From Candidatus Kaiserbacteria bacterium (lineage in GTDB: Bacteria > Patescibacteriota > Minisyncoccia > Phycocordibacterales > UBA2100), in NCBI GenBank assembly GCA_016186695.1, contig JACPLC010000006.1, positions 7,283 through 71,282 of the forward strand: 64,000 bases of DNA. Direction: 5' to 3'. The notes beneath the pieces were generated by a model, which worked only from the letters and a program-made list of their open reading frames with translations, ran no database searches and was not told where the DNA came from. Both the position numbers and the translations under genes were made by a program. Numbering within the stretch: position 1 is the stretch's first letter; each line of letters opens with the position of its first letter. Positions 1-64,000 of this stretch are shown piece after piece.

Positions 1-115
1 ATATTCGAGCGGCACGAACGTGAAGAGCATCATCCCGAGCACATACCCGAAAACCCAGAGCCCAAAGCCCCAGACAAGGTCGATGCCTACCTCCTTTGCC
101 GATTTCATGCATTAT
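1..115 (-). CDS. N-terminal fragment of a membrane protein (gene runs off window start)
   Basis: Reverse-complement of 1..115 reads ATG AAA TCG GCA AAG GAG GTA GGC ATC GAC CTT GTC TGG GGC TTT GGG... = MKSAKEVGIDLVWGFGLWVFGYVLGMMLFTFVPLEY (hydrophobic TM-like). ORF open to the window edge. Confidence 0.35.
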   Translation of the reverse strand, partial: MMHEIGKGGRHRPCLGLWALGFRVCARDDALHVRAARI

Positions 116-144
116 TGCTCCTCGATCATACACTTCTTCTCCTA

Positions 145-180
145 ATCCCGATACTTAGTTTATAAACTAAGTATCGGGAT
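145..180. promoter_or_regulatory. Perfect 36-bp palindrome (atcccgatacttagtt-tata-aactaagtatcgggat), candidate operator or hairpin
   Basis: Read directly: arms are exact reverse complements around a central TATA. It sits 30 nt upstream of the start of the partial minus-strand gene and downstream of the 206..598 gene. Confidence 0.5.
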
Positions 181-205
181 GGTGGTCATATTCTTGCATT
201 TTCGG

Positions 206-598
206 CTACTGTAACCTTGCCATAAACCCCGGCGCGAGTTTCCAGAGCGCTTTGTTTGCCACTGTCCCAAGCCACCATGCGAATACACCAAGTAAGAGCG
301 GGACGTACAAATGCAAAATATCGAAAGCAATTTGGAAGAGAATCGCTGGAAGCAGCGGTATGATAATCCATGCCCACGCGTGTTTTTTACCACTTGCGTG
401 TATCAAAAGAGTTAGTAGAAAAATAGTTGACAACGGAATACCGACCATCCAGGCTCCTATCGTCGAAGGCACGATGCTACTGCTAATAGCTTCTGGAAAA
501 AAATAGGCGTAAACATTCCCAAAATAGCGAGCAAAGAAAATGTAAGAAAAGACATACGATATGACAATTAGAAACAAACGTACACTTGTGAGTCCCAT
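206..598 (-). CDS. small polytopic membrane protein, unknown function
   Basis: 130-aa ORF with ATG at 596-598. Strongly hydrophobic with 4 predicted TM segments. It is 10 bp downstream of, and co-oriented with, the lipase gene. Confidence 0.5.
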   Translation of the reverse strand: MGLTSVRLFLIVISYVFSYIFFARYFGNVYAYFFPEAISSSIVPSTIGAWMVGIPLSTIFLLTLLIHASGKKHAWAWIIIPLLPAILFQIAFDILHLYVPLLLGVFAWWLGTVANKALWKLAPGFMARLQ

Positions 599-607
599 AA
601 TAGATTC

Positions 608-2707
608 TTAACTTTTAAGCAAAAATTCGATATCGCTCTTCAAAATCTGATATCCCTGTTCGTTGAGCAATTTGCCTCGATAACTATTCAACTGCTTAAG
701 CATAGCTTGGAGTATACGTTTAGCAATGAAGGGCGGTGTTTGTTTTGCCGCTTTCAGCTGCGCTTTTAGTGATTTATATATTCCGATACTCACCCATTTG
801 AGTTGGTAAATTCGTTCGAGATCTGCCAGCGTGCTTTGGTACGTAACAACAACATCTAATGCGTTCGGGGGCATCACACCGTTTTGAACCTCCAGATTCA
901 GCTCCGATGTAATGCCCAGCGCGGTATTCCCTGTAAACGACGCGCTCGTGGTTGTTGCCTCGCTAATTAAATTCGTTTCGACAGTGAAGGGTCCACTCCC
1001 CGTTCCTTGCGCGTAGATTTTATATTCGCCGTCGAGCGGATTGAGGATCGTGATGAATTCTGTATCCGTGCCAAATCCTGTATAGAATGCGTTCAAGATT
1101 TCGTTTACCTCCTGCCCATTGAAGTCCTTCCCGATTTTCTTGCCATCAGGACTGATAATAAGAAGATCCGCGGGAGATAGTATCTTCATCAAGAGTATTT
1201 TCGCATCCGGAAGATGGAAGTTTTTAACAATTACTGAAGGGTTCTGACCTCTTAGGGCGACGTACACTTCAGGCTGTGCCTCTATGGGCAAGTCATTGTG
1301 AGTAAATGAAACCAGCACCTTATTTTCATCAACAAAAGAAGCACTCGGAAGAGGCACGGTATTATCGCCGCTTCCTAATATTAATCCGTGATCACCAAAC
1401 AAATCGAAAAATCCTTCTGGATAGCCGTGTTCCCACATTGGAGGAGAGGGGCTATCCACTACGTTTATGCCAACAATTGTTTTTTGCTCTGTGACACTAC
1501 CGACGATGTTATGAATATCAATTCCAGCGTCTAATAAATTGTTGACATTATTATTTAGTGCCTCAAGAAATGTATTCGTAGGATAATTTTGGGGGTAGTC
1601 TCGTAAAAGGTTCTCATCAAAAATGTAATCATAAACGGGCAGCAACTCTCTGACTGCATCAATGGGTTCTGTTCGCAGATAAGCAAACAAGCTAGAATAA
1701 CCCTCTTCTGCCGCTTCGTGCCCTAGAATGAGTTCCAGTACCTCGTCAACAATGCTTTTAGTAGGAGCAAATATTTCCGTGGGCCCTAATTCGCCGCCTT
1801 CCCACATTAAATACGCTTTCGGGGCGCCGAGGTGGGGCGTGCCGAGGAAAATCAGTTGATCGACGTCGTTTTCGTAGGTGTCGGACTGCACATATTGCCG
1901 TGCGACGAGACCGCCCATTGAGTGCGCGACAAGATCGACTTTGTCGCAGTCGCAAATATCTTTCACTTGATTGATCTTCTCTTTCAGCAACACAGCCGTC
2001 TCGACATTCGACTTTCTCCAATCATACGGAAAAGTGAACAAATCTACTTCTCTGGTGTATCCATTTTCGTCGAGCGTTGCGATGAGATCGTCATACGTGT
2101 GAAGAATCGGGTCTATCACCCACTCGCCGTTGTGCTGTTCCGAGCCCAAGATCCCCGGAACGATAATGACAGGGTCGGGAGTCGCGTTTGCGTCGGTAAT
2201 CGTGAAGCGGAGCGTCGCAAGAACAGTCAGTGGGTCGGGTACGGGGAAGTCTTGCGCGTACGCAATGTCGGCGAACAACGCGCGTGCGAACCATATACGT
2301 AGTCGATCCTTGAAGATAAGTATCGGCGGTGGGATTTCGAGGATATCTATCTCATACACGCCGGCCTCGATCCATGCGAAGAGTTCGTCGCCGTCGTTCG
2401 GATCATCGGGATCGTCAAATGTCGGACCGCTGAAGAACGACTTGACGAATTGTCGCTCACCGGCGCCGTCGATCGTGTAGAGGCGTCCGACAATATCAAA
2501 GGCCGCCGGCCCAGTGACGTAGGTGAGCGCGGGAGCATTGAGAGACACGCTGTAGGTGCCTCCATCGAGCATGACAACGTCTCCCCATACAAGAGACGAT
2601 TCGTGCGGCGGTGGGACTGCTGTTGCATCTACCCGTTCAAGAAAGAAAACAAAAATTAATAACAAAAGTATAAGGACAGGAACCGTAACTCGCAGCGCGA
2701 CCCTCAT
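608..2707 (-). CDS. secreted alpha/beta-hydrolase (GXSXG lipase/esterase, PGAP1/LCAT-like) with large extra domains
   Basis: 699 aa. N-terminal signal/TM (VTVPVLILLLLIFVFFL). Nucleophile elbow VAHSMGGLVARQYV in the central region. Confidence 0.7.
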   Translation of the reverse strand: MRVALRVTVPVLILLLLIFVFFLERVDATAVPPPHESSLVWGDVVMLDGGTYSVSLNAPALTYVTGPAAFDIVGRLYTIDGAGERQFVKSFFSGPTFDDPDDPNDGDELFAWIEAGVYEIDILEIPPPILIFKDRLRIWFARALFADIAYAQDFPVPDPLTVLATLRFTITDANATPDPVIIVPGILGSEQHNGEWVIDPILHTYDDLIATLDENGYTREVDLFTFPYDWRKSNVETAVLLKEKINQVKDICDCDKVDLVAHSMGGLVARQYVQSDTYENDVDQLIFLGTPHLGAPKAYLMWEGGELGPTEIFAPTKSIVDEVLELILGHEAAEEGYSSLFAYLRTEPIDAVRELLPVYDYIFDENLLRDYPQNYPTNTFLEALNNNVNNLLDAGIDIHNIVGSVTEQKTIVGINVVDSPSPPMWEHGYPEGFFDLFGDHGLILGSGDNTVPLPSASFVDENKVLVSFTHNDLPIEAQPEVYVALRGQNPSVIVKNFHLPDAKILLMKILSPADLLIISPDGKKIGKDFNGQEVNEILNAFYTGFGTDTEFITILNPLDGEYKIYAQGTGSGPFTVETNLISEATTTSASFTGNTALGITSELNLEVQNGVMPPNALDVVVTYQSTLADLERIYQLKWVSIGIYKSLKAQLKAAKQTPPFIAKRILQAMLKQLNSYRGKLLNEQGYQILKSDIEFLLKS

Positions 2708-2930
2708 GAAATCGCATTGTAGCTAACTCATCTACAAACACAAAAGCCCCACCCGTGAAGCATGGCTTCACTTTGAGAACCCTCGGTTCTCAACGCTCGC
2801 GAAGCTCACTGCTCTCCGACACGGAGAACTCTCGTTCCCCGACCCCTTCCCTCAACACATCAGCCGCGATCACAGTCGCGGCTGATGGTTGAAAACTAGG
2901 GGCTTTTGTCGGTCGGAATCCGTCAGGGAT

Positions 2931-3833
2931 TTACATCGAGTTCACTGCGGCGCGGGTGACCGGACCGAAGTAGCCTGCGGCCGGAGTGATTCCCTTCGCC
3001 TTCTGGAATTTGATGAGTGCTGCACGGGTCGCTGTGCCGAAGCGGCTCGTTTCATTGCCGGAAGAGCCGGGGCCGCTTGCGGCTACTTGGTAGCCGTGCC
3101 CGTTGAGCCACACTTGGAGAGCTTTCGCGTCAGCGCCCGTCATGCCGAGTTGGAGATTGCGCGTGAAGTTTGCGCTCGGTGCGGGGAACGCTGCGAGAAG
3201 TGCTTTCGTCTCGGGAGCGACCACACCGCCAAGCGATTCGAAGAGTGCGATAAGACTCTTGAGCTGAGCGACGAGTGCGAGGAGCTCTGATGAGGTCGCG
3301 GGGGCAGCCGCTGCTGGCGTCGCTGTAGTAGGTGTCGGCGTTGGCGTTGTTGCAGTGCTCGTCGCTGCAGGAGTCGGGGTTGGTGTTGGAGTGGGGCTGA
3401 CACTTCCGCCCCCTCCTCCGCCGCCTCCACTACCGCCACCGCCGGAGCTGCAGGATGTTGCTGAAGGCGTCACTACTATCGTGGTGGTCGCTGCGGTCGC
3501 CGGCGCAACGAGTTTGAGCAAGTTAAGGCCGCCGCTGCACGAAGTTACGGTGATGAACGAAGCTCCGGCCGAAAGAGAGCTCGAATCGAGCGTTGGCGCT
3601 GTCATCGAGATGCTGGAATTAGGACCCATCAATATCGTGAATGAGGTGCTGTCTATCGTGGTCGAGGCGAGAGTCGCTCCACCCGTTGAGACGCTCACGG
3701 TCACTCCGCTGAGCTGAATGTTGACGTCTGGATCGATCGTGACATCGCTCCCCGTGGTGGCAGCCGAAACCGCGAGTGGAAGCAGCAACGCCGCGACTGA
3801 AACAGAAGCTGAAGCTAAGAAGAATTTCTTCAT
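2931..3833 (-). CDS. secreted protein with C-terminal peptidoglycan-binding domain (PG_binding_1-like) and Thr/Pro/Gly-rich linker
   Basis: Signal peptide MKKFFLASASVSVAALLLPLAVSA. Low-complexity GGGGSGGGGGGGG/PTPTPTP linker. C-terminal ...ALQVWLNGHGYQV...GNETSRFGTATRAALIKFQKAKGITPAAGYFGPVTRAAV, typical of a PG-binding helical bundle. Confidence 0.7.
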   Translation of the reverse strand: MKKFFLASASVSVAALLLPLAVSAATTGSDVTIDPDVNIQLSGVTVSVSTGGATLASTTIDSTSFTILMGPNSSISMTAPTLDSSSLSAGASFITVTSCSGGLNLLKLVAPATAATTTIVVTPSATSCSSGGGGSGGGGGGGGSVSPTPTPTPTPAATSTATTPTPTPTTATPAAAAPATSSELLALVAQLKSLIALFESLGGVVAPETKALLAAFPAPSANFTRNLQLGMTGADAKALQVWLNGHGYQVAASGPGSSGNETSRFGTATRAALIKFQKAKGITPAAGYFGPVTRAAVNSM

Positions 3834-3879
3834 GCGATTTCGCTAGCTAGGCTGATAAAGTTACCCTAGCAGCGAGGGA

Positions 3880-4605
3880 TTATGGGCAGGTCCCGAACGT
3901 CCAGACTGGGACGAAGTACAACCCGTTCGCTCCCGTCGTCGAAGCCGTGCCTAGATTTGAGACGAGCGTCAGCTTGCCCGGTGATGCGGTGCTTGTGGCG
4001 TTCATCTGAATACAACCGACGCTCAGCGTCGAGGTTGCGGTGTTACTTGTCGTCAGTGTAAGCGCACCTGAGCCTCCATCGAGTGTGACGTCTCCGTAAA
4101 TTCTTGTTGCGCCCGTCACTTGCAACGTGCTCGAAGCATTCACCGTGCTATCAAATTGATTCGCACCGTTCGTTGTAAATGCACCTGCAACAGTCGACGA
4201 CGCTTGCGAGACGAAGCCAGCAACGAGCGTCGAAAGGCCGGTAATGCTGAGCGTGCCCTGCGTCGCAAAGTTTCCATTAGAGGCCGTCGTTGTCGCGAAT
4301 CCATTGAACCAGACGTTGCCTGTCGCCGTTATCTGGGTTGTTGATGCCCGCTGGAGCGAGGTGTTGTCCGTCACCGTGAATGCGCCGCCCGTCACCGTCG
4401 AGGACGCCGCAGATACGTAGCCCGCCGTCAAAGTAGAGAGGCCGGTAACACCAAGTGTCCCGCCCGTCGAGATGTTCGTTGAGATAGTCGTTGCAGCCTG
4501 TACCGCTACGACGCCGAATAATAGAATGCTTGCAAATACGATGCCGAGCGTGAACCAACTTGCATTGTGCGCCCAGCTTGCAAAACCTTTCATATAAACT
4601 AACAA
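3880..4605 (-). CDS. membrane-anchored Thr/Ser/Gly-rich repeat protein (surface protein)
   Basis: N-terminal TM (WFTLGIVFASILLFGVVAV). Internal repeats GTLGVTGLSTLTAGYVSAASSTVTGGAFTV / GTLSITGLSTLVAGFVSQASSTVAGAFTT. Confidence 0.55.
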   Translation of the reverse strand: MLVYMKGFASWAHNASWFTLGIVFASILLFGVVAVQAATTISTNISTGGTLGVTGLSTLTAGYVSAASSTVTGGAFTVTDNTSLQRASTTQITATGNVWFNGFATTTASNGNFATQGTLSITGLSTLVAGFVSQASSTVAGAFTTNGANQFDSTVNASSTLQVTGATRIYGDVTLDGGSGALTLTTSNTATSTLSVGCIQMNATSTASPGKLTLVSNLGTASTTGANGLYFVPVWTFGTCP

Positions 4606-4751
4606 TAATTTAGACTAATAATTATTAATCGCGACCTTGATTCTAACTAAAGCACAGGGAGTTAACTCCCTGCACGCACTTGGGATTGTACACCCGCTCA
4701 TGAAGCGTTTGGTGACGCAATATCAGCGCTGTGGATAAGTTGCGAGAGATT

Positions 4752-7013
4752 TTACTTCGCCTTCTCGAGCGCCCGCAGAAAGTTCGGATCGGTTTCGACA
4801 AGACCGGGTGCTTTTTGCCGCAGCTTCTCCACGATCTCGCGGGCACTCGAAATATTCCCGGCAAGAAATTCCGCCTTCGCGAGATCATAAAGGACAGGGT
4901 AATTCTCGGGCTCTGCGACCGATACGTCCGTTAGAAAGCGAGCGGCGTTTTTCCAATCCTCAACAGTAATGTAGTAACGCGACGCGCGACGGGCGGTGTT
5001 GGTGTCCTGCCTGCCGTACGCAGCAAGTCCTTTCGCCGCCCACTCAGCCGCTGCCGAAGGGTCGCCCCGCACCTGATAGAGCGTCGCGATGATGTAGTAA
5101 GGCTCTGCGAAGTTTGGCACTAATGTGGAGTACTCCGCCAATTCCCCTATCGCTTCCTCGTAGTATTGCCGTTTCCCAGCGCTTCCCGCCGGCAAGGCGT
5201 CTCCTTTCTTAATGGACACGTTGGCAAGCAGGTAGCGCGGCTGGATACGCTTCGGGGAGAGCTCTATCGCGCGGGCGAGAACCCCGCGAATGTACTCCTC
5301 ATCCGGTTCCTCCCCTTTCGGCGCAAGATCAAGGACATGTGCATAGTAGGTGATCCCGCGCGCATCGTATGGATACTTTGCGTAGTTCCCCTCAAGAATG
5401 TCGCGGGCAGCGCGGTATGCGAGTACACGCTCCTCACCATCAAGCTTCGAGACCTGCCGTTCCGAGTACCACTCATAGAGTTGGTAGCCGTACTCCATTT
5501 CGGCATAGGTGTCGAGCTTCAATCCACTTTCTATTGCACCTACCGAGCGGCGCGCGTCAACGAGCTGGTAGAGGTAGCCTTTCGCGAGTGCAATGTTTGC
5601 CCGAAGCGGCTGGATTGATACAGGGTAGATCAGGAGCGCGACGAGGACGCCAACGAGGATCGGCAGTGCTTGCGGCAACGCGCGGAGGCGGAGCGGTTCC
5701 GGTACGCCGCGCACCGTGAGCATGATTGCAAAAAGTGTGAGGAAGAACCATAACGTGAGTGCCGTATCAAAGACAAAGAAATTCTGCACCGCGTAGACGA
5801 TGGCGATAAGTGAAAAGAGCAAGCCCCGATAGCGCTCATTGGTGTCGGCCGACACGAGAAGCCGCCTTGCGCTATACATGAACGCTCCTATCAACGCGAG
5901 ATACAAAACCAAACCGGGGATGCCGTACTGCACGAGATAATCGAGAAACGCGTTGTGCGTGCGATCGAACCATTCCTCAACGATCTTCGTAGGGTCGTAA
6001 AACTCATTGAACACGACCGCGATGTGCTCGGATCCAACGCCAACCATCAACTCCTTTGGATCCTGAAGCGCTCTACCGACGACGTTTTGCCAAATGAAGA
6101 GACGGCTTTCGACCGTCGTGTCGGAAAGCGATATTGCTGCGAGACGCTGAACGGGCGCGAACGGCACCGAGGCAAGCTGCGCGCGGAACGTTACGAACAG
6201 TGCCGCTGCGATCAAAACTCCTGCGAAACCCGCTCGCGCATAGGTTCGGTATTTCTCATTTCCCCCTGCTTCGCTAAAGCTTCGCAGGGCAGGCCTCCAG
6301 GCAAAATAAAGAAGCGCAACGAATCCCGCAGCCACCATTGCAAGCAGCGTGCCGCGCGTCGCGGCTGCAAGAATTCCCAAGAATTGGAGCAAGGCGCCCG
6401 CGTACACCCACTTCTGCCACCTGCCCGAAAGATCGCGTGCAAGCATGAGCGTAACGAAGAGAGAGAGTGCCATGTAGCTCGAGAAAAATGTGGGATTTCC
6501 GAACGTACTCGAAACACGCTCCGCTTCGCCAGGGAGAAGCGGAATGTCGATGCCGCTTGCCCATTGAAGCCACTGCAACACACCAAAAAGAGCCGAGAGC
6601 GATGCCGTCCAGACGATTACTGCAAAGAGGCGCTTCACAAACGCGTCGTCGGCTGAGACGAGCGTGAGATAGAAAAAGCCGGCGAGCGCGGTCAAGGTGA
6701 GGAGTCCGTCTCCCCTGTCGAAGATAGACCAGAAGCTGTGGTAGAAGTCGACGCCGAAAAGCGAGCTCACATAGGCCCATACAAGAAGTGCGGCGGGAAT
6801 CCATGAGATCGGACTGCGGAGCCGCGAGAAATAGAATTGCTTTCCGGAGAGGGCGAGCACGGCGAACGCAGCGAGCGCAAGAAGGAATGCGGCACGAAAG
6901 AGGATGGTCTTTGGCGTGAGGTATGGATAGAGAAGCCCGTCCACAAAGATGAGCGTCAGGAATGCTGGCGCAAGCAGCGCATACGAAAAAGCCCTTTCGA
7001 GGGCAGGCATCAT
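4752..7013 (-). CDS. polytopic membrane protein, O-antigen ligase/Wzy_C-like domain fused to C-terminal TPR repeats
   Basis: 753 aa. About 12 TM segments in the N-terminal 430 aa with a Wzy-like periplasmic loop. The C-terminal 300 aa is TPR-like (YYEEAIGELAEYSTLVPNFAEPYYIIATLYQVRGD...). Confidence 0.65.
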   Translation of the reverse strand: MMPALERAFSYALLAPAFLTLIFVDGLLYPYLTPKTILFRAAFLLALAAFAVLALSGKQFYFSRLRSPISWIPAALLVWAYVSSLFGVDFYHSFWSIFDRGDGLLTLTALAGFFYLTLVSADDAFVKRLFAVIVWTASLSALFGVLQWLQWASGIDIPLLPGEAERVSSTFGNPTFFSSYMALSLFVTLMLARDLSGRWQKWVYAGALLQFLGILAAATRGTLLAMVAAGFVALLYFAWRPALRSFSEAGGNEKYRTYARAGFAGVLIAAALFVTFRAQLASVPFAPVQRLAAISLSDTTVESRLFIWQNVVGRALQDPKELMVGVGSEHIAVVFNEFYDPTKIVEEWFDRTHNAFLDYLVQYGIPGLVLYLALIGAFMYSARRLLVSADTNERYRGLLFSLIAIVYAVQNFFVFDTALTLWFFLTLFAIMLTVRGVPEPLRLRALPQALPILVGVLVALLIYPVSIQPLRANIALAKGYLYQLVDARRSVGAIESGLKLDTYAEMEYGYQLYEWYSERQVSKLDGEERVLAYRAARDILEGNYAKYPYDARGITYYAHVLDLAPKGEEPDEEYIRGVLARAIELSPKRIQPRYLLANVSIKKGDALPAGSAGKRQYYEEAIGELAEYSTLVPNFAEPYYIIATLYQVRGDPSAAAEWAAKGLAAYGRQDTNTARRASRYYITVEDWKNAARFLTDVSVAEPENYPVLYDLAKAEFLAGNISSAREIVEKLRQKAPGLVETDPNFLRALEKAK

Positions 7014-7157
7014 ACCCGGTTAGTAGAATGTGCCTTTGCGCCAGCGGAGGCGCGCTGGCGCGGCGTGAGCGACCAACTCTCATGGTTTGCACTTTGGATA
7101 CCTTCTCTAGTTGTGTTCATTGGTTGGTTTGAGCCCAAGGCACATTTCACTACCGGG

Positions 7158-7862
7158 TCATAGATTCCTCAAACGGGCCATCTCGCTCCTTGCGCTTCCG
7201 TCGTTGCCGCCCATCAGTTTCTCCATCCCTTGTAATGCCTCGATTGCGTCATCTACCCTGCCCGTCTTTTCATACCATTGCGCTTTAAGCTGGAGGATCT
7301 GCGGGGTTTCACCTAGATCCTTTTCTGCCTCCTCGAATGCCGCCTCAAGCGTCGCCGCGTCGTCCGCAAAATGCTTTATCAAAAATGAAAGCCTTGCGAT
7401 GTGATACTCCTCGCCCGGTTGTGCCTCGACAGCGCGCGCGTACGCGATGCGGGCCGTTTGAAGTGCGCCGAGGCGCTCCATCAAAGAGCCGAGATTTCGC
7501 CATGCAAGGCCGGTCTTTGTGGAATCGATCTTGAGTGCACGGCCAAGATTGTCATACGCTGCTTTGCCGTCTCCCAAGAGCTCATACTGATTCGCGATGC
7601 TTACGTAGAGAATGTAGTCCGTTGGGTCATCGTTCTTCCCACTTTGATCCCCGCCAAGGAGACTCTTGGAGCGAGCGATCTCGTCGTTAGCACGTTTCTC
7701 CAGTTCACCGCCGTCTTCATGGGTGCCTTGCCAATCCCAGCTAGCGATCGTGTCGCCTTCCGCAAGCGGAAGCGGATGAGCCTGATTCTGCAAGAGAAAC
7801 CATGCACCTCCTGCGAGGAGCGCGACGACGACAGCACTGATAATGAGATTTTTATTTTGCAT
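7158..7862 (-). CDS. membrane-anchored TPR-repeat protein
   Basis: N-terminal TM (LIISAVVVALLAGGAWFLL) followed by TPR-like helical repeats. Confidence 0.55.
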   Translation of the reverse strand: MQNKNLIISAVVVALLAGGAWFLLQNQAHPLPLAEGDTIASWDWQGTHEDGGELEKRANDEIARSKSLLGGDQSGKNDDPTDYILYVSIANQYELLGDGKAAYDNLGRALKIDSTKTGLAWRNLGSLMERLGALQTARIAYARAVEAQPGEEYHIARLSFLIKHFADDAATLEAAFEEAEKDLGETPQILQLKAQWYEKTGRVDDAIEALQGMEKLMGGNDGSARSEMARLRNL

Positions 7863-8036
7863 AGGCGAAAGTATACCTCGCTTAGCTTCGAGCTTCCAGC
7901 TTCGAGGAAAGGCAGCGGGAGCTTTAAACGCAAAACCCCTCGCCGATTGACGAGGGGTTTTGGTTTTGTTGGGCCGAATCCCAACCGGAGTTCTCTATTC
8001 CGCCGGCTGGCGGAGAGAACTGTGACTAGACGCGGG

Positions 8037-8936
8037 CTACGGAGTACACGTCGTCGCCGTGCCGAACTGGCAGGCGCGCGTGTCGTTGTCCGTATCCTTC
8101 ACGAGGTAGCCGTTCGTCCAGTCCGTAGTCGTGGTCGTGTGGCTCGTTGCCGAGCGGTCAGACCAGACCATGTTCTGGGCGGTGTGGAGGCCGAGAGCCG
8201 CGGCGTCTGTGATAGCCGAGGTGTCCTCCGCAAAGCTAATCGTGATGGAGTCTCCTGCGTCACCCCAGCCGGAGACCGTCGCACGAAGCTCATACGTCTT
8301 CGTCGAAGCGGCGCCGATCTGCTCAACCTCGCCGTTCTGACAGTTCGTGTCAGGACAGATCGAGAGAGTCGTTCCGCCGCCACTTGCGTTGGTGGTCGTC
8401 GAGGTGTCGTTGATTACGATCGCCGTCCCTGTCACGTCGTACATGATCCATGCGGATGTCATGACGCCGGAAGTGGTAACGGTGAAGGAAATCTCGCGCC
8501 ACTCGATTGAGCCTGCCGCGTCGGCGGTAATGCTGAAGCGGTAGAGGCCGATACCGGAGGCAACAGTGTTCGTGGTGTAGCCGGTCGTGAGACGCGCGAG
8601 CGTCGGGACCGATTTCTTCACGTACTTCGTACCGTAGCCGGAGTTGGCCGCAGAGTTGACGTCGGAAGAGGCCGCAGAGCTGTCTGTGGTACCTGCCGAG
8701 TCTATCGCCTTGAAGCCTTCGTCAGCGTCGATGAGGACCGAGACCGCAGCACCCGAGTGGGAGCCGGAGCTGATCGTCGGAACGTCGACGTAGACATCGA
8801 TGTCAGCCGAGTCGTTCATCGGCACGTACATCGTGAGACCGGTGAAGGTCGAGGTCGAGTAGGCTTGGTTGCCGGTCGTGACCGCCTGCGAGGAGGTCTT
8901 CTCGACACCATTCACGTCCTTGTACTTCAGGGTCAC
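8037..8936 (-). CDS. C-terminal portion of a large Thr/Ser-rich surface protein (continues from 8933..11347 after an apparent frameshift)
   Basis: This frame stays open and protein-like upstream of its GTG (...FDFAGANSSFTVQELKIKVPNDAATSVSAVTLKYKD...). Its composition matches the upstream ORF. Confidence 0.55.
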   Translation of the reverse strand: MTLKYKDVNGVEKTSSQAVTTGNQAYSTSTFTGLTMYVPMNDSADIDVYVDVPTISSGSHSGAAVSVLIDADEGFKAIDSAGTTDSSAASSDVNSAANSGYGTKYVKKSVPTLARLTTGYTTNTVASGIGLYRFSITADAAGSIEWREISFTVTTSGVMTSAWIMYDVTGTAIVINDTSTTTNASGGGTTLSICPDTNCQNGEVEQIGAASTKTYELRATVSGWGDAGDSITISFAEDTSAITDAAALGLHTAQNMVWSDRSATSHTTTTTDWTNGYLVKDTDNDTRACQFGTATTCTP

Positions 8937-11347
8937 GGCCGAGACAGACGTTGCCGCATCGTTCGGGACCTTGATCTTGAGCTCTTGGACCGTGAAGCTC
9001 GAGTTCGCACCGGCAAAGTCGAATTTGCCGACGTGGACCCACGAGTGACCGTCAAGGTGCCGGAGCCGTTCGTAATCGTCTGGAGCGAGACATCCGAGCC
9101 AACCGTCACCGATTGTCCCGTCGTCGCACCCGTACCACCCGAAGTATCATCAAGATCTGCGATCCATGGACCGGCGTTTGCGCCGCTCTTCACGTTCGCT
9201 ACAACGTTGATGGTCTTCGTCTGCGACGCACCCATCGGCACGTTGACGCCGAAGGAGTTAGTCGCCGCTGCGGAAGATTTCGTCGTGCCGATCTGCGCGC
9301 CCGTCGCGTTGTCGACGAGGCGGAGATCGGTGATCGATGCCGCTTCAGCAGTCGAGAGGTTGATGACGATCGTGTTCACGGTCACGCCCTCGGTCGAACC
9401 GGTGCCGAGCGTGAAGGACCCTAGCTTGGCGTTGTTCGCGCCAGCGACGATCGTCTGGTTGCCGTACCCTGAAGCCTTCGTGCCCGTGAGGGTCGAAGAG
9501 CTGATGGTGCGGGAGTTGCCTTCCACTTCGCTGATCGCAGAGGTGAGGCGGTCGCCCGAGGCGATACCCTCCGTGTCTGCGGTCGCGATGGAAACACCGA
9601 CATCAACTGTTTCGGTTGCCGTGTAGTTGGTGGCGTCGGACTGCTTGGAATCACCGTAGATCTCCACAACATGGGTCTTCCCAAGCTTGAGGATCATCGA
9701 GGAGCCGAGCGTGAAGGACGTTCCGGCAGCAGCCGTCACGTCCGCGGTCGAACCCACTTGGACACCGTCCAGCATGATGCGGACGTTGTCCATCGTGTTG
9801 TCCGAGGTCGAGGTATCGATGTCAACAGTTATCGCTTCGACTTTGACATCATCACCTGCCGCGCGGAACTCAAAGCGCGACCAGAGTTGACCAGTCGAGG
9901 CGACTGCCACGTTCTCCGTCGGAGAGGTGTTTGCCTTCACGACAGAGAGACCGATACCTTCCACCGTGTTAGCCGTAACTGCCGTTGGGGCAGAAGGCTT
10001 GAGGGGCTGACCGAGCTCCGAGTCCACCAAGAGGATGTCTGTCCCTCTGCGGATCTGGAAGTCGAAGGTCTTGCCCGAGGTGCCCAAGACGTCCGCGACG
10101 AGGCGGATCTCGTTACCACCCGTCTCAAGTTTGAGAGGGTTCGCCGAGAGGTCGAAGATGACCTTGTCGCCAACCGACGCCGGAACGACTGAACCAACCG
10201 GATTGCCCTTTACGTAGAGCTTGAAGTTGGCGAAGTCGCTGTCTTTGGTAGTACCGCGGTTCTCGAACTGGACAGAGTGGAGCCACGCTGCACGGGTGTT
10301 CTCCGTAAGCGTTGCCTGGAAGACCGTTATCTCGTTCGCCGGAGCGAACGTCACGTTGCTGGGTGTTGCCGTACCCCACGTCGCCGTCGCGATAGTCGCG
10401 TTGGAGATGAGGTGTAGGTTACCCGAGATCGGGAGTACGACGGAAGCGTCGAGCGGCGCGGAGGCCGTGACACCCGTCAGCTGTACGCCGACCTGATTGC
10501 CGTTCGTCGAACCGATGTCCGAGCGGACAGAAACGGTTACCGAACCATTCGCGGGAACCGTGAAGAGACCGCCCGAAGCGTTGAAGCTGAAGTTACCGCT
10601 CGAGATGCCCGCCGGATCAGTGATTCGGCGTGCGCCATCGTAGAGGTAAATGTTGCTCAAGTCCGTGTCGGTCGAGACACCGATGCGCTTGAGTGCAAGG
10701 TTCGTGACCGTGACAGGCACGCCCGAGCCGTTCGAGAAGGTGAACTTCGCGAGAAGGGCGATACCCTGACTCTTGACGATCGTGCTAGCCGCCGGATTGT
10801 CAGCAGCGAGCATGGCGCGGAGTCCCGCTCCAACCGGAACAGGAGGAGGCGTGCCGGGCGTTACCGGACCGGGAGTTACCCCTGCGCAGAGGGCGTTTGC
10901 CTTCGCGCGCGTGATCGGACCCCAGAAGCCGGCCGCCGGCGTGATGCCGTTTGCCGCCTGGAATGCCGAGACCGCTGCCTTGGTGCGAGCACCAAAGTAC
11001 GAGGTTTCGTTGCCCGGAGAGCCGGCGCCCGCCGAGGCGATAACCGCTCCATGAGCGTTGAGGAATGTCTGAATCCACATCACTTCACCTCCCGAGTTTC
11101 CCATCGAGTGGTTCCTTGTGAATGTGTAGCAGCCAGCACCAGTGCCACCCGTTGTGGTGCCACCCTGAAGCGCTGCGATTTGTGCGAGCAATGCCTGGAT
11201 CTGTACCTGAAGATCGGCAATCGTCTGCGCTTTCGCCGGAGTGGCGAACGCAAACGAGAGCGCGAGGATCAGACCTAAGCCCAGAAACACTGCCGCAACA
11301 TTTTTTGTTGCTAATGCTTTACTCATAAGTTTTGTTTGACCTTTCAC
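8933..11347 (-). CDS. large secreted surface protein with N-terminal peptidoglycan-binding domain; C-terminus disrupted by frameshift near 9010-9040
   Basis: Signal peptide (MSKALATKNVAAVFLGLGLILALSFAFATPAKA). PG-binding motif CYTFTRNHSMGNSGGEVMWIQTFLNAHGAVIA...GITPAAGFWGPITRAKA. Long beta-rich Thr/Ser/Gly body. The last ~25 aa turn Arg-rich (RTRASRSKSSRSRSRTMRQRLSRP), typical of an out-of-frame read. Confidence 0.65.
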   Translation of the reverse strand: MKGQTKLMSKALATKNVAAVFLGLGLILALSFAFATPAKAQTIADLQVQIQALLAQIAALQGGTTTGGTGAGCYTFTRNHSMGNSGGEVMWIQTFLNAHGAVIASAGAGSPGNETSYFGARTKAAVSAFQAANGITPAAGFWGPITRAKANALCAGVTPGPVTPGTPPPVPVGAGLRAMLAADNPAASTIVKSQGIALLAKFTFSNGSGVPVTVTNLALKRIGVSTDTDLSNIYLYDGARRITDPAGISSGNFSFNASGGLFTVPANGSVTVSVRSDIGSTNGNQVGVQLTGVTASAPLDASVVLPISGNLHLISNATIATATWGTATPSNVTFAPANEITVFQATLTENTRAAWLHSVQFENRGTTKDSDFANFKLYVKGNPVGSVVPASVGDKVIFDLSANPLKLETGGNEIRLVADVLGTSGKTFDFQIRRGTDILLVDSELGQPLKPSAPTAVTANTVEGIGLSVVKANTSPTENVAVASTGQLWSRFEFRAAGDDVKVEAITVDIDTSTSDNTMDNVRIMLDGVQVGSTADVTAAAGTSFTLGSSMILKLGKTHVVEIYGDSKQSDATNYTATETVDVGVSIATADTEGIASGDRLTSAISEVEGNSRTISSSTLTGTKASGYGNQTIVAGANNAKLGSFTLGTGSTEGVTVNTIVINLSTAEAASITDLRLVDNATGAQIGTTKSSAAATNSFGVNVPMGASQTKTINVVANVKSGANAGPWIADLDDTSGGTGATTGQSVTVGSDVSLQTITNGSGTLTVTRGSTSANSTLPVRTRASRSKSSRSRSRTMRQRLSRP

Positions 11348-11946
11348 CCTTCACACGAAGATTTTCGTGTGTCGGGCTGCATGCATTTTCTTTCGACGAG
11401 AATATGTATGCATTTGTATTGCCTTCTAATGACTAATAACTGAAGACAACTTAATAATTTTGCTAGCCCGACGCGCGAAAGCGCGACGAGGTTAGCAGCA
11501 AGAGAATTGGACTGTCATTCATCCGAACAGAGTATTCCGGACATGCGCCGAATTTCAGGAGAAAAATTTTCGTGATGGCAGATGCCATCTCGATTGTTCG
11601 TGCCACTATGCAGATGTCAGAGAACCAAGCGGAAGAGCGACTCGCCCTCGCTTTTTATCATCAATCAATGCGTCTTAGTCAAAAGGCGCATCCCGACAAT
11701 TATATATCAGCGAGTTTGCGGCGAAGCTCTTACCCAAACTACGTTTTGTGGATAACTTGTGGCCAAAGAAAGCCCCCAAATAAGACTAACGGGCGGCCTT
11801 GTTTCAGTTCACGAGTTACCGCGGCACAATACGCTCCCGACACGCGGGAGTCAACCGTTTTGACGCCAGTTCTCGGGCAATCTTTCAGCCGTTCACAGAA
11901 TCTTTAAAGAAATCGTGAGCTAAAATATATTCCAAAACGAAAATGC

Positions 11947-12705
11947 TTACTGCGCAAGAGCGTACGTGCTCCAGCGCTTCGCGCCCATTTTTTTTACGCG
12001 GCCCTGCAAGACAAGGTTTTTTAGTTCACGTTGTATCATTTTCTCGCTATATTCGGGAAGATTCGCCGCAATGTCCTTTATTCCCAATTGCCCATGCGAA
12101 CCCAGGACAGCAACGACTTCTTCCGCGCGGCCGTGTGTTGGAGATCCCTTATCGGACACCGAATCGCTCTGCTGCAATTTGTCCTTTATCTGGCGAGCTT
12201 TTTTTCTCCTCCTGGTATCTGATATGAGCCCGCTCGTATGCGTGGCAAGCGCAAAGTCGTCTTTATTGAGAGATGTGCTCTCAGAGAGTCCTGACCGCTT
12301 AGCCATCGTTAGATATACCCCAAGCTCATCCAAGGCTGCGATAAGTACGTCTGCATTTTGCATGGATACACGGCCCGATACTGAGAGTATGCGTGTGAGA
12401 GATATGAGTTTTCGGATCAAACCTTCTACGCTCTTGAGAGCCTGCGACTCGCGGCTGCGCAATTCATCACGAAGTTTCAGAGTTGACGAGAGGAGGATGA
12501 TTGCGGCACTACGGGCTGCTCCTCGCACCGGCTCATCATGTGGAATATGGTTGGTAAGCAAATGAAGCGCGGCGGCAATACGTTCTGCGCGACGATAGGC
12601 ACGCTCACCAGAAACATTTTCCCCAAAGGCATCTGTCCGTATTGCTGTACTATCGAGAAAACGAGATAGGTGATCTTTCTTTGCCACGTCCTTTATATCG
12701 TCCAT
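11947..12705 (-). CDS. hypothetical protein with C-terminal winged-helix DNA-binding-like domain
   Basis: 252 aa, helical. C-terminal wHTH-like segment LGIKDIAANLPEYSEKMIQRELKNLVLQGRVKKMGAKRWSTYAL. Divergent from ftsK. Confidence 0.45.
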   Translation of the reverse strand: MDDIKDVAKKDHLSRFLDSTAIRTDAFGENVSGERAYRRAERIAAALHLLTNHIPHDEPVRGAARSAAIILLSSTLKLRDELRSRESQALKSVEGLIRKLISLTRILSVSGRVSMQNADVLIAALDELGVYLTMAKRSGLSESTSLNKDDFALATHTSGLISDTRRRKKARQIKDKLQQSDSVSDKGSPTHGRAEEVVAVLGSHGQLGIKDIAANLPEYSEKMIQRELKNLVLQGRVKKMGAKRWSTYALAQ

Positions 12706-12706
12706 T

Positions 12707-15079
12707 GTGGAGCCATACGTGTCCTTTTTGTCCTATACACGCGGCATGTCGGATTATATAGAGGACAAGAGGAGATGCAACGGCAAAATCAAGAAGAAAA
12801 AACATGCCATCAAAAACATGTCGGGAAATCGGGCAAAAGTGGAATGCTATGATAGTGCCATGAAAGAAAAACGCCGAAATGGCAAGAACAAACGAAAGGA
12901 AGAGGAGGACCAGGCCGATTCAGGACCGCGCGTAAGCCCCGAGGTAATGCGGGGGGTGTCGGCAATCTTTCTTGCGGCCATAGCGGGCTTTCTTGTCCTT
13001 GCGAGTACTGATAAAGGGGGTACGGTGGGCACTGCACTGTATCAATGGCTCTCCTCCCTTTTGGGCGTTGGATATTTGCTGCTTCCACTGTCGCTCATCT
13101 TGCTCTCCATCGCCATCCTTCGCTCGTTCGAAAGACATTTTGGTTTCATACAGCTCGGGAGTATGGCGGTATTTCTTCTCGCCGCACTTGGGCTCGTAAA
13201 CGTCGCGCTTCCTGATCGCGGAGGAATTATTGGGTCGGCCGTTGCCGGACCGCTCTCAAAGGCAATCGACACGCCAGCGACCATTATTTTTCTGGCCGCT
13301 TTTATTATCGCTGCCCTTATCGTCGCATTCAATATCCATCTCGGTGCACTCTTTTCTGCACTACGCGAACGTCTTCGCCGCGCTCCCGAAGAGAAACTTT
13401 TAGAGGATGTTTCGGTCATTGGTTTACCGCCGGACGAAGAGGCGCAAGAAGTTGAGGCGCAGTCACCACAGATCGAATCTGTGGTGACAGAAGCTGCTGA
13501 AGAAAAGAAGGGAGCGATCGCTCGATTCTTCGATCAAAAATCAGAGAGCACTGAAGGGTTCCCGATTATTGCTGCGACGGGTTCGACATATACTCCCCCG
13601 CCGGTTTCGATCCTCGCAAAAAACCGCGGGAGACCCGAGGTCGGCGATGTGAAAGCAAACATGAACATCATCAAGCGGACGCTGCAGAATTTCGGCATTA
13701 TGGTCGAGATGGATGAGGCATCGATCGGCCCGACCGTGACACGCTACGCGATGAAGCCGGCGGAAGGCGTGCGACTTTCGAAAATTGTCGCGCTCCAGAG
13801 CAATCTTGAGCTCGCACTCGCCGCCGCTCCGGTGCGCATCGAGGCACCGATCCCCGGAAAATCGCTCGTGGGGATCGAAGTGCCCAACATCGCGCGAACG
13901 ACACTTGGACTCGCGCCCTTGATTTCAGATGACGCGTTCGCGGGTTCCGACAAGCCGCTCCTGCTTAGTTTGGGCCGCTCCATCACCGGCACGCCGCACT
14001 ACGCCGATCTCGGGCGGATGCCGCACCTCTTGGTTGCCGGCACCACCGGCGCGGGCAAATCGGTTGCTATCCACGACTTCATCGTCTCCTTGCTCTACCG
14101 CTGCGGACCGGAGCGGCTCCGCTTCATCATGATCGACCCGAAGCGTGTCGAGCTTACGCTCTACAATTCCATCCCCCACCTCCTCACTCCTGTCATCACC
14201 GACGCCAAGAAAGCGATCCTTGCCATCAAGTGGCTCGCAAAGGAAATGGAAAGACGCTACAACATTCTCGAAACCGAATCGGTCCGTGATATCAGCTCCT
14301 ATCACGAAAACATCGTCGCGCCCGCAATCGGGAAAGGTGTCTCCGAAGAGGAAAAAATGCCGGAGGCGATGCCCTACATCGTCGTCGTTATCGATGAACT
14401 GGCCGACATCATGTCGACCTACCCGCGCGAACTAGAGGCAGGGATCGTGCGGCTCGCGCAAATGAGCCGCGCGGTCGGCATCCACCTCATTCTTTCGACG
14501 CAGCGGCCGAGCGTGAAAGTCATCACCGGCCTCATCAAAGCGAATATCCCCGCGCGCGTCGCCTTTCAGGTCGCCTCGCAGATAGACTCCCGCACCATCC
14601 TCGACATGGGGGGCGCAGAAAAACTTCTCGGCGCAGGTGATATGCTCTTCCTTTCCGGCGAAATGAGCAAACCGCGACGCATCCAAGCCCCACTGATCTC
14701 CGAAAACGAAGTAAAGAAGGTCGTTCAATGGATTGCGCGCGAAAGCGAAGGGCAGATTCCGAGCGAAATCGACTTCACCGAAAAAACGGGAGGCGGCGTA
14801 GATGCGATCTTTTCCTCCATGACCGAAGAGGACGATGACGACGAGCTCTACAGCGAAGCAAAGCGAACAATTATCGAAGCCGGCAAAGCCTCGACCTCCT
14901 ACCTGCAGCGCAAACTCGGCATCGGCTACGCGCGTGCCGCGCGGCTCATGGACATCTTGGAAGAGCGCGGCGTCATAGGCCCCGCAGATGGCGCGAAGCC
15001 GCGCGAAGTCATCGGCGCGGGAAACGCAGACGAACTCGCGCGAGAGCCCGAGGGAGAAGAGGAAGCCGAGCGTGTATGA
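12707..15079 (+). CDS. ftsK: DNA translocase FtsK/SpoIIIE
   Basis: N-terminal TM segments. Walker A GTTGAGKSV and Walker B VVVIDELADIM. C-terminal gamma/wHTH SYLQRKLGIGYARAARLMDILEERGVIG. True start is probably an internal Met (12818/12857), because the first ~80 aa are Lys/Arg-rich and the upstream intergenic region is otherwise 1 bp. Confidence 0.9.
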   Translation: MEPYVSFLSYTRGMSDYIEDKRRCNGKIKKKKHAIKNMSGNRAKVECYDSAMKEKRRNGKNKRKEEEDQADSGPRVSPEVMRGVSAIFLAAIAGFLVLASTDKGGTVGTALYQWLSSLLGVGYLLLPLSLILLSIAILRSFERHFGFIQLGSMAVFLLAALGLVNVALPDRGGIIGSAVAGPLSKAIDTPATIIFLAAFIIAALIVAFNIHLGALFSALRERLRRAPEEKLLEDVSVIGLPPDEEAQEVEAQSPQIESVVTEAAEEKKGAIARFFDQKSESTEGFPIIAATGSTYTPPPVSILAKNRGRPEVGDVKANMNIIKRTLQNFGIMVEMDEASIGPTVTRYAMKPAEGVRLSKIVALQSNLELALAAAPVRIEAPIPGKSLVGIEVPNIARTTLGLAPLISDDAFAGSDKPLLLSLGRSITGTPHYADLGRMPHLLVAGTTGAGKSVAIHDFIVSLLYRCGPERLRFIMIDPKRVELTLYNSIPHLLTPVITDAKKAILAIKWLAKEMERRYNILETESVRDISSYHENIVAPAIGKGVSEEEKMPEAMPYIVVVIDELADIMSTYPRELEAGIVRLAQMSRAVGIHLILSTQRPSVKVITGLIKANIPARVAFQVASQIDSRTILDMGGAEKLLGAGDMLFLSGEMSKPRRIQAPLISENEVKKVVQWIARESEGQIPSEIDFTEKTGGGVDAIFSSMTEEDDDDELYSEAKRTIIEAGKASTSYLQRKLGIGYARAARLMDILEERGVIGPADGAKPREVIGAGNADELAREPEGEEEAERV

Positions 15080-15102
15080 TTTTTCTTTTTCTCTCCCCCC
15101 CT

Positions 15103-15220
15103 TGGAATTTTTTTCGCGGTGTGCGCTTTTGGAGTGTCGCGCAGGCCGACGGGCCGAGCAGCAGGAATTTTTCAGCAGAAAAATATCCGACTCCAAAAGT
15201 GTACGGCGAGAAAAAAATTC
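15103..15220 (+). promoter_or_regulatory. 118-nt imperfect inverted repeat (about 35-bp stem with nested hairpins) between ftsK stop and the next start codon
   Basis: Arm1 ggaatttttttcgcggtgtgcgcttttggagtgtcg pairs with arm2 cgactccaaaagtgtacggcgagaaaaaaattcc (a few G-U or mismatches). The loop holds the ggccgacgggcc hairpin. The structure ends 7 nt before the ATG at 15227. Confidence 0.5.
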
Positions 15221-15226
15221 CATAAG

Positions 15227-15638
15227 TATGCTCCCCTATCACGACAGCCGTCTCACCCGAATCATCCTCATCGTCTTCTTCGTTGCACTTGCAGGATATG
15301 CATACTACGAGATACGCGGGCTTCTTTCGGGCCCCGTCATCGAGGTTGAAAACCGTGTCATGGAGGTTTCAGAGCAATTCATTACTATTGAGGGAAAGGC
15401 AGGGCGCATTGCAACGCTTTCCATGAACGGCAAGACGATTCCGGTAACCGAAGACGGCGCTTTTGCAGAAGGCTACGTGCTCGCTGAAGGCTACAACCGC
15501 ATTGTCCTCGAAGCGCGCGACCGCTACGGAAATGCGACGGAGCGCGAGATCGAGATCATCTACACGCCTTCGACTGGTTCGACGCCTTCGAATGCCTCAG
15601 GGCAAGCAAGTTCACCGCAGGCAACGACCACGCAGTAG
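15227..15638 (+). CDS. small membrane-anchored protein, unknown function
   Basis: ATG at 15227 ([27 protein letters not shown]...). One TM, then a soluble domain with a Ser/Thr-rich tail. Sits between ftsK and recA. Confidence 0.5.
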
Positions 15639-15679
15639 GCAGCTTGATACTTCATACCTCATACTTCATACTTGCCGTC

Positions 15680-16744
15680 ATGGCGCTTGGAACGAAGAAG
15701 GTCAAGGCTCCTCCGAAACAGACAGGTACGGGAAGTGATAAAGACATCGACCGCGCGATATCCGAAATAAAAACCAAGTTCGGCGACGACGCCATTATGA
15801 AATTAGGCGAGACGCCGAAGGTAGATGTGAACGCAATTCCCACGGGCTCCATCGGTGTTGACTGGGCGCTCGGCATCGGCGGATTGCCGCGTGGACGCAT
15901 CATTGAGATCTTCGGACCTGAGTCTTCGGGAAAGACGACGCTCTCACTCCACGTCGTTGCCGAGGCACAGAAAAAGGGCGGGGTGTGCGCCGTCGTCGAC
16001 GCAGAGCATGCGCTCGACCCGGAATACGCGAAAAAGCTCGGCGTGAACATCGAACAGCTCCTCGTTTCCCAGCCCGACACCGGAGAGCAGGCACTCGAGA
16101 TAGTCGAGTCGCTCGTTCGGAGTGGAAAAATAGACGTTATCGTCGTCGACTCCGTTGCCGCGCTCACACCGAAAGATGAGATAGAGGGCGACATGGGCGC
16201 GCAACACGTCGGAAAGCAGGCGCGTCTCATGTCGCAGGCACTTCGCAAGCTCACCGCCATCGTCGCGAGAACGAAGACCATCGTGATTTTCATCAACCAA
16301 ATCCGTATGCAAATCGGTGTGATGTTCGGCAATCCCGAGACGACGCCGGGCGGCAAGGCGCTGAAGTTTTACACCTCGGTGCGCATCGACATCCGTCGTA
16401 TCGCGCAGATAAAGAAAGGCGATGAGGTGATGGGCGGGCGGCATCGCGTGAAGATAGTAAAAAATAAAGTCGCTGCGCCCTTCCGCCAGACGGAATTCGA
16501 CATGCTCTATGGCGAAGGGATTTCAAAAGAGGGAGAAGCGCTCGCGCTCGGCGAGAAGTACGGTATCGTCGAAAAATCTTCCGGCGGCGCATACAGCTAC
16601 GGTGAGCACAAGCTCGGCCGCGGCTATGACGCCGCGCGCACCTTTCTGCGCGAGAACAAACCGATCCTTAACCAGCTTCTGAAAGAGATCAAAAAAGCGC
16701 TCGCCGAAGGCAGCGTCGCAAAGAACGCCGGCACCGAGGATTGA
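15680..16744 (+). CDS. recA: recombinase RecA
   Basis: [12 protein letters not shown]... Walker [10 protein letters not shown]; highly RecA-like throughout ([34 protein letters not shown]...). Confidence 0.95.
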
Positions 16745-16874
16745 TTGCCCGTCTCCGCCTCAACAAAAAACAACACCAAAAAAGTTGTGCATTTGGCACA
16801 GGTATGTATGATGCGCCTAGTTGCACTCGCGGCGCGGAAGCGCCCGCGTTTTATCCGAAACGTTTGCATCAGAG

Positions 16875-18278
16875 ATGAGAACGAACCGCCCCGCAAAGGC
16901 AAACACAAAACGAAAAAAGAAAAACGGTCCTAAAAAGTTCTGGCTCTTGGGCCGGGAGGAGATCAATACCGCCCACTTCGATATCGCTCCCGAGGGCAAT
17001 TTGATCGTGCGGGAGGGTAATTATCAATACAATATATACGACATCATCAAGAAGCACGGAACGCCGACCGAAATCTTCTTCCCTACCATCGTTGAGAATC
17101 GCGTCCGCGACCTCATTGAGACGTTCAACGCATTCATCAAGGTTACCGGCTACCGCGGACGCTTCTATTACCACTACCCGATGAAGGTCAACCAAAACCG
17201 TGAATTCGTCCTGCCGGCGGTCGCCGAGGGAGCGAACCTCGACGTGGGGAGCGCCAATGAGCTCTTCGTCGTGAAGCGGATGGTCGAGCAGGACAAATTC
17301 AATGAGAAGATCCGCGTCATCTGCAACGGCCCGAAGACCGAACACTACATGGCACTAATAGAAGAGCTGAAGTCGAAAGGGCTTGTCGTGATCCCGATCA
17401 TCGAGGACATGGTCGAGCTTGAGCGGATGAAAAAATTCAAGGGCGAGGTCGGCATTCGCGTCGATCTCAACATCAAGGTCGCGAGTCATTGGGACAAACG
17501 CTACAACCGCTACGGCTTTACCGAGGAGGAGCTACTCGGCCTCGGAAAGATCCGCAATCTTGCCGTCCTGCACTACCACGTCTCGAGCCAGATCGAACGC
17601 GTCGACGGCCTGGTGCAGCCGCTGAAGCGCGCTATTTCGCTCTATACCAAGATGCGCGAGAAGAATCCGCAACTCGATACTATCGACATCGGCGGCGGCG
17701 CGGGTGTCCCCTACGACAAACGCAAACGCTTCTACACCGGCCGAAACCTTATCAGCCAGCTCGTGAAGACTGCTAAAAAACAGTGCGATCGTCTTGGCGT
17801 TCGCCACCCGAATCTCATCGCAGAGTGGGGCCGCTTCGTCGTCGCGCCTGCACAAGTCACGATCTACCGGATCACCGCCGAGAAACAGGCGTACAACAAG
17901 GGTGGCAACAGCTGGTACGTGATAGACGGCTCATTTATGAACGACCTCCTCGATACATGGGCCATTAAGCAGAAATGGCACGTCGTGCCGGTAAACCATC
18001 TGCATAGCAAGAAGCTCGCGCGCGTATGGATCGGAGGAAGCTCCTGCGACAGTGACGACAAGTACACCGCCGGTGGCTCATACATTCTCTTGCCGCAGCT
18101 TCAAGATGTGGATGAACTCTACATCGCCTTCCTTGACACAGGTGCGTATCAGGATTCTCTCGCTTCTCATCATTGCCTCCTCTCCTCGCCGCTGAAACTT
18201 ACGGCGCAAAACGGTGAGATAAAGGTCGTGCGCAAGCGCGAGACTGCGGAAGAGGTCGGCAAGCAATTCGGGTGGTAG
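16875..18278 (+). CDS. fold-III (alanine-racemase-like) PLP-dependent decarboxylase, probable arginine decarboxylase
   Basis: PLP-lysine motif HYPMKVNQN. Gly-rich loop DIGGGAGVPY. Substrate-site GGSSCDSDD. The N-terminal GTPTEIFFP box is typical of the Orn/DAP/Arg decarboxylase family. Stop overlaps the agmatinase start. Start codon is uncertain (Lys-rich N-extension). Confidence 0.6.
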   Translation: MRTNRPAKANTKRKKKNGPKKFWLLGREEINTAHFDIAPEGNLIVREGNYQYNIYDIIKKHGTPTEIFFPTIVENRVRDLIETFNAFIKVTGYRGRFYYHYPMKVNQNREFVLPAVAEGANLDVGSANELFVVKRMVEQDKFNEKIRVICNGPKTEHYMALIEELKSKGLVVIPIIEDMVELERMKKFKGEVGIRVDLNIKVASHWDKRYNRYGFTEEELLGLGKIRNLAVLHYHVSSQIERVDGLVQPLKRAISLYTKMREKNPQLDTIDIGGGAGVPYDKRKRFYTGRNLISQLVKTAKKQCDRLGVRHPNLIAEWGRFVVAPAQVTIYRITAEKQAYNKGGNSWYVIDGSFMNDLLDTWAIKQKWHVVPVNHLHSKKLARVWIGGSSCDSDDKYTAGGSYILLPQLQDVDELYIAFLDTGAYQDSLASHHCLLSSPLKLTAQNGEIKVVRKRETAEEVGKQFGW

Positions 18279-18280
18279 TT

Positions 18281-19126
18281 ATGAAACTTTCCTTTGGAGA
18301 TTTCCCGAATCGGTACCGGGATCCAAAAAAAGCGAAGATCGCGATCCTTCCCGTTCCGTACGACGGAACTTCGACATATGGAAAAGGTGCGGACAAGGGC
18401 CCCGCGGCACTGCTTGCCGCTTCGTGCCAGCTCGAAAATTATGATATAGAAACAAAGACAGAGGTCTACAAGCACGGCATCTATGTCGAAAAACCGGTAA
18501 CCGAAAATCGCTCTCCCGAAAAAATGGTCGACGCCGTCGGGAAGAAAGTCTCCGAGATCATCGGCAAAAATAAATTCTGCGTGCTGCTTGGGGGCGAACA
18601 TTCCATCACACCGCCTGCCGTTCGCGCACACACAAAAAAGTACCAGGATCTCTCGGTACTCCAGCTCGACGCACACGCCGACATGCGCGAGCACTATCAT
18701 GGCTCGAAGAATAATCACGCGTGCGCGATGGCGCGTGTCAAAGAATTTAAGCCCGTGCAGGTCGGCATTCGTAGCCTCGACGTGGGCGAGTTGCGGAACA
18801 TCCGACTCGATCGCATATTTTTCGCCAAAGACATCCACGACAACGATCGATGGATGGAAAAGGCGATCTCGAAGCTCTCAAAAAATGTCTACGTCACCAT
18901 AGACCTCGACGTGTTCGATCCGGCCTTCGTACCTTCGACAGGCACTCCCGAGCCAGGTGGCTTGGATTGGTACCGTGTGACCCGATTCCTCAAAAACGTT
19001 GTCGGGAAACGCAGTGTCGTCGGCTTCGACGTCGTCGAGCTTTTGCCGCGGAAAGATGCGCCCGCTCCCGACTTTCTCGCGGCAAAGCTTGTGCACACCT
19101 TCCTAAGTCATATATTCTCAAAGTGA
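18281..19126 (+). CDS. speB: agmatinase (ureohydrolase family)
   Basis: Arginase/agmatinase signature motifs GGEHSIT, LDAHADM, DLDVFDP, STGTPEPGGL. ATG lies 3 nt after the decarboxylase stop. Confidence 0.8.
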   Translation: MKLSFGDFPNRYRDPKKAKIAILPVPYDGTSTYGKGADKGPAALLAASCQLENYDIETKTEVYKHGIYVEKPVTENRSPEKMVDAVGKKVSEIIGKNKFCVLLGGEHSITPPAVRAHTKKYQDLSVLQLDAHADMREHYHGSKNNHACAMARVKEFKPVQVGIRSLDVGELRNIRLDRIFFAKDIHDNDRWMEKAISKLSKNVYVTIDLDVFDPAFVPSTGTPEPGGLDWYRVTRFLKNVVGKRSVVGFDVVELLPRKDAPAPDFLAAKLVHTFLSHIFSK

Positions 19127-19127
19127 T

Positions 19128-20372
19128 ATGGCGACTGTATTGATAATCGGAGCCGGCGGCGTAGGAAGTGTCACCGCGCATAAGTGCGCGATGAATGCCG
19201 ACGTGTTCACAAAGATCCACCTCGCTTCGCGTACGATCGGGAAACCGAATGCAATAAAGAAAGATATCAAGAAGCGCTGGGGCATTGATATTCAAACGCA
19301 CACCGTCGATGCCGATAAAGCAAAAGAAGTCGCGGCACTCATACGAAAGACAAAACCCGCCGTTGTCATCAACGTTGCGCTTCCTTATCAAGACCTCGTT
19401 ATCATGGACGCGTGTCTTTCGACGGGCGTACACTACATCGACACCGCCAACTACGAGCCGCGAGATGAAGCGCACTTCGAATACAGCTGGCAGTGGGCAT
19501 ACAAAGATAAGTTCAAGAAGAAGGGCATCATGGCAGTTCTCGGCGCCGGATTCGATCCGGGAGTTACGAATGCTTATTGTGCATACATCCTCAAAAAATA
19601 CTTCGACAAGATCCGCTTCGTGGATATTCTCGACGCGAACGCCGGCAGCCACGACAAATCCTTCGCGACGAACTTCAATCCGGAAATAAACATCCGCGAG
19701 ATTACACAAGAGGTAAAACACTGGCGCAGGAAAAAGGGGGTGGGTCGTTGGATCAAGACGCCACCTGTGATGCACGAAGGAAGCGTGCACTTCAGCTTCA
19801 ACTATCCCGTCGCGGGCCCGCGTGAGAGCTACCTTCTTTTCCACGAGGAAATGGAATCGCTCGTAAAAAACCTTCCTGGGTTGGAGCGCATGCGTTTCTG
19901 GATGACATTCGGACAGAATTACCTCACCCACCTGCGGGTGATGGAGTCTATCGGTATTTCCCGTATCGATGCGATAGATTTCAAGGGGCAGAAGATCATA
20001 CCGATGGAATTCCTGAAGGCGCTCCTCCCCGACCCCGCCTCGCTCGCGACGAAGTACACAGGGAAGACAGTCATCGGCTGTATCGTGACCGGCGTGAAAG
20101 GAAAAAAGGAGAGCACGAAATACATCTACAACGTGAGCGACCACGCCAAGTGCTTCAAGGAGGTCGGCTCACAGGCAATTTCTTACACGGCAGGAGTTCC
20201 GCCGGTCATAGCTGCAATGATGCTCTTGCAGGGAAAATGGAAAGGCAAGGGCGTATTCAATGTGGAAGAGCTTGATCCAGAGCCATTCCTGAAAGCGCTC
20301 GCAAAGAACGGTCTACCGTTCAAGATCGTGAACTCCAAACCACTTCCGGCATACCTCGGCGCCAAAACGTAG
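19128..20372 (+). CDS. carboxy(nor)spermidine dehydrogenase (saccharopine-dehydrogenase-like)
   Basis: N-terminal Rossmann motif VLIIGAGGVGSVTAHK. Length 414 aa. ATG lies 2 nt after the speB stop. Adjacent to a carboxyspermidine-decarboxylase-type gene. Confidence 0.75.
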   Translation: MATVLIIGAGGVGSVTAHKCAMNADVFTKIHLASRTIGKPNAIKKDIKKRWGIDIQTHTVDADKAKEVAALIRKTKPAVVINVALPYQDLVIMDACLSTGVHYIDTANYEPRDEAHFEYSWQWAYKDKFKKKGIMAVLGAGFDPGVTNAYCAYILKKYFDKIRFVDILDANAGSHDKSFATNFNPEINIREITQEVKHWRRKKGVGRWIKTPPVMHEGSVHFSFNYPVAGPRESYLLFHEEMESLVKNLPGLERMRFWMTFGQNYLTHLRVMESIGISRIDAIDFKGQKIIPMEFLKALLPDPASLATKYTGKTVIGCIVTGVKGKKESTKYIYNVSDHAKCFKEVGSQAISYTAGVPPVIAAMMLLQGKWKGKGVFNVEELDPEPFLKALAKNGLPFKIVNSKPLPAYLGAKT

Positions 20373-20376
20373 AACT

Positions 20377-21561
20377 ATGGCACGCCCACGCTCAACGCTC
20401 GATGCGGGAAAGATCGGAACGCCCGCATTCGTTATCGAGGAGAAATTACTTCGGCACAACCTCTCAGTTCTCAAACGAGTACGCGATAAGACCGGAGCCA
20501 CGGTGCTCCACGCACTGAAGGCGTGGGCAACGTGGCCGCTTTTTCCTATCGTGAAAAAGTACTTGAGCGGCACCGAGGTGAGCTCGCTGAACGAGGCGCG
20601 GCTCGGGCACGAGGAGTTCGGACCCGAAGTGCACATGTATGCTCCTGCGTACAAGCCGGAGGAATTTGATGCTGTTCTCAAGAATTGCAGCCACATTATC
20701 TTTAATTCTTTCGGTCAGTTCCGACAGTTCAAAAGCAACATAAAGAAATCAAAGAAACGAATTTCAGTGGGCCTTCGCATCAACCCCGAAGTTACGGCAC
20801 ATGAGCGACATCATGTATGGAACCCGTGCGCACCGGACTCACGCCTCGGCATCCGCGTGAGCGAATTCGAACGGGAGCTGAAGAGAGACCCGAGAGCGCT
20901 TGAAGGCATCGACGGGCTTCACTTCCATATCTTTTTCGAGCGCGACCTTTCCGATTTGAAACAGGCGCTTCCAAAGATTGAGAAACGCTTTGGACGATAT
21001 TTTCAAGAGATGAAATGGATCAACTTCGGAGGCGGGCAGCGTATTACCGACGATGGCTACGACGTCGAAGGGCTCATCAAGGTCATCAACAAATTCAAAA
21101 AGAAATACGGCGTCGAGGTACATCTCGAGCCCGGCGCTGCGATCGTCTGGTATGCGGGAACACTGGTCGCGTCTGTCTTAGACGTCATCGAGCGAAAAGA
21201 TGTGCCATACAAAGTCGCGATCCTCGATATCTCGTTCGAAGCGCACCTCACGGATTTTATCTTGTCTCCGGTGCTCGAGCTCCGCATCCGCGACACGGGA
21301 AGGAAAGGGCAATTCAGACATGCATACAAATTCGGCGGCAGTACCTGTCTCGCTGGCGACAAGATCAACCGGATCTACACGTTCAAACGACCTCTCAAGG
21401 TCGGCGACAAGGTCATATTCGAAGATGCGATTCAATACACGCTCGTAAAGACGACGATGTTCAATGGCGTCCAGCATCCCTCGATCATCTTGTGGAAAAA
21501 CGGGAAATCAAAAACTCTCCGAACATTCAGCTACACCGACTTCAAATGGAGAATGGGCTGA
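20377..21561 (+). CDS. nspC: carboxy(nor)spermidine decarboxylase (NspC-like, fold-III PLP enzyme)
   Basis: 394 aa. PLP-Lys context VLHALKAWATW. GG motif NFGGGQ. Lies 5 nt after the dehydrogenase gene, the canonical pairing. Confidence 0.7.
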   Translation: MARPRSTLDAGKIGTPAFVIEEKLLRHNLSVLKRVRDKTGATVLHALKAWATWPLFPIVKKYLSGTEVSSLNEARLGHEEFGPEVHMYAPAYKPEEFDAVLKNCSHIIFNSFGQFRQFKSNIKKSKKRISVGLRINPEVTAHERHHVWNPCAPDSRLGIRVSEFERELKRDPRALEGIDGLHFHIFFERDLSDLKQALPKIEKRFGRYFQEMKWINFGGGQRITDDGYDVEGLIKVINKFKKKYGVEVHLEPGAAIVWYAGTLVASVLDVIERKDVPYKVAILDISFEAHLTDFILSPVLELRIRDTGRKGQFRHAYKFGGSTCLAGDKINRIYTFKRPLKVGDKVIFEDAIQYTLVKTTMFNGVQHPSIILWKNGKSKTLRTFSYTDFKWRMG

Positions 21562-21593
21562 TCTTACAGGGCGAAAAGAATTCCCCGTGCGAA

Positions 21594-22469
21594 TCACAGT
21601 TTCTGTTCCACCAAAAACTCCAGTGTGCCTTTGTCAACACGCTCTCGGCTGAAGATAACCTCTTCTCTCAAATCTTCGCGAAGCAACTCCCGATCGCCGA
21701 CGAACACCAAATGTGCTCGTGCGCCCGCATCGCGCAACCCTCTGTACATCTCGTAATCCGATTGACTGTCGCCAAAAGCAAGAAACCTGCGCGGGTGGAT
21801 GTTCTTTTGCTCCAAGAATGTCAAAAACTTCCGAGCTCCAAGCGCCTTGCCTGCCAAAGCGTGGTGGATATCCGTTGCTATTCTCGTCGAGGTAATGTTA
21901 AGTTTGCCCTCCGTGTCATGCGCCACGAGAATCTTCCGCATATCTTCTATGAGTGTCTGTTGCGCTGCCCTAAAGTCGTCAAGGGTCCGGCCACGGAGCT
22001 GCTCCTTGGGTAATAGTTCGACGCTGGCCATCGTCTGCTTGGTCTCATCATAGAACATCACTTCGCGATACGGAGAGTGTTCAGCGAGCGCGCGCACTTC
22101 GCTTTGAATAGTTTCCGGAACCCTGAATGTCTGGTCGAGCTCCTCAATACGCTCCTCTTGAGGCCCATAGGTGATCTGTACCGCACCCAATTCTCCGGTA
22201 GCAAACACCCTTTGCAACAGCGTCGCATCTGTAAGATGCGCCTCGAGCGGCTTAAGTATCTTTTCGACAATAAACTCAGAAGATCTTCCCGTATTGAGCC
22301 CTATCGGCTGACGTCTCTCAAGACGTCTCGCCAATTCGTCGAAGATCTCCGGCAGTTCAACCTGCTTTGCTTCAGGTTCAGTTAAGGTCCCGTCCACGTC
22401 AAAAAGGTATGCAAAGTCGGGATGTCTGAACGATTCGATTGAATCGGAGAATTCACCAGAGTCGATCAC
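21594..22469 (-). CDS. HAD-superfamily hydrolase (IIB-like phosphatase)
   Basis: Motif I FDVDGTLT. Motif IV FGDSQSDYEM. Confidence 0.7.
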   Translation of the reverse strand: MIDSGEFSDSIESFRHPDFAYLFDVDGTLTEPEAKQVELPEIFDELARRLERRQPIGLNTGRSSEFIVEKILKPLEAHLTDATLLQRVFATGELGAVQITYGPQEERIEELDQTFRVPETIQSEVRALAEHSPYREVMFYDETKQTMASVELLPKEQLRGRTLDDFRAAQQTLIEDMRKILVAHDTEGKLNITSTRIATDIHHALAGKALGARKFLTFLEQKNIHPRRFLAFGDSQSDYEMYRGLRDAGARAHLVFVGDRELLREDLREEVIFSRERVDKGTLEFLVEQKL

Positions 22470-22544
22470 CTTTGAAGTATATCAACGGATGTAAAAATCG
22501 ATGCGGGTGGACAAATCCGATACAATACATACAATGCCGCGAAT

Positions 22545-23111
22545 ATGTTGAATTACAACGAGGTGAAGCCGGGAGTTGCGGTCTTGGTCGAGGGCGAGCC
22601 ATACGTCTGCACGTGGAACAACATTATGCAGAAGCAGCAGCGTCGTCCGGTCAACCAGACGAAGCTCCGTCACCTCATCCGCGGCAACGTCATCGAATAC
22701 TCGTTCCAGCAGAGTGACAAGCTGCAGGAAGCTGAAATAGAAACGAAGTCGGCCATCTTCGTCTTTCACGATGCACGAAAGGGTGAGTGGATCTTCCACG
22801 ATGCGAAAGACAAGTCCAACCGCTTTTCTGTCGATGACGAGAAAGTCGGCGAATCCGGCAAGTTTCTCAAACCGAATACAGAAATCGAGACTCTCTCATT
22901 CGACAGTAAACTCTTCCGCGTCAAGCTTCCCATCAAAGTCGATCTCAAAGTGAAAGAGGCGCCGCCGAATACCCGAGGCAACACCGCGCAAGGTGGCTCG
23001 AAGGTTGTCGTGCTCGAAACGGGAGCAGCCGTCAATGCGCCCCTCTTCATAGAGGAAGGCGACGTAATCAGAGTAAATACAGAGACGGCTGAATACGTCG
23101 AGAGAGCTTAG
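22545..23111 (+). CDS. efp: translation elongation factor P
   Basis: 188 aa. N-terminal KOW-like region (VEGEPYVCTWNN..TKLRHLIRGNVIEYSF) aligns with E. coli EF-P. C-terminal PLFIEEGDVIRVNTETAEYVERA matches [23 protein letters not shown]. Confidence 0.8.
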   Translation: MLNYNEVKPGVAVLVEGEPYVCTWNNIMQKQQRRPVNQTKLRHLIRGNVIEYSFQQSDKLQEAEIETKSAIFVFHDARKGEWIFHDAKDKSNRFSVDDEKVGESGKFLKPNTEIETLSFDSKLFRVKLPIKVDLKVKEAPPNTRGNTAQGGSKVVVLETGAAVNAPLFIEEGDVIRVNTETAEYVERA

Positions 23112-23116
23112 GTGAA

Positions 23117-23274
23117 TACGCCTGCCCCGTAGCCAAGTCCGTAGGACTTGTGGTACTGGGGTTGAGCAAGTCTGAGTCTTATGTACACTGCGGGTAACAG
23201 TTACCTGGACGGAGGGCCCACTGGGAGGAAGGCTTTCGTCCAGGTGTCCGGAAACGGGGACCCGTCCTCCCAAC
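23117..23274 (+). ncRNA. candidate structured small RNA / 3' element (unknown family) ending in the terminator
   Basis: Long hairpin CCCCGUAGCCA-AGUCC-GUA-GGACU-UGUGGUAC-UGGGG. An 8-bp helix CCUGGACG...CGUCCAGG encloses GGGAGGA, which can pair with the downstream UCCUCCC (pseudoknot-capable). Sits between convergent genes. Confidence 0.25.
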
Positions 23275-23302
23275 AAAAAGCTCGGTTCTGCCGAGCTTTT
23301 TT
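23275..23302. terminator. bidirectional intrinsic terminator (A-tract, GCUCGG-UUCUG-CCGAGC stem-loop, U-tract)
   Basis: aaaaaGCTCGGttctgCCGAGCtttttt between convergent efp (+) and ATP-grasp (-). Confidence 0.7.
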
Positions 23303-23348
23303 ACTTTTGTATATACGGAAGCAATCCCATGAAGCGCCCCTTTCTTAA

Positions 23349-24560
23349 TTACTTGTATGCCGGCATGTTGGCAAAGCAGTAGTCTAAAAGTCTGTCTGCC
23401 ACGTTCCTAGGAGTACCGCGCGTCGGATAGAGGTGCATATCTATGTATGGCGCACTATTGATCTCAATGATGCCGCATTTCTGCTCATAGTGAGGCCTTG
23501 AGATATCTGGCGCGATAAAATCTATTCCCACGAGCGGACGCTTCGCGAGCGCCGCCACTGCGGAAAAAAGTTCCTTGTTGGCCGGGTGCACCAAATCAGT
23601 CACGTCGTCGATATCCGCGCCGCACGCAAGTATCAATTTATTATGAAGATATACCTTTTGTCCGGGCGCCAGCGTCGAATCGAGGCCGAGGCCCCGCGAT
23701 AGAAGCGCCTTCAATACCCCAGCACTGACAGAAATCTTGTGGAGGGTGTGATTCTTCTGGTGTTGCCACCCACACTGACTTTCCGCATTTTTCATCTCTA
23801 CAAGCTGTCGAATACTGCTCCTGCCATCACCGACCACAGAGGGAGGCTCGCGACGGCAGGACGCGAGTACTTCGCCGTTCAGGACGCTAATGCGAAAGAC
23901 TTCCCCTTCGATATGCTCTTCAACAATGCAGTTCTTGCTGATCTGTCTTGCGGCGCGAACGGCTTCTTCGAGCTGCTTCTCATTCCGAACGTTGCACGTA
24001 ACGTGAAGGCTCAGTGATTGAGCATTCGGTTTAACGACCACGGGAAAGCCGACCTGTGTGCGTACAAACTTCAATGCTTGCCGGTATCGAGTGCACAGCG
24101 CACCCGCCGGATGCGGGAATCCACATACGCTGAGGAGGTTCTTTAATTCGGATTTATCATCAAGCGGTTCCTGAAAATAGTCGTCAACGAGAAGATGAGG
24201 CAATGCCACGAAAAAAACTTTGCGCCCATTGCGCTCCACAGAATACACATTGGTTCCCCGGCGCCCAAACATGATCGCCTTGATCGCGATTCCCCTCTTT
24301 CGTGCCTCGCGGACCACGACAAGCGAACGATTATACAATGCTTCATTATCATCTTCAGCCTCGATCTCCTGAAGGATCCCGAGACGGAGCAGAACTTTCA
24401 AAAAAAGCGAGTTCTTGATGCGCAGGAACCGTCGCAGATACAGTTCGAAGGCGCTCACCGCTTCGGCGGCGGGTGCCAAAAGCATATCGATCTTTTCGAT
24501 GATGTGCCGGCCGTCGCGAACATACGGATCGCAGTGCGCACAGCGACGCGGTTCATTCAT
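23349..24560 (-). CDS. ATP-grasp ligase (RimK/cyanophycin-synthetase-like) with N-terminal extension
   Basis: ATP-grasp elements GFPVVVKPNAQSLSLHV, EEHIEGEVFRISVLNG, IIEINSAPYIDMH. It is the last gene of the rpsF-ssb-rpsR minus-strand run (37-bp gap). Confidence 0.65.
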   Translation of the reverse strand: MNEPRRCAHCDPYVRDGRHIIEKIDMLLAPAAEAVSAFELYLRRFLRIKNSLFLKVLLRLGILQEIEAEDDNEALYNRSLVVVREARKRGIAIKAIMFGRRGTNVYSVERNGRKVFFVALPHLLVDDYFQEPLDDKSELKNLLSVCGFPHPAGALCTRYRQALKFVRTQVGFPVVVKPNAQSLSLHVTCNVRNEKQLEEAVRAARQISKNCIVEEHIEGEVFRISVLNGEVLASCRREPPSVVGDGRSSIRQLVEMKNAESQCGWQHQKNHTLHKISVSAGVLKALLSRGLGLDSTLAPGQKVYLHNKLILACGADIDDVTDLVHPANKELFSAVAALAKRPLVGIDFIAPDISRPHYEQKCGIIEINSAPYIDMHLYPTRGTPRNVADRLLDYCFANMPAYK

Positions 24561-24596
24561 TCCCTCTATTGTACGCGAGAGGATCTTTGCTGCGAC

Positions 24597-24794
24597 CTAC
24601 TTTTGTATATAGGGCAAAAGCCCCATGAAGCGGGCGCGCTTCACCGCCGCTTCGACGGCGCGTTGCTGCTTTGCCGTCAATCCCGTCTTTTTTCTTCCCA
24701 TCACGCGGCCGTGCGGGTTGATAAACTGCCTCAAGAGATCGACGTCTTTGTAGTCGACATGTCGTATATCATTTTGTGTGAGAATGTTGGCCAT
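24597..24794 (-). CDS. rpsR: 30S ribosomal protein S18
   Basis: MANILTQNDIRHVDYKDVDLLRQFINPHGRVMGRKKTGLTAKQQRAVEAAVKRARFMGLLPY. Confidence 0.9.
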   Translation of the reverse strand: MANILTQNDIRHVDYKDVDLLRQFINPHGRVMGRKKTGLTAKQQRAVEAAVKRARFMGLLPYIQK

Positions 24795-24796
24795 AC

Positions 24797-25237
24797 TTAG
24801 AAGGGAATATCGTCCGGATTAATGTCATCTTTCGGGTACTCGATCCCTGCACCAGTGTTTCCGCTGACCTCCTCTTCCGGCTCCGCGCGCTTGCCCCCGC
24901 CCCCGCTGGTTCTCGGCCCAAACTGAACGCGATCAGCAACGACTTCGGTGCGGTACTTCTTTTCGCCGCTCTGTTTGTCGTCCCAGCTTCTCGTTTGCAT
25001 GCGTCCCTCAACGTAGACCGAGCTTCCCTTCTTCAAATACTGGGCGACAGTGTCTGCTTGCCGGCCGAACACAACGACGTTGTGAAAATCCGTCTGCTCC
25101 TGCTTCTTGCCCTCGCGATCGCGATAGACGCGATTGGTTGCGACCGAAAAGTTGCACACGTTCATGCCCGAGGGGAGCGCGCGCAATTCAGGGTCGCGCG
25201 TGATGTTCCCAAAAAGCATCGCTTTGTTGATGTACAT
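24797..25237 (-). CDS. ssb: single-stranded DNA-binding protein
   Basis: OB-fold N-terminal region (NKAMLFGNITRDPELRALPSGMNVCNFSVATN). Gly-rich linker. Acidic C-terminal tail ...DDIPF. Confidence 0.9.
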   Translation of the reverse strand: MYINKAMLFGNITRDPELRALPSGMNVCNFSVATNRVYRDREGKKQEQTDFHNVVVFGRQADTVAQYLKKGSSVYVEGRMQTRSWDDKQSGEKKYRTEVVADRVQFGPRTSGGGGKRAEPEEEVSGNTGAGIEYPKDDINPDDIPF

Positions 25238-25252
25238 ACAAAAATTCTACCA

Positions 25253-25741
25253 CTACTCCTTCGTGATGTCCTGCAGGGCCTTTTCCAGCTCTTCCTCCGA
25301 AACGGGACCGGCCGACTCCTCTGCACGGCGTGGGGTCGTTTTGATGGTATCGGTCCGTTTCACTTCGCGAAGCTGTGGTGCTTTCATCTTTGCGCGTGTG
25401 TCTTCGCGCACCGTGCGGAAGACGATAAAACGCATGACACTCTCGTCCTTTTTGAGCATCGCTTCAAGCGCGCCGGCAACGGAAACGTCCGCTTCGAACT
25501 TTATCCAGCCGAAGTAGCCTCGATCGTGCTCAATGCGCTTTTCACTCTCACCTGCCGTCATTTCGTATGCGAGTCGGGTAAGCGACGGCGCGCCTTCGGC
25601 GATAAAGGACCCGCCTGCTTTCTCTATCTCGGAGCGGATACTTCCGACTGTTTTCTCAACGTCCTCCTCCTTCACGACCGGGGAAATGGTGTAGCCGATT
25701 TCATAAATGCGTGTGACACCTCCGTCGGTGTCGGTTTCCAT
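25253..25741 (-). CDS. rpsF: 30S ribosomal protein S6 with acidic C-terminal tail
   Basis: TRIYEIGYTISPVVKEEDVEKTVGSIRSEIEKAGGSFI... Probable start at the Met of METDTDGG. C-terminus ...EEELEKALQDITKE. Confidence 0.8.
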   Translation of the reverse strand: METDTDGGVTRIYEIGYTISPVVKEEDVEKTVGSIRSEIEKAGGSFIAEGAPSLTRLAYEMTAGESEKRIEHDRGYFGWIKFEADVSVAGALEAMLKKDESVMRFIVFRTVREDTRAKMKAPQLREVKRTDTIKTTPRRAEESAGPVSEEELEKALQDITKE

Positions 25742-25798
25742 TTCTTTGACTGCCTCTTCTACCATAGGTGACGGGCACTGTAGCACAGGAATACGACT

Positions 25799-26641
25799 CT
25801 AAGCAATAGAAAAGACTCTTCGGGCGTTAGCAAAGAGTTGCGCAGCAACTTCCTCCACATCTTCACCACGAATTCCCGCGATCGCACGCACGACCTCCGG
25901 CACATATGCGGGTTCGTTGCGTTTTCCCCGGTGCGGCACGGGCGTCACATACGGCGCATCGGTTTCCGAAAGCAGCATGTCGAGCGGCGCATTCTTCACG
26001 ACCTCGTCGTAATCGTGAGTAAAAGTAAGCACGCCGGTGAACGAGAGTGTGAACCCGAGCTCAAGGAATTTCTTCGCCGTAGTCCAATCCCCCGCAAAAA
26101 AGTGTGTATCTCCCTGCACTTTTACGTGCGCTTTCAATATCTCAAGTGCGTCGTCGTAGGCGTTGCGGATGTGCAGCATGAGCGGCTTCCCTAGTGTATT
26201 CGCCAGTTCGATGTGTTCGATGAATATTTTCTTCTGCAATTCTTTGCTGCTCTCGTCGCTCCGGTAGTAGTCGAGGCCGCACTCGCCTATCGCGATGACG
26301 CGCGGATGTTGCCCCATCGCTTCGTAGGCCGCCATATCAAATGCCTCGCCGCGCGAGGTAAATCCTTCCGCACCTTCCTTGCCCTTCGTAGCCTCGGCGA
26401 AGGAGGGGCCGAGTTCTTTTGCATCATGATACGACTTCGATGTGTGGATCGGATGGAGGCCGATGGTCGCATACACGTTGTTATACGTTTCCGCCAAAGC
26501 GACCGCCGAGGCCGAAGTGTCTTTTTGGGTGCCGACCACGTTCATCGCGACACCCACGTCGCGAGCACGCAGAATGGTCGCCTCGCGGTCCTCGTTGTAC
26601 GCAACGAAATTCACATGAGTATGTGCGTCAAAAAATTTCAT
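25799..26641 (-). CDS. tatD: TatD-family metal-dependent hydrolase (DNase)
   Basis: MKFFDAHTHVNF... and conserved His/Asp/Glu positions of the TatD TIM barrel. Confidence 0.8.
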   Translation of the reverse strand: MKFFDAHTHVNFVAYNEDREATILRARDVGVAMNVVGTQKDTSASAVALAETYNNVYATIGLHPIHTSKSYHDAKELGPSFAEATKGKEGAEGFTSRGEAFDMAAYEAMGQHPRVIAIGECGLDYYRSDESSKELQKKIFIEHIELANTLGKPLMLHIRNAYDDALEILKAHVKVQGDTHFFAGDWTTAKKFLELGFTLSFTGVLTFTHDYDEVVKNAPLDMLLSETDAPYVTPVPHRGKRNEPAYVPEVVRAIAGIRGEDVEEVAAQLFANARRVFSIA

Positions 26642-26644
26642 ATA

Positions 26645-29458
26645 TCATTTCTCTAGCGCCTTAAGAGCGGCTATTAGATGAGCGGTTTTATTTTTGTCCG
26701 GCGGCTGATAACTCGGCCACCGCTCTTTTGCAAGTCCACCTCGCCGATCCATTTCAACCGTCATTTGTACGCTAAAACTCCCCCAATTCACATTTCCGTT
26801 ACGAAGCAGGTCTCTGTTGATGGACGGAATGACGACATCGTTCACGAGCATCGTCCCTACCCCGCGGGTAGCCATGACCTGTGCCTCAGGAGCTTTTGCA
26901 AGAACGTCGGAAATGTTTTTTGCTCCGCCGCATGAACCAAGGTTAACCATCACCACGTCGGGTGTCAGTACTCCGATCATTTTCCCGGCGTGAAAGCTAT
27001 GACCCCGCAGTGTCGCCATCGGAGCTTGTTTCTCCTTCAAAAGCTGTCCCCCAACTTTTGCGACGGTCTCATCTGTCCGATCGGGTTTGATCGCGTACAT
27101 GACGACCTCTCGTTTTGTTCGACTGTCGGCCTGTCGTATGACGACATAATCGCCCTCATCCTTCACGTCGTATCCTTGGTTGACTGTAATACGCTGAATC
27201 GTGCCATCCTTATCCCAGGTGACTGAACCCCCGAGACTCGTAATGAAGTTTCTAAAGGAAGCGTGACCGTCCCATGTAGATTCCGGCTTGCCCGGTGCCC
27301 GATCATCGTAAAAAAAGTGTACCTGTACGTTGCGCTTAATCTCTCCTTCTTTCCTGAAAACTTTATCCTCTGAAAGTTCCCTTATTTCCGGAAAAAATTT
27401 CCGATATTCTTGTACTGAAGGGAGCGCCCACTCCGGTACATTCTGTTTGCCTTGAAAATAATCCGCGATGAGAAGCCCCGCAACTTTCGGACTTTTGTCT
27501 TTCTGGCTCAATTGTTGCTTACCTTGTATCGTGCGCAACTCTCCGAACACGAAAGCGCGTATCGGCTCGGCCTTTGTTGTGTTCAATAGATCGCTTAATG
27601 TTAACGCCTGCGTATTTGAGATCCCTGAAGACGCGTTAAAGAGGAATTCGCGGAGCATACTTTGCTGCTCATCAGCAGAGCCGACATCCGATAGAAATGC
27701 GTCCAGGATGCCGTTCTGAGAGAGGAGCTCGAGAAACGTTCCAAACGTCTTATGATCTGGTCTTAAGGTTTGAAAAAAAGTCGATAGAGTACCGTGCTCA
27801 GTCCGAACTTTCACAAGAAAAGAGTTCTGCGCCTCCCTTCCGGTAAAGCCGTTCCCGTTGTAGAGAAATCGGAACGTCGACAGATATGCATCTGCACCAG
27901 CCCTCCGCATGACTTCAAAGATGGTTCGTGCATTGAAAGGCCTAATGACTTCAAGTCGTCGGACTGCAGATTCATCATGCAATTCATTCATACGTAAAAC
28001 TGGCGACAGATATGCGATGCCCTCTTCTCGCTCTAAAATCTTGGCGACCAACGGGTCAATAGAGGGGTCTTGTGTGACCCCAAGATAATTTTCTAGAGAG
28101 CGAGTTATTTCGAACCTGTCTTTGCCCGTTTCCTGTTTGATAAATGCTCTCTCCGCATCAAATCGATTTCCAAAGGGGTCACGCGCCTTGTTTGTTTGAA
28201 GTATGGTATTTAATATCGCCAGAAACGACTCGCTCTTTAGATGATGCAAATCCAATGCTTGGATACTTTTCTGAGCAACGTCGTCGTTCGGATATCGCAT
28301 GTAGAAATTCCGGACGGCTGTCCATGCCTCCGGATCATCACCAATCTTTTTTATGAAGTAAAGGAGCATTCCATCATAGAGCTTATTAGGAGGGATTGTC
28401 TTTGTAATGACTTCCAGCCCATCGAGCTTTAGGGGCGTTACCAAGTTCTCGGGAGAGGAGTCGACGGCACCGGCTTGTCGAAGCAATTGGGCATTTTTAA
28501 GAAAATTCGGACTCATAACTGTTTCGAGTGGCATATCACGGAACGTTCGATGGTCTGGCCTATATCCGAGGCGTGACAAGCCCAGATACGCTTCAATAAA
28601 TGAAGGATCGCCCAGCTTTCTCAGCATGTCCTGTCGAGCAGATTCGTCTGATTGATCGGGAACAACCTGATAGAGCTGCAGACCCCCTTCGACTAGTTTC
28701 GAGAGGCCCGATCGTATCTTTTCATTTGATACATCCTCGGCAGTAAGTACGCCTCCGCGCACGGATCCCATGAGAAGACGGGGGTGGATCTTGCCATGCG
28801 ACGATGCAATGATCGACGTGAAGTCGCTAACAAAAGATGGCGACTTGTTTTTGAAATCGAGTATTTCGTGTATCTCACCAATCCCAAGCCGAATATGGTT
28901 CTCGGCCAGTATTCGTGCCGTATCCGACAGTTCCGGTCTTGCATAGGAATATCCGGGGTCATCTTTGAGGTCCGGCGACAGCAGCAGTACATTGTCTCTC
29001 AACTCTTTTGGTATTCGCGTCAACAGCCCATCTATTTTTTGACCGTCTTTGATAATCTCAGGACTAGTGCTCACAATAAAATTCCGTATATCCCCGCCAT
29101 ACTGTTCGATTTTCTCGAGACCTCGCAAGTACTCTTTACTAGATAGGGAATTCTCCGCGTCAGCAATACTTTTGTCGATCTGGCGCAGAAACTCCCTATC
29201 GCCGAACAATCTACGATGCACTTGGGATTCTTCCTTTTCCCTTTGAATAACTTGTCGCGCGGCGTTCAATGTGCGATGTAGATCCTTATCCTGTCCCTCA
29301 GTATCGATGGATCGAACTGTTGTATGATTTTCCTGTGTTGCTTGCGCATTCGCAGGAGCGGGACTCGCAAACGCGAGGGTCGCAGCGGCAAGTGCTGTTT
29401 TGAGCGTTAGCCTGTTTTGTTTTCGCTTGCTAAGCCCGCCTTCGGGATTGGACGACAT
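26645..29458 (-). CDS. very large secreted protein of unknown function (937 aa) with possible C-terminal Cys/His hydrolase-like motif
   Basis: Signal peptide LKTALAAATLAFASPAPANA. Long helical body. C-terminal region RGHSFHAG...VNLGSCGGAKN. No recognisable family. Confidence 0.5.
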   Translation of the reverse strand: MSSNPEGGLSKRKQNRLTLKTALAAATLAFASPAPANAQATQENHTTVRSIDTEGQDKDLHRTLNAARQVIQREKEESQVHRRLFGDREFLRQIDKSIADAENSLSSKEYLRGLEKIEQYGGDIRNFIVSTSPEIIKDGQKIDGLLTRIPKELRDNVLLLSPDLKDDPGYSYARPELSDTARILAENHIRLGIGEIHEILDFKNKSPSFVSDFTSIIASSHGKIHPRLLMGSVRGGVLTAEDVSNEKIRSGLSKLVEGGLQLYQVVPDQSDESARQDMLRKLGDPSFIEAYLGLSRLGYRPDHRTFRDMPLETVMSPNFLKNAQLLRQAGAVDSSPENLVTPLKLDGLEVITKTIPPNKLYDGMLLYFIKKIGDDPEAWTAVRNFYMRYPNDDVAQKSIQALDLHHLKSESFLAILNTILQTNKARDPFGNRFDAERAFIKQETGKDRFEITRSLENYLGVTQDPSIDPLVAKILEREEGIAYLSPVLRMNELHDESAVRRLEVIRPFNARTIFEVMRRAGADAYLSTFRFLYNGNGFTGREAQNSFLVKVRTEHGTLSTFFQTLRPDHKTFGTFLELLSQNGILDAFLSDVGSADEQQSMLREFLFNASSGISNTQALTLSDLLNTTKAEPIRAFVFGELRTIQGKQQLSQKDKSPKVAGLLIADYFQGKQNVPEWALPSVQEYRKFFPEIRELSEDKVFRKEGEIKRNVQVHFFYDDRAPGKPESTWDGHASFRNFITSLGGSVTWDKDGTIQRITVNQGYDVKDEGDYVVIRQADSRTKREVVMYAIKPDRTDETVAKVGGQLLKEKQAPMATLRGHSFHAGKMIGVLTPDVVMVNLGSCGGAKNISDVLAKAPEAQVMATRGVGTMLVNDVVIPSINRDLLRNGNVNWGSFSVQMTVEMDRRGGLAKERWPSYQPPDKNKTAHLIAALKALEK

Positions 29459-29482
29459 GAAGAAATTTTAGCACCCTATTTT

Positions 29483-30355
29483 TCATGCTTGATAGAGAAG
29501 TCCGATAGCTAAGAACGACGCCGCGACGGCAGCCAATTTTCTCATGTTGATATGGTCACGGTACCACCACACCGAGAGGACGATGGGGATGAGGATGTAG
29601 TGCGCTTGGATCACATACACGAGGCTCACGAGTCCCGTGCTCAATGCTACAAAAAGCGAGAACGCAGATGTGAAGCCGAAAAGCCCGGACAAGGCACCCA
29701 AAAGGATGTCCCTTCGATCTGCGTGCGCGATCATCGCAAGCCCCGCGCCATGCTGGCGAAGGAGAATGCCGGCCGAGGCGACCGTGCCGGCGATCTGCGA
29801 CATGCAAAGCATAAGGATCACTTCTCCGTAGAGCAATCCCTGCTTGCTCAGCAAGAGTGAGATCGCGGTCAGTGTCGTGGAGGCAAAAAGGAGTTTTAGA
29901 CCGAGAGAGAGATCCTTTTGACGACTATGTTCTGCCGACGAAAGGAGAAGGAGCGGCACGGTAAGAGAAAGAGCAACGCCAACATACTGGGTGATCGAGA
30001 GTGCGTCGCCAAATACGAAAATGCCCCCAATGACGACGAGCAGAGGTCCAAGCATTTTGTTGAGCGGAAAAAAGATCACGCTGTCGATGTACTTGAGCGA
30101 CTCGATCCGGATAAAGTTCCCAAGCCCATGAACGCCGCCGGCTGCGAGGCCAAATGCCGCGATCAACGGCCAATCGGAAGAAAGCTCTCGTATGGAGAAC
30201 AAGATAAAAATAGCGACGACGCCCGAGCTTCCATACATGAGAAGCCCATTGAACGCCGAGCTCCTCCCTTCTTCGGCTACGACTTTCTGGACGAAGAGGG
30301 CGAGCCCGGCAAAGAATGTAGACGCAAGCGTCCACAACAGGGTCGCTTGATCCAT
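29483..30355 (-). CDS. EamA/DMT-family transporter
   Basis: 10 predicted TM segments with a two-fold internal repeat, as in DMT transporters. Confidence 0.65.
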   Translation of the reverse strand: MDQATLLWTLASTFFAGLALFVQKVVAEEGRSSAFNGLLMYGSSGVVAIFILFSIRELSSDWPLIAAFGLAAGGVHGLGNFIRIESLKYIDSVIFFPLNKMLGPLLVVIGGIFVFGDALSITQYVGVALSLTVPLLLLSSAEHSRQKDLSLGLKLLFASTTLTAISLLLSKQGLLYGEVILMLCMSQIAGTVASAGILLRQHGAGLAMIAHADRRDILLGALSGLFGFTSAFSLFVALSTGLVSLVYVIQAHYILIPIVLSVWWYRDHINMRKLAAVAASFLAIGLLYQA

Positions 30356-30356
30356 A

Positions 30357-31805
30357 CTATTCCTTGCGCGGGAAAAGATTCTCGGGTTTTTTGTTTATCA
30401 TAATTGCCTCGATGATCTTTTTACTTGTTTCAGGAATGATGGGTTCGAGCATGAGGTCAATAAACGCGAGCTCGTGGACCAGTTCCGTGATGAGCGCTTT
30501 CCCTTTCTCCGGATCTGTTTTCACCACTTTGAAAGGCTCCGTGTGATTTATTTTCTGATCGAAAGCTTGTATACGGGTCGCAACATATTCAACGGCTGCG
30601 TTGATCTCGTATCTCGCGATGGCACTGGTAAATTCTTCGGGAAGCGGTCGGAACTCCACTTTCACTGGCCGGGACAGGTTTGTTTGTGCCAATTGCATCA
30701 CGCGCGCCGCCAAATTGCCAAGGCCATTCGCGAGGTCGGCATTGTACGCATCTTTGAAGCGCGTAAGGGTAAAATCGGAATCCTCGAAGGGGTGGATGTG
30801 CCGCGCGAGGAAGTAGCGAAGCGCGTCGGTGCCATACTCGTCAACGATAGCGACGGGGTCGATGACATTGCCGAGCGATTTGCTCATTTTCTGCCCGCCG
30901 CTCGTGACGAATCCGTGATAGACGATCTGCTTCGTAGTCGGAAGTCCGGCCGACATGAGCATTGCCTGCCACATGATCGACTGGAATCGCACTTGGTCCT
31001 TTCCAGCCAGCTGGAGTGTCTCTCCGTTCACCCAGAACTTCTCAAACAAATTCTCCTCGGGTTTACCCTGAGCGGAGTCGAAGGGCCATCCCAGTGTTGA
31101 AATATAGTTCGTGAGCGCATCGAACCACACATAGAGCACCTGCGTCTCGTCGTCCGGCACCGGCACCCCCCACGGCATTTTTTCTTTTAAGCGCGACACA
31201 CTGAAATCCTCAAGTCCGTTTTCCACAAACTTGATGGCTTCTTGCCTCCGCCACTCCGGCACAATGACACCCTCCTGGTTCAGGTATTCGAGTAGTTTCT
31301 TCTCGTACTTTTTCAGCTTGAAAAAATAGTTTTCCTCCTCGATCTCGACGATATCCATGGTCGGATGGCTCGGGCACTTTCCGTCGACAAGCTCACTCTC
31401 TTTTATGAATGCCTCGTCGCCCACGCAGTAGAGGCCTTTGTATTTCCGCAACTCTATATCGCCGCGGCATCTCCGCCACAACTCCTGTGCCGCTTTTTTG
31501 TGATGAGAGTCGGTCGTGCGAATGAAATGCAGAAGCTTCTCGTCGAGGCCAAGCTTCTTGGTGAGGACTCGATACTTTTCCGCATATTCGTTGGCGTACG
31601 CTTGCACGTCTTTACCCTCCTCCTGTGCCTTTCGATAGATCTTCAAGCCGTGCTCGTCGGTGCCGGTGTTGAAAAATACATCGTCACCGAGGAGTTTGCG
31701 GTAGCGGGCGATGATGTCGGCCGTCACGAGCTCGAAGGCAAAGCCGATATGCGGATCGGCGTTTACGTACGGCAGTGTCGTCGTGAGATAAAATGCTTTG
31801 CTCAT
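30357..31805 (-). CDS. metG: methionyl-tRNA synthetase (short form lacking C-terminal tRNA-binding domain)
   Basis: HIGH-type motif PYVNADPHIGFAFE. KMSKS. 482 aa. Confidence 0.9.
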   Translation of the reverse strand: MSKAFYLTTTLPYVNADPHIGFAFELVTADIIARYRKLLGDDVFFNTGTDEHGLKIYRKAQEEGKDVQAYANEYAEKYRVLTKKLGLDEKLLHFIRTTDSHHKKAAQELWRRCRGDIELRKYKGLYCVGDEAFIKESELVDGKCPSHPTMDIVEIEEENYFFKLKKYEKKLLEYLNQEGVIVPEWRRQEAIKFVENGLEDFSVSRLKEKMPWGVPVPDDETQVLYVWFDALTNYISTLGWPFDSAQGKPEENLFEKFWVNGETLQLAGKDQVRFQSIMWQAMLMSAGLPTTKQIVYHGFVTSGGQKMSKSLGNVIDPVAIVDEYGTDALRYFLARHIHPFEDSDFTLTRFKDAYNADLANGLGNLAARVMQLAQTNLSRPVKVEFRPLPEEFTSAIARYEINAAVEYVATRIQAFDQKINHTEPFKVVKTDPEKGKALITELVHELAFIDLMLEPIIPETSKKIIEAIMINKKPENLFPRKE

Positions 31806-32865
31806 TCGCTTTCTGCAAACACGCGGCGCTCACGGATATCTTTCACAAACTCCTGCACCGTCGCCGCAATCGGCACCGAAAGGAGAATTCCCAAAAATCC
31901 GGCTAGCTGGGCGCCGATGATGAGCGCAAGAATGACGAGGAGCGGCGGCACGCCGACGACACGCGTCACGACCAGCGGATAGATGAGATGGTTCTCGAAC
32001 TGCTGGAGAAGAACGTACACACCGATGACAAGAAGGCCGGTGATCGCCCCGCCGTCGACAAAGCCGATCAAAACGGCCGGAAGCGAGGCGAGGGTGGGGC
32101 CAAATACGGGAATGAGCTCAAACACTGCCGCAACGACCGCAAGGAGGAGCGCGTGTTTGATGCCGAGAATGGTGAGAATGAGGTAGACCAAAACGCCGAT
32201 GATAAAGCCGAGGAGAAGCTGTCCCTGCATCCACAAGCCTATCTTGTGGCGCGATCGCCGCCAGAGATCGAGCATGTATGCCTTGTATTTGCGCGGTGAG
32301 ACGACCTCGAGAAAATCATCGACACCCGTTTCGATGACCGCAAAGTAAAAAGAGAATACGATGATGAGGACGAATGAGAGCACGCCGCCGAATACGCTCG
32401 CGATAGCGGTAAGCGCGTTCCCGAATGCGCCGGCCGCCTCCAAACTTCCGCGCAAGCTCGCCAAAAGATCGATCTGACTGAAATCCGGCGGTGTCGTGCC
32501 GAGAATCTGCGCGTATTCATCGAACGCGCTGATTTTGTCGAGCGCTTCCATATACACGGGCAATGAAGCGATGAACGCTGTCAGTTCCGAAAGTACCGCG
32601 GGAACAAAGAAATAGAAGATGCCGAATAGTGCGATAAAGATGAGCACGTAGACCATTAAGACCGAGAGAATCCGCGGTACGCGCTGGCGGCGCAGAAATA
32701 CCACTGCCGGCTCGATCGCGGAAGCAATCACGACGGCTGTCGTGAGAACAAGAATGAGGTCGCGCAGCTCCCAGATGAGCCACGCGGCGGCAAGTACGAC
32801 GACGGCCGTTACGATAGTACCGGTCGTGATGGAAATCGTGACAGGACGCCCCTCCATATCGCGCA
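31802..32865 (-). CDS. AI-2E family (PerM/UPF0118) transporter
   Basis: 8 TM segments. C-terminal consensus LLLGFIIGVLVYLILTILGIKHALLLAVVAAVFELIPVFGPTLASLPAVLIGF. Start placed at MRDMEG, because the 5' extension of the ORF is Arg/Ser-rich and non-protein-like. Confidence 0.75.
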
Positions 32866-32939
32866 TCGTAGCATAGCAAAGCCTAAAAAGAAGATGCCGG
32901 CGCGAGACGTTCGCGCCGGCCCGCAGATGGGTGCGTGTT

Positions 32940-33218
32940 CTATTCATTCCCCCAGATGATGTAGACAGAGGGTTCTTCGCAGGAAATCTTGAGGCGCTCG
33001 CCCTTCTTGAACATGCGCCCGTTTCCATGGGACGAATATCGAACGCCATCCACCTGCACATTGCCGAACAGGGGGTGACAAATCCCGTCTGTTGTTGCCG
33101 GACCGAACTCGTACTCACCCTTTTCGACCACGTGAAGGGTCACCGGCTCATCTTTCCAGGATTGAAGACCCGTGAACCTGTGTCGATTTCCGCCGTCAAA
33201 CTCTTTGTGATTGAGCAT
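32940..33218 (-). CDS. small hypothetical protein (92 aa)
   Basis: Protein-like ORF (MLNHKEFDGGNRHRFTGLQSWKDEPVTLHVVEKGEYEF...) with no family assigned. Confidence 0.4.
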   Translation of the reverse strand: MLNHKEFDGGNRHRFTGLQSWKDEPVTLHVVEKGEYEFGPATTDGICHPLFGNVQVDGVRYSSHGNGRMFKKGERLKISCEEPSVYIIWGNE

Positions 33219-33316
33219 CGGCTAATCCTCTTGTTACCCACAGAACAGCTTGCAGCAAACAAGCAACAAACCACTCGCTACAAGCTTATCTTGGAAGCGA
33301 GAAGTTATGGCAACGA

Positions 33317-34666
33317 CTATGCAACATGTGATGCTAACTCGTCAATAGAGATTCTTTTTTGCTCTCCCGTGTCGCGGTTGCGGAGAGTCACCGTGTCGTC
33401 TTCGAGCGTCTGGAAATCGATGGTGATGCAGTGCGGCGTGCCTATCTCGTCCTGCCTGCGGTAGCGCTTCCCTATGTTGCCGTTGTCGTCCCACATCGTC
33501 TGCGGGACAGCTTTTTTGATGAGCGCATAAACTTCGCGTGCTTTTTCGACGAGCTGCGGTTTGTTTTTGAGAAGCGGGAATACCGCGGCTTTTACGGGCG
33601 CAACCGCTGGATTGAATTTGAGATACGTGCGCGGCTCACCGCCGAGTTGGTCTTCTGTGTACGCGGAAATGAGAAGCGCGAGGATCGTGCGATCCACACC
33701 GAAGGATGGTTCGACGACATGCGGCGTGAGCGGTTCTTTTCCTTCCTCGTCGGTCATCGTGAGCCCTGCGCCCGAAGCCTTCGCATGTGCCGAGAGATCG
33801 AAGTCCGTGCGGTACGCAAGGCCATAGAGTTCCTTGCGGCCGAACGGCCAGTCGAATTCAAAGTCGATCGTTCGCTTGCTGTAGTGCGCACGCTCACCAT
33901 CGGGCACTTCGAGCTCATGCACAAGATCTTTTGATATGCCAACGGCATCGATATACCGATACACTTCCTTACGCCATGCTTCGAACGCACCCTTCCATTC
34001 GTCAGGGTAAACAAAATACTCAACTTCCATCTGCTCGAGCTCACGCACGCGAAAAATGAAATCACGCGGCGCGATCTCGTTGCGAAATGCCTTCCCGATC
34101 TGCGCGATGCCAAAAGGGAGTTTCGGGTGGAACGAATCAACGACATTCTTGAAATTAACGAAAATTCCGCCGGCGGTCTCGGGACGCAAGTACGTGGTCG
34201 CCGAGGCATCATCCCCGCCCGACTGAACGTTGTCAGTCGTTCGGGCGGGCGTAGCACCAATCTGCGTTTTGAACATCATGTTGAACTGGCGCACGTCGCC
34301 AAACGCCCCTCCGCACTCCGGACACTTCCTTGCCTCGAGCGGCGTCGAGAGGTCGCCCACTTGATCGGCGCGATACCTGCGCTTGCATTTCTTGCACTCG
34401 ACGAGCGGGTCCGCAAATCCTGTCACGTGCCCGCTCGCTTCCCACACTTTCGGATTCATCAAAATTGCGGCATCAACGCCATACATGTCCTCGCGCTCCT
34501 GCACGAACATCTTCCACCAGAGAGCCTTGATGTTGTTCTTCAATTCCACCCCAAGCGGGCCATAGTCCCACGTGCCCGAGAGCCCGCCGTATATTTCGCT
34601 GCCGGGATAGATAAAGCCGCGCCGTTTGCACAAAGACACGAGTTTCTCCATCGTTACATCGGCCAT
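33317..34666 (-). CDS. glyQS: glycyl-tRNA synthetase (class II, dimeric GlyQS type)
   Basis: N-terminal FIYPGSEIYGGLSGTWDYGPLGVELKNNI. Zn-knuckle insertion CKKCKRR...CPECG. Class II motifs. Confidence 0.9.
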   Translation of the reverse strand: MADVTMEKLVSLCKRRGFIYPGSEIYGGLSGTWDYGPLGVELKNNIKALWWKMFVQEREDMYGVDAAILMNPKVWEASGHVTGFADPLVECKKCKRRYRADQVGDLSTPLEARKCPECGGAFGDVRQFNMMFKTQIGATPARTTDNVQSGGDDASATTYLRPETAGGIFVNFKNVVDSFHPKLPFGIAQIGKAFRNEIAPRDFIFRVRELEQMEVEYFVYPDEWKGAFEAWRKEVYRYIDAVGISKDLVHELEVPDGERAHYSKRTIDFEFDWPFGRKELYGLAYRTDFDLSAHAKASGAGLTMTDEEGKEPLTPHVVEPSFGVDRTILALLISAYTEDQLGGEPRTYLKFNPAVAPVKAAVFPLLKNKPQLVEKAREVYALIKKAVPQTMWDDNGNIGKRYRRQDEIGTPHCITIDFQTLEDDTVTLRNRDTGEQKRISIDELASHVA

Positions 34667-34672
34667 ATCGCG

Positions 34673-36655
34673 CTACCGTACCACAGTTCCCTGTGTGGAA
34701 GAAAAGCCCGGATCTGGTGCAGCCGGAATGCCTTCTTCGGATCTTGAAACGCGTATCAGATCCGACGTCACATCATCCAGCCGCTTGGTGATAGATTGTC
34801 CTGTCGCGCTATCGAGCCCCGTGAGCACAATGTCCTGCAGGAGCGAGGGCTCTTGGCCTATCTGGCTCGTCGAAGGCGTGAACCCGATCGCGACGGCTGC
34901 CTGCCGCGGCGATGTGCCGTCGACGCCGAGCTCCTCATCGATCGTGCCGATGTCCCACGTCACCGTACTTGCACTTTGGTTGAACGTCACCGCTTCCGAA
35001 GCGGGGCTGTAGATGCCGACCCAGCGCACATACGGCGGCAGGGTCGCGGTGAGCTTCGCTTCGTCTATTTTGTTCGTCGTGTTGGTAATCGTAAAGACGA
35101 TCGCATACGTCGTCTCGGTATTCGCTTTCGGGGGCAGTGGCCCGACGCTTCCAAATGGGTTTGCGTAGTAGAGTCCCTGCGCCGTCACCACGAGTGCGCT
35201 CGAGACGGCGACACGCTGTGAGCTTGCCGCCTGCAGGTTTTCAGGGACGCCGTCTTCCGAGATTCGTTTGCCAGCCGCGTTCACGGTGATCGTGAGCGAA
35301 GGGTTGCGGACATTTTTCAGCGCGTCTGCCGGCGGGACCTGGAATGAGAAAGAAACCGAACCCCTCGTGCCCGCAGGAAGCGTGCCAAGTGTCCCCTTGG
35401 TTGTTGTCTTGTCCCAGAGCACAACGCCGTCGCTCGAGCGATAGAATCCGTCGGGGCTAAGCACCGTCGCGCCGTCAACCGTGAGCCCCGTGAGCCGCGC
35501 AACGATGACAGCGTCCTGAATCGCGGTCGAGAGGTTGTTCTGCCAGTTGATGACGACGTTCACCTGCCCGCCCGGCGAGACGACCACATTCCCACTTGAT
35601 TTGTTGACCGCAATGCCAAGCCCGAGAAATGTTTCCGTCACTTCCATCTTGAACGTGTTTTCCGCAAGCATCGTCGTGATTGCCTCATCCTTTACATCTT
35701 TGCGCGTGCCGGTATTGAAGCGGAACACACGCTCATCGCCGCTCTCGCCCACGAGTGTGCCGCGAAGTACTACCTCTTTTTTCTCTCCCGGCCTGATGTC
35801 GCCAATCTCCCATGTGCTCCCGCGGGCAGGCTTGGGATTCCCCGAAGCGAATGTGAAGCCGAATGGGTAGCTTGCCGTGAGCAAGACGTCTTTTACCGTC
35901 GTGTTCGCGTTCGAAGCAATTGTGACGGTAAATTCGACAGGCTGACCCGAAACCGTTTCCCGATTGCCGGAAACAGTGAGCGTGAGCGGAGAGGAGCTGA
36001 GCTGTGCCTGATAGTTGGAGGTCGCAACAAAAATTGCACTCGATCCGGATATCCGATACTCGAGATCTACTTTCACGCCCGCCGCGCCACCGCTTCCTGC
36101 AAATATCGCAGTTACCGTTCCCTGCCTCCGGCCTCCCGCCTCAATCGTGCCGAGAGAAATCCGCTGGCTCGAGAGATCCGTCGAAAGGTCTGTCGGCGAG
36201 CGCGTGCCGGGCGGATAGGTGATGACGAGATCGGCAAGTTGCAACGGTACCTGATTGCGGTTGGTGACAACGATCTGCAGCTGTGTCGGATCGCCGCCGG
36301 CAATCTGCGGAGGACCTGATACGACAATATCGATGTTCCCCGGTGAGGCGGGTGATGCGCCGCCGCCAAACGTAAAGTAGTATGCAAAATACAGCATTGC
36401 GGCAACAAAAAAGAGCGCCGCAACACCCAAGACCCACCAGAGTGCTTTGCGCGCGACGCCGATAGTACGCGGCGCAACCATGGTGGAGGGAAGCACCGGC
36501 TCTTCACGCTTCCAGTCGTCGCCGACAATAGGCCGGATCTCCTCCATCTGCCGGCGCGGACGATCCTTGAGCTTCTCGCTCAAGTCGCGCGAGTACATCG
36601 CGCGTCGCAAGCGCTCTATTTTCTCCTCATCGTGCGAGGATTCCGCTGGTTCCAT
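34673..36655 (-). CDS. single-pass membrane protein with large extracytoplasmic DUF11/CARDB-like repeat domain
   Basis: Cytoplasmic N-terminus, TM (ALWWVLGVAALFFVAAMLYFAYYF), then beta-rich repeats (TLTVSGNRETVSGQPVEFTVTIASNANTTVKDVLLTASYPFG...). Confidence 0.55.
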   Translation of the reverse strand: MEPAESSHDEEKIERLRRAMYSRDLSEKLKDRPRRQMEEIRPIVGDDWKREEPVLPSTMVAPRTIGVARKALWWVLGVAALFFVAAMLYFAYYFTFGGGASPASPGNIDIVVSGPPQIAGGDPTQLQIVVTNRNQVPLQLADLVITYPPGTRSPTDLSTDLSSQRISLGTIEAGGRRQGTVTAIFAGSGGAAGVKVDLEYRISGSSAIFVATSNYQAQLSSSPLTLTVSGNRETVSGQPVEFTVTIASNANTTVKDVLLTASYPFGFTFASGNPKPARGSTWEIGDIRPGEKKEVVLRGTLVGESGDERVFRFNTGTRKDVKDEAITTMLAENTFKMEVTETFLGLGIAVNKSSGNVVVSPGGQVNVVINWQNNLSTAIQDAVIVARLTGLTVDGATVLSPDGFYRSSDGVVLWDKTTTKGTLGTLPAGTRGSVSFSFQVPPADALKNVRNPSLTITVNAAGKRISEDGVPENLQAASSQRVAVSSALVVTAQGLYYANPFGSVGPLPPKANTETTYAIVFTITNTTNKIDEAKLTATLPPYVRWVGIYSPASEAVTFNQSASTVTWDIGTIDEELGVDGTSPRQAAVAIGFTPSTSQIGQEPSLLQDIVLTGLDSATGQSITKRLDDVTSDLIRVSRSEEGIPAAPDPGFSSTQGTVVR

Positions 36656-36672
36656 CCCCGCAATAATACCAT

Positions 36673-37242
36673 TTACAGGTGCGACTCAGTGATGGCTCGG
36701 TTGATTGATGAAAGGAGTTTTTCGCGCAGTGCCGCCGCCTCGACAAGATCCCGCTCCGCGTATGCGGCATGGGCGAAGAGCGTCGTTTGCAGGGCTTCGG
36801 ACGAGAGGTAGCCGAGGGCAAAAAGAATGCGCGCGACACAGACGATTTCTATCGTCGGGAACGTCTCTTGTGAACTTTTTGAAAGTGCACTTCGCGCTTC
36901 AGAGAGTGCCGCAAACAAATAATCGTTTTGCTCCTCGCCCGCGACGAGACGGAGCACGAGCCGTGCCGTTCGTGCAAATGTGACAGCGCCTTCCAGAGAC
37001 ATCCGGTCACCAAGCATTGTGGCTCCGCCGAGCCTCCAGCCACGCTTCCCGCGCACCAGTGCAACCTGCGCATGCGAGTAATGCTGGAGTGCGTAGCGCA
37101 TACGGGAACTTTCTTTGCGCACGGCAGACGCGCGAGCCCGCACAAGCCCGAAATCTTTTGTATAGAGCGCAAAAACGCGATCACTCTCTCCCTGCTCGCG
37201 ACTGCCGAGCACCAACGCTTCCGTTTGATACTTCTGGTACAT
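36673..37242 (-). CDS. recO: DNA repair protein RecO (short)
   Basis: N-terminal OB-fold signature TEALVLGSREQGESDRVFALYTKDFGLVRARA. Confidence 0.7.
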   Translation of the reverse strand: MYQKYQTEALVLGSREQGESDRVFALYTKDFGLVRARASAVRKESSRMRYALQHYSHAQVALVRGKRGWRLGGATMLGDRMSLEGAVTFARTARLVLRLVAGEEQNDYLFAALSEARSALSKSSQETFPTIEIVCVARILFALGYLSSEALQTTLFAHAAYAERDLVEAAALREKLLSSINRAITESHL

Positions 37243-37266
37243 AGAAATAAGGCAAAAGGTAAAATG

Positions 37267-40122
37267 TTATAACAAAGAAATCTGGGTATTGGTTTCTTTC
37301 TCGATCGAGCGGAGATTTTTTTCGACAACATTTCTATCGCTGGCCGGAACTTGTATCGAAACTTTGCCATGTTCGCTGTGATGCAGTTTCGCAGCTTTCC
37401 GAGCGTCTTGTACGAGACGCATCGTGTCTCGAATAATTCCTTCCTCACGCAGTTCTGGTGTGATGTTCGTATCAAGTAAGATTTCACCTGCTTTCAATAT
37501 CGGTGATGGCACAATTGCTTGTACATTCACTTCATCAACAACGACTTCCACAGCTTCTGAAATTGAAACGTGATCAGACACTGAAATCTGCAACGGAGGA
37601 AGTTTCTGACGAACCTTAATGCCTGCTTTATCTCGCGCCTCCAATGCTTTCGTGACAATCTCACGTGCTTTTGCCATTTTGGCGAGAAGCGGATCAGGCC
37701 TCGCGCCAAACAATCGCGAGAAAAATCCTCCACTCCGCGCCTCCGGCCACGCACTAAGGTGCACGCTCTCTTCGTCTTCCTCTTCGCGCACGGCTTGGAA
37801 TACGTGCTCCGCGAGGAACGGCATCGACGGTGCCATCACAAGCGAGAGTGCGTGGAGGACGTAACGCAATGTTGCGAGAGCAGATTTCTTATCGAGTGTT
37901 TCTTCCTTGAATCGCTCGCGCGAGCGGCGGAGATACCACGTGGAGAGGTCGTCGATGAAATCGCCGAGAGGCCGTGTCGCAGTATCGAGCCGATACGTAT
38001 CGAATTCTTTCGTCACTTCGACGACAAGCCCATCGAGTCGCGCCAGAATCCACCGGTCGAGAACATGCACGCTCCCTACTCCGCGTGCAGTTGCGTTCGC
38101 ATAGAGTTCATAGAATGCGAGAACATTCATGAGCCTTCCGACATGTTTCTTGGCCGCTTCGTCAACACCCTTCTCGGAAAAGTTGAGGTTTTCCGCCTGC
38201 ATTACCGGGCTACTGAGGAGGTAAAAGCGGAGTGCGTCCGCGCCGTATTTCTCCACAATGTCCATCGGGTCGGGATAATTCTTCAGCTTCTTCGCCATCT
38301 TTTTCCCATCTTCCGCGAGCACGATGCCGTTCACGATGACGTTTTGGAACGCATTCTTATCGAAAAGCGCGCCGGCAAGCACGTGCAGATAGTAGAACCA
38401 TGCACGAGTCTGATCTAAACCTTCGGCAATAAATTGTGCGGGAAATGCGGCGTCAAATTTTTCTTTATCTTCAAATGGATAGTGCACCTGCCCATATGGC
38501 ATCGAGCCGGAATCAAACCATGTGTCCAAGACGTCGGGCACGCGGCGCATTACTCCCCCGCATTTGCACGGTACCGTGATCTCGTCGACGGTGTGCTTGT
38601 GCAGATCATTGATTTTTTTTCCGCTTGTTTCTTCGAGCTCGGCAACAGCACCGAACACGCGCTTCGTTTTACACTTCTCGCACACCCACACCGGCATAAC
38701 GCTCGCCCAGAAGCGCTGGCGGCTTATCGACCAGTCGCGAGCACCCTCGAGCCACTTGCCCCAGCGGCCTTCTTTAATGTGCTCAGGCGACCAGTTGATG
38801 CCTTTCGCGGTCTTGAGAAGCTCACCTTTTATCTTCGTGACAGCTACAAACCACGAACTCGTCGCGTAGTTGAGAAGCGGCGTGTCACAGCGCCAGCAGT
38901 GCGGATACGAGTGCGTGATATTCTCTTTCGAGAAAAGCAGGTCGTGCTTCTGCAGATATTTGAGTATCGCGATGTCGGTGCCGAGCCGTACTTTGTCATC
39001 CTCGGAGCGAGGCTTTGCTTCCATCCCCGCGAAATCTTTTACCTCCTTCTTGAACGTACCATCCATGTTCACGTGCTGCACGAAAGGAAGATTCTCTCTT
39101 TTCAGAAGTTCCCAATCGTCGGCGCCGAATGCCGGTGCCTCATGCGCAATCCCCGTACCATCCTCCGCTGTCACAAAATCCGCCGCGTAGACTTTCCACC
39201 CGTTCTCACGATTCTTCAAATTCTTGTCGTTTACGTAATAATCGAACGGCGGCTCGTATTCGAGACCAACCATATTTCTTCCAACCAAGTTAATGTTGAT
39301 CGTTGCCGCCTGAATTCCCATTCGATTGAACGCTGGACCAGCCACAACATATGTCTCAACCGGACCGTCGGGAACTTTTTGTGACCACGCGACGTATTCA
39401 ATAGTTCCGCCCACGGCGAGAGCAACATTTCCCGGCAAGGTCCACGGCGTTGTCGTCCATGCGAGTAAGTAGACATCGCCCGATAGGCCAATTTTCTCAG
39501 GATTTTTCACCTTAAATTTCAAGGTCACTGCAATATCTTTGACGTCTTTGTAGCCTTCAGAAACTTCCTGCTGGGAAAGTGTCGTCTCACAACGCGGACA
39601 AATGTGCATAGAGCGATAGTCTTCGTATATCAATCCTTTGTCCCAAAGCTGTTTGAATACCCACCACACACTCTCCATGAACGGTTTGTCCATCGTGCGA
39701 TAGGCATTTTCCATGTCGGCCCATCGCCCGATGCGCGGAATTATTTTTTCCCATTCGTGCGCATAGGTAAGCACGCGACTTCGGCAGTACTCATTGAATT
39801 TTGCAATGCCGTACTCATTGATGTCTTTCTTGTGTCTGAAGCCGAGCTCTTTCTCGACGATGTTCTCTATCGGCAGTCCGTGGCAATCCCACCCCCACAC
39901 GCGCGGCACGTGATAGCCGCGCATCGTCCAGTAGCGCGGCACGACATCTTTGATGACGGAAGCAACGATGTGCCCATAGTGCGGCAGGCCGGTCGCAAAG
40001 GGCGGACCGTCGTAAAAAACGTATTCGCCGTTTGGCGCCGGTTTTTCAAGCGTTTTTTCAAAAATCCTGCGCTCGTTCCACCACGCAAGTGTTTCTTCCT
40101 CTCGTTTGGCGACCTCACTCAT
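37267..40122 (-). CDS. ileS: isoleucyl-tRNA synthetase
   Basis: ETLAWWNERRIFEKT N-terminus. HIGH-type PHYGH. Editing domain. KMAKKLKNYPDP (KMSKS-like). Zn-binding Cys cluster. Confidence 0.9.
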   Translation of the reverse strand: MSEVAKREEETLAWWNERRIFEKTLEKPAPNGEYVFYDGPPFATGLPHYGHIVASVIKDVVPRYWTMRGYHVPRVWGWDCHGLPIENIVEKELGFRHKKDINEYGIAKFNEYCRSRVLTYAHEWEKIIPRIGRWADMENAYRTMDKPFMESVWWVFKQLWDKGLIYEDYRSMHICPRCETTLSQQEVSEGYKDVKDIAVTLKFKVKNPEKIGLSGDVYLLAWTTTPWTLPGNVALAVGGTIEYVAWSQKVPDGPVETYVVAGPAFNRMGIQAATININLVGRNMVGLEYEPPFDYYVNDKNLKNRENGWKVYAADFVTAEDGTGIAHEAPAFGADDWELLKRENLPFVQHVNMDGTFKKEVKDFAGMEAKPRSEDDKVRLGTDIAILKYLQKHDLLFSKENITHSYPHCWRCDTPLLNYATSSWFVAVTKIKGELLKTAKGINWSPEHIKEGRWGKWLEGARDWSISRQRFWASVMPVWVCEKCKTKRVFGAVAELEETSGKKINDLHKHTVDEITVPCKCGGVMRRVPDVLDTWFDSGSMPYGQVHYPFEDKEKFDAAFPAQFIAEGLDQTRAWFYYLHVLAGALFDKNAFQNVIVNGIVLAEDGKKMAKKLKNYPDPMDIVEKYGADALRFYLLSSPVMQAENLNFSEKGVDEAAKKHVGRLMNVLAFYELYANATARGVGSVHVLDRWILARLDGLVVEVTKEFDTYRLDTATRPLGDFIDDLSTWYLRRSRERFKEETLDKKSALATLRYVLHALSLVMAPSMPFLAEHVFQAVREEEDEESVHLSAWPEARSGGFFSRLFGARPDPLLAKMAKAREIVTKALEARDKAGIKVRQKLPPLQISVSDHVSISEAVEVVVDEVNVQAIVPSPILKAGEILLDTNITPELREEGIIRDTMRLVQDARKAAKLHHSEHGKVSIQVPASDRNVVEKNLRSIEKETNTQISLL

Positions 40123-40143
40123 TCGCGTATCGTAGCAGAAAAT

Positions 40144-41799
40144 CTACATTTTTTCTGGCGCTGGAATGCCAAGGAGCCACAGGCCGTTTTTGAGTGTCGA
40201 GCGCACAGCATCGGTGAGCGCGACCTTGTGCGCCGCCGCGGGAGTGCCGTCGAGTATCTGCTCGTTGGCGTACCAGCGGTTGAACGTTGAAGCGAATTCC
40301 AAAAGGTAGTTAGTTAGCAAATGCGGCTCGAGTTCACGCGCGGCATACTCGACTGCCTCGGGAAAACGGTGCAAGAGACGCGAAAGATCCATCGGCGCGG
40401 CATTCTCATCAACCTGCGCAGAAACTTTCTGCTCATGCGCTTTCTCCATCACCCCATGCGCTCGCGCATGCGCGTACTGGAGGTATGGCCCCGAATCACC
40501 TTCGAGACTAAGCGCCCGCTCGCGGTCGAAAATGATGTCGCGCCCCGATGCCTGCTTAAGGATCTGGTATTTGATGGCGCCCACTGCGATATCTTGTGAA
40601 AGTTTTTCAGGATCTTCTGCCCTGCTTTCCTTCGCGCGCGCCTTCGCAGCTTCTGCAAGCTCGTAGAGAAGTGACTCGCCGGTGATGACGTCGCCTGTGC
40701 GTGACGACATCTTCCCCGAAGCGAGCCGCATCATGCCGTGAGAAATATGCTTGATCTTCGGAGCAAGTTCTGGGAGCACTTTCTTCATTGCATCCAATAC
40801 AACTTCAAAGTAGCCGCTCTGCTCATGTGCGGTGACTGAAATGGAGAGATCGAACGGAGACTCTTTGGATTTCATGAGAGCGAGGCCGAGCTCCTTCGTC
40901 TCATACGTCGGAAGTCCTTTTGCGGTGAGAAAGACGCGCGTATGCGGCCCGTGATAGACGATCGCTCCTTCGCTTTTGACGAAGATATCGGGGTGAGCGC
41001 CGACGATCTCCACCCCATACGGAGCAGCCTCACTCTCAAAGAAATAATGATCAAATTTCGTCCCAAGGATCTTGTAGATGTCTTCGAAATGGTCGAGTGA
41101 GATCTTGCGTCCCGCATCGTAGAGTTTGTTTATCTCACCATCTGAACGGTTATATGCCTTTGCATTGATAGCGTCGACTTCCTTTCTAACGTCAGCACTC
41201 TCCTCATAGGCCGAAGCACCGACGGTGTACGCCTTTCCTAGCGTAGCTGCGTCTCTTGGAACAATTCCGAGTTTTTTCAAACCCCAAATCGCTTTTGCCA
41301 CATGCGGCCCCACGTCGCCCTGATAGTTCGCGCGCCTCACCTCGGCACTGGTGAATTCGATGAGACGGGCGACGCTCTCGCCTATAGCATTGCTCATGAG
41401 ATGCCCGATATGAAATTCCTTAAAAGGATTCGGATCGGTGTACTCGACCATCACCTTCTTGCCTTTGTTCGCATCGTTCCTCCCCCACGTGTCTTCCGAG
41501 CATGCTTCCTCCATCGCTTTTGCAAGCGCCGAAGGAGCAAGATAAAAATTAATGAATCCCGCGCCAGCTACTTCAACTTTTTCGACTCCTTCTACATCTC
41601 CCATTTTTTCGACAATTTCCTCCGCCAGCTCCCGCGGCTTCCGCTGGGTCTCTTTCGTATACTTGAGCGCAATGCTCGAGGAGTAGTCGCCGTTCACGAG
41701 ATCTGCTGGGTGTTCGAGAGCAATATCATCCGAAACGGAAACATCGAACGTGGCAAGAGTGCGCCTCAAGGCGTCTCTGATACTTTGGGCTACCTGCAT
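40144..41799 (-). CDS. argS: arginyl-tRNA synthetase
   Basis: HIGH motif FHIGHLMSNAIGESV. MSSRTG (KMSK-equivalent). Class I ArgRS architecture. Confidence 0.9.
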   Translation of the reverse strand: MQVAQSIRDALRRTLATFDVSVSDDIALEHPADLVNGDYSSSIALKYTKETQRKPRELAEEIVEKMGDVEGVEKVEVAGAGFINFYLAPSALAKAMEEACSEDTWGRNDANKGKKVMVEYTDPNPFKEFHIGHLMSNAIGESVARLIEFTSAEVRRANYQGDVGPHVAKAIWGLKKLGIVPRDAATLGKAYTVGASAYEESADVRKEVDAINAKAYNRSDGEINKLYDAGRKISLDHFEDIYKILGTKFDHYFFESEAAPYGVEIVGAHPDIFVKSEGAIVYHGPHTRVFLTAKGLPTYETKELGLALMKSKESPFDLSISVTAHEQSGYFEVVLDAMKKVLPELAPKIKHISHGMMRLASGKMSSRTGDVITGESLLYELAEAAKARAKESRAEDPEKLSQDIAVGAIKYQILKQASGRDIIFDRERALSLEGDSGPYLQYAHARAHGVMEKAHEQKVSAQVDENAAPMDLSRLLHRFPEAVEYAARELEPHLLTNYLLEFASTFNRWYANEQILDGTPAAAHKVALTDAVRSTLKNGLWLLGIPAPEKM

Positions 41800-41850
41800 A
41801 GCCCGTATTGTAGCGCGAACCTTAGAGACTCGCTTCGATACCAATCGAAA

Positions 41851-42531
41851 TTAAAATCGTTTGATTAGTTCGTCCAGACCGGACGAGGCAGCTTTAAGAT
41901 CGTTCGTTAGTCGTTGAGCAGTTCTGTTAACCTCGCGTTTAGCGTCTTCAGGGGGTCTGCCAGCCTTTTCAAGCGCACTTAATTCATCGACATAGCGTTC
42001 AGTTCCTTGGACCGAATTTAACAAGTCGAATAACCGTGTGCGAACATTTAAAAGGTGACCAATAGCTCCATTTATCGCCCGAGTACGTCCTTCCCAAGCC
42101 TGAACAAGCTTCTGTTGTGCATCTGGGGAGAAGCGTGTGTCACTTCCGAGCGTACCGCGCCTCTCTGTGGCATTAGCAAATGTCTTCCTACCATGCTGCA
42201 TCAGGTTTCCATTATCCACGAGAAGGCCGAGAACTGGAGCAATGTTTGCCCTCAAGCCTTCGGTCGTTTTTCTTAGCGATTCTGTACTGGCCTTAGCAGA
42301 AACAACCTGTGTTGCATCAATTTGCTTCTTGAGATTAACCACCTGAATCTTTACTTCAGAGATTTGAGAAGCAAATTCGTCGATCTGTTTAACAACTTCG
42401 GCACTTTTGTCACCTGGCTCTACTTCTTTTCCGCAGGCTGCGAGAAGTGACATGGCAGACATCGAGGCGACGAATGCTCCCCCTCTCTTCAAAAATTCTC
42501 TCCGGTTCAAACCCCGTTCGAGCGAACCCAT
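41851..42531 (-). CDS. Tat-signal lipoprotein, coiled-coil, unknown function
   Basis: MGSLERGLNRREFLKRGGAFVASMSAMSLLAACGKE: twin-arginine motif RREFLK plus lipobox LLAAC. The rest is helical. Confidence 0.55.
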   Translation of the reverse strand: MGSLERGLNRREFLKRGGAFVASMSAMSLLAACGKEVEPGDKSAEVVKQIDEFASQISEVKIQVVNLKKQIDATQVVSAKASTESLRKTTEGLRANIAPVLGLLVDNGNLMQHGRKTFANATERRGTLGSDTRFSPDAQQKLVQAWEGRTRAINGAIGHLLNVRTRLFDLLNSVQGTERYVDELSALEKAGRPPEDAKREVNRTAQRLTNDLKAASSGLDELIKRF

Positions 42532-42604
42532 TAGCTGATTATAGCCTACAAATCCGAACCGACGCCCCTCCTCCGCCAAGGCTTCGGAGGGCAAAGCCAT
42601 CGAG

Positions 42605-43027
42605 CTACAACTCACTGTCTATTCCCATCGACCTTGCTGTTCCTGCAATTATCTTTTTTGCTTGCTCGATATCGTTGGCGTTCAAATCTTCCATTTTCTC
42701 CTCGGCAATTTCCTTGAGCTGCTGCTTCGAGAGTTTGCCCACCTTGTTCTGCGGCTTCTGCGAGCCTTTTTCCATATTGAGCTTCTTCAAAATGAGGCGC
42801 GAGGCTGGTGGCTTTTTGACAATGAAGGTGAAAGAGCGGTCCTTGTACACGGTCATCAATACCGGCACGACGTTGCCAATCATTGGACGTGTCTGTTCGT
42901 TGAACTGCTTCACGAACTCACCGATATTCACACCTGCAGGCCCAAGCGCCGTGCCCACAGGCGGCGCGGGAGTCGCCGCGCCCGCGGCGATCTGCAACTT
43001 AATTATCTTTGTGATTTCTTTGGCCAT
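42605..43027 (-). CDS. rplK: 50S ribosomal protein L11
   Basis: [46 protein letters not shown]... Confidence 0.95.
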
Positions 43028-43073
43028 GGTGAATAGTTAGTAGATAGTAGAACGTAGTTCGTAGTTAAATTCA

Positions 43074-43616
43074 TTACACACGCTGCACTTGGTCTGCTTC
43101 CAACTCGACTGGTGTCTCACGACCGAACATCGGAACCAATACCTTAACCTTTCCGCGCTCTTCGTCAATCTCACCAACCTTTCCTTCGAGGTCCTTGAAC
43201 GGCCCGTCGATGATGACGACCGCATCGCCTTCCGAAAGATCGATGGCATGACGCACCACATCGCCCGAGGTACGCTTCAGAATTTTTTCAACCTCCTCCG
43301 GCGAAAGCGGGACCGCCTGATTGGCAGTGCCGACGAAGCCCGTAACCTGCGGGGTGTTGCGCACCACGCTCCACGCGTCGTCTGTCGCGATCATGTCGAC
43401 CAGCACATAGCCAGGAAACACTTTCTCGCGCATCTCTGTCTTGCGGCCTCCTTTGACCTTTATCTTTTTCTCCGTGGGAACGATGACATTGAAAATCTTT
43501 TCCTTCATGCCGAAGGATTCGATGCGCTGCTTCAGATTGCGCGCGACAGCGTCCTCATAGCCGGAATACGTGTGCACCGCGTACCACTGCCTGTCCTCTC
43601 CGTACGTTTGTCTCAT
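43074..43616 (-). CDS. nusG: transcription antiterminator NusG
   Basis: WYAVHTYSGYEDAVARNLKQRI...KVFPGYVLVDM... C-terminal KOW (GDAVVIIDGPFKDLEGKVGEID). Confidence 0.9.
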   Translation of the reverse strand: MRQTYGEDRQWYAVHTYSGYEDAVARNLKQRIESFGMKEKIFNVIVPTEKKIKVKGGRKTEMREKVFPGYVLVDMIATDDAWSVVRNTPQVTGFVGTANQAVPLSPEEVEKILKRTSGDVVRHAIDLSEGDAVVIIDGPFKDLEGKVGEIDEERGKVKVLVPMFGRETPVELEADQVQRV

Positions 43617-43621
43617 GGTCG

Positions 43622-43918
43622 TTATTCAGCAAGTGGCACCGGTGTCACCTGCAGCGAGCTCGTCGAGTCTGTTCCTATGATGATGTCTTCAGTCGAGGTC
43701 GAGATGGGCGATTCAATAGTTGTCGGAGTTTGTGGAAGAACTTGCAAAACGCGGCCGAGACCGGTCGTGAAGATGTAGTCGAAGAAGCCGAGGTAGGCGG
43801 CGACAAACAGAGAAATGCCGATAACGATTATCGTGTACATGATGGTCTGCATCTGCGTCGGCCATGCGACGTGCCGCATCTCCGCGCGCGTGTCTTTCAA
43901 GTATTGCAAGAAACTCAT
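43622..43918 (-). CDS. secE: preprotein translocase subunit SecE
   Basis: FLQYLKDTRAEMRHVAWPT...TM IIVIGISLFVAAYLGFFDYIF. Canonical position upstream of nusG. Confidence 0.8.
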   Translation of the reverse strand: MSFLQYLKDTRAEMRHVAWPTQMQTIMYTIIVIGISLFVAAYLGFFDYIFTTGLGRVLQVLPQTPTTIESPISTSTEDIIIGTDSTSSLQVTPVPLAE

Positions 43919-44205
43919 AGTCTTAAATTTGCCATTTTAAAAACCCCTCGCGGGGCTTGAAAAACATATTACTCTGCTGAAGTTGAAAGTCAAGAAAAAG
44001 AGAAAGGGCAGGCAACCGACCCGCCCTTTCCCCGCTTCGGCTAACCTCCGACCTTAACGGAGTGCTTCGACGGGTTCGTCATCGGACGTCTCCGATGGTT
44101 GTGCTCCGCAGCTGGTCCACCGAGTGCGGGAACGGGAGCACGGTCGTTGCCCTGGCAGTACTCGGTGTCAAGCGGGAATATATATCTTGTGCTGCTGAAG
44201 TCAAC

Positions 44206-45024
44206 CTACCGGATCTCGTAGGTGACACTGACGTTTGAAACAATCTTGTTCTCGCCGACAGGAATTTCCGGCCCGATCGCTTTGCTTTCGCGCGCCATAG
44301 CAACGTCACCTCCCATGCCATAGGCATACGGCATCGGCGGGTAGTAGCCGTTTTCGCTGAAGCCGACGACACGTACGAGCGAAACGTTGAGTTGCTTCGC
44401 CAATTCCGCCGCTTTCGAGCGTGCGTCGTCGATCGCCTTGCCACGCGCTTCCGCGTCAAGTGCATCCTGATCATCAATGGTGAACGAGAGACCGCTCACA
44501 CTGGAAGCGCCGAGAGAGCCGACTCCGGAGAGAAGATCACCCGCCTTCTCGGTGTCGCGCACTTTTACCGTGAGTGTTTGAGATACCTGAAACCCTCTCA
44601 GCTCCTGCCGACCGGGGGGGCAATATCCGTCGCGGCAACTTGAAGCCTGCAGGTAATCGTACTGCGGGTAGACGCTGTAATCAGCGGTCTTGATATCTTT
44701 TTCCTCGACCCCCTCTCCTTTGAGGTAGGCGTAGATGTCATTCGATTTTTTCGTCGCGACATCCTGCGCGTCCTTCACCTCTTTTGCCTCCTCTTGGATG
44801 GTCACGGAGAAGGTTGCAAGGTCGGGAACTGCAAAAACTTCCCCTTCACCAGAAACTGTAATGGTGTTTGTGGCAGTGACGCCACTTCCAATGAAGCGGA
44901 ACTCTTTCAGCGCCGAAACCGTGAGAACCAAAAGAAAAAGCGCAAGAAACCCAAGCGCGGTCGCCGCCATCGTGCGCGGCCAATGCGTTGCCTCGATAAA
45001 TTTGTCAACAGCACGTTCATCCAT
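44206..45024 (-). CDS. SIMPL/DUF541-domain protein (periplasmic, membrane-anchored)
   Basis: N-terminal TM, then TVSGEGEVFAVPDLATFSVTIQEEAKEVKDAQDVATKKSNDIYAYLK... typical of SIMPL (Omp28-like). Confidence 0.65.
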   Translation of the reverse strand: MDERAVDKFIEATHWPRTMAATALGFLALFLLVLTVSALKEFRFIGSGVTATNTITVSGEGEVFAVPDLATFSVTIQEEAKEVKDAQDVATKKSNDIYAYLKGEGVEEKDIKTADYSVYPQYDYLQASSCRDGYCPPGRQELRGFQVSQTLTVKVRDTEKAGDLLSGVGSLGASSVSGLSFTIDDQDALDAEARGKAIDDARSKAAELAKQLNVSLVRVVGFSENGYYPPMPYAYGMGGDVAMARESKAIGPEIPVGENKIVSNVSVTYEIR

Positions 45025-45109
45025 AGAGATAGTGACTGGTGGTTAGCCAATAGTGGTTAGTAAAAGATAGCATATCAATGACCATGACGTCTGTGTGAAG
45101 TGGATATTA

Positions 45110-45168
45110 CCCTCCTTCGCATCTCACACATATATATGGCAATTGTCGAGAGTGTGTGAGAAGGAGGG
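45110..45168. promoter_or_regulatory. inverted repeat in divergent promoter region (SIMPL gene <-> dedA)
   Basis: ccctccttcgcatctcacaca ... tgtgtgagaaggaggg (about 16 bp arms) around an AT-rich core tatatatggcaattg. Confidence 0.35.
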
Positions 45169-45232
45169 CCCTGCGAAGCTTTAGCGAAGCAGGGCTGATG
45201 CTTCGGAGGGCAGGCACGGTATACTGTCTGCC

Positions 45233-45826
45233 ATGGATCCGGGCTTCCTGATGGGGCTCATTGCCGAGTATACCTATATCATCATCGCCCCGGCGGCGTT
45301 AGCCCTCGGCCCTATCGTGGGCCTCGCAGCGGGTGTGCTTCTGCGCCTTGATGTGCTCGCGCTCATTCCGACCTGTCTTGCGCTCGCAACAGGAGAGCTG
45401 GGCGGAGATATTCTCTGGTACTGGCTCGGGCGACGCTACGGCGACACGTTCGTCGCCCGTTTCGGCCGCTACGTGGGAGTAACAGAGGAAGCCGTTTCTT
45501 CTGCTAAAAAACTTTTTGAAAACCATCACGACATGATCATCTTTTCTTCCAAACTGACATCAGGACTCGGATTCGGCTCTGTCATCATGTTTACCGCCGG
45601 CCTCTCACGCGTTCCCTTTCGCCGCTACATGATGCTCAACATCGCGGGACAATTCCTTTGGACCGCAGGGCTTATCTCTATCGGCTACTTCCTCGGACAC
45701 ATCTACCTCAAAGTCGGAAATGCGTTCGAGAAAGTGGCGCTCTTCGCGCTGATCGTACTCATCGTCGCCTCACTCATCGGCTTCGGCCGCTATCTACGCA
45801 ATCGCCTTTCTCAAGAAACATTATGA
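45233..45826 (+). CDS. dedA: DedA-family membrane protein
   Basis: 197 aa, 4-5 TM. DedA core ...FGRYVGVTEEAVSSAKKLFENHHDMIIFSSKLTSGLG... Confidence 0.75.
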   Translation: MDPGFLMGLIAEYTYIIIAPAALALGPIVGLAAGVLLRLDVLALIPTCLALATGELGGDILWYWLGRRYGDTFVARFGRYVGVTEEAVSSAKKLFENHHDMIIFSSKLTSGLGFGSVIMFTAGLSRVPFRRYMMLNIAGQFLWTAGLISIGYFLGHIYLKVGNAFEKVALFALIVLIVASLIGFGRYLRNRLSQETL

Positions 45827-46552
45827 GCCAGACGCTCGATCCCAGTTTGTGGAATACGCTCGTTTGAACAGAACAATCCAGATCCCGTTCAGCACCCACC
45901 TCGTCAGGAGTGGGATCCACCCTATCGCATGAGCTCGTCGGCCACTGAAATAGATCTGTAGGGAAGGATCAAGCAGAGTCCTTCCTATTTTGGACAAGCG
46001 TATAAAAAGATCGGCATCTTCTGAAGCAATAATCTTTTCATCAAAACCTCCGATATTTCCGAAAGCCGTTGCCCGTACAATCATGCATTTGCCATGGGTA
46101 AGACCAAAACCAAAAACATTATTCGCCAGGCGATAGTACGCATCAAAGAATCCGAGCACAAGTTTGTCGGCCCATGTTTCAATCTCAGGATACACGCGTA
46201 CGCTAGTCGTTAGCGCAACGAGACGAGCATTCGATTCAAAGTGTCTCAATACTGCGGGGAAAAATGTTTCGGGGTTGCGAATGCGTACATCACTATCAAG
46301 AAAGAAAAGTATTGGAAAACCCGCTTCTCTGGCGCCACGATTCCGCGCTGCGCCGATCGTTTTCGGGATCTCTCCTCGGTAGCGGACAACCCGATCCGCG
46401 TATGAGCCCGACAACTCGATTGTCCTATCGGTACTTCCGTCATCCGAAAGAATAATCTCATATGGAATACCTACAGCCCCCTTACGCAAATGTTTCAAGG
46501 TCTCCACAATTATAGATTCCTCGTCGTGAGCGGGAATAATGAATGAAATCAT
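45821..46552 (-). CDS. family-2 glycosyltransferase
   Basis: MISFIIPAHDEE... DxD (FFLDSDVR). Lower GC than flanking core genes. Confidence 0.8.
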   Translation of the reverse strand: MISFIIPAHDEESIIVETLKHLRKGAVGIPYEIILSDDGSTDRTIELSGSYADRVVRYRGEIPKTIGAARNRGAREAGFPILFFLDSDVRIRNPETFFPAVLRHFESNARLVALTTSVRVYPEIETWADKLVLGFFDAYYRLANNVFGFGLTHGKCMIVRATAFGNIGGFDEKIIASEDADLFIRLSKIGRTLLDPSLQIYFSGRRAHAIGWIPLLTRWVLNGIWIVLFKRAYSTNWDRASGS

Positions 46553-46560
46553 ACCTAATT

Positions 46561-46790
46561 ATGAATCCAATCCGCCGCTATCCTGCCAAGCATATCATCT
46601 TGGTAAGCGAGGGTGTGCTTCTGCGCCTTGATGTGATCGCACTCGGGCACATTTACCTCAAGGTCGGTGATGCGTTCGAAAAAATGGCTATCTTTGTGCA
46701 CTGATGATTCTCCTTCTCGTGTCGTTGGTGGGTTTTGGTCGATACGTACGAGAGCCTTTGCTAACGTGAGGTATTCGGCCGTGACTTTCT
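46561..46790 (+). pseudogene. internally deleted, decayed copy of dedA (5' segment fused to 3' end, premature stops)
   Basis: 46607-46631 is 25/25 identical to dedA 45321-45345. 46640-46760 aligns to dedA 45697-45818 with decaying identity. Translation gives GHIYLKVGDAFEKMAIFVH* against dedA's GHIYLKVGNAFEKVALFAL... Confidence 0.65.
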
Positions 46791-47463
46791 AACGTTGAGA
46801 CAACTTCAACATCGCATATATCTGTCGAATGACACCAAAAAAGGAGGTTATCTTAACAATCTGGATGGCCATCTTCCAGTCTGCAACAGTACCATTCCAC
46901 CAGCCAACTTTCTCCCTCTTTCTTGTGTTCCGGACCGTATCGAACGGGACGATCGCCAATCGTAAGCCTCGATTGATGAGGTATTTGTTCATGAAAGTCT
47001 CAAGGCCATAAGATGGCAACGCGGCTATTTCCTTCTGATAGTCAGTGATGAGCCTACGCGGTACTAGTCGTTCACCCGAGAGGAAATCAATGCCGATTAT
47101 CCTAAACGTATACGGTGCGTTCCGACGTAAAGAAATGGACCAATCGGCTTTCCCCGAGAGCACAGGCTCCGAGAGTGCCGCAACGTCTGACGAGCTCAGA
47201 TTTTCCAGATCAGCGTCGAGGAGCATGATGAAATCACCTTTTGCTTGAAGCACGCCATGAATAAACGCTTTGCTTTTCCCCACGTTGCGCTCCAAAGCTA
47301 CAAGACGAGCCTGCGGAAATCCGCGAACAACATCTCGTGTGCCATCTTGTGAACCATCATCAACAACGACAACCTCGTCGAGTGAGGGATGTCCAACAAC
47401 GACTCGCAATACGTTGCCAATGCGAGAGGCTTCGTTATAAGCGCAGATAACGCAGGAGATCAT
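46789..47463 (-). CDS. family-2 glycosyltransferase (DPM1-like)
   Basis: MISCVICAYNEASRIGNVLRVVV...EVVVVDDGSQDGT...MLLDADL. Confidence 0.8.
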   Translation of the reverse strand: MISCVICAYNEASRIGNVLRVVVGHPSLDEVVVVDDGSQDGTRDVVRGFPQARLVALERNVGKSKAFIHGVLQAKGDFIMLLDADLENLSSSDVAALSEPVLSGKADWSISLRRNAPYTFRIIGIDFLSGERLVPRRLITDYQKEIAALPSYGLETFMNKYLINRGLRLAIVPFDTVRNTRKREKVGWWNGTVADWKMAIQIVKITSFFGVIRQIYAMLKLSQR

Positions 47464-47537
47464 AGCCGCCGTTTAAACAGAGCCCTCATCCTTGACAGCA
47501 TATCACCTTACTCTCATTTAATTTTTCCCTGCTATTA

Positions 47538-48782
47538 TTGAAGTCCATGATAGAGAGCCTCGTAAAGGAGAGAGACGACTTTGAGAAGCAGTTCAAAAGA
47601 ATCACAACGCTCGAACTTCCGGGAAGAAGCAATAAACCGAACGATGCGACCGTCGTACAAGTTATAGAAGTTGCGCCACCGCAAGAAAAAATCACGAATC
47701 CGCGAAGGCTAGTATTCGCGACGGCATTTGTCCACGTCTTGAAGGCCTACAAGCCGCTATTGCACGCTCTCTACAGCGAGGGCAGATCGACCCTTACATT
47801 TGATCATCCCCGAGCGGGCGGCGTACTGCCTGATCTTCCGCAAGACGAGTACGAAGCCGTTAAAGATTTTCTCAACAACGAATCTGAAAGAGGTATAACG
47901 GCTCCGGAGGAAGTCCGCGCGGCCCGCATATTGCTCGATGTGCTCGCCTCAAGAAATGAGGTGCAGGTCGACATGTTAACGCATTCGAGAGGTTTTGGGT
48001 ACAGCGTTGTAGCTGCGCTCATAGATAACGTACGCGCCAAGAAAGAAGGTAGGCTGAATAGGATTCGGAACATTGTTGCCTCGGGCCCGAATGGTCTCAT
48101 GGGTGAGGACACCATGTATGAAGTCGCAAAACGAGCACTCGCTGAAGATACAACCCAGATTAACTTTGGACCCGATTTCGGACACCCATCGATCTCCATG
48201 GACGATCTTGCGTACAAGGTGGCAATGGATCGTCTAGAGAAAGTGCAGAAAGGAGAGTTGCCGATAGATACGGAGATAGACGCCACGAAGATACGGGAAG
48301 AGTTAGAAAAAATGAAAGCGCGAGCAAAGGCTCGCGGTATCACAGAGTATGGTCCCCCCGACACAGAAACGCTGGAATCAATAAAAGAAGCGGCAACGCT
48401 CGTAGACCCTGAGACGTATATACTGGGCCGAGAAGATGCTAGAGCAAACATAAAAAAGGGACTCTTTTCGTATCTCTCTAAGGAGAGTCGCCAAGGTATC
48501 AAGCGCTCGCTGCGGGAGTGGGCTGGTCTTTCTCGCGTCAAATTGAACGACATCCTCCCAAAACTTCGTGAACTGGATATCGGCATCGCAATAGTTCGTG
48601 GGACTGACGACAAGGTTTTCCCGTCAGAAAGAATTGCGCTGTATATGAAAACTCTTCGTGAGTTTGGCATCCTTGATATCCAAATGACTGCAGTGCACGA
48701 CTCTGTAAACCGTGATCCGCGCGTGGCACATATTCTGAACGGCGTTTTCACCCAGCTCGAGCAGCAGCGATCTTTGCATTAA
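47538..48782 (+). CDS. alpha/beta-hydrolase-fold protein (cytoplasmic, with large insertion)
   Basis: Nucleophile elbow THSRGFG. Acid GTDDKVFP. His AVHDSV. No signal peptide. Confidence 0.5.
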   Translation: MKSMIESLVKERDDFEKQFKRITTLELPGRSNKPNDATVVQVIEVAPPQEKITNPRRLVFATAFVHVLKAYKPLLHALYSEGRSTLTFDHPRAGGVLPDLPQDEYEAVKDFLNNESERGITAPEEVRAARILLDVLASRNEVQVDMLTHSRGFGYSVVAALIDNVRAKKEGRLNRIRNIVASGPNGLMGEDTMYEVAKRALAEDTTQINFGPDFGHPSISMDDLAYKVAMDRLEKVQKGELPIDTEIDATKIREELEKMKARAKARGITEYGPPDTETLESIKEAATLVDPETYILGREDARANIKKGLFSYLSKESRQGIKRSLREWAGLSRVKLNDILPKLRELDIGIAIVRGTDDKVFPSERIALYMKTLREFGILDIQMTAVHDSVNRDPRVAHILNGVFTQLEQQRSLH

Positions 48783-48889
48783 GTGCTATTCAATCTTATA
48801 CATCGGCCTGATAGCGAGGAGATAGATATTCGCTATGCCAAAAACAACCACGAGCGTCCAGGTGCTCTCCAACGAATATCCAAGCAGGC

Positions 48890-49696
48890 TCAGGAGGCTC
48901 TGGCAAATTGATCGATCTCGGCGGCAACCTCTTCGACATTGTTCACGACAAGGATGTGGTTACCGTTCTCTAAAACTACGAGTTTTGCACTGGGCATCAA
49001 CGTGAGCAATTCCTTAGCGTTACGTATGGGAATAACCGTATCTCGTTTTCCGTGTATCAGAAGCACGGGAATCTTAATACCGAACCACCAATCTCTTGTA
49101 TCGCGCGAGTATATCTGGCGCATGCAAAAAACATAAACACGGGCGCTCGTTAGGCGAATGTCCGAGAGAATGCGGCGCGGACTCCAATCCCATGTAGGTG
49201 CGTATTTCGCATAATCCAAGCGCCCCCTTCCTTGCTCCGTAAACGGCAGTATGAGAGAAAGCAGGCCAAACACCGCGACAGCAGCAAAGCCGATCGGTAA
49301 CCACCACGCCCCCGATGCGCCATAGGTCGGGCTAAGAAAAACGGCAGAAGAAAATCTCTCGGGTGCTTGCTTAATCGCTGCGAGCGCGAGCAATGAGCCA
49401 AGCGAATGCCCGACGAGAATACATCGCTCTATACCGGTATATGTAAGGAGCGCGATGATGTCATCACCCATCAACTCGGGCGCATAGGTATTATAGAAAA
49501 AGAATTTCCGCGATTTACCGTGACCGCGTAGATCAAAGGTGAGTATATTGTATTTGTCTTCAAAGATTCTTTCGTACGGATACCATGCCGAGCAGCTCCC
49601 CGAGAGTCCGTGGACAAAGACGAGCGTCGGCCTGTCGCCTCGGAATTGATTGCTGCGAAAACTCAGTCCACGTTCCTCAAAAAAGTTCTCCCTCAT
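48890..49696 (-). CDS. alpha/beta hydrolase
   Basis: LVFVHGLSGS...GHGKS...VGHSLGSLLAL...IHGKRDTVIP. Confidence 0.8.
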   Translation of the reverse strand: MRENFFEERGLSFRSNQFRGDRPTLVFVHGLSGSCSAWYPYERIFEDKYNILTFDLRGHGKSRKFFFYNTYAPELMGDDIIALLTYTGIERCILVGHSLGSLLALAAIKQAPERFSSAVFLSPTYGASGAWWLPIGFAAVAVFGLLSLILPFTEQGRGRLDYAKYAPTWDWSPRRILSDIRLTSARVYVFCMRQIYSRDTRDWWFGIKIPVLLIHGKRDTVIPIRNAKELLTLMPSAKLVVLENGNHILVVNNVEEVAAEIDQFARAS

Positions 49697-50214
49697 GACT
49701 TTTGTTCTAGAACATATATGGGTCTGATGAGAAGCAGGTGGATATTAGCGATCGCGAAAGCGACCACCGCCATCCAGACACTCTCCAGTGGATATCCAAG
49801 GACCACCCCTCCCCAGGCGGCTCCACATGCGGCAGCTCCTACGAGATTAACCCGGATCTTACGCCGCAGAATTTTTTCGTACGAAGTATGTTTGAGGAGA
49901 AAGACATATTTCACTGATGCGACAAGAAAAAGACCGAGTGCGATAAGAAAGAACCTGACCTCATCATTCATGGAAAAAGCGAGCAGAAGATAGAATGCGA
50001 GAAGAACTGTATCTATGACCTTCTGTAAAAGGTCAGCGGGTAGGAGAGACGAGAAAAATCGCACGGAAAAGAATGTGTTGAGGATGAGTAGAGCGTAAAA
50101 AACTGCGAGTGGAATTCCTGTTGGTTCCCACCAGATTTGTTCAAAGTAGAAACTAGCGAGTCCGGCGATCGCAAAAATAATGGTGGCAAGACCAGCTCTA
50201 AGTGTTGAAGACAT
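49693..50214 (-). CDS. polytopic membrane protein (about 5 TM), unknown function
   Basis: Hydrophobic 173-aa ORF. It lies between a GT2 gene and a hydrolase gene, so it looks operonic. Confidence 0.5.
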   Translation of the reverse strand: MSSTLRAGLATIIFAIAGLASFYFEQIWWEPTGIPLAVFYALLILNTFFSVRFFSSLLPADLLQKVIDTVLLAFYLLLAFSMNDEVRFFLIALGLFLVASVKYVFLLKHTSYEKILRRKIRVNLVGAAACGAAWGGVVLGYPLESVWMAVVAFAIANIHLLLIRPIYVLEQKS

Positions 50215-50248
50215 TGCGCAAAATACTGTTTACATTGCTCAAAATACC

Positions 50249-51004
50249 CTAGTGTCGCACGTCTTGATAAGTGTTGTGGAATGATTTCCCGAAAATCAGA
50301 CCCCAGAAATAGTTGATCGTGTAGCGAAACGCCGTGACAATCATGCCCTCTCGCTGTATACGGCGCGCAGACGAGTATACGGGAAGTTTGAATGTAAAGA
50401 TAACTTTCCCAACTTTGACTATTCGCCGGCCAATATCACTGTCTTCTCCATAAAATTCAATACGCCTGTCGTACCCACCGATTTCTTGCAGAGCTCGTCG
50501 TCGTACCACATAGTTTCCCCCTTGAAGAAAGGCGCCCGTGCCAAACAACGCCTTGGTCATTCCCTGAGAAACAAAGACCAGAACATACCAAAACCACACT
50601 AAGAACCTCTTCGTTCGCGATTCGAGATCATAGTGAATGAAAGGTCCGCTTAGCGCGACAAGGCTGGGATCACTCGAAAATGCATCCATCACTTTCTTTA
50701 ACCACCCCGTAGAAAGTCTTGAGTCAGCGTCGATATTCGCGACGAGGTCTCCCGAAGAGGCAAGGAACCCTGCGCTCCTAGCCCACACTAACCCCTTGTG
50801 TGGTTCGTCAATAACTTTTACCTCAGGGTACGAACGAGCAACAGCTGCCGTTTTATCCGTCGAAGCGTTATTAACTACGATGATTTCTATAGGATAGGGG
50901 TTGCTTTTGCCTTCGCGTTTAATGGATTCTATGCACTCGCCGACATAGTCTTGCTCATTATATGCGGGGATCACGAAGCTCAATTTCATATGTGATGTCG
51001 GCAT
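50249..51004 (-). CDS. family-2 glycosyltransferase
   Basis: KLSFVIPAYNEQDYV...IIVVNNASTDKT...NIDADS. Confidence 0.8.
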   Translation of the reverse strand: MPTSHMKLSFVIPAYNEQDYVGECIESIKREGKSNPYPIEIIVVNNASTDKTAAVARSYPEVKVIDEPHKGLVWARSAGFLASSGDLVANIDADSRLSTGWLKKVMDAFSSDPSLVALSGPFIHYDLESRTKRFLVWFWYVLVFVSQGMTKALFGTGAFLQGGNYVVRRRALQEIGGYDRRIEFYGEDSDIGRRIVKVGKVIFTFKLPVYSSARRIQREGMIVTAFRYTINYFWGLIFGKSFHNTYQDVRH

Positions 51005-51135
51005 TAAAGATTATCTAGCAAACCCCTGGACCTTTCGCGAAGATAAGCTTCTGGATCACACTTGCATTATACCGAGTTGGGGCAATCGCCGGAAACCCGA
51101 CACACGCAATCGTGTGAACGGGCAGGTCGAACCCT

Positions 51136-51181
51136 AAACTTGGGCGACTGTCGAAAATTGAACTTCAAACTTGGGTGACCG
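51136..51181. repeat. 15-nt direct repeat of tRNA-His 3' end/flank (aaacttgggCgacTg / aaacttgggTgacCg), 31 nt apart
   Basis: Read directly. The second copy overlaps the last 8 nt of the tRNA-His gene. Resembles an att-site-like partial tRNA duplication. Confidence 0.5.
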
Positions 51182-51246
51182 GCGGGACTTGCACCCGCAA
51201 CCGCCTGGACCACAACCAGGAACTCTACTGTTGAGCTACGGCCACC
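51174..51246 (-). tRNA. tRNA-His (anticodon GTG) with encoded G-1, no encoded CCA
   Basis: Reverse complement is G-GUGGCCG UA GCUC AACAGUA GAGU U CCUGG UUGUGGU CCAGG CGGUU GCGGG UGCAAGU CCCGC CGGUCAC C. Anticodon loop UUGUGGU. Extra 5' G pairs with C73. Confidence 0.85.
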
Positions 51247-51247
51247 A

Positions 51248-51751
51248 TTACGATCGGGGCTTTAGGAGACCGCGATCACGTCCCACATCATAATGGTGAA
51301 CGAGAAAATGGCAATTATGACAGAGCCACGCAAGGTTATCTCCGGAATTATTCAGTCGATTACGATCTTTGTGGTGGACAGCCAAAATTCGCGTGTCAGA
51401 AGTCTTGCATACCTCGCAAACTTTCTCCCGCTTTGTTCGATTGAGCGCTGTAACCGAAGCGGAGCTCGAATGCCCATCCTTCCAACTCTTGTTATTCGGT
51501 CCGAAGAAGACCTGATTTCTCCAAATCGTCTGGCATGATTTATTGCAAAAATATTTCTTGTGCTTCGCTAGCCGCAAGCGTTTAGGGGATCTATAAAGTT
51601 CTTTGCCGCATGTGCCACATGCGACGTATTTGCCGGAGCGAATCGCAGCGTAGTGACAAGCATTCGAACAATACTTGCCGCCCCCTCTTCTGACTAAGAA
51701 AGGCTTTCTTTTAAACTCCTGCCGGCAGACTGTACATATGTAAATAGCCAC
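51248..51751 (-). CDS. HNH endonuclease with N-terminal Cys-rich zinc-finger region
   Basis: C-terminal HNH motif ...VCEVCKTSDTRILAVHHKDRNRLNNSGDNLAWLCHNCHFLVHH. Several CxxC pairs N-terminally. GC is lower than the core. GTG start lies directly after GGAG. Confidence 0.8.
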   Translation of the reverse strand: MAIYICTVCRQEFKRKPFLVRRGGGKYCSNACHYAAIRSGKYVACGTCGKELYRSPKRLRLAKHKKYFCNKSCQTIWRNQVFFGPNNKSWKDGHSSSASVTALNRTKREKVCEVCKTSDTRILAVHHKDRNRLNNSGDNLAWLCHNCHFLVHHYDVGRDRGLLKPRS

Positions 51752-51763
51752 TCCTAGAGCATA

Positions 51764-51800
51764 TCACATGGTCTTCTGAATTTTTCAGAAGACCATGTGA
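51764..51800. promoter_or_regulatory. perfect 37-bp palindrome (17-bp arms, 3-nt spacer) immediately upstream of the HNH gene RBS
   Basis: tcacatggtcttctgaa-ttt-ttcagaagaccatgtga. It ends 9 nt before AGGAG/GTG of the HNH ORF. No U-tract follows on either strand. Confidence 0.55.
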
Positions 51801-51891
51801 ACATCTTGGCAGAAATTTCCGGAACACGCGACGCCGCCCCGTGAGAGAAGCGTACGCTTTCCGCACGGGGCGACGTCAAAAAGCACGAGGT

Positions 51892-52281
51892 CTACATTGT
51901 TGCCGGTTGCGCTCCGCTTGCCATACTGCTTCCTTCCTTCAAGCCGAAGCCGGCCCAAAGAGCCACGGCCGCGATCACAAGGTGCAGCACGTGGTCGGCC
52001 GTGTTGGTCGCGATAAGCCCCAAAACGGTGTCGCCTTGTAGAAAGCCCACCACCGCCACGACGGCGTATACAACGCCAAATACCTGAAAGTACAGGCGGG
52101 CGTAGTTCCCTGCAAGCACTGCACCGAGTGCAAGAATTCCCGAGAGAAGATGGATAATGTTGTGGAGCGGATCCACCTCAAATATCCCGAGGAGGCTGCC
52201 GCCCGGCGTGAGAGCCGGCACGAAACCTAAAGCGCCGACGACAACAAACACGATCCCGAAAACCCACGCGAGTTTCTGAAC
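51892..52281 (-). CDS. small 4-TM membrane protein
   Basis: MVQKLAWVFGIVFVVVGALGFVPA... Four hydrophobic segments. Confidence 0.5.
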   Translation of the reverse strand, partial: VQKLAWVFGIVFVVVGALGFVPALTPGGSLLGIFEVDPLHNIIHLLSGILALGAVLAGNYARLYFQVFGVVYAVVAVVGFLQGDTVLGLIATNTADHVLHLVIAAVALWAGFGLKEGSSMASGAQPATM

Positions 52282-52325
52282 CATACATGGTCTATCTAGT
52301 CTGCCGCTAAATCGACCTTTCACCC

Positions 52326-53435
52326 CTAGCGTACCACGAGCTCTATGGGCACCGGCTCAAGAACGTTGACAACTTCAAATGTAACCCTCCCGATAAGCTG
52401 TCCGAACTCTGTCACGACGTTTACCTGCCACTTTCCTTCGCTCGCCTGGAACTTGATTGAGTAGCCGCGGTAGCCGCCATCACGCCCTCCCACGATAAAG
52501 TAGGGAATTGTCTCCTCTGTTGCCCACTTCCCGGAGCGCCCATCGTAGTACTGCCACTCGTGGGAGATTGTCGTTGAAAGTCCGGTCGGTGCGAAAATTG
52601 CCGTATAGACGTACACGGGTTCGTCCGGTGACCGATGAAAGGTCGTGTTGTATCGGAGATACGCTTCGTACCAGGGTGTCGGCTCCGCGAGAAGCCGATA
52701 CTCGTCATCAATGCGCACCGCTCCGTGATACACGCCGGCGTCCTTGAGAGCAAGCGGGAGTGGCGGAATGGCACCGGTAAAGTAGAGCGCGTTGAAAATG
52801 AGAAAGATCACCGCTACGGAGCGCGCAACACGCGTTCGCTCGGACCTCGCACGCTCAGGTACAAGGCGCGAGAGACCATAGAAAAACGTCACGATGACGA
52901 GAAGGCTTACGAAACCGCTTGCGACAAACACGTATGGTCCTATCTTCCCAAAGACTACGGGCAGAAAGAAGATGAAAAACGAGAAGAGGACTACGAAAAA
53001 CATGCTGAACTGGAAGACAAAGCGCGTGTAGAGGCGTACGAACCGTTCGTTCCCGATGAGAAGCGCGGCGAGAATGAAAATGAAAATCCAGCTGATTTGC
53101 AGGGCAGCACTCCTCGAGTACAAAGAAAGGTAGGCTGTGAACAGCCCACCGAATGCAAATTGCGCAACGACGGGAATGAGCGGCAACACCTTGAGAATCC
53201 ACGGGCGCGAAAGACGCCCTGTTTCGATCAAGTTCATCGCGACGATCGAGGACGCGGCAACCGCCAGATAGAAAAAGAGGACGGCGTTCGTTGTCCAGAG
53301 ATCTACCCGCCGCAAAAGCACAAAATAATCGAAAACAAGAGCCGCGATCAGGGCAAGCGGCGAAATATTGCGCATGTACCAATGCGCCAGCTCTTCTACG
53401 TTTTTGGGGAGTTTCTGCAGGTACTTTCTGACCAT
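52326..53435 (-). CDS. polytopic membrane protein with C-terminal extracytoplasmic beta-domain, unknown function
   Basis: About 6 TM segments in the N-terminal 220 aa. The C-terminal 150 aa is soluble (…WQYYDGRSGKWATEETIPYFIVGG...). Confidence 0.5.
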   Translation of the reverse strand: MVRKYLQKLPKNVEELAHWYMRNISPLALIAALVFDYFVLLRRVDLWTTNAVLFFYLAVAASSIVAMNLIETGRLSRPWILKVLPLIPVVAQFAFGGLFTAYLSLYSRSAALQISWIFIFILAALLIGNERFVRLYTRFVFQFSMFFVVLFSFFIFFLPVVFGKIGPYVFVASGFVSLLVIVTFFYGLSRLVPERARSERTRVARSVAVIFLIFNALYFTGAIPPLPLALKDAGVYHGAVRIDDEYRLLAEPTPWYEAYLRYNTTFHRSPDEPVYVYTAIFAPTGLSTTISHEWQYYDGRSGKWATEETIPYFIVGGRDGGYRGYSIKFQASEGKWQVNVVTEFGQLIGRVTFEVVNVLEPVPIELVVR

Positions 53436-53438
53436 AGT

Positions 53439-54005
53439 CTACGCGACGTCGCGGTAGGCGGGCGGTTTTTCGACAATGCCGGCACGGTGATTTGCGAGCC
53501 GCGTAAGCGCGTAGAAAAGCGAGGAAAGCCGGTTGGCATACGCGCGGCTCGACTCCGAGATGGCACGTTCTCCCGATTCATGGAGCGTCACGAGTCGGCG
53601 CTCCGCGCGCCGCGAAATCGCCCGCGCGATATCGAGCCGCGCGGAAAATTCCGTCCCGCCAGGAACCAAAAAAGTTTTTATCTCCGGAAGTTCTTTTTCT
53701 ATCTCATTGATGAGCGCACTTAAGGTCTCGACGCTTGCTTGTGATACAGATTTCGGCGCACCAGCCGCTTCTGCTTGTATCGTAAACAAGTAATCCTGCA
53801 CTTCGTGCAGAAGCTCTCTGCCACTCCGACCAATAACTTCGAAATCTTGCGGGCACGCGACCTTGCACCATCCGACGACCGTATTCAGCTCATCAAGCTG
53901 TCCCAAGCATTCAAAAATAGAAGAAGATTTGGAAATTCGTTGCCCTTGCGGCGTATCAAAAAGTTTCGTTGTTCCTTTGTCTCCCTTTCCGGTAAAGAGC
54001 GCCAT
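53439..54005 (-). CDS. ATP:cob(I)alamin adenosyltransferase, PduO-type
   Basis: MALFTGKGDKGTTKLFDTP...SIFECLGQLDELN... canonical PduO/MMAB N-terminus and helical bundle. Confidence 0.75.
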   Translation of the reverse strand: MALFTGKGDKGTTKLFDTPQGQRISKSSSIFECLGQLDELNTVVGWCKVACPQDFEVIGRSGRELLHEVQDYLFTIQAEAAGAPKSVSQASVETLSALINEIEKELPEIKTFLVPGGTEFSARLDIARAISRRAERRLVTLHESGERAISESSRAYANRLSSLFYALTRLANHRAGIVEKPPAYRDVA

Positions 54006-54488
54006 GCCTGTCACACGAAACGGCATGGCTTCGCAGAAGTCTGCCCTTTCGAGATAAATCTAGTAAACAACGTAAAGATATAATGCCTTACTCGCGCTAC
54101 ACTTTTGTATGCTGTTTCGTGTGTCCAGGCCATGCGTGCATCATAACAAAAGAAGGCGGCCCTGCTTCTCACGCAGAGCCCCCTAATAAACTGCAACAAC
54201 TACGATCATCGCAGTCAGCAGAATCAAAAACGCTGTTCCCATGTGGCCGCGCCGCGCCATTTCGCCTCCGATGAGTGCGAGAATAACGAACGCAAGTGTC
54301 GCGAGCACCGGAACTGCCGGAGTGTACATGGCACACCTCACACAACTGTTACTGACTGCATTCCGTATACACGCGCCGTTGCGGCGCGTCAAGAAAATCC
54401 TTTGTGCGCGGGAGAGGATTTGCACCTCCACGCCCGTAAGGGCACTGGCCCCTCGAGCCAGCGTGTCTGCTGTTTCACCACCCGCGCA

Positions 54489-55151
54489 TTACAACTGCTC
54501 GCCGATTATACGCAGTGCTTTCTCTATCTTCAAGCGCTTCCTCCTAAGGCACAACACGTCCCCCTGATAATAGACTTTCTTGAGCAGTTTCAAAGAATCG
54601 GCCTTGGCATATTTGAGCTGGATCGTCGTACCCTTCGCATCCCGAGTTACGTGTCCTTCTACCCCTATCTTCCTCGAAATCAAAGAGCGCAACCAGGTGA
54701 TATGTTTCTCGCTTGCAGAAACAAAAGTTGTATAGAACATAAAACTTGATTTCCACCTAGGGTCCCAATATGAATAAAATGTTCCGTCTCCATCTAAGTG
54801 ACCCCGAAGAAAATCCCAGAAATATTTTGGGGGAATCTGCACTTCTCTAATAATCTTTGTCTTATTGGGCATGAGCCCTATGGACAAGAGAAAACTATAC
54901 AGAATAACATTCCCAAACTGAATACGCGGAGTTCTTGTGCCAGTGTAGCCCGAGGATGTCGCGCCGACTGAAACCTCAATATTCAAGGCGTGCATGATAT
55001 TTCTGAGCTGTTCAGCATCGCTAGACACAAAAATGATATGCCTGCCATCGTTGGACAAGCAGCCATCTGTCACGAGAAGTCCGATTGCGTACGCAAGATT
55101 AGGTGTCCACTCAATCCTTTTTCCTTTCGGCTTCCTTCCCCGTCTTGCCAT
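54489..55151 (-). CDS. free-standing double-motif LAGLIDADG homing endonuclease
   Basis: Motif 1 LAYAIGLLVTDGCL. Motif 2 FWDFLRGHLDGDGTF. Local GC is markedly lower than the neighbours. Intergenic, between rplS and a PduO-type gene. Confidence 0.8.
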   Translation of the reverse strand: MARRGRKPKGKRIEWTPNLAYAIGLLVTDGCLSNDGRHIIFVSSDAEQLRNIMHALNIEVSVGATSSGYTGTRTPRIQFGNVILYSFLLSIGLMPNKTKIIREVQIPPKYFWDFLRGHLDGDGTFYSYWDPRWKSSFMFYTTFVSASEKHITWLRSLISRKIGVEGHVTRDAKGTTIQLKYAKADSLKLLKKVYYQGDVLCLRRKRLKIEKALRIIGEQL

Positions 55152-55232
55152 CAGTGTAATTATATGGCAGCTCAAGTATATAGCGTCTACCAATTGTTGA
55201 TAAATAAAAAAACCTATACTCGAGAACTCTAC

Positions 55233-55700
55233 TCACTTTTTCTCGGGAGTACCAGTTTCTGCGGTAACGGGCTCAGCTTTTTTTGCCTCGGACTCTGCCT
55301 CTTCGGGACGTGCCGCCTCTACCTGCTCAGCCGAGAGAGAACTGCCTACAAGGCGCGTACGGCGAAGCTGTCGGCGCGCTTCGCGCGCAACTTTCTCGCG
55401 GATGTAGTAGAGCTTCGCGCGGCGCACGCGGCTGCGCTTCAGGGTTTCGATCTTTTCTATCATCGGAGAGTAGAGCGGGAAAATCTTTTCGACGCCGACA
55501 CCGGAGAGAACACGCCGCACTGTGAAGGTCGCGCCGGCCTCCACCCCATGCTTGCGCGCGAGTACGAGGCCCTCAAACGCCTGCAGGCGGTATTTTCCTT
55601 TTTCCTCCTCGATCTTCTGCCACACGCGCACCGTATCTCCCGGCCGGAGGTCGAGATTCTTGCGCGATTCCATATCAACGGGCGAAATTTTTACTGCCAT
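55233..55700 (-). CDS. rplS: 50S ribosomal protein L19 with C-terminal extension
   Basis: ...[47 protein letters not shown]...[15 protein letters not shown]. Confidence 0.9.
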
Positions 55701-55726
55701 GACGGGGCACTATACCATTCGCGTCC

Positions 55727-56005
55727 CTAGAAAACAACATCGAACGAAGAGAATTTCTGTGAGGGTGTTCGCCACTCGACGTCGATGTCCGAAACGCGGG
55801 CGAGAAAAGGGCCTTTGCGCGCATGCTCAAGAAATTTCTCGAGTTTGTCGTTATAGCCCTGCGCGACAATTTCCACCGTAAAGTTGGGCATGTTGCGCAC
55901 AAAGCCGGTGAGTGCAAGGTGCCGCGCGTGCTTTGCAACGAAGTCACGGTAGAAAACTCCCTGTACTTTTCCTTTCACGACACATCGCACTTCTTCGACT
56001 TCCAT
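55727..56005 (-). CDS. acyP: acylphosphatase
   Basis: VKGKVQGVFYRDFVAKHARHLALTGFVRNMPNFTVEIVAQG. Confidence 0.85.
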   Translation of the reverse strand: MEVEEVRCVVKGKVQGVFYRDFVAKHARHLALTGFVRNMPNFTVEIVAQGYNDKLEKFLEHARKGPFLARVSDIDVEWRTPSQKFSSFDVVF

Positions 56006-56006
56006 G

Positions 56007-56078
56007 TGCGCGGTGAGGGATTTGAACCCCCGGCCTTCGCTGTGTAAAAGCGCCGCTCTACCGCTGAGCTAACCACGC
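56007..56078 (-). tRNA. tRNA-Val (anticodon TAC), no encoded CCA
   Basis: Reverse complement is GCGUGGU UA GCUC AGCGGUA GAGC .. CGCU UUUACAC AGCG .. GGGGG UUCAAAU CCCUC ACCGCGC A. Confidence 0.75.
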
Positions 56079-56100
56079 GCGTGCGTCTTGAAACGCCGTG

Positions 56101-56172
56101 CGCCCCCACCAGGAGTCGAACCCAGATCAACGCCTTAGAAGAGCGCTGCTCTATCCATTGAGCTATGGGGGC
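56101..56172 (-). tRNA. tRNA-Arg (anticodon TCT), no encoded CCA
   Basis: Reverse complement is GCCCCCA UA GCUC AAUGGAU AGAGC A GCGCU CUUCUAA GGCGU UGAUC UGGGU UCGACUC CUGGU GGGGGC G. Confidence 0.8.
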
Positions 56173-56199
56173 TTGCCTGCATCGTATAACTTCCTGGGT

Positions 56200-56529
56200 C
56201 TATTTTGAAGGGTCGGCAATCTTCGGCGGATTGCGTTTGAAAGATTCATAGGCCGCACGCCGATGATCAAATCCCTCCATCGTCATCTGCAAATCTGCGG
56301 GATTAAGGAAAATGCCGCCACCGCCCGAGAGGAGCGGATTTTCCTCCTCTCCGGCAAACACCGAATAAAATTTCAGGCCTGCATAAAAGATGAGGCCGGC
56401 GAGCACCAGGACTGCAATAAAAAGGAGGATACGCCAGTAGGCATCGGCAAGAGTGCGGAGTTTCTCCGGTTCGTGCCGGTATTGCCACGTATCACGTATG
56501 GAGCCCCAGATGTATGTTACCCATCTCAT
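56200..56529 (-). CDS. small single-TM protein, last gene of the pil operon (PilP-position)
   Basis: Overlaps the pilO stop by 4 nt. TM RILLFIAVLVLAGLIFYAGL. Confidence 0.45.
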   Translation of the reverse strand: MRWVTYIWGSIRDTWQYRHEPEKLRTLADAYWRILLFIAVLVLAGLIFYAGLKFYSVFAGEEENPLLSGGGGIFLNPADLQMTMEGFDHRRAAYESFKRNPPKIADPSK

Positions 56530-57077
56530 ATCGCGGGAATGTCAGCAGTCGTGAAAAAGCGCATCTGCGTCACCATGTGCCAACTTTTTGCCGACTTGCC
56601 ACCCTCCACACTTCCCTGCCGCTCGAGCTGTAACTCGTCGAGAGAGGATGGGGTGGGAAGTGACTCAAGGAGAGCGACCACCTGGGCAACCTGCGAAAAT
56701 GTGCCCTGCGCTTCTATTATAAAGGACGCGACCCGAATGGGAGACGCCTCGGTCGAGGAGATGGATGGCGCCTGCCCGATACCTATCGGAATACCGGTGT
56801 CTCGTGCAAGCGATTCGATAGTGTCGAGAATCTCCACGAGATCGGAATCGGAAAGTTGCTCGAGTCTTGTACGTGCATCTTTCGTTTCGCGCGCAAGTGC
56901 ATGGAGGCGGAGCGCTGATGCATGCTCCAGTTCTTCCTGTTCCATGCTCGTGATCTTCAACGCGTGCTCCTCGGCTGCGACAGTGATCATCCACGCGAAG
57001 TAGCCAACTCCTGCAGAGAGCACAAGTGCACCGAGAAGTGCGGCCCATGAGCTATAGCGTGTAAATGGAATGCGCAT
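56526..57077 (-). CDS. pilO: type IV pilus assembly protein PilO-like
   Basis: Single N-terminal TM, coiled coil, then periplasmic domain. Position after pilM/pilN. Confidence 0.6.
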   Translation of the reverse strand: MRIPFTRYSSWAALLGALVLSAGVGYFAWMITVAAEEHALKITSMEQEELEHASALRLHALARETKDARTRLEQLSDSDLVEILDTIESLARDTGIPIGIGQAPSISSTEASPIRVASFIIEAQGTFSQVAQVVALLESLPTPSSLDELQLERQGSVEGGKSAKSWHMVTQMRFFTTADIPAI

Positions 57078-57078
57078 A

Positions 57079-57600
57079 CTAGAACGTTCCTTTCAAAGTT
57101 ATCGTGAAGCGGCTGCCTACCGTGCCTGCGAGAACGCCGATCGGGACCGTCACGCTCGTGAACCTCGGGCTTTTGGCAAGTGTCTCACGATACGCATTGA
57201 TGTCATCGCGCGAAGGACTCGTGCCCCCAAGGACGATCTCGCCGTCTTCCCCGCGCGTGAATGAAATGCTGGTAATGGTCGTACCCATCGGCCGCGCGAC
57301 GAAAATCTCCTCCAAAATCGAAAGAACTGAAACCGTCGAAGAGGCGATGGGCTGCAGTTCTTTCAACATGAGGCGCGTGCGTGCGAGATCTTCCCTGTCG
57401 GAGCTCTCCGGCAGAGCCTGTGTTGCGGACTCGGGGATTGCCTCCGTCGGAGCTCCGCGTACCATCGCGTACACGGGAAGAAGTGCGAGGAGCGCGATGG
57501 CGCCGCACACGATCGTGACCAGAGAACCCGTAAACACGAACCGGCTTCGGTAGAAACCTTGTGCGGCCCTGATTGATTGGGGTGGGAGAAGATTTGCCAT
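57079..57600 (-). CDS. pilN: type IV pilus assembly protein PilN-like
   Basis: Short cytoplasmic N-terminus (MANLLPPQSIRAAQGFYRSRFVF), TM, periplasmic domain. Immediately downstream of pilM. Confidence 0.6.
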   Translation of the reverse strand: MANLLPPQSIRAAQGFYRSRFVFTGSLVTIVCGAIALLALLPVYAMVRGAPTEAIPESATQALPESSDREDLARTRLMLKELQPIASSTVSVLSILEEIFVARPMGTTITSISFTRGEDGEIVLGGTSPSRDDINAYRETLAKSPRFTSVTVPIGVLAGTVGSRFTITLKGTF

Positions 57601-57611
57601 GGAAATTTATG

Positions 57612-58745
57612 CTAGACGCTCCGTAGCGCGAGACCGACAGCAGTTGCGAACTGCAGAGAGGTGCGACGATCGATGGGGGGGATGTAGTCGTCGAACGAAC
57701 AGACATTCCGCCAGACACTTGGCCGCACGACCTCAACCTGCACCCGCGCCGCAATATAATCTCCGAGCCCCTTGAGATTCCCGCTCCCGCCAAGGAGAAA
57801 CACCTGTTCGAGCGGCGTTACCCGATCGCCTTCTTGGTTCCTGCGCGTGTCCCAGTAGTGAAAGTGCCGCGCGACCTCATCGGCAAGCGCCGAAGCCGTT
57901 CCGGTTATCGCTTCAAGGCCGGCAGAGTGTTTGGGATCTTTCGCGAGCAGTCCCTCCTCGTTTTTGAACCTGTGTACCTCATCCGCCGGAAGTGAGAGTT
58001 TTCCGGCAAGCGCGTGGTCGATCGTTCCACCTCCCACCGCAACCGTCGAGGTAAAAATGGGAATACCCCGCTTCAGCACAGAAAGACCCGTGCGCATTTC
58101 CCCAAAATCAACGACAAGGGTGATTGGCTCATCAGCTGCGCTGGAAGCGACCGCGCGCGCTATGGAGCGCGCTTCCACTTCGAGCGAGAGAAGTTCGATC
58201 TTTGCTGCGGAAAAAACCGTGGCGTAGCTTTCGGAAAGTTCGCGGGGAAAGACCGTGACGCCGATTTCCTCACCCGCGCCGCCATCGTGCCGCATGATCT
58301 TGTCAAAGTCATAGACGGCCACCGCAGGAGCGATCGGGACCCGATCCTCGAGTTCGAATTCGATCATGGAAAGTATCTGTTCACGTGAAGAGCCTTCGGG
58401 CACGTGCATGCTAAAGACGTAGGCCGACTCCTCGGGAAGTGCTGCGTGTGCGCACTCAATGCCCGCCTTTGCCTTCACCGCGGCGAGAATCTGCGCAAGT
58501 GCTCCCACATCCTTAACGACGCCGTTTTGCACAATGCCCGCAGGAAGTGACTCGCGACCCCACGCGCGTACTTCCTTCCCAGAGCCGCCTTCTTCGAGCA
58601 CGATCCACTTGATTGAAGCGTCAGAGATATCGATGCCGGCTGCAGGCGGTAGGAGGACGTGTGGACGCGGAAACCACTTCGAAAATACGCGCGCCGCCGC
58701 ACGCGTGCCACGCAACAAAAACGCTGTTGATGTAGAACGTTCCAT
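57612..58745 (-). CDS. pilM: type IV pilus assembly ATPase-like protein PilM (actin fold)
   Basis: GIDISDASIKWIVLEEGG... actin/FtsA-like fold, with a second domain FLLGGSGNLKGLGDYIAARV. Confidence 0.7.
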   Translation of the reverse strand: MERSTSTAFLLRGTRAAARVFSKWFPRPHVLLPPAAGIDISDASIKWIVLEEGGSGKEVRAWGRESLPAGIVQNGVVKDVGALAQILAAVKAKAGIECAHAALPEESAYVFSMHVPEGSSREQILSMIEFELEDRVPIAPAVAVYDFDKIMRHDGGAGEEIGVTVFPRELSESYATVFSAAKIELLSLEVEARSIARAVASSAADEPITLVVDFGEMRTGLSVLKRGIPIFTSTVAVGGGTIDHALAGKLSLPADEVHRFKNEEGLLAKDPKHSAGLEAITGTASALADEVARHFHYWDTRRNQEGDRVTPLEQVFLLGGSGNLKGLGDYIAARVQVEVVRPSVWRNVCSFDDYIPPIDRRTSLQFATAVGLALRSV

Positions 58746-58765
58746 CCACCAAATTATAGCGCCTT

Positions 58766-59119
58766 TCAGCGAAGTTTGGTGCCTGTCGGAACTGTTCGCT
58801 CGGGAATAATGAGCGCAACGCCCGCATCATCGCTCGCCGCCAGAAGCATCCCCTCACTCTCGACACCGCGAAGCGTCCTCGGGGCGAGGTTCACTACGTA
58901 GGGAAACTGCTTACCGATTAGCTCTTCCGGTTTTTTCCACTCTGCAATGCCCGAGACAATCGTGCGCTCTCCCAGTCCTTGCCCTGAGCCTGTCGAAGGG
59001 TCGCCGAAATCTACCGTGCATTTGATGAGCTTATCCGCGCCGGAGACCATCTCCGCCGCAACCACGGTGCCGATACGTATATCGAGCTTTGCAAAATCTT
59101 CGTACGAAATCTCAGACAT
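58766..59119 (-). CDS. free-standing tRNA-binding domain protein (CsaA/Trbp111/MetRS-C-like)
   Basis: FAKLDIRIGTVVAAEMVSGADKLIKCTVDFGDPSTGSGQGLGERTIVSGIAEW...VVNLAPRTLRGVESEGMLLAA. Confidence 0.75.
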   Translation of the reverse strand: MSEISYEDFAKLDIRIGTVVAAEMVSGADKLIKCTVDFGDPSTGSGQGLGERTIVSGIAEWKKPEELIGKQFPYVVNLAPRTLRGVESEGMLLAASDDAGVALIIPERTVPTGTKLR

Positions 59120-59513
59120 GAGAGGAGTGTATCGCATCGCCGCGCGTATCCAAGTATCTCTGCAAAATGATTGCCGCCGCGGCACTGTCATCTTTGAGCC
59201 TTCCCTCCGGAGCATACCGCGACGCCTCTACCGAGCTTCCCGCTTCCCACGCAGGCGTGACAGGCAGGCCGGTTTCCCTCTTGAGCTTCTTGATAAATGC
59301 TTCGGCTTCTTTGGTAATCGGATTCTCGCTCCCCCCGAAGGAGCGCGTGTCGCCGACTATAACTTCCGAAATTTTCTCCTTTGCGATGATGTCACATAAA
59401 GCCGCGAAAAGATTCCCATCGTTTTCGACACCGTCATGCGGGAATGCAATGCCTTCGCTCGACACCGCGAGCCCGACACGTTTTGCGCCGTAGTCTATGC
59501 CGAGATATCTCAT
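59112..59513 (-). CDS. ruvX: Holliday-junction resolvase-like RuvX/YqgF
   Basis: MRYLGIDYGAKRVGLAVSSEG... RNase H-like. Confidence 0.8.
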   Translation of the reverse strand: MRYLGIDYGAKRVGLAVSSEGIAFPHDGVENDGNLFAALCDIIAKEKISEVIVGDTRSFGGSENPITKEAEAFIKKLKRETGLPVTPAWEAGSSVEASRYAPEGRLKDDSAAAAIILQRYLDTRGDAIHSSHV

Positions 59514-59544
59514 GCAGGAAGTATGGAGTATGAAGTATAGAGTA

Positions 59545-59958
59545 TCAATGCTTTGCAAGTTTCGAGGTCTTGTAGAGATCGGGTTGATGAGGCTTGAGAC
59601 GAACGATCTTCACGGAAAATCCCGCCTGCTCGAGATCCTGTTCCAAGTGGTCGACATATTCCCCGTGTTGGTCATACCCGAGCGCAATGATGCCGGGCTT
59701 CTCCCCGAGAATGTGATTAATGTATCCAACCTCGTCACCAAGTACTGCGCGGTCTACAAGCGGATGCGCCGCAACGGTTGCGAGCCGCTCTGATTCGTGA
59801 TGGCGGGGGGAAAATCCCTTGATACGCGTTGAGACGCTGTCGCGTGCAACCGAAACAATAAGACGCGGATCCTCCGCAAGGGCACGTGCCTGTTCAAAAA
59901 AATTCTCATGCCCTTTGTGGACAACATCAAACGTCCCAAACACCATGATGCGAATCAT
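59545..59958 (-). CDS. HxGH nucleotidyltransferase, FMN adenylyltransferase (FAD synthase)-like stand-alone domain
   Basis: [22 protein letters not shown] (HxGH). 137 aa. The 5' end overlaps the stop of the riboflavin kinase gene. Confidence 0.6.
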
Positions 59959-60302
59959 ACCGATTCGGAGAAATACGTACGGACTTTCGCGACATCATCT
60001 GCGATTGCGGTACGGAGAGCGTCGTCGTCTTCGAATTCTTTGTTGTCGCGGATTTTTTTGAGGAGTTCGACGGTAATTTCCTTTCCGTAGAGATCGAGAT
60101 CAGTATCGAGAATGTGCGCCTCCAATACGCTTCGGGTCTGGTCGGCAAACGCCGCGGCGTCGTACGACTTTCCTCCCACGACAACCTGTGCCGCATAGAT
60201 TCCTGATACAGCAGAATCATCGAGGGGAATGTTGACCGTCGGAAATCCGAGAGCAGCTGCCCGCTTCGTGCCCTTTTGTACGGTGCCTGAAAAAGTCTCC
60301 AT
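59955..60302 (-). CDS. riboflavin kinase stand-alone domain
   Basis: [22 protein letters not shown]...[19 protein letters not shown]...[30 protein letters not shown] (RibF C-domain consensus). Confidence 0.7.
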
Positions 60303-60346
60303 ATTGCTTCATTATTGAGAAAAGTCAGTGTATCGTACTCTCGTGG

Positions 60347-60432
60347 GAGGGGTGGCAGAGTTGGTCTATCGCGCTTGTCTTGAAAACAAGAGTGTCGAAA
60401 GGCACCGTGGGTTCGAATCCCACCCCCTCCGC
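60347..60432 (+). tRNA. tRNA-Ser (anticodon TGA), long variable arm, partial CC encoded
   Basis: GGAGGGG UG GCAG AGUUGGUCUAUCGC G CUUGU CUUGAAA ACAAG AGUGUCGAAAGGCACC GUGGG UUCGAAU CCCAC CCCCUCC G. Confidence 0.85.
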
Positions 60433-60487
60433 CGGCTATTCACAGCCCCTCGCATGAAGGCTTGCGCACAGTGTACAATGCCTTCAT

Positions 60488-60892
60488 ATGAAACACAGGG
60501 GTTTTACGCTGATTGAATTACTCGTTGTAATCGCCATTATCGGCCTCCTTGCGTCCATTGTCGTAGCCTCGCTTGCTTCGGTGCAGGGAAAGGGGCGTGA
60601 CGCGCGACGCGTGGCGGACATCGATGCACTTAAGAAGGGTCTCACTATTTACTCTGTCGACAACGGAGCCTTTCCTATCGCGACGGCAACAACGACCCTC
60701 GCTGCGACCTCGACGGTCGGCGCGGTGCTTCTCTCCTCCGGTGCAATGACAACAGTCCCGACGGACCCAAATGGTTCGCAGTACTACTACGTCTCAAACT
60801 CGACAGGAACGACATACAACATCAACTTCTGCCTCGAAACGAGCTCTATCAAAGGGTTCGCGCAAGGCTGCGACAACTACGTAAGGCCGTAG
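60488..60892 (+). CDS. type IV pilin (prepilin with N-methylation motif)
   Basis: MKHRGFTLIELLVVIAIIGLLASIVVASL... class III signal GFTLIE. Confidence 0.85.
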   Translation: MKHRGFTLIELLVVIAIIGLLASIVVASLASVQGKGRDARRVADIDALKKGLTIYSVDNGAFPIATATTTLAATSTVGAVLLSSGAMTTVPTDPNGSQYYYVSNSTGTTYNINFCLETSSIKGFAQGCDNYVRP

Positions 60893-60912
60893 TGAGAAAA
60901 GCGTGACAAACC

Positions 60913-60945
60913 AAAATCGCCTCCTTGCTGGGGCGGTTTTGTTTT
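60913..60945 (+). terminator. intrinsic terminator after pilin gene
   Basis: aaaatcgcc-tccttgctgg-ggcggtttt followed by gtttt. Confidence 0.6.
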
Positions 60946-60968
60946 GAATCCGTAGTAAAATACCTGAC

Positions 60969-61436
60969 ATGCCGTCATCCGCTCCCATACGCTGGAGAGC
61001 ATACGAGCACGAGCACATCGAGCGCGGCAGCGACTGGTACTGGGCACTCGGTATCTTTGCCGTAGCTGTCGCCCTCATCAGTGCGCTTCTCGGCAACATC
61101 CTCTTCGGTCTCCTCATTCTTGTCGCTGCCGGAACGCTCGCCGCGCTCGCCTCTTCGCCGCCGCCCTTGGTCGAGTTCGAGCTCTCCGATCGTGGCATCA
61201 AGGTGGGTGAGACGATGCACCGCTATGAGGAAATTATCTCTTTCTGGGTCGAGGATCACGATGCGAATCCGCCGATTCTTCTCGTCGATACGATTAAATG
61301 GCTCTCGCCAAATCTTGTGATCCCCTTAGACGGCGCGGACCCAAAGCTCGTGCGCGCGTACCTCACCGAGCGCACCGAAGAGACGCCAATGAAAGAGCCC
61401 GTTTGGCACAAGATCCTCGAATTCTTCGGGCTTTAA
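60969..61436 (+). CDS. 2-TM membrane protein with cytoplasmic domain, unknown function
   Basis: WYWALGIFAVAVALISALLGNILFGLLILVAAGTLAAL then a soluble domain. Confidence 0.45.
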   Translation: MPSSAPIRWRAYEHEHIERGSDWYWALGIFAVAVALISALLGNILFGLLILVAAGTLAALASSPPPLVEFELSDRGIKVGETMHRYEEIISFWVEDHDANPPILLVDTIKWLSPNLVIPLDGADPKLVRAYLTERTEETPMKEPVWHKILEFFGL

Positions 61437-61442
61437 TTCAGC

Positions 61443-63380
61443 TCACTGAATCGTCACCACGGTGCTTGCCTCTTTGGTGCCACCGCCGAGAGTCGTGCAC
61501 TTGAGAACGAATGTTGCGCCGGAAGTGAGTGCCGGTGTGGTGACCGTGCCGTTTACATTCGTTGTATTTTTTTGCTGTTCGGTGAAAGTGGGAAGATCGG
61601 GACTTGAGATGACGCATGCCTGCATTCCCGAGGTGACCCAGCCAATGGCGGATGTTTTACCGGATTGGACCGCCTTCGGATTTGCAACAAGCACGATCGC
61701 AGGCTTTGCGATTTGCACATTGCACTGCTTCGTCGCGCTCACGCTTCCCTCCGTGCACTTTAGTGCATACGTCGCGACGTTGGCGTTCACCGGAGGATTC
61801 GCGATGGTGACCGTTGTCGAGCCGGTCTGCGCACCGCCTGTATCAAAACCCGAGCCCTCGCTCGTTCCCGAGGAGCACGAGTAGGTAATAGCGATCGTCA
61901 TGCCGACATCCGCAATCTGCGGCTGACACGAGAGAGCTGCCGTGATTTGCGAAGTGCCACCGCTACCTGTCGGCACACACTGCCAGCTGCTTACGCATGC
62001 GCCGGTATAGGTGGGGCGCCAGGAACCACTCTGACAACCGGAAGGATCGGGCTGTGCGGGAGCCTGCTGGCAGCCTTGCCCCTGCTGGGGTGCCTGCGCA
62101 CACTGTGTGCCGGAACAGCCGTACTGGCACTGCTGCATCACCTGATCCACGCATTGATTGTTGCGGGAGTAGAGCGTGTTGTTGCCACAAATCACGCTGG
62201 GACTGCACGTACCGGCTGGCTGCGGCACGCCATTGCCTGCCGGCGGCTGTCTTCCCCCGAAACTTTGCGGCCCTGCGCTACTCGGCAGTGTAAACTTCGG
62301 CCCTCCGTCTCCTCCACCACCCCCGCCGCCTTTATCATTGAATGTTTGTTGAGAGCGTTTTTCTGCTTCTGCCTTTTCGGTTGCCTCTCTCGCTTCTTTT
62401 TCAGCAGGTGTTTCTGTTTTTGTTGTCGGCGGGCCTTTTGCCGCGACGTCGGCCAGGGACTTCTGCGCATCCCTTAGATCGTTGTATTCTTTCAGAGCTT
62501 CTGCTCTCTTGTTCGCGAGCACGCTTTCCTTCTCTAGCAAATCCTCATACGTCGCATCATCGCAAGGGTCCTCAACCGTACAACCATTATCTTTCTCGTA
62601 TTTTCGGATCGCATCGATCGCCCTTCCGTGATCGGCAGCCACCTCACCCAGGTATCCCTTTGCCGCCGCAACATCCTCGCCCAAAACTCTGGCAAAAACG
62701 TCACGTTGGGCCTTGTCGAGGTTGGTCCCAGGGGTACCGAGGCTATTCGATATGGCCTTCCGCTCCTCTGCAGACGAGCCCTTGTAAATCGTGGCCAAAT
62801 CTTCCGGGCTTAATTTCTTTCCATCCTCTCCGGCAACTTCGGTCTCACATGTACCTTTCGGAACACCTTTGTCTGGCACAGAAACCACCTTTCCTATACC
62901 GACCCTCTTCCCATTCTCGATTTTATTAGGCTCTCTATTTAGCTGAATCTTTGATTTCAAGCCAAAGCACTTTGTGATCGGTTTGCCCTTCGAATCCTTG
63001 CCCATATAGAACGCACTGACGCACGTGTCCTTCTCTATTGTCCCCTTGAATTTCTCCAAAGATGTCTCTCCTCCGCCCCTTGATTCCTCAGGCTTGTACA
63101 GGGGCGCTCTGAGAAAAGTACATTGCCTTTCTATCTTCTTATCGAGTTCAGCTTTTTGTGCCGCAGCTTTTTTTTGGGCCGCAATCTGAGCGGCGGTCAG
63201 AGCAGCAACCTGCGAATCCGACGAAACCGAGGAAAGCGGCGGGGTGGCGAGCTCGAAGGTGGCAACGGCGCCTGCGCCGAGCATGAGGGCGACGACGAGC
63301 GCGCCGAGTATGGATACGCCACGCTCGCCCCGTACTAACTTTGGCGTCTTTCTCATTTTGCCGTTGTTGTGTTCTTCCAT
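61443..63380 (-). CDS. large membrane-anchored surface protein: coiled-coil, poly-Gly, Cys-rich module, beta-rich C-terminus
   Basis: TM VSILGALVVALMLGAGAVATF. GGGGGGGDGG run. Cys-rich block CSPSVICGNN...CVDQVMQQCQYGCSGTQC...GCQ...GCQSG...CVSSWQCV. The 5' part of the long ORF overlaps tRNA-Arg(GCG), so the start is placed at an internal Met. Confidence 0.55.
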   Translation of the reverse strand: MEEHNNGKMRKTPKLVRGERGVSILGALVVALMLGAGAVATFELATPPLSSVSSDSQVAALTAAQIAAQKKAAAQKAELDKKIERQCTFLRAPLYKPEESRGGGETSLEKFKGTIEKDTCVSAFYMGKDSKGKPITKCFGLKSKIQLNREPNKIENGKRVGIGKVVSVPDKGVPKGTCETEVAGEDGKKLSPEDLATIYKGSSAEERKAISNSLGTPGTNLDKAQRDVFARVLGEDVAAAKGYLGEVAADHGRAIDAIRKYEKDNGCTVEDPCDDATYEDLLEKESVLANKRAEALKEYNDLRDAQKSLADVAAKGPPTTKTETPAEKEAREATEKAEAEKRSQQTFNDKGGGGGGGDGGPKFTLPSSAGPQSFGGRQPPAGNGVPQPAGTCSPSVICGNNTLYSRNNQCVDQVMQQCQYGCSGTQCAQAPQQGQGCQQAPAQPDPSGCQSGSWRPTYTGACVSSWQCVPTGSGGTSQITAALSCQPQIADVGMTIAITYSCSSGTSEGSGFDTGGAQTGSTTVTIANPPVNANVATYALKCTEGSVSATKQCNVQIAKPAIVLVANPKAVQSGKTSAIGWVTSGMQACVISSPDLPTFTEQQKNTTNVNGTVTTPALTSGATFVLKCTTLGGGTKEASTVVTIQ

Positions 63381-63532
63381 AGGAAAATCGTCACGCAAAA
63401 TCATGCCAAAGTGTAGTGTCGGGGCTCTCCCGCATGCGGGGATTCGTTCATGCCTCCATGATACCCCCTTTATGTTCGCTCGCCCCGCGAAATGTGGAAA
63501 AGCATTGAAATATGATACATTTCCTGCGACGC

Positions 63533-63607
63533 CCTCGTCGTTCAACGGATAGGATGCGACCTTGCGGAGGTCGTGATTGAGGTTCGATTCCTCACGGGGG
63601 CACCAGA
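63533..63607 (+). tRNA. tRNA-Arg (anticodon GCG) with encoded CCA
   Basis: GCCCUCG UC GUUC AACGGAUA GGAU G CGACC UUGCGGA GGUCG UGAU UGAGG UUCGAUU CCUCA CGGGGGC A CCA. Confidence 0.75.
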
Positions 63608-63692
63608 CAGGAAACTGCAAGCTCACAGGCCAGGATATCGTCCCGAATATTTGATGTTCCTTATTCCGTCCGACCGGACGATTTATGGAACG

Positions 63693-64000
63693 TCACCGCG
63701 CAGACGGTAATTTGAAATGCGCACGAAGATCTCTGTCGTTCTCAACGCCATCAGCGACAAAGTACAGTACTGCCCTACCAAGGCGGAGATCGGTGCGCAT
63801 GAATGCGACAAGCTCCTCGCAGTCATACGGAAAGATCCAAACACTGTCTTGGAGCCGCACAAAGCCGGTGTTCCTGAGAATTTCACGAAGGCGGCGGCGG
63901 ACTTCTCTCCGCTTTTCCCACACATCAAATATGACAATGCGCCAACGTTCATCCCAGCGTCGCGGTCTTGCGAATGTCAAAAAGTTCTCAAGGTACAACC
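63693..64000 (-). CDS. PaaX-like / Cas2-like-fold protein, C-terminal part (gene runs off window end)
   Basis: WDERWRIVIFDVWEKRREVRRRLREILRNTGFVRLQDSVWIFP matches the PaaX middle-domain pattern (WDGKWLLLL...R..L...GFG.L..S.W). It shows the same beta-alpha-beta pattern as Cas2. Truncated, no family confirmation. Confidence 0.3.
   Translation of the reverse strand, partial: LYLENFLTFARPRRWDERWRIVIFDVWEKRREVRRRLREILRNTGFVRLQDSVWIFPYDCEELVAFMRTDLRLGRAVLYFVADGVENDRDLRAHFKLPSAR

What the first reader, a model, noticed from the sequence alone, without database searches (positions are those of the whole stretch)
45821..51800. Lower-GC envelope-glycosylation island bounded by a dedA duplication scar and a tRNA-His/HNH end
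Between dedA (45233..45826) and tRNA-His (51174..51246), GC visibly drops from the ~58-60% of the flanking aaRS and ribosomal genes. The region carries three GT2 glycosyltransferases, two alpha/beta hydrolases and two membrane proteins. One border has an intact dedA plus an internally deleted, decayed dedA copy (46561..46790) on the far side of the first GT2 gene. The other border is a tRNA gene whose 3' end/flank is duplicated 31 nt away (51136..51181), next to an HNH endonuclease. This combination (tRNA attachment, partial tRNA duplication, endonuclease, target-gene duplication) is the classic signature of a horizontally acquired or rearranged accessory locus. I see no integrase or transposase here, so the mechanism is not obvious.
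Basis: partly seen in the sequence, partly recalled or inferred. Interest (0 to 1): 0.6.

Follow-up and report, generated by a model that had tools for sequence, protein, structure and literature searches.

The report
Variable sugar-gene slot plus tRNA-replacing endonuclease
This stretch of a Kaiserbacteria (CPR) genome is a strain-variable slot of cell-envelope glycosylation genes, not an integrase-type island, and at its tRNA end sits a small selfish cassette: an HNH endonuclease gene with its own tRNA-His that has replaced the resident tRNA-His gene.

Summary
The observations hold, with corrections. GC is 0.487 in the region against 0.539 elsewhere, and GC3 steps sharply at dedA|GT2a and HNH|DUF4383. 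The decayed dedA copy is real. Four independent assemblies reproduce the arrangement.

There is no integrase, and no att repeats sit at the island ends. Every Kaiserbacteria relative has glycosyltransferase or hydrolase genes between dedA and tRNA-His, but their content, order and orientation differ. Two strains are 99.99% identical up to the slot and then share nothing. GT2a and GT2c are 86% and 73% identical to genes of a distant 49%-GC lineage whose core proteins are only 48-61% identical. I read this as a long-standing hypervariable glycosylation slot remodelled by recombination. The pseudo-dedA is the scar of stacking two alternative slot heads, dedA/GT2a and dedA/GT2b.

The "tRNA duplication" is the last 22 nt of a different tRNA-His allele, the one relatives carry at this locus. 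In 75 of 80 metagenomic loci, homologues of the HNH gene are immediately followed by a tRNA-His. They are often flanked by a tRNA-His 5' half ending at position 37/38, or by a 3' end starting at about position 52. This indicates a mobile HNH + replacement-tRNA-His cassette. I found no description of it. Cleavage activity is inferred, not shown.

The parts
45233..45826 (+). Intact dedA (VTT/DedA family, best match UptA-type polyprenyl-phosphate transporter). It is the conserved left anchor of the slot.
   Evidence: Pfam VTT_dom E 1.3e-12. NCBIfam UptA E 2e-12, below the curated cutoff. GC3 0.64, like the core genes. Present next to SIMPL in the relatives L001-L014 that were anchored on dedA.
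45821..46552 (-). GT2a glycosyltransferase. It lies tail-to-tail with dedA, overlapping it by 6 nt.
   Evidence: Pfam Glycos_transf_2. The same junction occurs in L009/L010, where GT2a is 93% identical but dedA only 82% and SIMPL 75-77%. It is 86% identical in the distant L019. GC3 is 0.455.
46611..46769 (+). Pseudo-dedA. It keeps residues ~33-44 fused to ~154-end, has lost codons 45-153, and carries a 2-nt frameshift. It lies tail-to-tail with GT2b.
   Evidence: blastn to dedA gives E 1e-11 and 3e-12, with a 109-nt extension at 71% and matching translations. It is present in the four independent assemblies L015-L018. An intact dedA tail-to-tail with GT2b is seen in L028.
46789..47463 (-). GT2b glycosyltransferase. 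Its weak matches are to polyprenyl-phosphate sugar transferases (ArnC, PpgS, AglJ).
   Evidence: Pfam and NCBIfam sub-threshold hits. Homologues of 50-55% identity sit in the same slot in L004, L007, L028, L029 and L048.
47538..48782 (+). p414, an alpha/beta-fold hydrolase with a large helical cap. It belongs to a rare family of about 10 relatives.
   Evidence: No Pfam, PHROG or NCBIfam family. 10 homologues were found. H149-S150-R151-G152 is invariant; D358 and H387 are nearly invariant. The AF2 model has pLDDT 64, and its Foldseek PDB hits are all alpha/beta hydrolases. The module p414-abh-mem-GT2c recurs in L025, and without abh in L023.
48890..49696 (-). Alpha/beta hydrolase (abh). It overlaps mem173 by 4 nt.
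   Evidence: Pfam Abhydrolase_1 E 6e-27. Homologues occur in the slot of L001-L003, L005, L006, L014 and L025.
49693..50214 (-). mem173, a membrane protein of unknown family with about 5 hydrophobic segments.
   Evidence: No family hit. Hydropathy. 37-45% homologues sit next to GT2c in L019, L023, L025 and L040.
50249..51004 (-). GT2c glycosyltransferase, the gene of the slot nearest the tRNA.
   Evidence: Pfam E 6e-32. 73% identical to L019, against 47-53% in closer relatives, where it is on the opposite strand.
51096..51122 (-). Conserved hairpin in the native flank downstream of the tRNA-His locus.
   Evidence: The same sequence (gcccgttcacacg..cgtgtgtcggg) lies downstream of tRNA-His in L005 and L014, although the adjacent genes differ. 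Coordinates. It is predicted to be paired in the fold.
51142..51163 (-). Relic of the displaced resident tRNA-His ('type II' allele): T-loop to 3' end, positions ~53-73.
   Evidence: 2 mismatches to L019's 22-mer, with 0 of 100 shuffles giving any hit in 64 kb. 21/24 identical to L019, against about 15/25 to the window's own tRNA by my hand alignment. Relics starting at about position 52, 8-20 nt after the intact tRNA, are seen in L026, L039, L040, L048, L104 and L023.
51173..51245 (-). Intact tRNA-His(GTG), 'type I' allele, carried by the cassette. G-1 is encoded by the preceding base.
   Evidence: ARAGORN and Rfam at 56.6 bits. Nearly the same allele lies next to HNH in L014, L026, L047 and L048.
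51248..51751 (-). Free-standing HNH endonuclease gene (two CxxC pairs plus the HNH motif). It ends 2 nt before the tRNA-His.
   Evidence: PHROG 1271 E 1e-20 and Pfam HNH_3. The HH..N..N..H and Cys columns are invariant. Present in L014, L023 and L025 and absent in L003-L007 and L019 at the same locus. 75 of 80 homologous loci carry tRNA-His immediately downstream. GC3 is 0.494.
51767..51797 (.). Perfect 14-bp palindrome (CATGGTCTTCTGAA AAA TTCAGAAGACCATG) in the HNH leader, at the place where relatives keep the 5' half of the displaced tRNA.
   Evidence: Sequence. Related inverted repeats derived from the anticodon arm lie upstream of HNH in L033, L041, L043, L046, L051, L056, L062, L082, L084 and L086. 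Its function is unknown.
51793..51809 (-). Remnant of the native upstream flank of the displaced tRNA-His (CCAAGATGTTCACATG|G).
   Evidence: It aligns by eye with the flank immediately 5' of the intact tRNA-His in L003 and of the 5' relic in L014 (..AATGTTCGCATG|G). This is a similarity judgement, not a statistical test.

Best explanation
Two superimposed things are present, not one island.

(A) 45821-51004 is the current content of a long-standing hypervariable slot of cell-envelope glycosylation genes. In Kaiserbacteria and their relatives the slot lies between dedA (a UptA-like polyprenyl-phosphate transporter) and tRNA-His. It is rebuilt by recombination and horizontal exchange of gene modules among Parcubacteria lineages. 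In this lineage two alternative slot heads were joined in tandem: dedA tail-to-tail with GT2a, and dedA tail-to-tail with GT2b. The redundant second dedA, which has no promoter, decayed by a microhomology deletion and a frameshift into the pseudo-dedA. Much of the content (GT2a, mem173, GT2c and others) has the composition of a lower-GC donor lineage.

(B) 51164-51792 is a separate ~0.65-kb selfish cassette. It consists of a free-standing HNH endonuclease gene followed directly by a complete tRNA-His gene. The cassette inserted into the resident, different-allele tRNA-His gene. The junctions seen across loci lie at the anticodon loop (after position 37/38) and at about position 52. The insertion destroys the resident gene and supplies a replacement. 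Here only the last 22 nt of the old gene and its flanks remain.

The insertion and replacement are shown by comparison. That the HNH enzyme cuts the other allele and drives homing is inferred.
For: (A)
- Synteny of the flanks is conserved while slot content, order and strand vary in all relatives.
- L011 and L014 are 99.99% identical for 7.6 kb and then share no homology from the end of the first GT2 onward. Each variant is found in two assemblies.
- GT2a is 93% identical in L010, where dedA is 82% and SIMPL 77%.
- GT2a and GT2c are 86% and 73% identical in L019, but mem173 is 37%, p195 48% and L19 61%. L019's overall GC is 0.49, like the island.
- GC3 steps sharply at the borders. Most relatives show no GC dip in their own slot.
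- An IS30-like transposase lies next to a GT2a homologue in L021.
- The pseudo-dedA is real and reproduced in four assemblies. Both junction types exist singly in relatives.

(B)
- The relic matches another allele, not the window's own tRNA.
- L014 carries a 5' half that is 37/37 identical to L006's tRNA. It sits in the same native flank as L003's intact tRNA, directly upstream of HNH.
- L039 carries both halves of one disrupted tRNA around the HNH-tRNA pair, and their acceptor strands are complementary.
- tRNA-His follows the HNH gene in 75 of 80 loci.
- About 24 partial tRNA-His hits flank the pair on the same strand, against 3 internal partial hits for Leu, Arg and Pro controls.
- The relic and the cassette tRNA belong to different allele classes in 16 of 18 loci, in both directions.
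- 83 of 84 HNH ORFs are intact.
- HNH identity does not track mem369 identity: L026 is 74/57% and L014 is 48/74%.
- No group I intron is detected.
Against: - All evidence is comparative. No cleavage or transfer has been demonstrated.
- I could not identify the donor of the pseudo-dedA or say which dedA is the newcomer.
- Low GC3 could partly reflect low expression or relaxed selection. Other genes in the window are also low (608-2707, 26645-29458, 41851-42615).
- GT2 genes in relatives may be paralogues, which would inflate the apparent incongruence.
- About two thirds of HNH loci show no relic at my thresholds. The pair occupies the native tRNA-His position of each lineage, so long vertical co-inheritance with occasional events also fits many loci.
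- How the cassette's own tRNA escapes cleavage is unknown.
- The window lacks the 5' relic, and its 3' relic is short (22 nt).
Confidence: 0.6

Rival explanations
1. Classic tRNA-targeted genomic island. One element integrated site-specifically at the 3' end of tRNA-His, brought the glycosylation genes, and duplicated part of the tRNA and of its target dedA. The integrase has since been lost.
For: The composition is atypical, with sharp borders. The block lies immediately 3' of tRNA-His, and a partial tRNA-His copy exists. Distant relatives have tRNA-His directly next to SIMPL, with no dedA or GT block (L072, L103).
Against: No integrase or excisionase family was hit. No tRNA-derived repeat lies at the dedA-side border or anywhere else in the window. 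The partial copy lies 9 nt from the tRNA, belongs to another allele, and has the same architecture as HNH cassettes elsewhere. All relatives anchored on dedA carry related genes in the same slot. dedA belongs to the block rather than being a target.
Confidence: 0.08
2. Ordinary vertical evolution. The slot genes are ancestral. The pseudo-dedA is an old in-situ tandem duplicate. Low GC reflects weakly expressed membrane and glycan genes. HNH is a conserved host gene co-transcribed with tRNA-His. The short tRNA-like repeat arose by local slippage.
For: Flank synteny is conserved and the slot is always occupied. The p414-abh-mem-GT2c module is conserved in L025. The HNH-tRNA-His pair is almost universal among HNH homologues and the ORFs are intact. 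A 34-nt piece of the pseudo-dedA is 94% identical to the neighbouring dedA.
Against: Content is replaced between strains that are 99.99% identical. Identities are mosaic: GT2a 86%, mem173 37% and GT2c 73% against L019, whose core proteins are 48-61% identical. The relic matches a foreign allele better than the window's own tRNA. Relics in relatives are 95-100% identical to functional alleles of other lineages and sit in the native flank. HNH is absent at the same locus in L003-L007 and L019.
Confidence: 0.17
3. The HNH gene is the ORF of a degenerate group I intron in the anticodon loop of tRNA-His, like the tRNA-Asn/Asp introns of Patescibacteria. The adjacent tRNA is a later duplicate.
For: The 5' halves end in the anticodon loop at 37/38. 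A complement of the anticodon loop (CCACAA) often follows, resembling a P1/internal-guide pairing. Group I introns with HNH genes do occur in Patescibacteria tRNA-Asn at position 35/36 (PMC13011429).
Against: Rfam finds no group I intron at E<=1 in the window or E<=0.1 in 11 relic-bearing loci. Only about 50 nt plus 0-30 nt of non-coding sequence flank the ORF, which I judge too little for a ribozyme core. The 3' relics start at about position 52 rather than 38, and lie after a complete tRNA. The relic 5' acceptor strand does not pair with the 3' strand of the cassette tRNA (L039). The putative P1 has no U-G pair at the junction.
Confidence: 0.05
4. Assembly or binning artefact: a chimeric contig that joins sequences of different populations.
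For: The source is a metagenome-assembled genome, and the composition changes at gene borders.
Against: Assemblies of four different sequencing runs (L015-L018) reproduce 45061-52338 at 99.97-100% identity, including both scars.
Confidence: 0.02

Closest known systems
Variable surface-polysaccharide loci held between conserved flanking genes (E. coli O-antigen between galF and gnd; pneumococcal cps between dexB and aliA). From general knowledge.
   Same: The chromosomal position is fixed between conserved genes. Glycosyltransferase content differs between strains. GC is lower than the genome average. Exchange occurs by recombination that can involve the flanks and leave gene remnants. The flank gene dedA is unusually divergent here (66-85% identical, against up to 93% for SIMPL and NusG).
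   Different: The slot is very small (1.7-5.3 kb). It has no Wzx/Wzy, ABC transporter or sugar-nucleotide synthesis genes. It contains hydrolases, and it is anchored by a DedA/UptA-like lipid-carrier transporter and a tRNA. The organism is a CPR bacterium whose envelope glycans are unknown.
Free-standing homing endonucleases with 'intronless homing', especially phage T4 SegB in the tRNA gene cluster (PMC2330249).
   Same: The endonuclease gene lies between or next to tRNA genes, with no intron or intein. It is inherited together with the neighbouring tRNA gene. Related genomes differ in its presence. A distant relative of this HNH sits in a phage tRNA array, directly followed by tRNA-Thr (L106).
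   Different: SegB is a GIY-YIG enzyme in a phage, and it converts flanking markers cleanly by homologous repair. Here an HNH enzyme in cellular CPR genomes is tied to one tRNA species (His). The target gene is physically split, its halves remain as relics, and a complete replacement gene travels with the endonuclease.
Group I introns (some with HNH genes) in anticodon loops of Patescibacteria tRNA genes (PMC13011429).
   Same: The same phylum is involved, the same kind of target (the anticodon loop of a GUN-anticodon tRNA gene), and an HNH-family ORF.
   Different: No ribozyme is detected. Gene function is restored by a spare gene copy rather than by splicing. tRNA-His is not among the intron hosts found in my term search of that paper.
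tRNA-gene-targeting integrative elements that carry a copy of the tRNA 3' end (general knowledge).
   Same: A tRNA gene is the target. The incoming DNA restores a functional tRNA. A displaced tRNA fragment remains as a direct repeat.
   Different: There is no integrase. The whole tRNA is supplied rather than its 3' part. The displaced fragment lies 9 nt away rather than at the far end of an island, and 5' halves are also left behind.

Membership tests
tRNA-targeted integrative genomic island | Integrase (tyrosine or serine recombinase) gene at one end | tested here: not met
   Pfam on the ORFs 44206-52323 gives no integrase or recombinase family. Only a relative (L021) has an IS30-like transposase near a GT2a homologue.
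tRNA-targeted integrative genomic island | Direct repeats of the tRNA 3' end at both island borders (attL/attR) | tested here: not met
   Pattern and probe scans find one partial copy only, 9 nt from the tRNA, and none near dedA, GT2a or the pseudo-dedA.
tRNA-targeted integrative genomic island | Empty site in close relatives | tested here: not met
   Every relative anchored on dedA whose contig extends past dedA has genes in the slot. Only distant lineages have tRNA-His next to SIMPL, and there dedA is missing too.
Free-standing HNH homing endonuclease | HNH catalytic motif and zinc-binding cysteines conserved | tested here: met
   H126, H127, N135, N139, H148 and the CxxC pairs are invariant in the 4-sequence alignment. 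PHROG 1271 E 1e-20. 83 of 84 ORFs are intact.
Free-standing HNH homing endonuclease | Not embedded in an intron or intein | tested here: met
   No group I or II intron by Rfam. The ORF stands alone between a short leader and the tRNA.
Free-standing HNH homing endonuclease | Presence/absence polymorphism at a homologous site, with the target sequence interrupted in carriers | tested here: met
   HNH is present in the window, L014, L023 and L025, and absent in L003-L007 and L019 at the same locus. Relic halves of the resident tRNA flank the insertion.
Free-standing HNH homing endonuclease | Site-specific cleavage of the endonuclease-less allele, and resistance of the carrier allele | not testable with these tools
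   This needs purified protein and substrates. The only indirect evidence is that the junctions cluster at positions 37/38 and about 52, and that relic and cassette alleles differ.
Group I intron in a tRNA gene | Ribozyme core (P3-P9), and exons that rejoin into one tRNA | tested here: not met
   There is no Rfam match. The 3' relic starts at about position 52 and follows a complete tRNA. The 5' relic of L039 is not complementary to the cassette tRNA's 3' strand.
O-antigen/capsule-type polysaccharide gene cluster | Glycosyltransferases together with a flippase/polymerase or ABC exporter and sugar-nucleotide genes | tested here: not met
   Only GT2 genes, two hydrolases and one unclassified membrane protein are present. 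No Wzx, Wzy or ABC family is hit.
O-antigen/capsule-type polysaccharide gene cluster | Fixed position between conserved genes, with strain-variable content | tested here: met
DedA / UptA polyprenyl-phosphate transporter | VTT domain; score above the equivalog cutoff for UptA | tested here: inconclusive
   The VTT domain scores 48.7 bits, above its cutoff. The UptA model scores 47.5 bits against a cutoff of 250. Family membership is clear; the specific function is not.

The most novel reading that the evidence does not exclude
CPR bacteria may harbour an undescribed class of homing element: a free-standing HNH endonuclease gene that inserts into the anticodon loop of the host's tRNA-His gene and compensates by carrying a complete, presumably cleavage-resistant, tRNA-His allele, rather than by self-splicing. 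Allele classes replace each other in both directions (type I into II and II into I). That pattern suggests an ongoing drive or arms race over an essential tRNA gene.
Probability: 0.45. Interest if true: 0.75.

Novelty: new variant of a known kind. Interest (0 to 1): 0.6.

Why it matters
CPR/Patescibacteria are thought to live attached to host cells. Surface glycans are likely determinants of attachment and phage susceptibility. A compact slot next to a lipid-carrier transporter, swappable between strains, gives a concrete locus for studying strain-level surface variation in these uncultured bacteria.

The HNH + tRNA-His cassette would show a third way for a homing endonuclease to be tolerated inside an essential gene. 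Introns and inteins repair the product by splicing. This element would instead bring a spare copy of the gene. It would also explain partial tRNA genes in CPR genomes, and it warns annotators that tRNA alleles there can be horizontally replaced.

If the enzyme recognises one tRNA-His allele and spares another, it is a natural, compact, sequence-specific nuclease with a defined pair of target and immune sites that can be tested directly.

Tried and rejected
- **Exact look-up of the dedA product:** it found nothing. The homology search then found the identical protein in an 88.5-kb NCBI Kaiserbacteria contig.
- **Further tRNA-His 3' copies at the dedA side or elsewhere in the window:** none found, so I dropped the att-repeat model.
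- **Donor of the pseudo-dedA:** I compared it at DNA and protein level with 111 dedA homologues and with the GT2b-linked dedA of L028. Its C-terminal part is about equally distant from all of them (66-74% aa; 65-73% nt). The origin is undetermined.
- **Group I intron in the HNH region:** none in the window or in 11 relic-bearing loci.
- **Phage origin of the cassette:** only one 30%-identical relative in IMG/VR.
- **Solved structure related to the HNH protein by sequence:** none.
- **Compensatory covariation in the palindrome upstream of HNH:** complementary and non-complementary arm combinations both occur. I make no claim about it.
- **Candidate 3' relics in L004 and L023:** they did not reach my BLAST/nhmmer thresholds. 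L023 rests on a manual 17-mer match with 1 mismatch, and L004 is left open.
- **GC dip as a general property of the slot:** rejected. L001, L003, L004, L006 and L007 show a dip of 0.012 or less or none, and only L005 shows a comparable one.

Full report
**Checking the observation.** The window is 53.5% GC. The stretch 45827-51172 is 48.7% against 53.9% for the rest, and it is the lowest-GC 5.3-kb stretch in the window. Third-codon-position GC gives the clearest picture. GT2a through HNH are 0.45-0.55, while dedA is 0.64 and DUF4383 and mem369 are 0.63-0.66, so the steps fall at gene borders.

Pfam confirms three GT2 glycosyltransferases, one alpha/beta hydrolase, the DedA (VTT) protein and the HNH motif. 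The 414-aa protein has no family in Pfam, PHROGs or NCBIfam. It does have an invariant H-S-R-G elbow, and its AlphaFold model (pLDDT 64) matches only alpha/beta hydrolases in the PDB.

The decayed dedA copy is real. 46611-46644 matches dedA codons ~33-44 (94%). 46642-46750 matches codons ~154-189 (83% over the first 53 nt, 71% overall, with a 2-nt indel). Codons 45-153 are missing. Assemblies of four other sequencing runs reproduce 45061-52338 at 99.97-100% identity, so nothing here is an assembly artefact.

**Organism and context.** dedA homologues place the window in Candidatus Kaiserbacteria (Parcubacteria, CPR). An identical protein lies on an 88.5-kb NCBI Kaiserbacteria contig. The order NusG-SIMPL-dedA ... 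tRNA-His-(HNH)-(DUF4383)-mem369(DUF2914)-PduO-like p195-tRNA-Leu is conserved across relatives.

**The slot.** In every relative anchored on dedA whose contig extends past it, the interval after dedA holds envelope-type genes, but never the same set.
- L001/L003: GT2(+)-abh(-)-GT2c(+).
- L004/L007: GT4(+)-GT2b(-).
- L005: GT4-abh-GT4.
- L014: GT2-287aa-abh-GT2c.
- L019: GT2a(-)-mem-GT2c(-).
- L023: GT4(-)-p414(+)-mem(-)-GT2(-).
- L025: p414(+)-abh(-)-mem(-)-GT2(-).
- L028: GT2b tail-to-tail with dedA.

The interval is 1.7-3.6 kb in relatives and 5.3 kb in the window.

The strongest single result concerns L011 and L014. They encode the identical dedA protein and are 99.99% identical over 7,616 bp. 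From the end of the first GT2 onward they share no detectable homology, and each version is seen in two independent assemblies. The slot is therefore replaced between strains.

Horizontal exchange is indicated by mosaic identities. L010 has GT2a at 93%, but dedA at 82% and SIMPL at 77%. L019 comes from a more distant lineage of 49% GC (p195 48%, ribosomal protein L19 61%). Yet it has GT2a at 86% and GT2c at 73%, with the gene between them at only 37%. The relatives' own slots mostly show no GC dip, so the dip here is a property of this content and not of the position. A GT2a homologue in L021 sits next to an IS30-like transposase.

In more distant Parcubacteria, tRNA-His is followed within 60-700 nt by SIMPL-NusG. 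The whole block, dedA included, is therefore an older gain or loss just 3' of the tRNA.

**The dedA scar.** The dedA/GT2a junction (6-nt tail-to-tail overlap) is the same in L009/L010. The pseudo-dedA/GT2b junction, also tail-to-tail, has its intact counterpart in L028. The window therefore carries two alternative slot heads in tandem. The second dedA starts 8 nt from the GT2a start codon, which leaves no room for a promoter, and it has decayed.

Relative to L019, the segment pseudo-dedA-GT2b-p414-abh lies between GT2a and the mem-GT2c pair. Relative to L025, the segment GT2a-pseudo-dedA-GT2b lies between dedA and p414. I infer an additive recombination between two variants of the locus, with one end in homologous flank and the other illegitimate. 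I could not tell which dedA is the newcomer. The remnant's C-terminal part is about as far from its neighbour (71% nt) as from other lineages (65-73%). A 34-nt piece is 94% identical to the neighbour, which could reflect gene conversion.

**The tRNA end.** tRNA-His genes at this locus fall into two classes. I call them type I (window, L014) and type II (L003, L005-L007, L019). The 22 nt at 51142-51163 match the 3' end of the type II gene of L019 with 2 mismatches. No shuffle of the window gives any such match. The identity to the window's own tRNA is only about 15/25 by my hand alignment.

Relatives that have the HNH gene show the complementary evidence. L014 has positions 1-37 of a type II tRNA-His, 37/37 identical to L006's gene. 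It sits in the same upstream flank as L003's intact gene and is followed by HNH and then a complete type I tRNA-His. L025 has the same arrangement.

**Breadth.** A metagenome scan with the HNH alignment returned 80 loci at 46-73% identity. In 75 of them a tRNA-His follows on the same strand within about 50 nt. Three contigs end too early, one has a degenerate tRNA, and one has none. The genomic contexts differ (next to p195/mem369, or inside tRNA clusters), but the pair always sits at the tRNA-His locus.

With intact tRNAs masked, BLAST and nhmmer find 18 loci with a tRNA-His 5' half. These halves end at position 34-38 in most loci and lie 44-90 nt upstream of HNH. Seven loci have a 3' end starting at about position 52, 8-20 nt after the intact tRNA. 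All are on the same strand. L039 has both halves, and their acceptor strands are complementary: one gene split around the cassette.

The same procedure with tRNA-Leu, Arg and Pro models gives three internal partial hits. In 16 of 18 loci the relic and the cassette tRNA differ in class, in both directions. Several relics are 95-100% identical to functional alleles elsewhere, which argues for recent, repeated events. Only one of 84 HNH ORFs has a stop codon. HNH identity does not follow flank-gene identity. Rfam finds no group I intron.

**Mechanism.** Shown by comparison: a unit of leader, HNH gene and complete tRNA-His occupies the place of positions ~38-51 (or more) of a resident tRNA-His gene of another allele class. 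Inferred: the HNH enzyme cuts the endonuclease-less allele in the anticodon-stem to variable-loop region. Repair then copies the cassette from a donor, perhaps after DNA uptake. The carried tRNA keeps the cell viable and is presumably not cut. Loci with only one relic may reflect repair with homology on one side and an illegitimate join on the other, or later decay of one relic.

In the window, the cassette spans about 51164-51792. The old gene's upstream flank (51793-51809), last 22 nt (51142-51163) and downstream hairpin (51096-51122) remain.

**Comparison and novelty.** The slot behaves like O-antigen or capsule loci but fails their membership test, since it has no export, polymerase or sugar-nucleotide genes.

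The cassette works like free-standing homing endonucleases such as T4 SegB, which promotes inheritance of the T4 tRNA region (PMC2330249). It occupies the same kind of site as the group I introns recently reported in Patescibacteria tRNA-Asn/Asp genes (PMC13011429). It differs from both in physically splitting its target and carrying a whole replacement gene.

Seven full-text searches found no description of an HNH-tRNA-His pairing in CPR bacteria. The library does not cover all journals.

**Verdict.** The island reading is downgraded to an ordinary, though well-illustrated, variable glycan locus. The tRNA/HNH end is the part worth following up.

Noticed in passing
window 51767-51797; also L033, L041, L043, L046, L051, L056, L062, L082, L084, L086 upstream of HNH: An inverted repeat lies between the place of the tRNA 5' relic and the HNH start. 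Its 5' arm resembles the anticodon loop (TTGTGGA or TTCTGAA) and its 3' arm is the complement (TCCACAA or TTCAGAA). In the window it is a perfect 14-bp palindrome. Mixed, non-complementary arm combinations also occur, so its role is open: endonuclease footprint, terminator or processing site.
   Followed up: partly
window 51096-51122 (-); L005 and L014 downstream of tRNA-His: A conserved hairpin (cccgttcacacg-attg-cgtgtgtcggg) lies ~50 nt downstream of the tRNA-His locus in lineages whose neighbouring genes differ. It may be a terminator or processing signal, and it marks the true right edge of the variable slot.
   Followed up: partly
L064, L065, L068, L069, L094, L097, L102: Two HNH homologues in tandem lie upstream of a single tRNA-His. 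This suggests nested or successive invasions.
   Followed up: no
L106 (IMG/VR phage contig) 3001-3495: A 30%-identical HNH relative inside a phage array of 8 tRNA genes is directly followed by tRNA-Thr. The wider family may be generally associated with tRNA genes.
   Followed up: partly
L039 1229-1260; L097 1805-1856; L058 3628-3678: Partial copies of other tRNAs occur without an adjacent HNH gene: a Pro 5' half next to an intact tRNA-Pro, a Leu fragment (6-57) and an Arg fragment (22-72). tRNA fragments are therefore not exclusive to tRNA-His, only much rarer.
   Followed up: no
L001 12908-12979; L002 4463-4515; L027 3486-3557: A tRNA-His variant with an unusual T-arm (..TTCCGGGGCAGGTCCGGA..) is missed by ARAGORN in L001 and L002 but is 95-96% identical to the gene called in L027. 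L001 therefore does have a tRNA-His at the expected place.
   Followed up: partly
L021 539-1522: An IS30-like transposase (HTH_38 + rve) lies immediately upstream of an 85%-identical GT2a homologue, at the position where the window has the pseudo-dedA.
   Followed up: no
window 608-2707, 26645-29458, 41851-42615, 54489-55193: Other genes have GC3 as low as the island's (0.44-0.52), including a 937-aa ORF. Composition in this genome is patchy beyond the reported region.
   Followed up: no
window 51246-51248 and all tRNA-His loci examined: Every tRNA-His gene and 5' relic printed with its flank is preceded by ATG or GTG. The final G supplies the genome-encoded G-1 that would pair with C73.
   Followed up: no
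proteins P0006 and P0017: One Kaiserbacteria genome (RIFCSPLOWO2_01_FULL_54_24) has two dedA paralogues 27 locus tags apart, 76% and 70% identical to the window's dedA. Intact dedA duplicates therefore exist in the group.
   Followed up: no

Follow-up and report, generated by a model that had tools for sequence, protein, structure and literature searches.

Why does a small HNH nuclease gene lie directly against a tRNA-His gene, with a perfect palindrome in front of it, in a Candidatus Kaiserbacteria genome? This question was examined in a stretch of 64 kb (the window) and in a comparison set of about 180 related loci. In the window, all genes concerned are on the minus strand and follow the order inverted repeat, leaderless promoter, zinc-finger HNH gene and complete tRNA-His gene; the nuclease gene and the tRNA are the sole gene content of a segment of about 0.7 kb. 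We read the HNH gene, the tRNA-His gene and the palindrome as a single cassette that has been inserted into, and has broken, another tRNA-His gene. The sequence comparisons described below indicate that positions 51079-51800 probably hold a mobile HNH/tRNA-His cassette of the homing type, which lies inside an older tRNA-His gene and replaces it, with the palindrome as its left junction.

The nuclease gene (51248..51751, minus strand) encodes 167 amino acids and starts with a GTG that aligns with the ATG of its homologues. Its stop codon, TAA (51248-51250), lies 1 nt from the encoded G-1 (51246) of the cassette tRNA-His, whose body occupies 51173-51245. The tRNA gene (51173..51246, minus strand) was complete by ARAGORN, with a GTG anticodon, and scored 56.6 bits with the Rfam tRNA model; the D-loop, AACAGTA, lacks GG, and the T-loop, TGCAAGT, has G at position 55. 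An earlier note on this DNA had placed the start of the reading frame beside the 5' end of the tRNA, but it is the stop codon that abuts the tRNA, both genes being on the minus strand. The note had also drawn attention to a lower GC content, and the reading frame was indeed poorer in GC than the window (47.2% against 53.5%); this is unremarkable, however, because the neighbouring glycosyltransferase gene has 47.8%.

The sequence downstream of the cassette tRNA was searched with a tRNA-His 3'-end profile. The top full-length non-tRNA match in the whole window, which is weak taken alone (E = 4), was GTTCAATTTTCGACAGTCGCCC at 51142..51163 (minus strand), which we read as the 3' remnant of the previous tRNA-His, comprising the T-loop, the 3' T-stem, the 3' acceptor strand and C73. 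The acceptor strand of this remnant matches the tRNA-His allele of loci L092, L170 and L177. A possible second, older 3' remnant, GGGTTTCCGGCGATTGCCCC, was seen at 51079..51098 (minus strand) from its likeness, by eye, to the 3' end of the native allele (...TTCCCGGCGATCGCCC), the comparison being made with L088, L092 and L172. On the other side, the upstream DUF4383 gene is followed, immediately past its stop codon, by a GC-rich imperfect hairpin (51830..51877), and a homologous GC-rich hairpin follows DUF4383 in L175, L090 and L006. This hairpin is likely the end of the DUF4383 transcription unit and is context outside the cassette.

The protein was analyzed by alignment, profile search and structure search. 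The data showed two N-terminal Cys4 zinc fingers of the TRASH/FCS-like type followed by a C-terminal zinc-bound HNH domain, so that the previous description of a 167-aa Zn-finger/HNH protein was correct, and a check of its Cys-rich N-terminal region, which had been advised, identified the two fingers. In alignment A1 the invariant cysteines form three Cys4 clusters (C6 C9 C28 C32, C45 C48 C69 C73 and C112 C115 C144 C147), and in the HNH region the residues H126, H127, D129, N134, N139, H148 and H152 were invariant, as scored in 30 homologues of 47-86% identity. The hallmark of the HNH superfamily, namely the catalytic His, the Asn, the metal-binding His and a CxxC...CxxC zinc site, was present in the window protein. 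The HNH region aligned with IscB and with a group II intron maturase in their HNH domains, and its fold was like the HNH domains of McrA and Cap5 (probability 0.89, E 0.09). The Pfam score for PF13392 HNH_3 (19.8 bits) fell below the curated cut-off of 24.8 bits, and PHROG_1271, 'HNH endonuclease', matched residues 3-160 with an E value of 1.1e-20. The structure search matched HNH and FCS-type zinc-finger pieces only, and nothing over the full length. The closest annotated models were homing endonucleases, and these matches support the assignment of the protein to a homing-type HNH lineage. An RNA-guided, IscB-like reading was set aside, the weak NCBIfam IscB match being confined to the HNH domain; a defence system was rejected, PADLOC having returned generic HNH-domain matches only; and a phage origin was rejected, viral contigs having given just two partial HNH-domain matches.

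The linkage between the nuclease gene and tRNA-His was examined across relatives, and the pattern was found in at least 277 species-level Patescibacteria genomes. In essentially every relative the HNH reading frame was physically fused to a complete tRNA-His, either abutting it or overlapping it by 15 nt. A tRNA-His on the same strand lay -23 to +19 nt from the end of the reading frame in 150 of 168 loci, and in one further locus it lay 156 nt past a truncated reading frame. The two genes overlapped in 66 of these loci, by exactly 15 nt in 62, and the final codons (..M V P I V *) are then also positions -3 to 15 of the tRNA. Most of the loci that were negative by ARAGORN still had a tRNA-His-like sequence at the end of the reading frame. 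Seven loci had the tRNA upstream of the reading frame and none after it, and L170 had a tRNA and a remnant with HNH absent; these arrangements fall outside the simple cassette model.

In many loci the HNH/tRNA pair was flanked by the two halves of a different tRNA-His, with positions 1-38/43 upstream and positions 53-73 downstream. The 5' fragment, found in 27 loci (18 distinct sequences), broke off within the anticodon loop; from there to the start codon the distance was 51-57 nt and was constant across unrelated fragments. The 3' fragment, found in at least 12 loci, ran from the T-loop and lay 5-25 nt past the full tRNA. The acceptor strands of the 5' and 3' fragments matched each other within the same locus in L037, L124 and L152, and positions 44-52 were the only part of the tRNA missing at occupied sites. 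The identity of the fragments to the tRNA of their own locus was 63-84%, compared with 76-97% to the tRNA-His of other loci. In-situ duplication of the adjacent tRNA was rejected as the source of the fragments because they are closer to other alleles.

The signals for expression of the two genes were also investigated. An extended -10 element, TGaTATGCT, stands at 51758..51766 (minus strand), and across the subclade it is conserved as TGnTA(t/c)(g/a)CT. Its end and the GTG start codon are separated by 6 nt, so that the mRNA would be leaderless. The spacing was exactly 6 nt in 57 of the 75 relatives with a good promoter match. The earlier note had taken AGGAG for the start signal; this motif overlaps the G of GTG and, with a spacing of zero, is unusable as a Shine-Dalgarno sequence, and what lies between the palindrome and the start codon is the -10 element. 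The palindrome fills the spacer and the -35 region of this promoter, and the TG of the -10 element is inside its right arm. For the tRNA-His gene, a scan of 50900-52400 gave a sole promoter-like site, the sigma-70-like TTGCCA-16-TATGAT (51287..51314, minus strand; 10/12 matches), which is embedded in the codons for the conserved NCH...HYD motif of the nuclease and would give the tRNA a leader of about 34 nt. Across 129 genes, the synonymous codons at this place were biased toward the promoter sequence: AAT was used in 91% against 72% elsewhere, CAT in 88% against 62%, and TGC in 60% against 42%. TTGCCA-16-TATGAT is the candidate promoter of the cassette tRNA-His.

The palindrome was found as first reported, a perfect 17+3+17 repeat at 51764..51800 (TCACATGGTCTTCTGAA, ttt, TTCAGAAGACCATGTGA) with arms 100% complementary, except that it ends 12 nt upstream of the GTG start of the HNH gene and not 9 nt before AGGAG/GTG as previously counted. 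The suggested search for further copies showed that, with three mismatches or fewer, the two arms are the only half-site matches in 64 kb (0.05 expected) and the palindrome has a single copy, related copies elsewhere being present only at the orthologous position; thus it is not a REP-like or dispersed repeat. All 8 distinct close relatives have an inverted repeat that shares its core and its position. In these eight relatives 80.6% of cells were paired between the arms, compared with 30-46% when the register was slid, and the perfect 17-bp form was seen in the window alone among the relatives compared. Within the subclade the arms covaried at a level reached by 13 of 500 shuffles, which is only suggestive, and no co-variation was found family-wide (28 complementary versus 36 non-complementary combinations, Fisher p = 0.18).

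The arms were then compared with tRNA-His. Read on the minus strand, the 5' arm resembles native tRNA-His at about positions 22-38, from the 3' strand of the D-stem through the anticodon loop, and the 3' arm is an inverted copy. The left arm was co-linear with tRNA-His positions 13-37 in L091 (p = 0.016), L177 (p = 0.04) and L090, while in the window this likeness was not significant (p = 0.26). These alignments support, in L091 and L177, the reading that the left arm would be a decayed anticodon-arm remnant of the broken tRNA-His and the right arm its inverted copy. In the subclade the anticodon-loop part of the arm has mutated from TTGTGGA to TTCTGAA, and because of this the arm is no longer equal to the presumed target. 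The right-arm types TCCACAA and TCAGAA were mixed within protein clusters, and most of about 130 loci had one or the other at a constant spacing from the -35 element. A DnaA box had been considered for the upstream motif ATCCACAA; it was dropped once the partner, TTGTGGA, proved to be the anticodon loop of the tRNA-His fragment, and TCAGAA variants had also appeared. The inverted arm would arise most simply by fold-back repair of a break in the native gene, and in the subclade a deletion of about 23 nt would have shifted the palindrome to the promoter, so that it spans -13 to -49. In this position it most likely limits expression of the nuclease, either by binding the nuclease itself or by forming a hairpin against read-through from the genes upstream. 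A role as an operator, in the style of I-TevI autorepression, is plausible. The earlier suggestion of an operator or homing site gains from the homing-type lineage of the protein, from the position on the nuclease promoter and from the tRNA-like left arm in relatives; it loses from the lack of family-wide co-variation between the arms and from the diverged loop in the window.

Two other explanations of the palindrome were weighed. It could act as an RNA hairpin, a terminator or insulator against read-in from DUF4383 and DUF2914, with the nuclease made only from the leaderless promoter. The hairpin is very stable (z = -7.7 for the fold of the region), is the only one between the DUF2914 stop codon and the HNH gene in L001, L088, L089 and L091, and shows some compensatory changes, for example GT/AC in the window and AC/GT in L091; hairpins or terminators are used likewise by T4 homing endonuclease genes (PMC2988022). 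However, no U-tract follows the stem on either strand, the stem being followed by UAUGCUCU, and no terminator-like site was found in the scan of 50900-52400, in agreement with the argument against a terminator made before. The window already has the separate GC-rich hairpin after DUF4383, the middles of the arms are unpaired in L090 and L177, the start codon is left uncovered, and the missing family-wide co-variation also speaks against a conserved RNA stem. We consider this explanation unlikely. Alternatively, the palindrome could be a functionless scar of repair by fold-back inverted duplication, its perfection in the window being due to recent conversion between the arms. A scar would agree with the inverted copying of the broken tRNA end in the arms, with their different decay among relatives and with the lack of a pairing constraint across the family. 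Against it, an inverted repeat with the invariant core CTTCTG / CAGAAG and CAC / GTG was kept in 7 of 8 subclade members despite a deletion of the rest of the 5' fragment right up to the repeat, and the fixed distance of TCCACAA/TCAGAA from the -35 element in most of the loci also speaks against one. We give a scar the same low weight as the hairpin.

The homing-type reading of the whole cassette was examined at sites without the nuclease. The available loci of the closest DUF2914 homologues (68-77% identity; closest HNH-bearing relatives, 73-75%) were inspected, and L170, L172, L173 and L175 had the synteny CobAT, DUF2914, (DUF4383), tRNA-His without the HNH gene; no HNH was found there in six frames at E<=10. 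The HNH gene was present at the same syntenic locus in L001, L089, L090 and others, so that related genomes differ in its presence at one and the same conserved locus. At the empty site of L175, the tRNA has a 3' end that equals the remnants of the occupied loci L099 and L100 exactly, and that of L172 is close to those of L089 and L092. HNH identity was partly decoupled from the identity of the flanking genes, and the synteny among close relatives fits long vertical inheritance. No recombinase or integrase was found among the called neighbours in or near the cassette.

These data bear on another explanation, in which the HNH protein is a domesticated, vertically inherited tRNA-His factor, for example for precursor processing or quality control, the fragments are an old, decayed tandem duplication and the palindrome has an ordinary role in regulation. 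Conservation of the protein is strong and nearly all copies are intact, 2-3 of about 130 being truncated; a homing endonuclease that is purely selfish would usually degenerate more often, and a domesticated function would fit these data too. The end of the reading frame is 1-19 nt from the 5' maturation point of the tRNA or overlaps it, and synteny is held down to 63% identity. However, relatives that are just as close lack the HNH gene and carry a working tRNA-His at this site, the fragments are nearer to foreign tRNA-His alleles than to the adjacent one, the remnants equal the empty-site allele, and the nearest annotated models are those of homing endonucleases. A domesticated factor is improbable, more so than the hairpin or the scar. 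A degenerate group I intron with an HNH reading frame in the anticodon loop of tRNA-His, the inverted repeat being a relic P1 helix, is very improbable: some HNH-bearing introns do occur in tRNA-Asn/tRNA-Asp anticodon loops in the same phylum (PMC13011429), and a 5' exon end, a short loop and a complementary stretch do resemble P1, but Rfam found only tRNAs and no intron in five relatives as well as in window positions 50000-53000, the non-coding sequence before the reading frame amounts to only about 50 nt and there is none after it, a complete second tRNA-His would lie inside the supposed intron, and a spliceable split or intron-containing tRNA was rejected because there is no ribozyme and the exons could not be joined with native positions 44-52 absent.

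We return to the homing cassette and to how it might work. Homing endonuclease genes usually spare their host, being placed inside self-splicing introns or inteins, or between genes. The present element appears to be a third solution, in which an essential tRNA gene is destroyed and the element's own copy is supplied, locked to the nuclease gene by an overlap of up to 15 nt and by the embedded candidate promoter. In the proposed mechanism, the HNH protein would cut intact tRNA-His genes at a point past the anticodon arm and before the T-loop, repair of the break would copy the cassette in, and the cassette tRNA-His would keep the cell alive, which would amount to homing with a built-in rescue copy. 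Loss of the nuclease gene would be costly because the candidate tRNA promoter is inside the reading frame and the end of the reading frame overlaps or abuts the tRNA. The cassette tRNA shares its anticodon loop, and usually its T-loop, with the presumed target, so that its escape from cutting is left without explanation, and this counts against the model. Both the target site and the immunity of the cassette tRNA are putative. In its fullest form the model would be a natural bacterial cleave-and-rescue gene drive, in which the HNH protein cuts the sole tRNA-His of naive Patescibacteria, a cut-resistant copy is interlocked with the nuclease, serial invasions stack remnants such as those in the window and the junction palindrome is the operator of the nuclease; we put this forward tentatively, as a real possibility that is less secure than the mobile cassette itself.

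A search of open-access papers and bioRxiv found nothing on an arrangement of HNH plus tRNA-His in CPR bacteria, and the replacement pattern, present in hundreds of Patescibacteria (CPR) species, looks undescribed. The element shapes the sole tRNA-His locus of tiny Patescibacteria genomes, and atypical tRNA-His variants (no G18G19, G55) might be alleles carried by it. For annotation, tRNA-His fragments and 'hypothetical' 165-aa genes beside tRNA-His in CPR genomes become readable as one element. Should the mechanism hold, this 167-aa protein would count as a compact nuclease whose sequence specificity is for a defined and conserved target.

The cassette was compared with known systems. In phage T4, SegB is a free-standing homing endonuclease in the tRNA gene cluster, the operator of I-TevI overlaps its own promoter and resembles the homing site, and promoters of essential downstream genes are embedded in endonuclease reading frames, which favours their retention (PMC2988022). 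Like the free-standing enzymes of T-even phages (SegB and the HNH enzyme MobE), the nuclease gene lies outside any intron or intein and beside a conserved presumed target, is present or absent between relatives at one locus, and contains a candidate promoter for the gene downstream. Unlike those systems, the cassette is chromosomal and belongs to Patescibacteria, with only two partial matches in viral contigs, and it sits inside the target gene, destroying it, with a full replacement copy that overlaps the reading frame; its protein also differs from SegB, a GIY-YIG enzyme, in having two TRASH/FCS-like zinc fingers and an HNH domain. As in I-TevI autorepression, a putatively target-derived or target-like sequence lies on the nuclease promoter, here at the level of sequence, but the cassette site is a palindrome that would be made of a target remnant and its inverted copy, and the loop in the window reads TTCTGAA instead of TTGTGGA.

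Group I introns of Patescibacteria occur at position 35/36 of tRNA-Asn and tRNA-Asp, some with HNH genes, and the report on them has no insertion in tRNA-His (PMC13011429). Like these introns, the cassette carries an HNH homing gene and is inserted in the anticodon region of a tRNA whose anticodon is of the GUN type (PMC13011429); unlike them, it has no ribozyme, and function is restored by a second tRNA gene instead of by splicing. As with integrase-mediated islands and prophages, insertion is into a tRNA gene and leaves part of a tRNA in duplicate, but the cassette supplies the whole tRNA and not its 3' part, and both 5' and 3' fragments of the old gene remain. Synthetic cleave-and-rescue (ClvR) gene drives tightly link a nuclease directed at an essential gene to a rescuing copy of that gene. 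The cassette differs from ClvR in being natural and bacterial, in lying in the cleaved locus itself and in the putative status of the resistance of its rescue copy; should the proposed mechanism be right, these engineered drives would have a natural counterpart in it.

Comparison of the window with related loci in other genomes and contigs (numbered L) showed an insertion/replacement polymorphism, in which a cassette of an HNH nuclease ORF and its own complete tRNA-His occupies a disrupted tRNA-His gene. The elements described in the earlier note were recovered in the window: a perfect 17+3+17 palindrome at 51764-51800, a 167-aa HNH ORF with a GTG start at 51248-51751 (minus strand), and a tRNA-His gene (51173-51245, also minus strand). 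Read along that strand, the palindrome is followed by 12 nt, the ORF (GTG...TAA), one T, the G-1 residue and the tRNA. The lower GC content claimed for the ORF held against the window (47.2% vs 53.5%), but a neighbouring gene is also at 47.8%. The AGGAG pointed out in that note overlaps the GTG start codon and therefore cannot serve for ribosome binding. The 12-nt gap contains TATGCT, and the TG before it is formed by the final bases of the palindrome, giving a putative extended -10 element whose end lies 6 nt upstream of GTG. When the palindrome was considered as a generic, REP-like repeat, its half-site had no further match within the 64-kb window with three mismatches allowed (0.05 further matches expected by chance). 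A second, GC-rich imperfect palindrome with 24-nt arms lies at 51830-51877, directly after the stop codon of the upstream gene DUF4383. On the minus strand this hairpin has a T-run on its 5' side and none on its 3' side, and homologous hairpins follow DUF4383 in L175, L090, and L006.

Pfam analysis of the 167-aa protein gave only sub-threshold matches, to HNH_3 and TRASH-type zinc fingers, and the phage HNH family PHROG_1271 matched residues 3-160 (E 1e-20). Homologues of about 165 aa numbered more than 512, all of them in Patescibacteria-type metagenomes; in 30 of these (47-86% identity), neither the three Cys4 clusters nor the HNH residues varied. In the AlphaFold model (mean pLDDT 85.8), a pair of small zinc-finger modules accompanies an HNH domain. 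Matches to solved structures were limited to separate pieces (McrA, Cap5, Gme HNH, and an FCS finger), and a sequence profile search of the PDB matched the HNH domains of a group II intron maturase and of IscB. Larger relatives (P0261-P0383, 250-520 aa) were numerous and had an array of 3-11 such Cys4 fingers in tandem ahead of HNH; they resembled phage PHROG_1271 proteins. The HNH protein was seldom degenerate across the loci, which is a problem for the cassette model. The rare degenerate or fused ORFs were L153 2001-2324, L111 1545-1745, and L080 2501-3169; of these, two are cut short and the third continues across the tRNA.

The linkage of the ORF to tRNA-His was analyzed in 168 loci: the window region and 167 related loci, namely L001-L007, 80 of 277 matching GTDB species representatives, and 80 metagenome contigs. 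A tRNA-His on the same strand started from 23 nt before to 19 nt after the ORF end in 150 of the 168 loci, and in one further locus it lay 156 nt past a truncated ORF. Most loci without an ARAGORN prediction still showed tRNA-His-like sequence at the expected position. The ORF and the tRNA overlapped in 66 loci, by exactly 15 nt in 62 of them, where the last five codons (ATG GTG CCT ATA GTT TAG) form tRNA positions -3 to 15. The triplet A-3 T-2 G-1 immediately precedes tRNA-His +1 in nearly all loci (51246-51248 in the window), also where it is non-coding, in 5' fragments of tRNA-His, and in two of four tRNA-His genes at sites without HNH; a lineage-specific leader or processing feature is a possible explanation. 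Seven loci do not fit the cassette model well: their tRNA precedes the ORF, at a distance of 87-109 nt, and the ORF has none downstream. This layout, complete tRNA-His, 87-109 nt, then the HNH gene, was seen at L019, L025, L028, L035/L130/L131, L036, and L049; the spacer holds an inverted repeat and a promoter (and in L035 a 5' fragment), and these HNH genes have a different C-terminus, with no tRNA after the ORF.

Promoters of the ORF were scored as matches to at least 9 of 12 positions of TTGACA-N16/17-TATAAT in 130 non-redundant loci. Such a match, typically TTTACA ... TAAAAT, was present upstream of the ORF in 75 loci, compared with 6 of 130 for control windows inside the ORF. In 57 of these 75 loci, the -10 element ended exactly 6 nt ahead of the start codon, and this spacing points to a leaderless HNH mRNA. 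The sole promoter-like site in window positions 50900-52400 was TTGCCA-16-TATGAT (51314-51287, minus strand), which lies inside the ORF. It is near-consensus for sigma-70 and is encoded by NCHFLVHHYD (NCH...HYD), the most conserved motif of the protein, where synonymous codons were biased to the promoter sequence (129 genes). With this candidate promoter inside the ORF, supported by the codon bias, tRNA expression can be independent of the nuclease promoter. Loss of the ORF would take the candidate promoter of the tRNA along; the same retention logic has been described for the T4 seg and mob genes (PMC2988022).

Pieces of the older, native tRNA-His were found around the cassette. In 27 loci (18 distinct sequences), a 5' part of tRNA-His lies upstream of the promoter, its customary ATG and G-1 leader included, and these fragments stop in the anticodon loop yTGTGGA, 51-57 nt ahead of the start codon. 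The fragments of L046 and L115 reach position 43, as they also retain an intact 3' strand of the anticodon stem. At least 12 loci have a 3' fragment 5-25 nt past the complete tRNA, which begins in the T-loop at position 53/54 and continues through the 3' strands of the T-stem and acceptor stem to C73. Where both fragments are kept (L037, L124, L152), their acceptor strands pair mutually and not with the enclosed tRNA. The 5' fragments shared 63-84% identity with the tRNA at the same locus and 76-97% with tRNA-His genes elsewhere among the loci, which rules out decayed local duplicates as their origin. An intron was also rejected, since the old gene lacks just positions 44-52 and no ribozyme was found by Rfam in the window (50000-53000) or in five relatives.

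Empty sites were sought on the contigs that encode four of the nearest homologues of DUF2914, the upstream neighbour of the HNH ORF. Their DUF2914 was 68-77% identical to the window copy, compared with 73-75% in the closest HNH-bearing relatives. All four (L170, L172, L173, L175) kept the order Cob-adenosyltransferase, DUF2914, (DUF4383), tRNA-His, and no trace of the HNH gene was detected in six frames (E<=10). The tRNA-His allele at these sites, with the D-arm GGTGTAACGGTTAACAC, differs from the HNH-adjacent one, and its 3' ends correspond to the remnants at occupied loci: L175 is exact to L099/L100, and L172 is close to L089 and L092. L099 and L100, otherwise identical contigs, differ in a 13-nt duplication (gtcgatcaccccc) at the 3' end of the tRNA, reflecting either the assembly or variation between strains at this junction. 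L170 is difficult for the cassette model: without HNH, it has a full non-native tRNA-His, about 20 nt, and a native-type 3' remnant CCAGGCGATCGCCCC (3610-3800). Apparently, either the nuclease gene was lost or the tRNA was replaced alone.

In the window, the stretch directly past the cassette tRNA (51142-51163, minus strand, GTTCAATTTTCGACAGTCGCCC) is placed exactly as the 3' remnants of relatives and is the best full-length non-tRNA match to the tRNA-His 3'-end profile, a match that is weak alone (E=4 window-wide). A second stretch (51079-51098, minus strand, GGGTTTCCGGCGATTGCCCC) resembles the native allele, as judged by eye only. The two 3'-end-like stretches within 51079-51163 seem to derive from different alleles (CAGTCGCCC type for one, GGCGATTGCCCC type for the other), with a weaker T-loop-like stretch, GGGTTCGACC, between them; stacked in this way, the two remnants may record serial replacements. 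The cassette tRNA-His is the only one in the window and scored 56.6 bits with the Rfam tRNA model. Its D-loop, AACAGTA, lacks GG, and its T-loop, TGCAAGT, carries G instead of the nearly universal U at position 55. Related odd T-loops (e.g. TGCAAAT, GGCAGGT) occurred in 49 of 120 distinct HNH-linked tRNA-His, 29 of which also lacked the D-loop GG; some odd ones had the acceptor stem GAGGYAT.

The closest subclade (73-86% protein identity) has eight distinct members, and each showed an inverted repeat at the place of the palindrome, in the form CAC-N5-CTTCTG, loop, CAGAAG-N5-GTG, with TGnTA(t/c)(g/a)CT immediately behind it; a full set of 17 perfect pairs is unique to the window. The arms paired in 80.6% of cells, compared with 30-46% with the register slid. 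Mid-arm double changes (11 cells observed vs 6.2 +/- 2.0 shuffled; 13 of 500 shuffles reached 11) are only suggestive of covariation within the subclade. The left (minus-strand 5') arm was co-linear with native tRNA-His positions 13-37 in L091 (17/24, p=0.016), L177 (16/23, p=0.04), and also L090; that of the window itself matched weakly (p=0.26). The right arm is an inverted copy of the left. In distant lineages the junction reads anticodon loop TTGTGGA, about 5 nt, TCCACAA or TCAGAA, about 9 nt, and the -35 element. About 23 nt, the -35 element among them, were lost in the window subclade, and because of this the palindrome now covers -13 to -49 of the extended -10 promoter. Family-wide, 28 arm combinations were complementary and 36 were not (p=0.18), so the arms change independently, and the TCCACAA and TCAGAA right-arm types are intermixed inside protein clusters. 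Both results fit a right arm that moves with the cassette and a left arm that is part of the invaded gene.

In the mechanism we propose, the HNH protein would be a homing nuclease that makes the break, and the cassette tRNA, which would have to escape cleavage, would rescue the cell. Fold-back at the broken end would have produced the palindrome by inverted duplication, and at present the palindrome may restrict nuclease expression. Among its candidate roles, operator-like binding ranks slightly above a hairpin insulator and a neutral scar. Phage T4 offers a precedent for an operator, as the I-TevI operator resembles the homing site, and one for an insulator, as hairpins and terminators stop expression from read-through transcripts (PMC2988022). 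No report of an HNH gene linked with tRNA-His in Patescibacteria was found in the open-access and bioRxiv literature. The nearest describes group I introns at position 35/36 of tRNA-Asn/tRNA-Asp in the same phylum, four of them with HNH genes, and tRNA-His is absent from it (PMC13011429). The closest mechanistic relatives of the cassette are free-standing homing endonucleases such as SegB and MobE; what is new in comparison is that a replacement copy for the target gene is carried along, linked and interlocked.

Follow-up and report, generated by a model that had tools for sequence, protein, structure and literature searches.

Homing endonucleases usually evade selection inside self-splicing introns or inteins. 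A LAGLIDADG gene from a Candidatus Kaiserbacteria bacterium (contig JACPLC010000006.1) seemed to have neither shelter, which raises the question of what this gene is, which site it occupies, and how it is tolerated there. The analysed stretch of 64,000 nt is referred to as the window. A first-pass annotation had placed the gene in an intergenic slot between rplS and a PduO-type gene. The relevant features are collected in Table 1; the filled allele has the order rplS, orphan tRNA fragment, -10 box, ORF, complete tRNA-Leu.

Table 1. Features of the endonuclease locus (positions refer to the window)
Feature	Position	Strand	Remarks
rplS (ribosomal protein L19)	55233..55700	(-)	Pfam Ribosomal_L19, E 5e-33; context, outside the element
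Orphan tRNA-Leu fragment, AATTGGTAGACGCTATATACTTGAG	55171..55195	(-)	25 nt; copy of tRNA-Leu(GAG) nt ~14-36
TATAAT box	55159..55164	(-)	7 nt before the ATG; candidate promoter for a putatively leaderless endonuclease mRNA
LAGLIDADG homing endonuclease gene, single-chain	54489..55151	(-)	220 aa; positions include the stop codon
LAGLIDADG motif 1, LAYAIGLLVTDGCL	55056..55097	(-)	residues 19-32, catalytic Asp29
LAGLIDADG motif 2, LRGHLDGDGTF	54777..54809	(-)	residues 115-125, catalytic Asp122
TTGAAG-N17-TATAAT	54505..54533	(-)	inside the last 15 codons; candidate tRNA promoter, putatively carried by the element
tRNA-Leu(GAG)	54404..54487	(-)	ARAGORN; complete, functional copy of the putative target gene; begins 1 nt past the endonuclease stop codon

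An intact endonuclease gene under purifying selection

The longest reading frame at the locus (54489..55193, minus strand) has a TTG start and 234 codons for amino acids. We set the start at the ATG at position 55151 because of the conserved N-terminus and because an identical protein is found at NCBI. The database label of the protein is "hypothetical". Some homologues are named "intein-containing protein" in some sources, which is a mis-annotation. The ORF begins and ends with codons of its own and codes for the LAGLIDADG core only; Hint domains, which flank intein-associated endonucleases, are absent.

Each of the two LAGLIDADG motifs carries a conserved acidic residue, and the residues D29 and G30 as well as D120, G121, D122, and G123 are invariant in an alignment of 24 family sequences. 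This agrees with the first-pass annotation, which had described a single-chain enzyme with both motifs intact. The match to Pfam LAGLIDADG_3 (PF14528) is marginal (23.5 bits at a cutoff of 22.5), and no NCBIfam model matches the protein. An AlphaFold2 model (pLDDT 88.7, pTM 0.87) has the expected order of secondary structure elements, a tandem alpha-beta-beta-alpha-beta-beta-alpha arrangement. When this model was compared to the PDB with Foldseek, the top 50 matches were all LAGLIDADG proteins, the best being I-Tsp061I (2dch, E 7e-11) with a TM-score of 0.65-0.70. Purifying selection acts on the intact gene: dN/dS is 0.10 at a dS of 0.80 between the window ORF and its closest homologue (locus L170). 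We infer that it codes for a site-specific DNA endonuclease, the predicted site being the anticodon arm of tRNA-Leu.

Association with tRNA-Leu and an orphan tRNA fragment

Both neighbours named in the first-pass annotation are present, with rplS upstream and the PduO-type gene downstream. The slot between them is not a plain intergenic one: the tRNA-Leu(GAG) gene directly behind the stop codon had been overlooked, and the "flank" at 54432-54488 proved to be the 5′ two-thirds of this gene. ARAGORN assigns a full cloverleaf to the tRNA, which folds better than 200 out of 200 shuffled sequences (z = -3.1). It is not reported by Rfam, but this miss is not diagnostic because the canonical tRNA-Leu(GAG) genes of loci L008 and L084 are missed as well, while those of L052 and L086 are found; the idea of a pseudo-tRNA was thus dismissed. 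The changes at the A18/G55 tertiary pair are not attributed to the endonuclease either. They are clade traits because relatives with an empty site, such as L086, share them.

A tRNA-Leu gene adjoins the endonuclease gene in all 75 testable genome loci and in all 90 testable copies overall (87 with anticodon GAG, 1 with AAG, 2 with CAG). The gap between stop codon and tRNA is 0-46 nt with a median of about 4 nt, and is 0-10 nt in most loci. The rplS gene is found upstream in 77 of 83 loci. Four copies with upstream sequence to inspect have no rplS there and still abut tRNA-Leu; rplS is therefore not required, and the element is tied to tRNA-Leu rather than to rplS.

Nearly every copy of the family is preceded by a conserved 25 nt fragment of tRNA-Leu, which in the window spans the D-loop to the anticodon and ends exactly after GAG. 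In about 1 Mb of loci, there are 71 matches to the fragment motif (up to 5 mismatches), all of them just upstream of an endonuclease gene or its relic. Homology between fragment and tRNA extends from nt ~14 to ~37-39 (mean score 14.3 vs. 7.9 for shuffled sequences). Most loci have an orphan devoid of nt 1-13, while the whole 5′ half of the tRNA is kept upstream in locus L020. In a CAG-linked sister lineage (at least 7 loci), the fragment reads CAG instead of GAG, matching the linked tRNA. The endonuclease gene is thus flanked by two copies of part of the presumed target gene, one functional and one orphaned. This orphan indicates insertion into a tRNA gene and not into an anonymous spacer, and the duplicated piece points to the anticodon loop as target. 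A search of the region 55152-55232 for a target-site duplication had been proposed in the first-pass annotation; the tRNA copy found there is in effect that duplication. The possibility that the element carries a whole tRNA was rejected because this predicts a 3′-half remnant downstream of the tRNA, and none was found at the loci.

The fragment is nearly constant across hosts, whereas the sequence of the full tRNA varies with the host. In addition, the orphan differs by 1 nt in length from real tRNAs. We conclude that it evolves with the element, to which it belongs, instead of being derived anew in each homing event. Its element-like rather than host-like character is probably due to co-conversion or selection, and its conservation could reflect a function as promoter or operator alone.

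Such a function is central to an alternative that we consider rather unlikely. Here, recognition would be directed at the 5′ border of the tRNA gene or at its upstream edge, the element would insert before the tRNA, and the fragment would be a promoter or an auto-repression operator. The operator bound by phage I-TevI, for example, is similar to the homing site of that enzyme. The fragment lies exactly between a possible -35 sequence (TTGGTA) and the -10 box, and its conservation across hosts next to a host-variable tRNA would fit, as would the proximity of the stop codon to tRNA position +1 in most loci. The exact end of the fragment argues against this boundary recognition: in the GAG and CAG lineages alike, it falls immediately behind the anticodon, and the anticodon switches with the target. 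The complete 5′ half in L020 is a further argument against it, and clean empty sites are too variable upstream of tRNA position +1 to hold half a target site.

A degraded intron, which had been raised in the first-pass annotation, would account for the ORF as the remainder of a group I intron at position 36/37 of tRNA-Leu that has lost its ribozyme. The 36/37 breakpoint does lie in the anticodon loop, where group I introns of bacterial tRNAs insert, and Patescibacteria are rich in group I introns. However, the proposed scan for group I introns, performed with Rfam over 54000-55800, returned nothing relevant at E<=10. The ORF is flanked by just 7-30 nt upstream and 0-10 nt downstream, which leaves no room for a ribozyme. 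The downstream tRNA is uninterrupted and complete and not a 3′ exon, and the orphan cannot serve as 5′ exon because nt 1-13 are missing in most loci. A group I intron is thus already refuted as the present state of the locus, and we consider it very improbable that the ORF is left over from one. The gene is free-standing, outside any intron or intein, as had been stated initially.

Both ends of the ORF are associated with promoter-like sequences. Among the 49 loci having a -10-like hexamer, 26 have it 6-7 nt before the ATG. In the window, TTGGTA is not the -35 partner of the TATAAT box because the two are 23 nt apart, which is too far. TTGGTA was also rejected as a general -35 sequence, as the 18 nt spacing with which it would work is seen in only 17 loci, to which the window does not belong. 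The second candidate promoter (TTGAAG-N17-TATAAT) is located 17 nt upstream of tRNA position +1 and matches 10 of 12 consensus positions. A corresponding TTGAA(A/G)-N17-TATA(A/G)T is present in about 26 of 81 filled loci, i.e. about a third, so that a tRNA promoter embedded in the ORF is not universal.

Occupancy, decay, and inheritance

In Patescibacteria, the family comprises over 3,000 protein clusters, with relatives in at least 558 species genomes. The initial remark that free-standing bacterial LAGLIDADG genes are uncommon does not hold for this phylum. Across many orders of Paceibacteria, the genes are of uniform size (216-230 aa). Viral contigs from IMG/VR contain no relatives of the family, and a phage vector was rejected on this basis.

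Site occupancy was determined for relatives that were chosen by rplS alone (n=59). The site is filled in 11 of these and unfilled in 48. At least 10 of the unfilled sites are deletion relics that retain the leader and/or the last codons (L084, L085, L088, L089, L093, L095, L096, L097, L098, and L135), and in the remainder rplS is directly followed by the tRNA. What relics L084, L085, L088, L093, and L098 keep is the promoter-like sequence from the end of the ORF. Copies L055 and L113 have in-frame stop codons. In the closest relative, the endonuclease gene is missing and a decayed relic of a different subtype is found, which indicates that occupation of the site is old and recurrent in this clade. 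Close relatives thus span filled sites, deletion relics, and clean empty sites, and the element shows presence/absence polymorphism at one fixed site together with decayed copies, as is characteristic of a mobile element. The comparison with related genomes suggested in the first-pass annotation reveals the empty site: most close relatives have rplS and then tRNA-Leu(GAG), devoid of an endonuclease gene.

This sampling overturned a view which we had favoured at first, based on 80 loci that had been selected by the endonuclease and showed rigid synteny, namely that the gene codes for a domesticated host protein. Such a protein might be a regulator resembling WhiA, or it might serve the rplS operon or the expression or maturation of tRNA-Leu; its gene would form a vertically inherited block with rplS and tRNA-Leu. 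The highly conserved synteny and uniform length across many orders, the strong purifying selection, a GC content that tracks that of the host, and short-range co-inheritance with rplS (see below) are consistent with domestication. WhiA, a free-standing double-LAGLIDADG fold protein encoded on bacterial chromosomes, is among the structural matches (Foldseek, 3hyi). However, WhiA is not known to have catalytic acidic residues, carries a C-terminal helix-turn-helix domain, and is encoded by a core gene, whereas the catalytic Asp is invariant in the family under study, no helix-turn-helix or other extra domain is present, and the distribution is patchy. The gene is missing in about 80% of the relatives sampled by rplS, including the closest one, and many of these have deletion relics. 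Inheritance is not globally congruent with that of rplS. We therefore regard domestication as quite improbable.

We give hardly any credence to the idea that the gene is an inactive, decaying leftover whose intact appearance is due to chance or to an overlap of its 3′ end with the tRNA promoter. Relics and stop-containing copies do occur in relatives, and a promoter located in the 3′ end of the ORF may be needed by the tRNA. Such an overlap constrains only the last ~45 nt, though, whereas the low dN/dS, at a dS of 0.80, applies to the whole ORF, and the catalytic residues are invariant in all 24 aligned members.

The gene had been described as markedly AT-richer than its neighbours. This is correct for total GC content (45.4% vs. 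53.4 +/- 3.6% for 56 window ORFs; z = -2.2, second lowest) but not for GC3 (51.6% vs. 59.5 +/- 7.3%; z = -1.1, rank 11 of 56), for which the gene is not an outlier. The deficit is shared by 80 of the 81 homologous loci, where it follows the GC content of the host (r = 0.82). It is thus a family trait and not a sign of recent arrival.

Short-range vertical inheritance of the endonuclease is clear: in 30 of 78 cases, the nearest neighbour by endonuclease is also one of the five closest relatives by rplS (5.1 expected). Over the whole set, endonuclease and rplS identities are uncorrelated (Spearman -0.02, Mantel p = 0.59), a test which is limited by saturation and short markers. The nearest rplS relatives of the window are 84-86% identical in rplS and have endonucleases that are just 49-56% identical, which, like the missing correlation, would fit some transfer between lineages. 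The plateau of endonuclease identity at ~58% could partly reflect saturation and not transfer.

The linked tRNA differs from that at unfilled sites in how often it is target-like. The consensus of endonuclease-free tRNA-Leu(GAG) alleles contains TTGGTAGACGCACTACCTTGAGGTGGTAGCGCC. A target-like sequence, TTGGTAGACGCnCTACCTTGAGG (up to 2 mismatches), is present in 22 of 48 unfilled loci compared to 5 of 81 filled ones (Fisher p = 1.6e-7, kinship being ignored), so that five filled loci still have a target-like tRNA. Within the set selected by rplS, the values are 22/48 and 0/11 (p = 0.004, again ignoring kinship). Similarity of the tRNAs weakly tracks that of the endonucleases (rho 0.12, p = 0.037) and does not track rplS.

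Proposed homing cycle and related systems

We thus consider it likely that the locus harbours a mobile, intron-less LAGLIDADG cassette that homes into the tRNA-Leu(GAG) gene in Patescibacteria of the Paceibacteria type. As judged from sequence breakpoints and frequencies, the enzyme would act on tRNA-Leu genes that lack an adjoining endonuclease gene and cut them in the anticodon arm, close to position 36/37. This arm is a natural palindrome (CTACC TTGAGGT GGTAG), which would suit a LAGLIDADG enzyme of pseudo-dimeric build. A filled allele would then serve as the repair template, and the ORF would be copied in together with a fresh tRNA 5′ half, so that the essential tRNA is rebuilt without the need for an intron; the old 5′ half, now a truncated orphan, would stay upstream. 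Both this orphan and the 3′ end of the ORF have apparently been co-opted as promoters, the former for the endonuclease and the latter for the tRNA. The endonuclease-linked tRNA, having diverged from the target-like sequence, is probably resistant to cutting. The element would move between lineages, be inherited vertically for a while, and then decay by internal deletion. Left-arm homology is just 24 nt, which is short for recombination.

The closest parallel in arrangement is provided by mobile ORFs of fungal mitochondria (LAGLIDADG or GIY-YIG), which carry a replacement for the C-terminal part of atp6, atp9, cox2, or nad3, with examples from Allomyces macrogynus (atp6) and Glomus spp. (PMC3630166). 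In both systems, a free-standing endonuclease gene resides in an essential gene in the absence of an intron or intein, and distribution among close relatives is patchy. The fungal element supplies a substitute copy of the target part, so that function of the target gene is kept, and the displaced native part stays adjacent as a dead duplicate; the same would hold for the tRNA-Leu cassette in the proposed cycle. The geometry of this cassette is the mirror image, as it would be the 5′ part that is replaced, with the orphan upstream. The putative target is a tRNA gene rather than a protein-coding gene, and the host is a bacterium rather than a mitochondrion. The orphan, furthermore, is conserved and may be co-opted as promoter or operator, and the scale is one of thousands of copies at a single site.

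LAGLIDADG endonucleases encoded by introns in the rRNA genes of archaea and CPR bacteria (I-Tsp061I and I-DmoI type) have the same fold and are also single-chain, double-motif enzymes of about 200-220 aa. Sequence identity is only about 16%, however, and the window gene has no surrounding intron; its putative target is a tRNA and not an rRNA, and function would be saved by duplication instead of splicing. These enzymes, including those of the insertion sequences in CPR rRNA genes (PMC11270868), target a highly conserved structural RNA gene, as the cassette would; for the CPR rRNA insertions, the host phylum is the same as well. Group I introns of tRNA genes have been reported at position 35/36 of tRNA-Asn and tRNA-Asp from Patescibacteria, where they carry HNH genes, and at position 36/37 of cyanobacterial tRNA-Arg(CCU), where they carry LAGLIDADG genes (PMC13011429). 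They share with the cassette the insertion into the anticodon loop beside the anticodon, which is putative for the cassette, and a host phylum rich in such elements, while the cassette lacks a ribozyme and leaves the tRNA uninterrupted. That survey reports neither the tRNA-Leu cassette family nor tRNA-Leu(GAG).

Free-standing endonucleases are also encoded by phages. SegB from phage T4, a GIY-YIG enzyme encoded in the phage genome, is an example of "intronless homing". SegB and similar free-standing phage endonucleases are encoded beside tRNA genes, promote their own inheritance by cutting the endonuclease-free allele, and spare the resident allele owing to sequence divergence. The cassette shares the position beside a tRNA gene and would share the other two properties. 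SegB is not known to have a duplicated target fragment.

The arrangement was not described in the literature searched, coverage of which is incomplete, so that its absence there is no proof of novelty. The endonuclease family is mentioned in neither of the two surveys that are of greatest relevance. It is apparently a family of selfish elements undescribed so far.

A broader reading is possible, though we hold it only tentatively. The cassette might belong to a guild of intron-less homing endonucleases on essential tRNA genes of Patescibacteria, each with a replacement half and promoters of its own: LAGLIDADG enzymes on tRNA-Leu(GAG) and tRNA-Leu(CAG), and HNH enzymes on tRNA-His. Transcription of the tRNA would then depend on the parasite, which could be removed only by large internal deletions. 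The tRNA would be driven off target even at the near-universal U33, as in the window, and there would be thousands of natural meganuclease variants, each with a predicted target. A tRNA-His fragment was not seen upstream of the HNH gene.

To our knowledge, the provision of a spare gene part was previously known only from a few protein genes of fungal mitochondria. An abundant bacterial family appears to take this third route, next to introns and inteins: it invades an essential tRNA gene and brings the spare half along. CPR bacteria are known for introns in their rRNA and tRNA genes. The endonuclease family is among the most widespread in CPR and seems to be unannotated, and would thus be a missing piece of CPR biology. 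Unusual tRNA-Leu sequences, and the fact that contigs end at this locus, are explained by the cassette. The family constitutes a natural series of compact meganucleases (about 220 aa) whose presumed target is readable from the adjacent DNA, which makes it a resource for engineering. Finally, the life cycle of the element, from gain through decay to loss, is documented at a single chromosomal site.

The endonuclease gene and its tRNA-Leu neighbour

The minus-strand reading frame 54489..55193 codes for 234 aa if TTG is taken as start. The start was set at ATG 55151 (220 aa), based on the family N-terminus (MGKRGxKPKGK...) and on a 100% identical NCBI protein ([quoted passage not shown]), which assigns the window to a Kaiserbacteria-type member of the Patescibacteria (CPR). 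Both LAGLIDADG motifs claimed in the first-pass annotation could be located (see table). The Pfam match to LAGLIDADG_3 is marginal (23.5 bits vs. a threshold of 22.5), and a search of the NCBIfam models with the window protein returned no match. An AlphaFold2 model computed with 24 homologues as input is confident (pLDDT 88.7, pTM 0.87), and its best PDB matches are LAGLIDADG proteins throughout: I-Tsp061I, an archaeal intron enzyme (E 7e-11, TM-score 0.65/0.70), followed by intein endonucleases, E-DreI, WhiA, and I-AniI. The family alignment (24 sequences) has a mean column identity of 69% with invariant catalytic Asp/Gly residues. Some homologues are titled "Intein-containing protein" though they are devoid of an intein.

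The gene had been placed between rplS and a PduO-type gene. Both are present, but a tRNA-Leu(GAG) gene which starts 1 nt past the endonuclease stop codon had been overlooked. As ARAGORN assigns this tRNA to 54404-54487, the region 54432-54488, previously taken as a flank, is tRNA. Neither a group I intron, which had been considered as a possible host, nor another relevant RNA family scored in 54000-55800, even at E<=10.

Coordinates of the features discussed (positions in the window unless a comparison locus is named)
Feature	Position	Strand	Remark
tRNA-His(GTG)	51173-51245	-	2 nt past the HNH gene end
HNH/zinc-finger endonuclease-like gene	51248-51751	-	167 aa
PduO-type adenosyltransferase gene			further downstream of the endonuclease gene
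tRNA-Leu(GAG), complete	54404-54487	-	same strand as the endonuclease gene; ARAGORN
LAGLIDADG endonuclease gene	54489-55151	-	
TTGAAG-N17-TATAAT, candidate tRNA promoter	54505-54533		in the last 15 ORF codons; 17 nt before tRNA +1
LAGLIDADG motif 2	54777-54809	-	motif from the first-pass annotation
LAGLIDADG motif 1	55056-55097	-	motif from the first-pass annotation
TATAAT-like box, candidate endonuclease promoter	55159-55164		6-7 nt before ATG
Orphan tRNA-Leu fragment	55171-55195		upstream of ATG 55151; motif match
rplS	55233-55700		upstream of the endonuclease gene
Sister-lineage copies	L138 138-782; L081 ~2107-2754; L164-L169	- (L138, L081)	

The window tRNA-Leu(GAG) is not listed by Rfam. 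This carries no weight because the Rfam tRNA model also fails on canonical tRNA-Leu(GAG) genes that ARAGORN finds in two comparison loci, L008 (5681-5765) and L084 (3630-3714), while it detects those of L052 and L086. Counts of tRNAs in these genomes that rely on Rfam alone may miss such genes. In the window tRNA (anticodon loop UCGAGGG), the near-universal U33 is replaced by C33, a rare variant which, among the alignments viewed, otherwise occurs only in L009 and L014. This tRNA also carries A18/G55 instead of G18/U55, a clade trait, since relatives with an empty site (e.g., L086) have it too. An 82-aa ORF at 54183-54431 (-) overlaps the tRNA 3' end, and a family match to it was looked for and not found; on the sister contigs L001 and L002, the last 48 codons alone are called as a gene, which codes for a small hydrophobic peptide from an internal ATG. 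The conserved tRNA-rich neighbourhood of tRNA-Arg(TCT), tRNA-Val(TAC), rplS, tRNA-Leu(GAG), and tRNA-His(GTG) (window 51173-56172) recurs in distant Paceibacteria (L008, L015).

The window protein has homologues in more than 3,155 clusters at 90% identity, nearly all of 216-230 aa, and a scan with one genome per GTDB species gave at least 558 confirmed relatives. Hosts among the matches listed include Kaiser-, Jorgensen-, Nomura-, Adler-, Lipton-, Azam-, Yonath-, Wolfe-, Moran-, Harrison-, Portnoy-, and Taylorbacteria, plus others. In 75 of the best 80 loci, the gene is followed on the same strand by tRNA-Leu(GAG) (AAG in one); the other five lie no more than 90 nt from a contig end. The distance from stop codon to tRNA is 0-46 nt (median about 4). 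When all loci are counted, a tRNA-Leu adjoins 90 of 90 testable copies (87 GAG, 1 AAG, 2 CAG). Upstream, 77 of 83 loci have rplS, usually at a distance of 60-130 nt. Other genes are upstream in L009, L066, L078, and L083; three of these have tRNA-Leu directly after the gene, and the contig of L066, which has the upstream fragment described below, stops 82 nt past the gene, ahead of any detectable tRNA. The constant partner is thus the tRNA and not rplS.

Many metagenome contigs stop no further than ~100-400 nt past the endonuclease gene, inside or just beyond tRNA-Leu (L004, L005, L006, L051, L066, and others). The conserved tRNA and the polymorphism between filled and empty sites probably break assemblies at this locus. 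Several contigs (L004, L009, L083, and others) belong to MAGs labelled "Saccharibacteria," "Omnitrophica," or "Gammaproteobacteria" despite typical Paceibacteria content; these are likely automatic mislabels or mis-binned contigs.

The gene had been described as markedly AT-richer than its neighbours. This holds for total GC (45.4% vs. 53.4 +/- 3.6% for 56 long window ORFs; z = -2.2, second lowest) but not for GC3, which is unremarkable (51.6% vs. 59.5 +/- 7.3%; z = -1.1, rank 11 of 56). In 80 of 81 homologous loci, the gene has less GC than the surrounding DNA (8.9 points on average), and its GC tracks that of the host (r = 0.82 over the 81 loci). A low GC content is thus characteristic of the family and no mark of recent import.

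A duplicated tRNA fragment marks the probable insertion point

Nearly every filled locus carries the motif AATTGGTA(G/T)ACGCTAYYACCTTGAG upstream of the ATG, most commonly at a distance of 18 nt. A target-site duplication had been envisaged for 55152-55232, and this is where the fragment of the window resides. In about 1 Mb of fetched DNA, searched on both strands, the motif has 71 matches (<=5 mismatches in 23 nt), all of them directly upstream of an endonuclease gene or its relic. The motif duplicates the D-loop-to-anticodon stretch of tRNA-Leu(GAG) (consensus of the tRNAs: GAAATTGGTAGACGCnCTACCTTGAGGTGGTAG). In local alignments, it maps to tRNA nt ~14 to ~37-39 with a mean score of 14.3 (shuffles: 7.9, maximum 11). 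In L020, the whole tRNA 5' half is kept upstream (GCGCGGGTGGCGAAATTGGTAGACGCTACTACCTTGAG). A 3'-half remnant beyond the complete tRNA was searched for and not found.

A sister lineage with hundreds of members (46-47% identical to the window protein) is linked to tRNA-Leu(CAG), which directly follows the gene on the same strand in six of eight copies. L166 has this tRNA next to the gene in the opposite orientation, suggestive of a rearrangement, and the ORF called in L169 extends into the tRNA. At least seven of the eight copies have an upstream fragment, which reads ...CTTCAG, CCTCAG, TCTCAG, or ATTCAG and then diverges. As the fragment has the anticodon CAG in the CAG-linked lineage, it derives from the target tRNA. 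The same comparison shows that homology ends exactly past base 3 of the anticodon (position 36/37). A filled allele is best described as orphan fragment (nt 14-36), -10 box, ORF, and complete tRNA (nt 1-36 plus 37-85); the insert at 36/37 consists of the ORF together with another copy of the tRNA 5' half. Locus L081 holds both a GAG-linked and a CAG-linked element. In L131 (~4150-4200), 13 nt of the tRNA 5' end are tandemly duplicated at the junction: the ORF closes with ...GCGCGGGTGGTGA, and GCGCGGGTGG, where the tRNA starts, comes directly after it.

Of 49 loci, 26, the window among them, have a TATAAT-like box 6-7 nt ahead of the ATG, a position that suggests a leaderless endonuclease mRNA. 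A TTGGTA derived from the D-loop precedes the box by 18 nt in 17 loci and could be a -35 element there; in the window, a spacing of 23 nt rules this out. The sequence TTGAA(A/G)-N17-TATA(A/G)T, encoded by the conserved peptide ...L-K-I-E-K-x-L-x-I-(I/V)-G, occurs in about 26 of 81 filled loci; for this subfamily, the tRNA promoter seems to come from the element.

Empty sites, relics, and inheritance

Because the loci compared so far had been picked via the endonuclease itself, a second sample was drawn from 80 metagenome loci with close rplS relatives (67-94% identity over a 117-aa core). Of the loci whose contig includes both the tRNA and the rplS stop codon, 11 are filled and 48 lack the endonuclease gene, so that the empty sites proposed by the first-pass annotation do exist. 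The gap from rplS to tRNA in the unfilled loci is 1-554 nt (median about 50), and 13 of them are clean empty sites (gap <=20 nt). At least 10 of the 48 are deletion relics (L084, L085, L088, L089, L093, L095, L096, L097, L098, L135) which retain the last ~10-35 codons (e.g., ...ATGTTAGCTATAGTAGGCGAGCAGTTGTAG, coding for MLAIVGEQL*) and sometimes the upstream leader; in L098, both ends are present and the middle is deleted. The relics keep precisely the TTGAA(A/G)-N17-TATA(A/G)T region, and decay may halt there because the element would supply the tRNA promoter. The closest window relative by rplS core, L084 (94%), is a relic, and its C-terminal remnant differs in subtype from the window gene.

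Two otherwise full-length copies (L055, L113) have in-frame stops. A dN/dS of 0.10 (dS = 0.80) between the window gene and the homologue nearest to it, L170 (86% aa identity, same architecture), shows that intact copies are under strong purifying selection. Homing endonuclease genes that cycle through gain, decay, and loss are expected to show intact selected copies, relics, and clean sites, and this is the picture found among close relatives.

Pairwise identities of endonuclease and rplS core are not correlated (78 loci; Spearman -0.02, Mantel p = 0.59). The nearest filled rplS relatives of the window (84-86% identical) have endonucleases merely 49-56% identical to that of the window, and the hosts of the best endonuclease matches in the compared loci (62-67%) have rplS proteins 41-65% identical. 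Saturation, in a protein with about 50% invariant positions, could add to this flat relation. At short range, the endonuclease is co-inherited with rplS: in 30 of 78 cases (5.1 expected), the closest endonuclease belongs to one of the five loci closest in rplS. Similarity of tRNA-Leu tracks that of the endonuclease weakly (rho 0.12, p = 0.037) and not that of rplS (rho -0.13), as co-conversion of the flanking tRNA would predict. No relatives were found on IMG/VR viral contigs. We read this history as vertical persistence with probable occasional transfer between lineages.

Proposed homing into tRNA genes

Single-chain LAGLIDADG enzymes cleave pseudo-symmetric sites of ~22 bp in the middle and produce 4-nt overhangs. 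As DNA, the anticodon arm forms a natural palindrome (CTACC TTGAGGT GGTAG) whose centre is 1-2 nt from the breakpoint, and we infer that it resembles such a site. The enzyme would cut endonuclease-free tRNA-Leu(GAG) genes in the anticodon arm. With the filled allele as repair template, one homology arm would be the tRNA 3' half and the other the orphan fragment, to which close relatives would add rplS. Repair would copy in the ORF together with a new tRNA 5' half and would so restore the essential tRNA without splicing.

The endonuclease-linked tRNA would have to resist cutting. The target-like sequence TTGGTAGACGCnCTACCTTGAGG (<=2 mismatches) is present in 22 of 48 endonuclease-free but only 5 of 81 linked tRNAs (Fisher p = 1.6e-7), and in 22 of 48 unfilled vs. 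0 of 11 filled loci of the rplS-selected sample (p = 0.004), both statistics ignoring kinship. Its scarcity in linked tRNAs is consistent with the predicted resistance. The anticodon arm of the window tRNA is strongly diverged (CTGGC TCGAGGG GCCAG, C33 included).

The closest analogues in principle are the mobile ORFs of fungal mitochondria, LAGLIDADG or GIY-YIG genes inserted in atp6, atp9, cox2, or nad3, which bring a replacement C-terminal gene segment while the native one stays as a downstream duplicate; this arrangement was first observed in Allomyces macrogynus atp6 (PMC3630166). The tRNA-Leu element is a mirror image, with the 5' segment replaced and the orphan upstream, and differs in residing in a bacterial chromosome and in having a tRNA gene as target. 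The closest structural relatives of its protein are archaeal rRNA-intron enzymes. Neither a survey of LAGLIDADG genes in CPR rRNA insertions (PMC11270868) nor one of Patescibacteria tRNA group I introns (PMC13011429) mentions the endonuclease family or tRNA-Leu(GAG). Nothing closer was found in the literature, of which coverage was incomplete, and an earlier description is possible.

The HNH gene appears to represent a second, unrelated endonuclease family with the same habit of sitting at a tRNA gene. Homologues adjoin tRNA-His in seven loci, and L080 has a 24-aa relic there (loci cited: the window, L068, L132, L026, L076, L155, L156, and L080); the copies are in tandem in L076 and L156. L110 and L144 have one copy each near the end of a contig, and no tRNA-His was detected around it. 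The distribution looks patchy (only about 10 fetched loci vs. 49 tRNA-His genes), and no tRNA-His fragment was seen upstream of the gene.

The gene first noticed is real, the context given for it was incomplete, and the initial reading as a free-standing mobile endonuclease was right in kind. We infer from sequence where the enzyme cuts, that the linked tRNA is resistant, and that the candidate boxes act as promoters; the selfish nature of the element and its tRNA linkage are well supported. What emerges is an intron-less cassette for homing, very widespread and specialised on tRNA-Leu genes, in which a duplicated piece of the target indicates the point of insertion.
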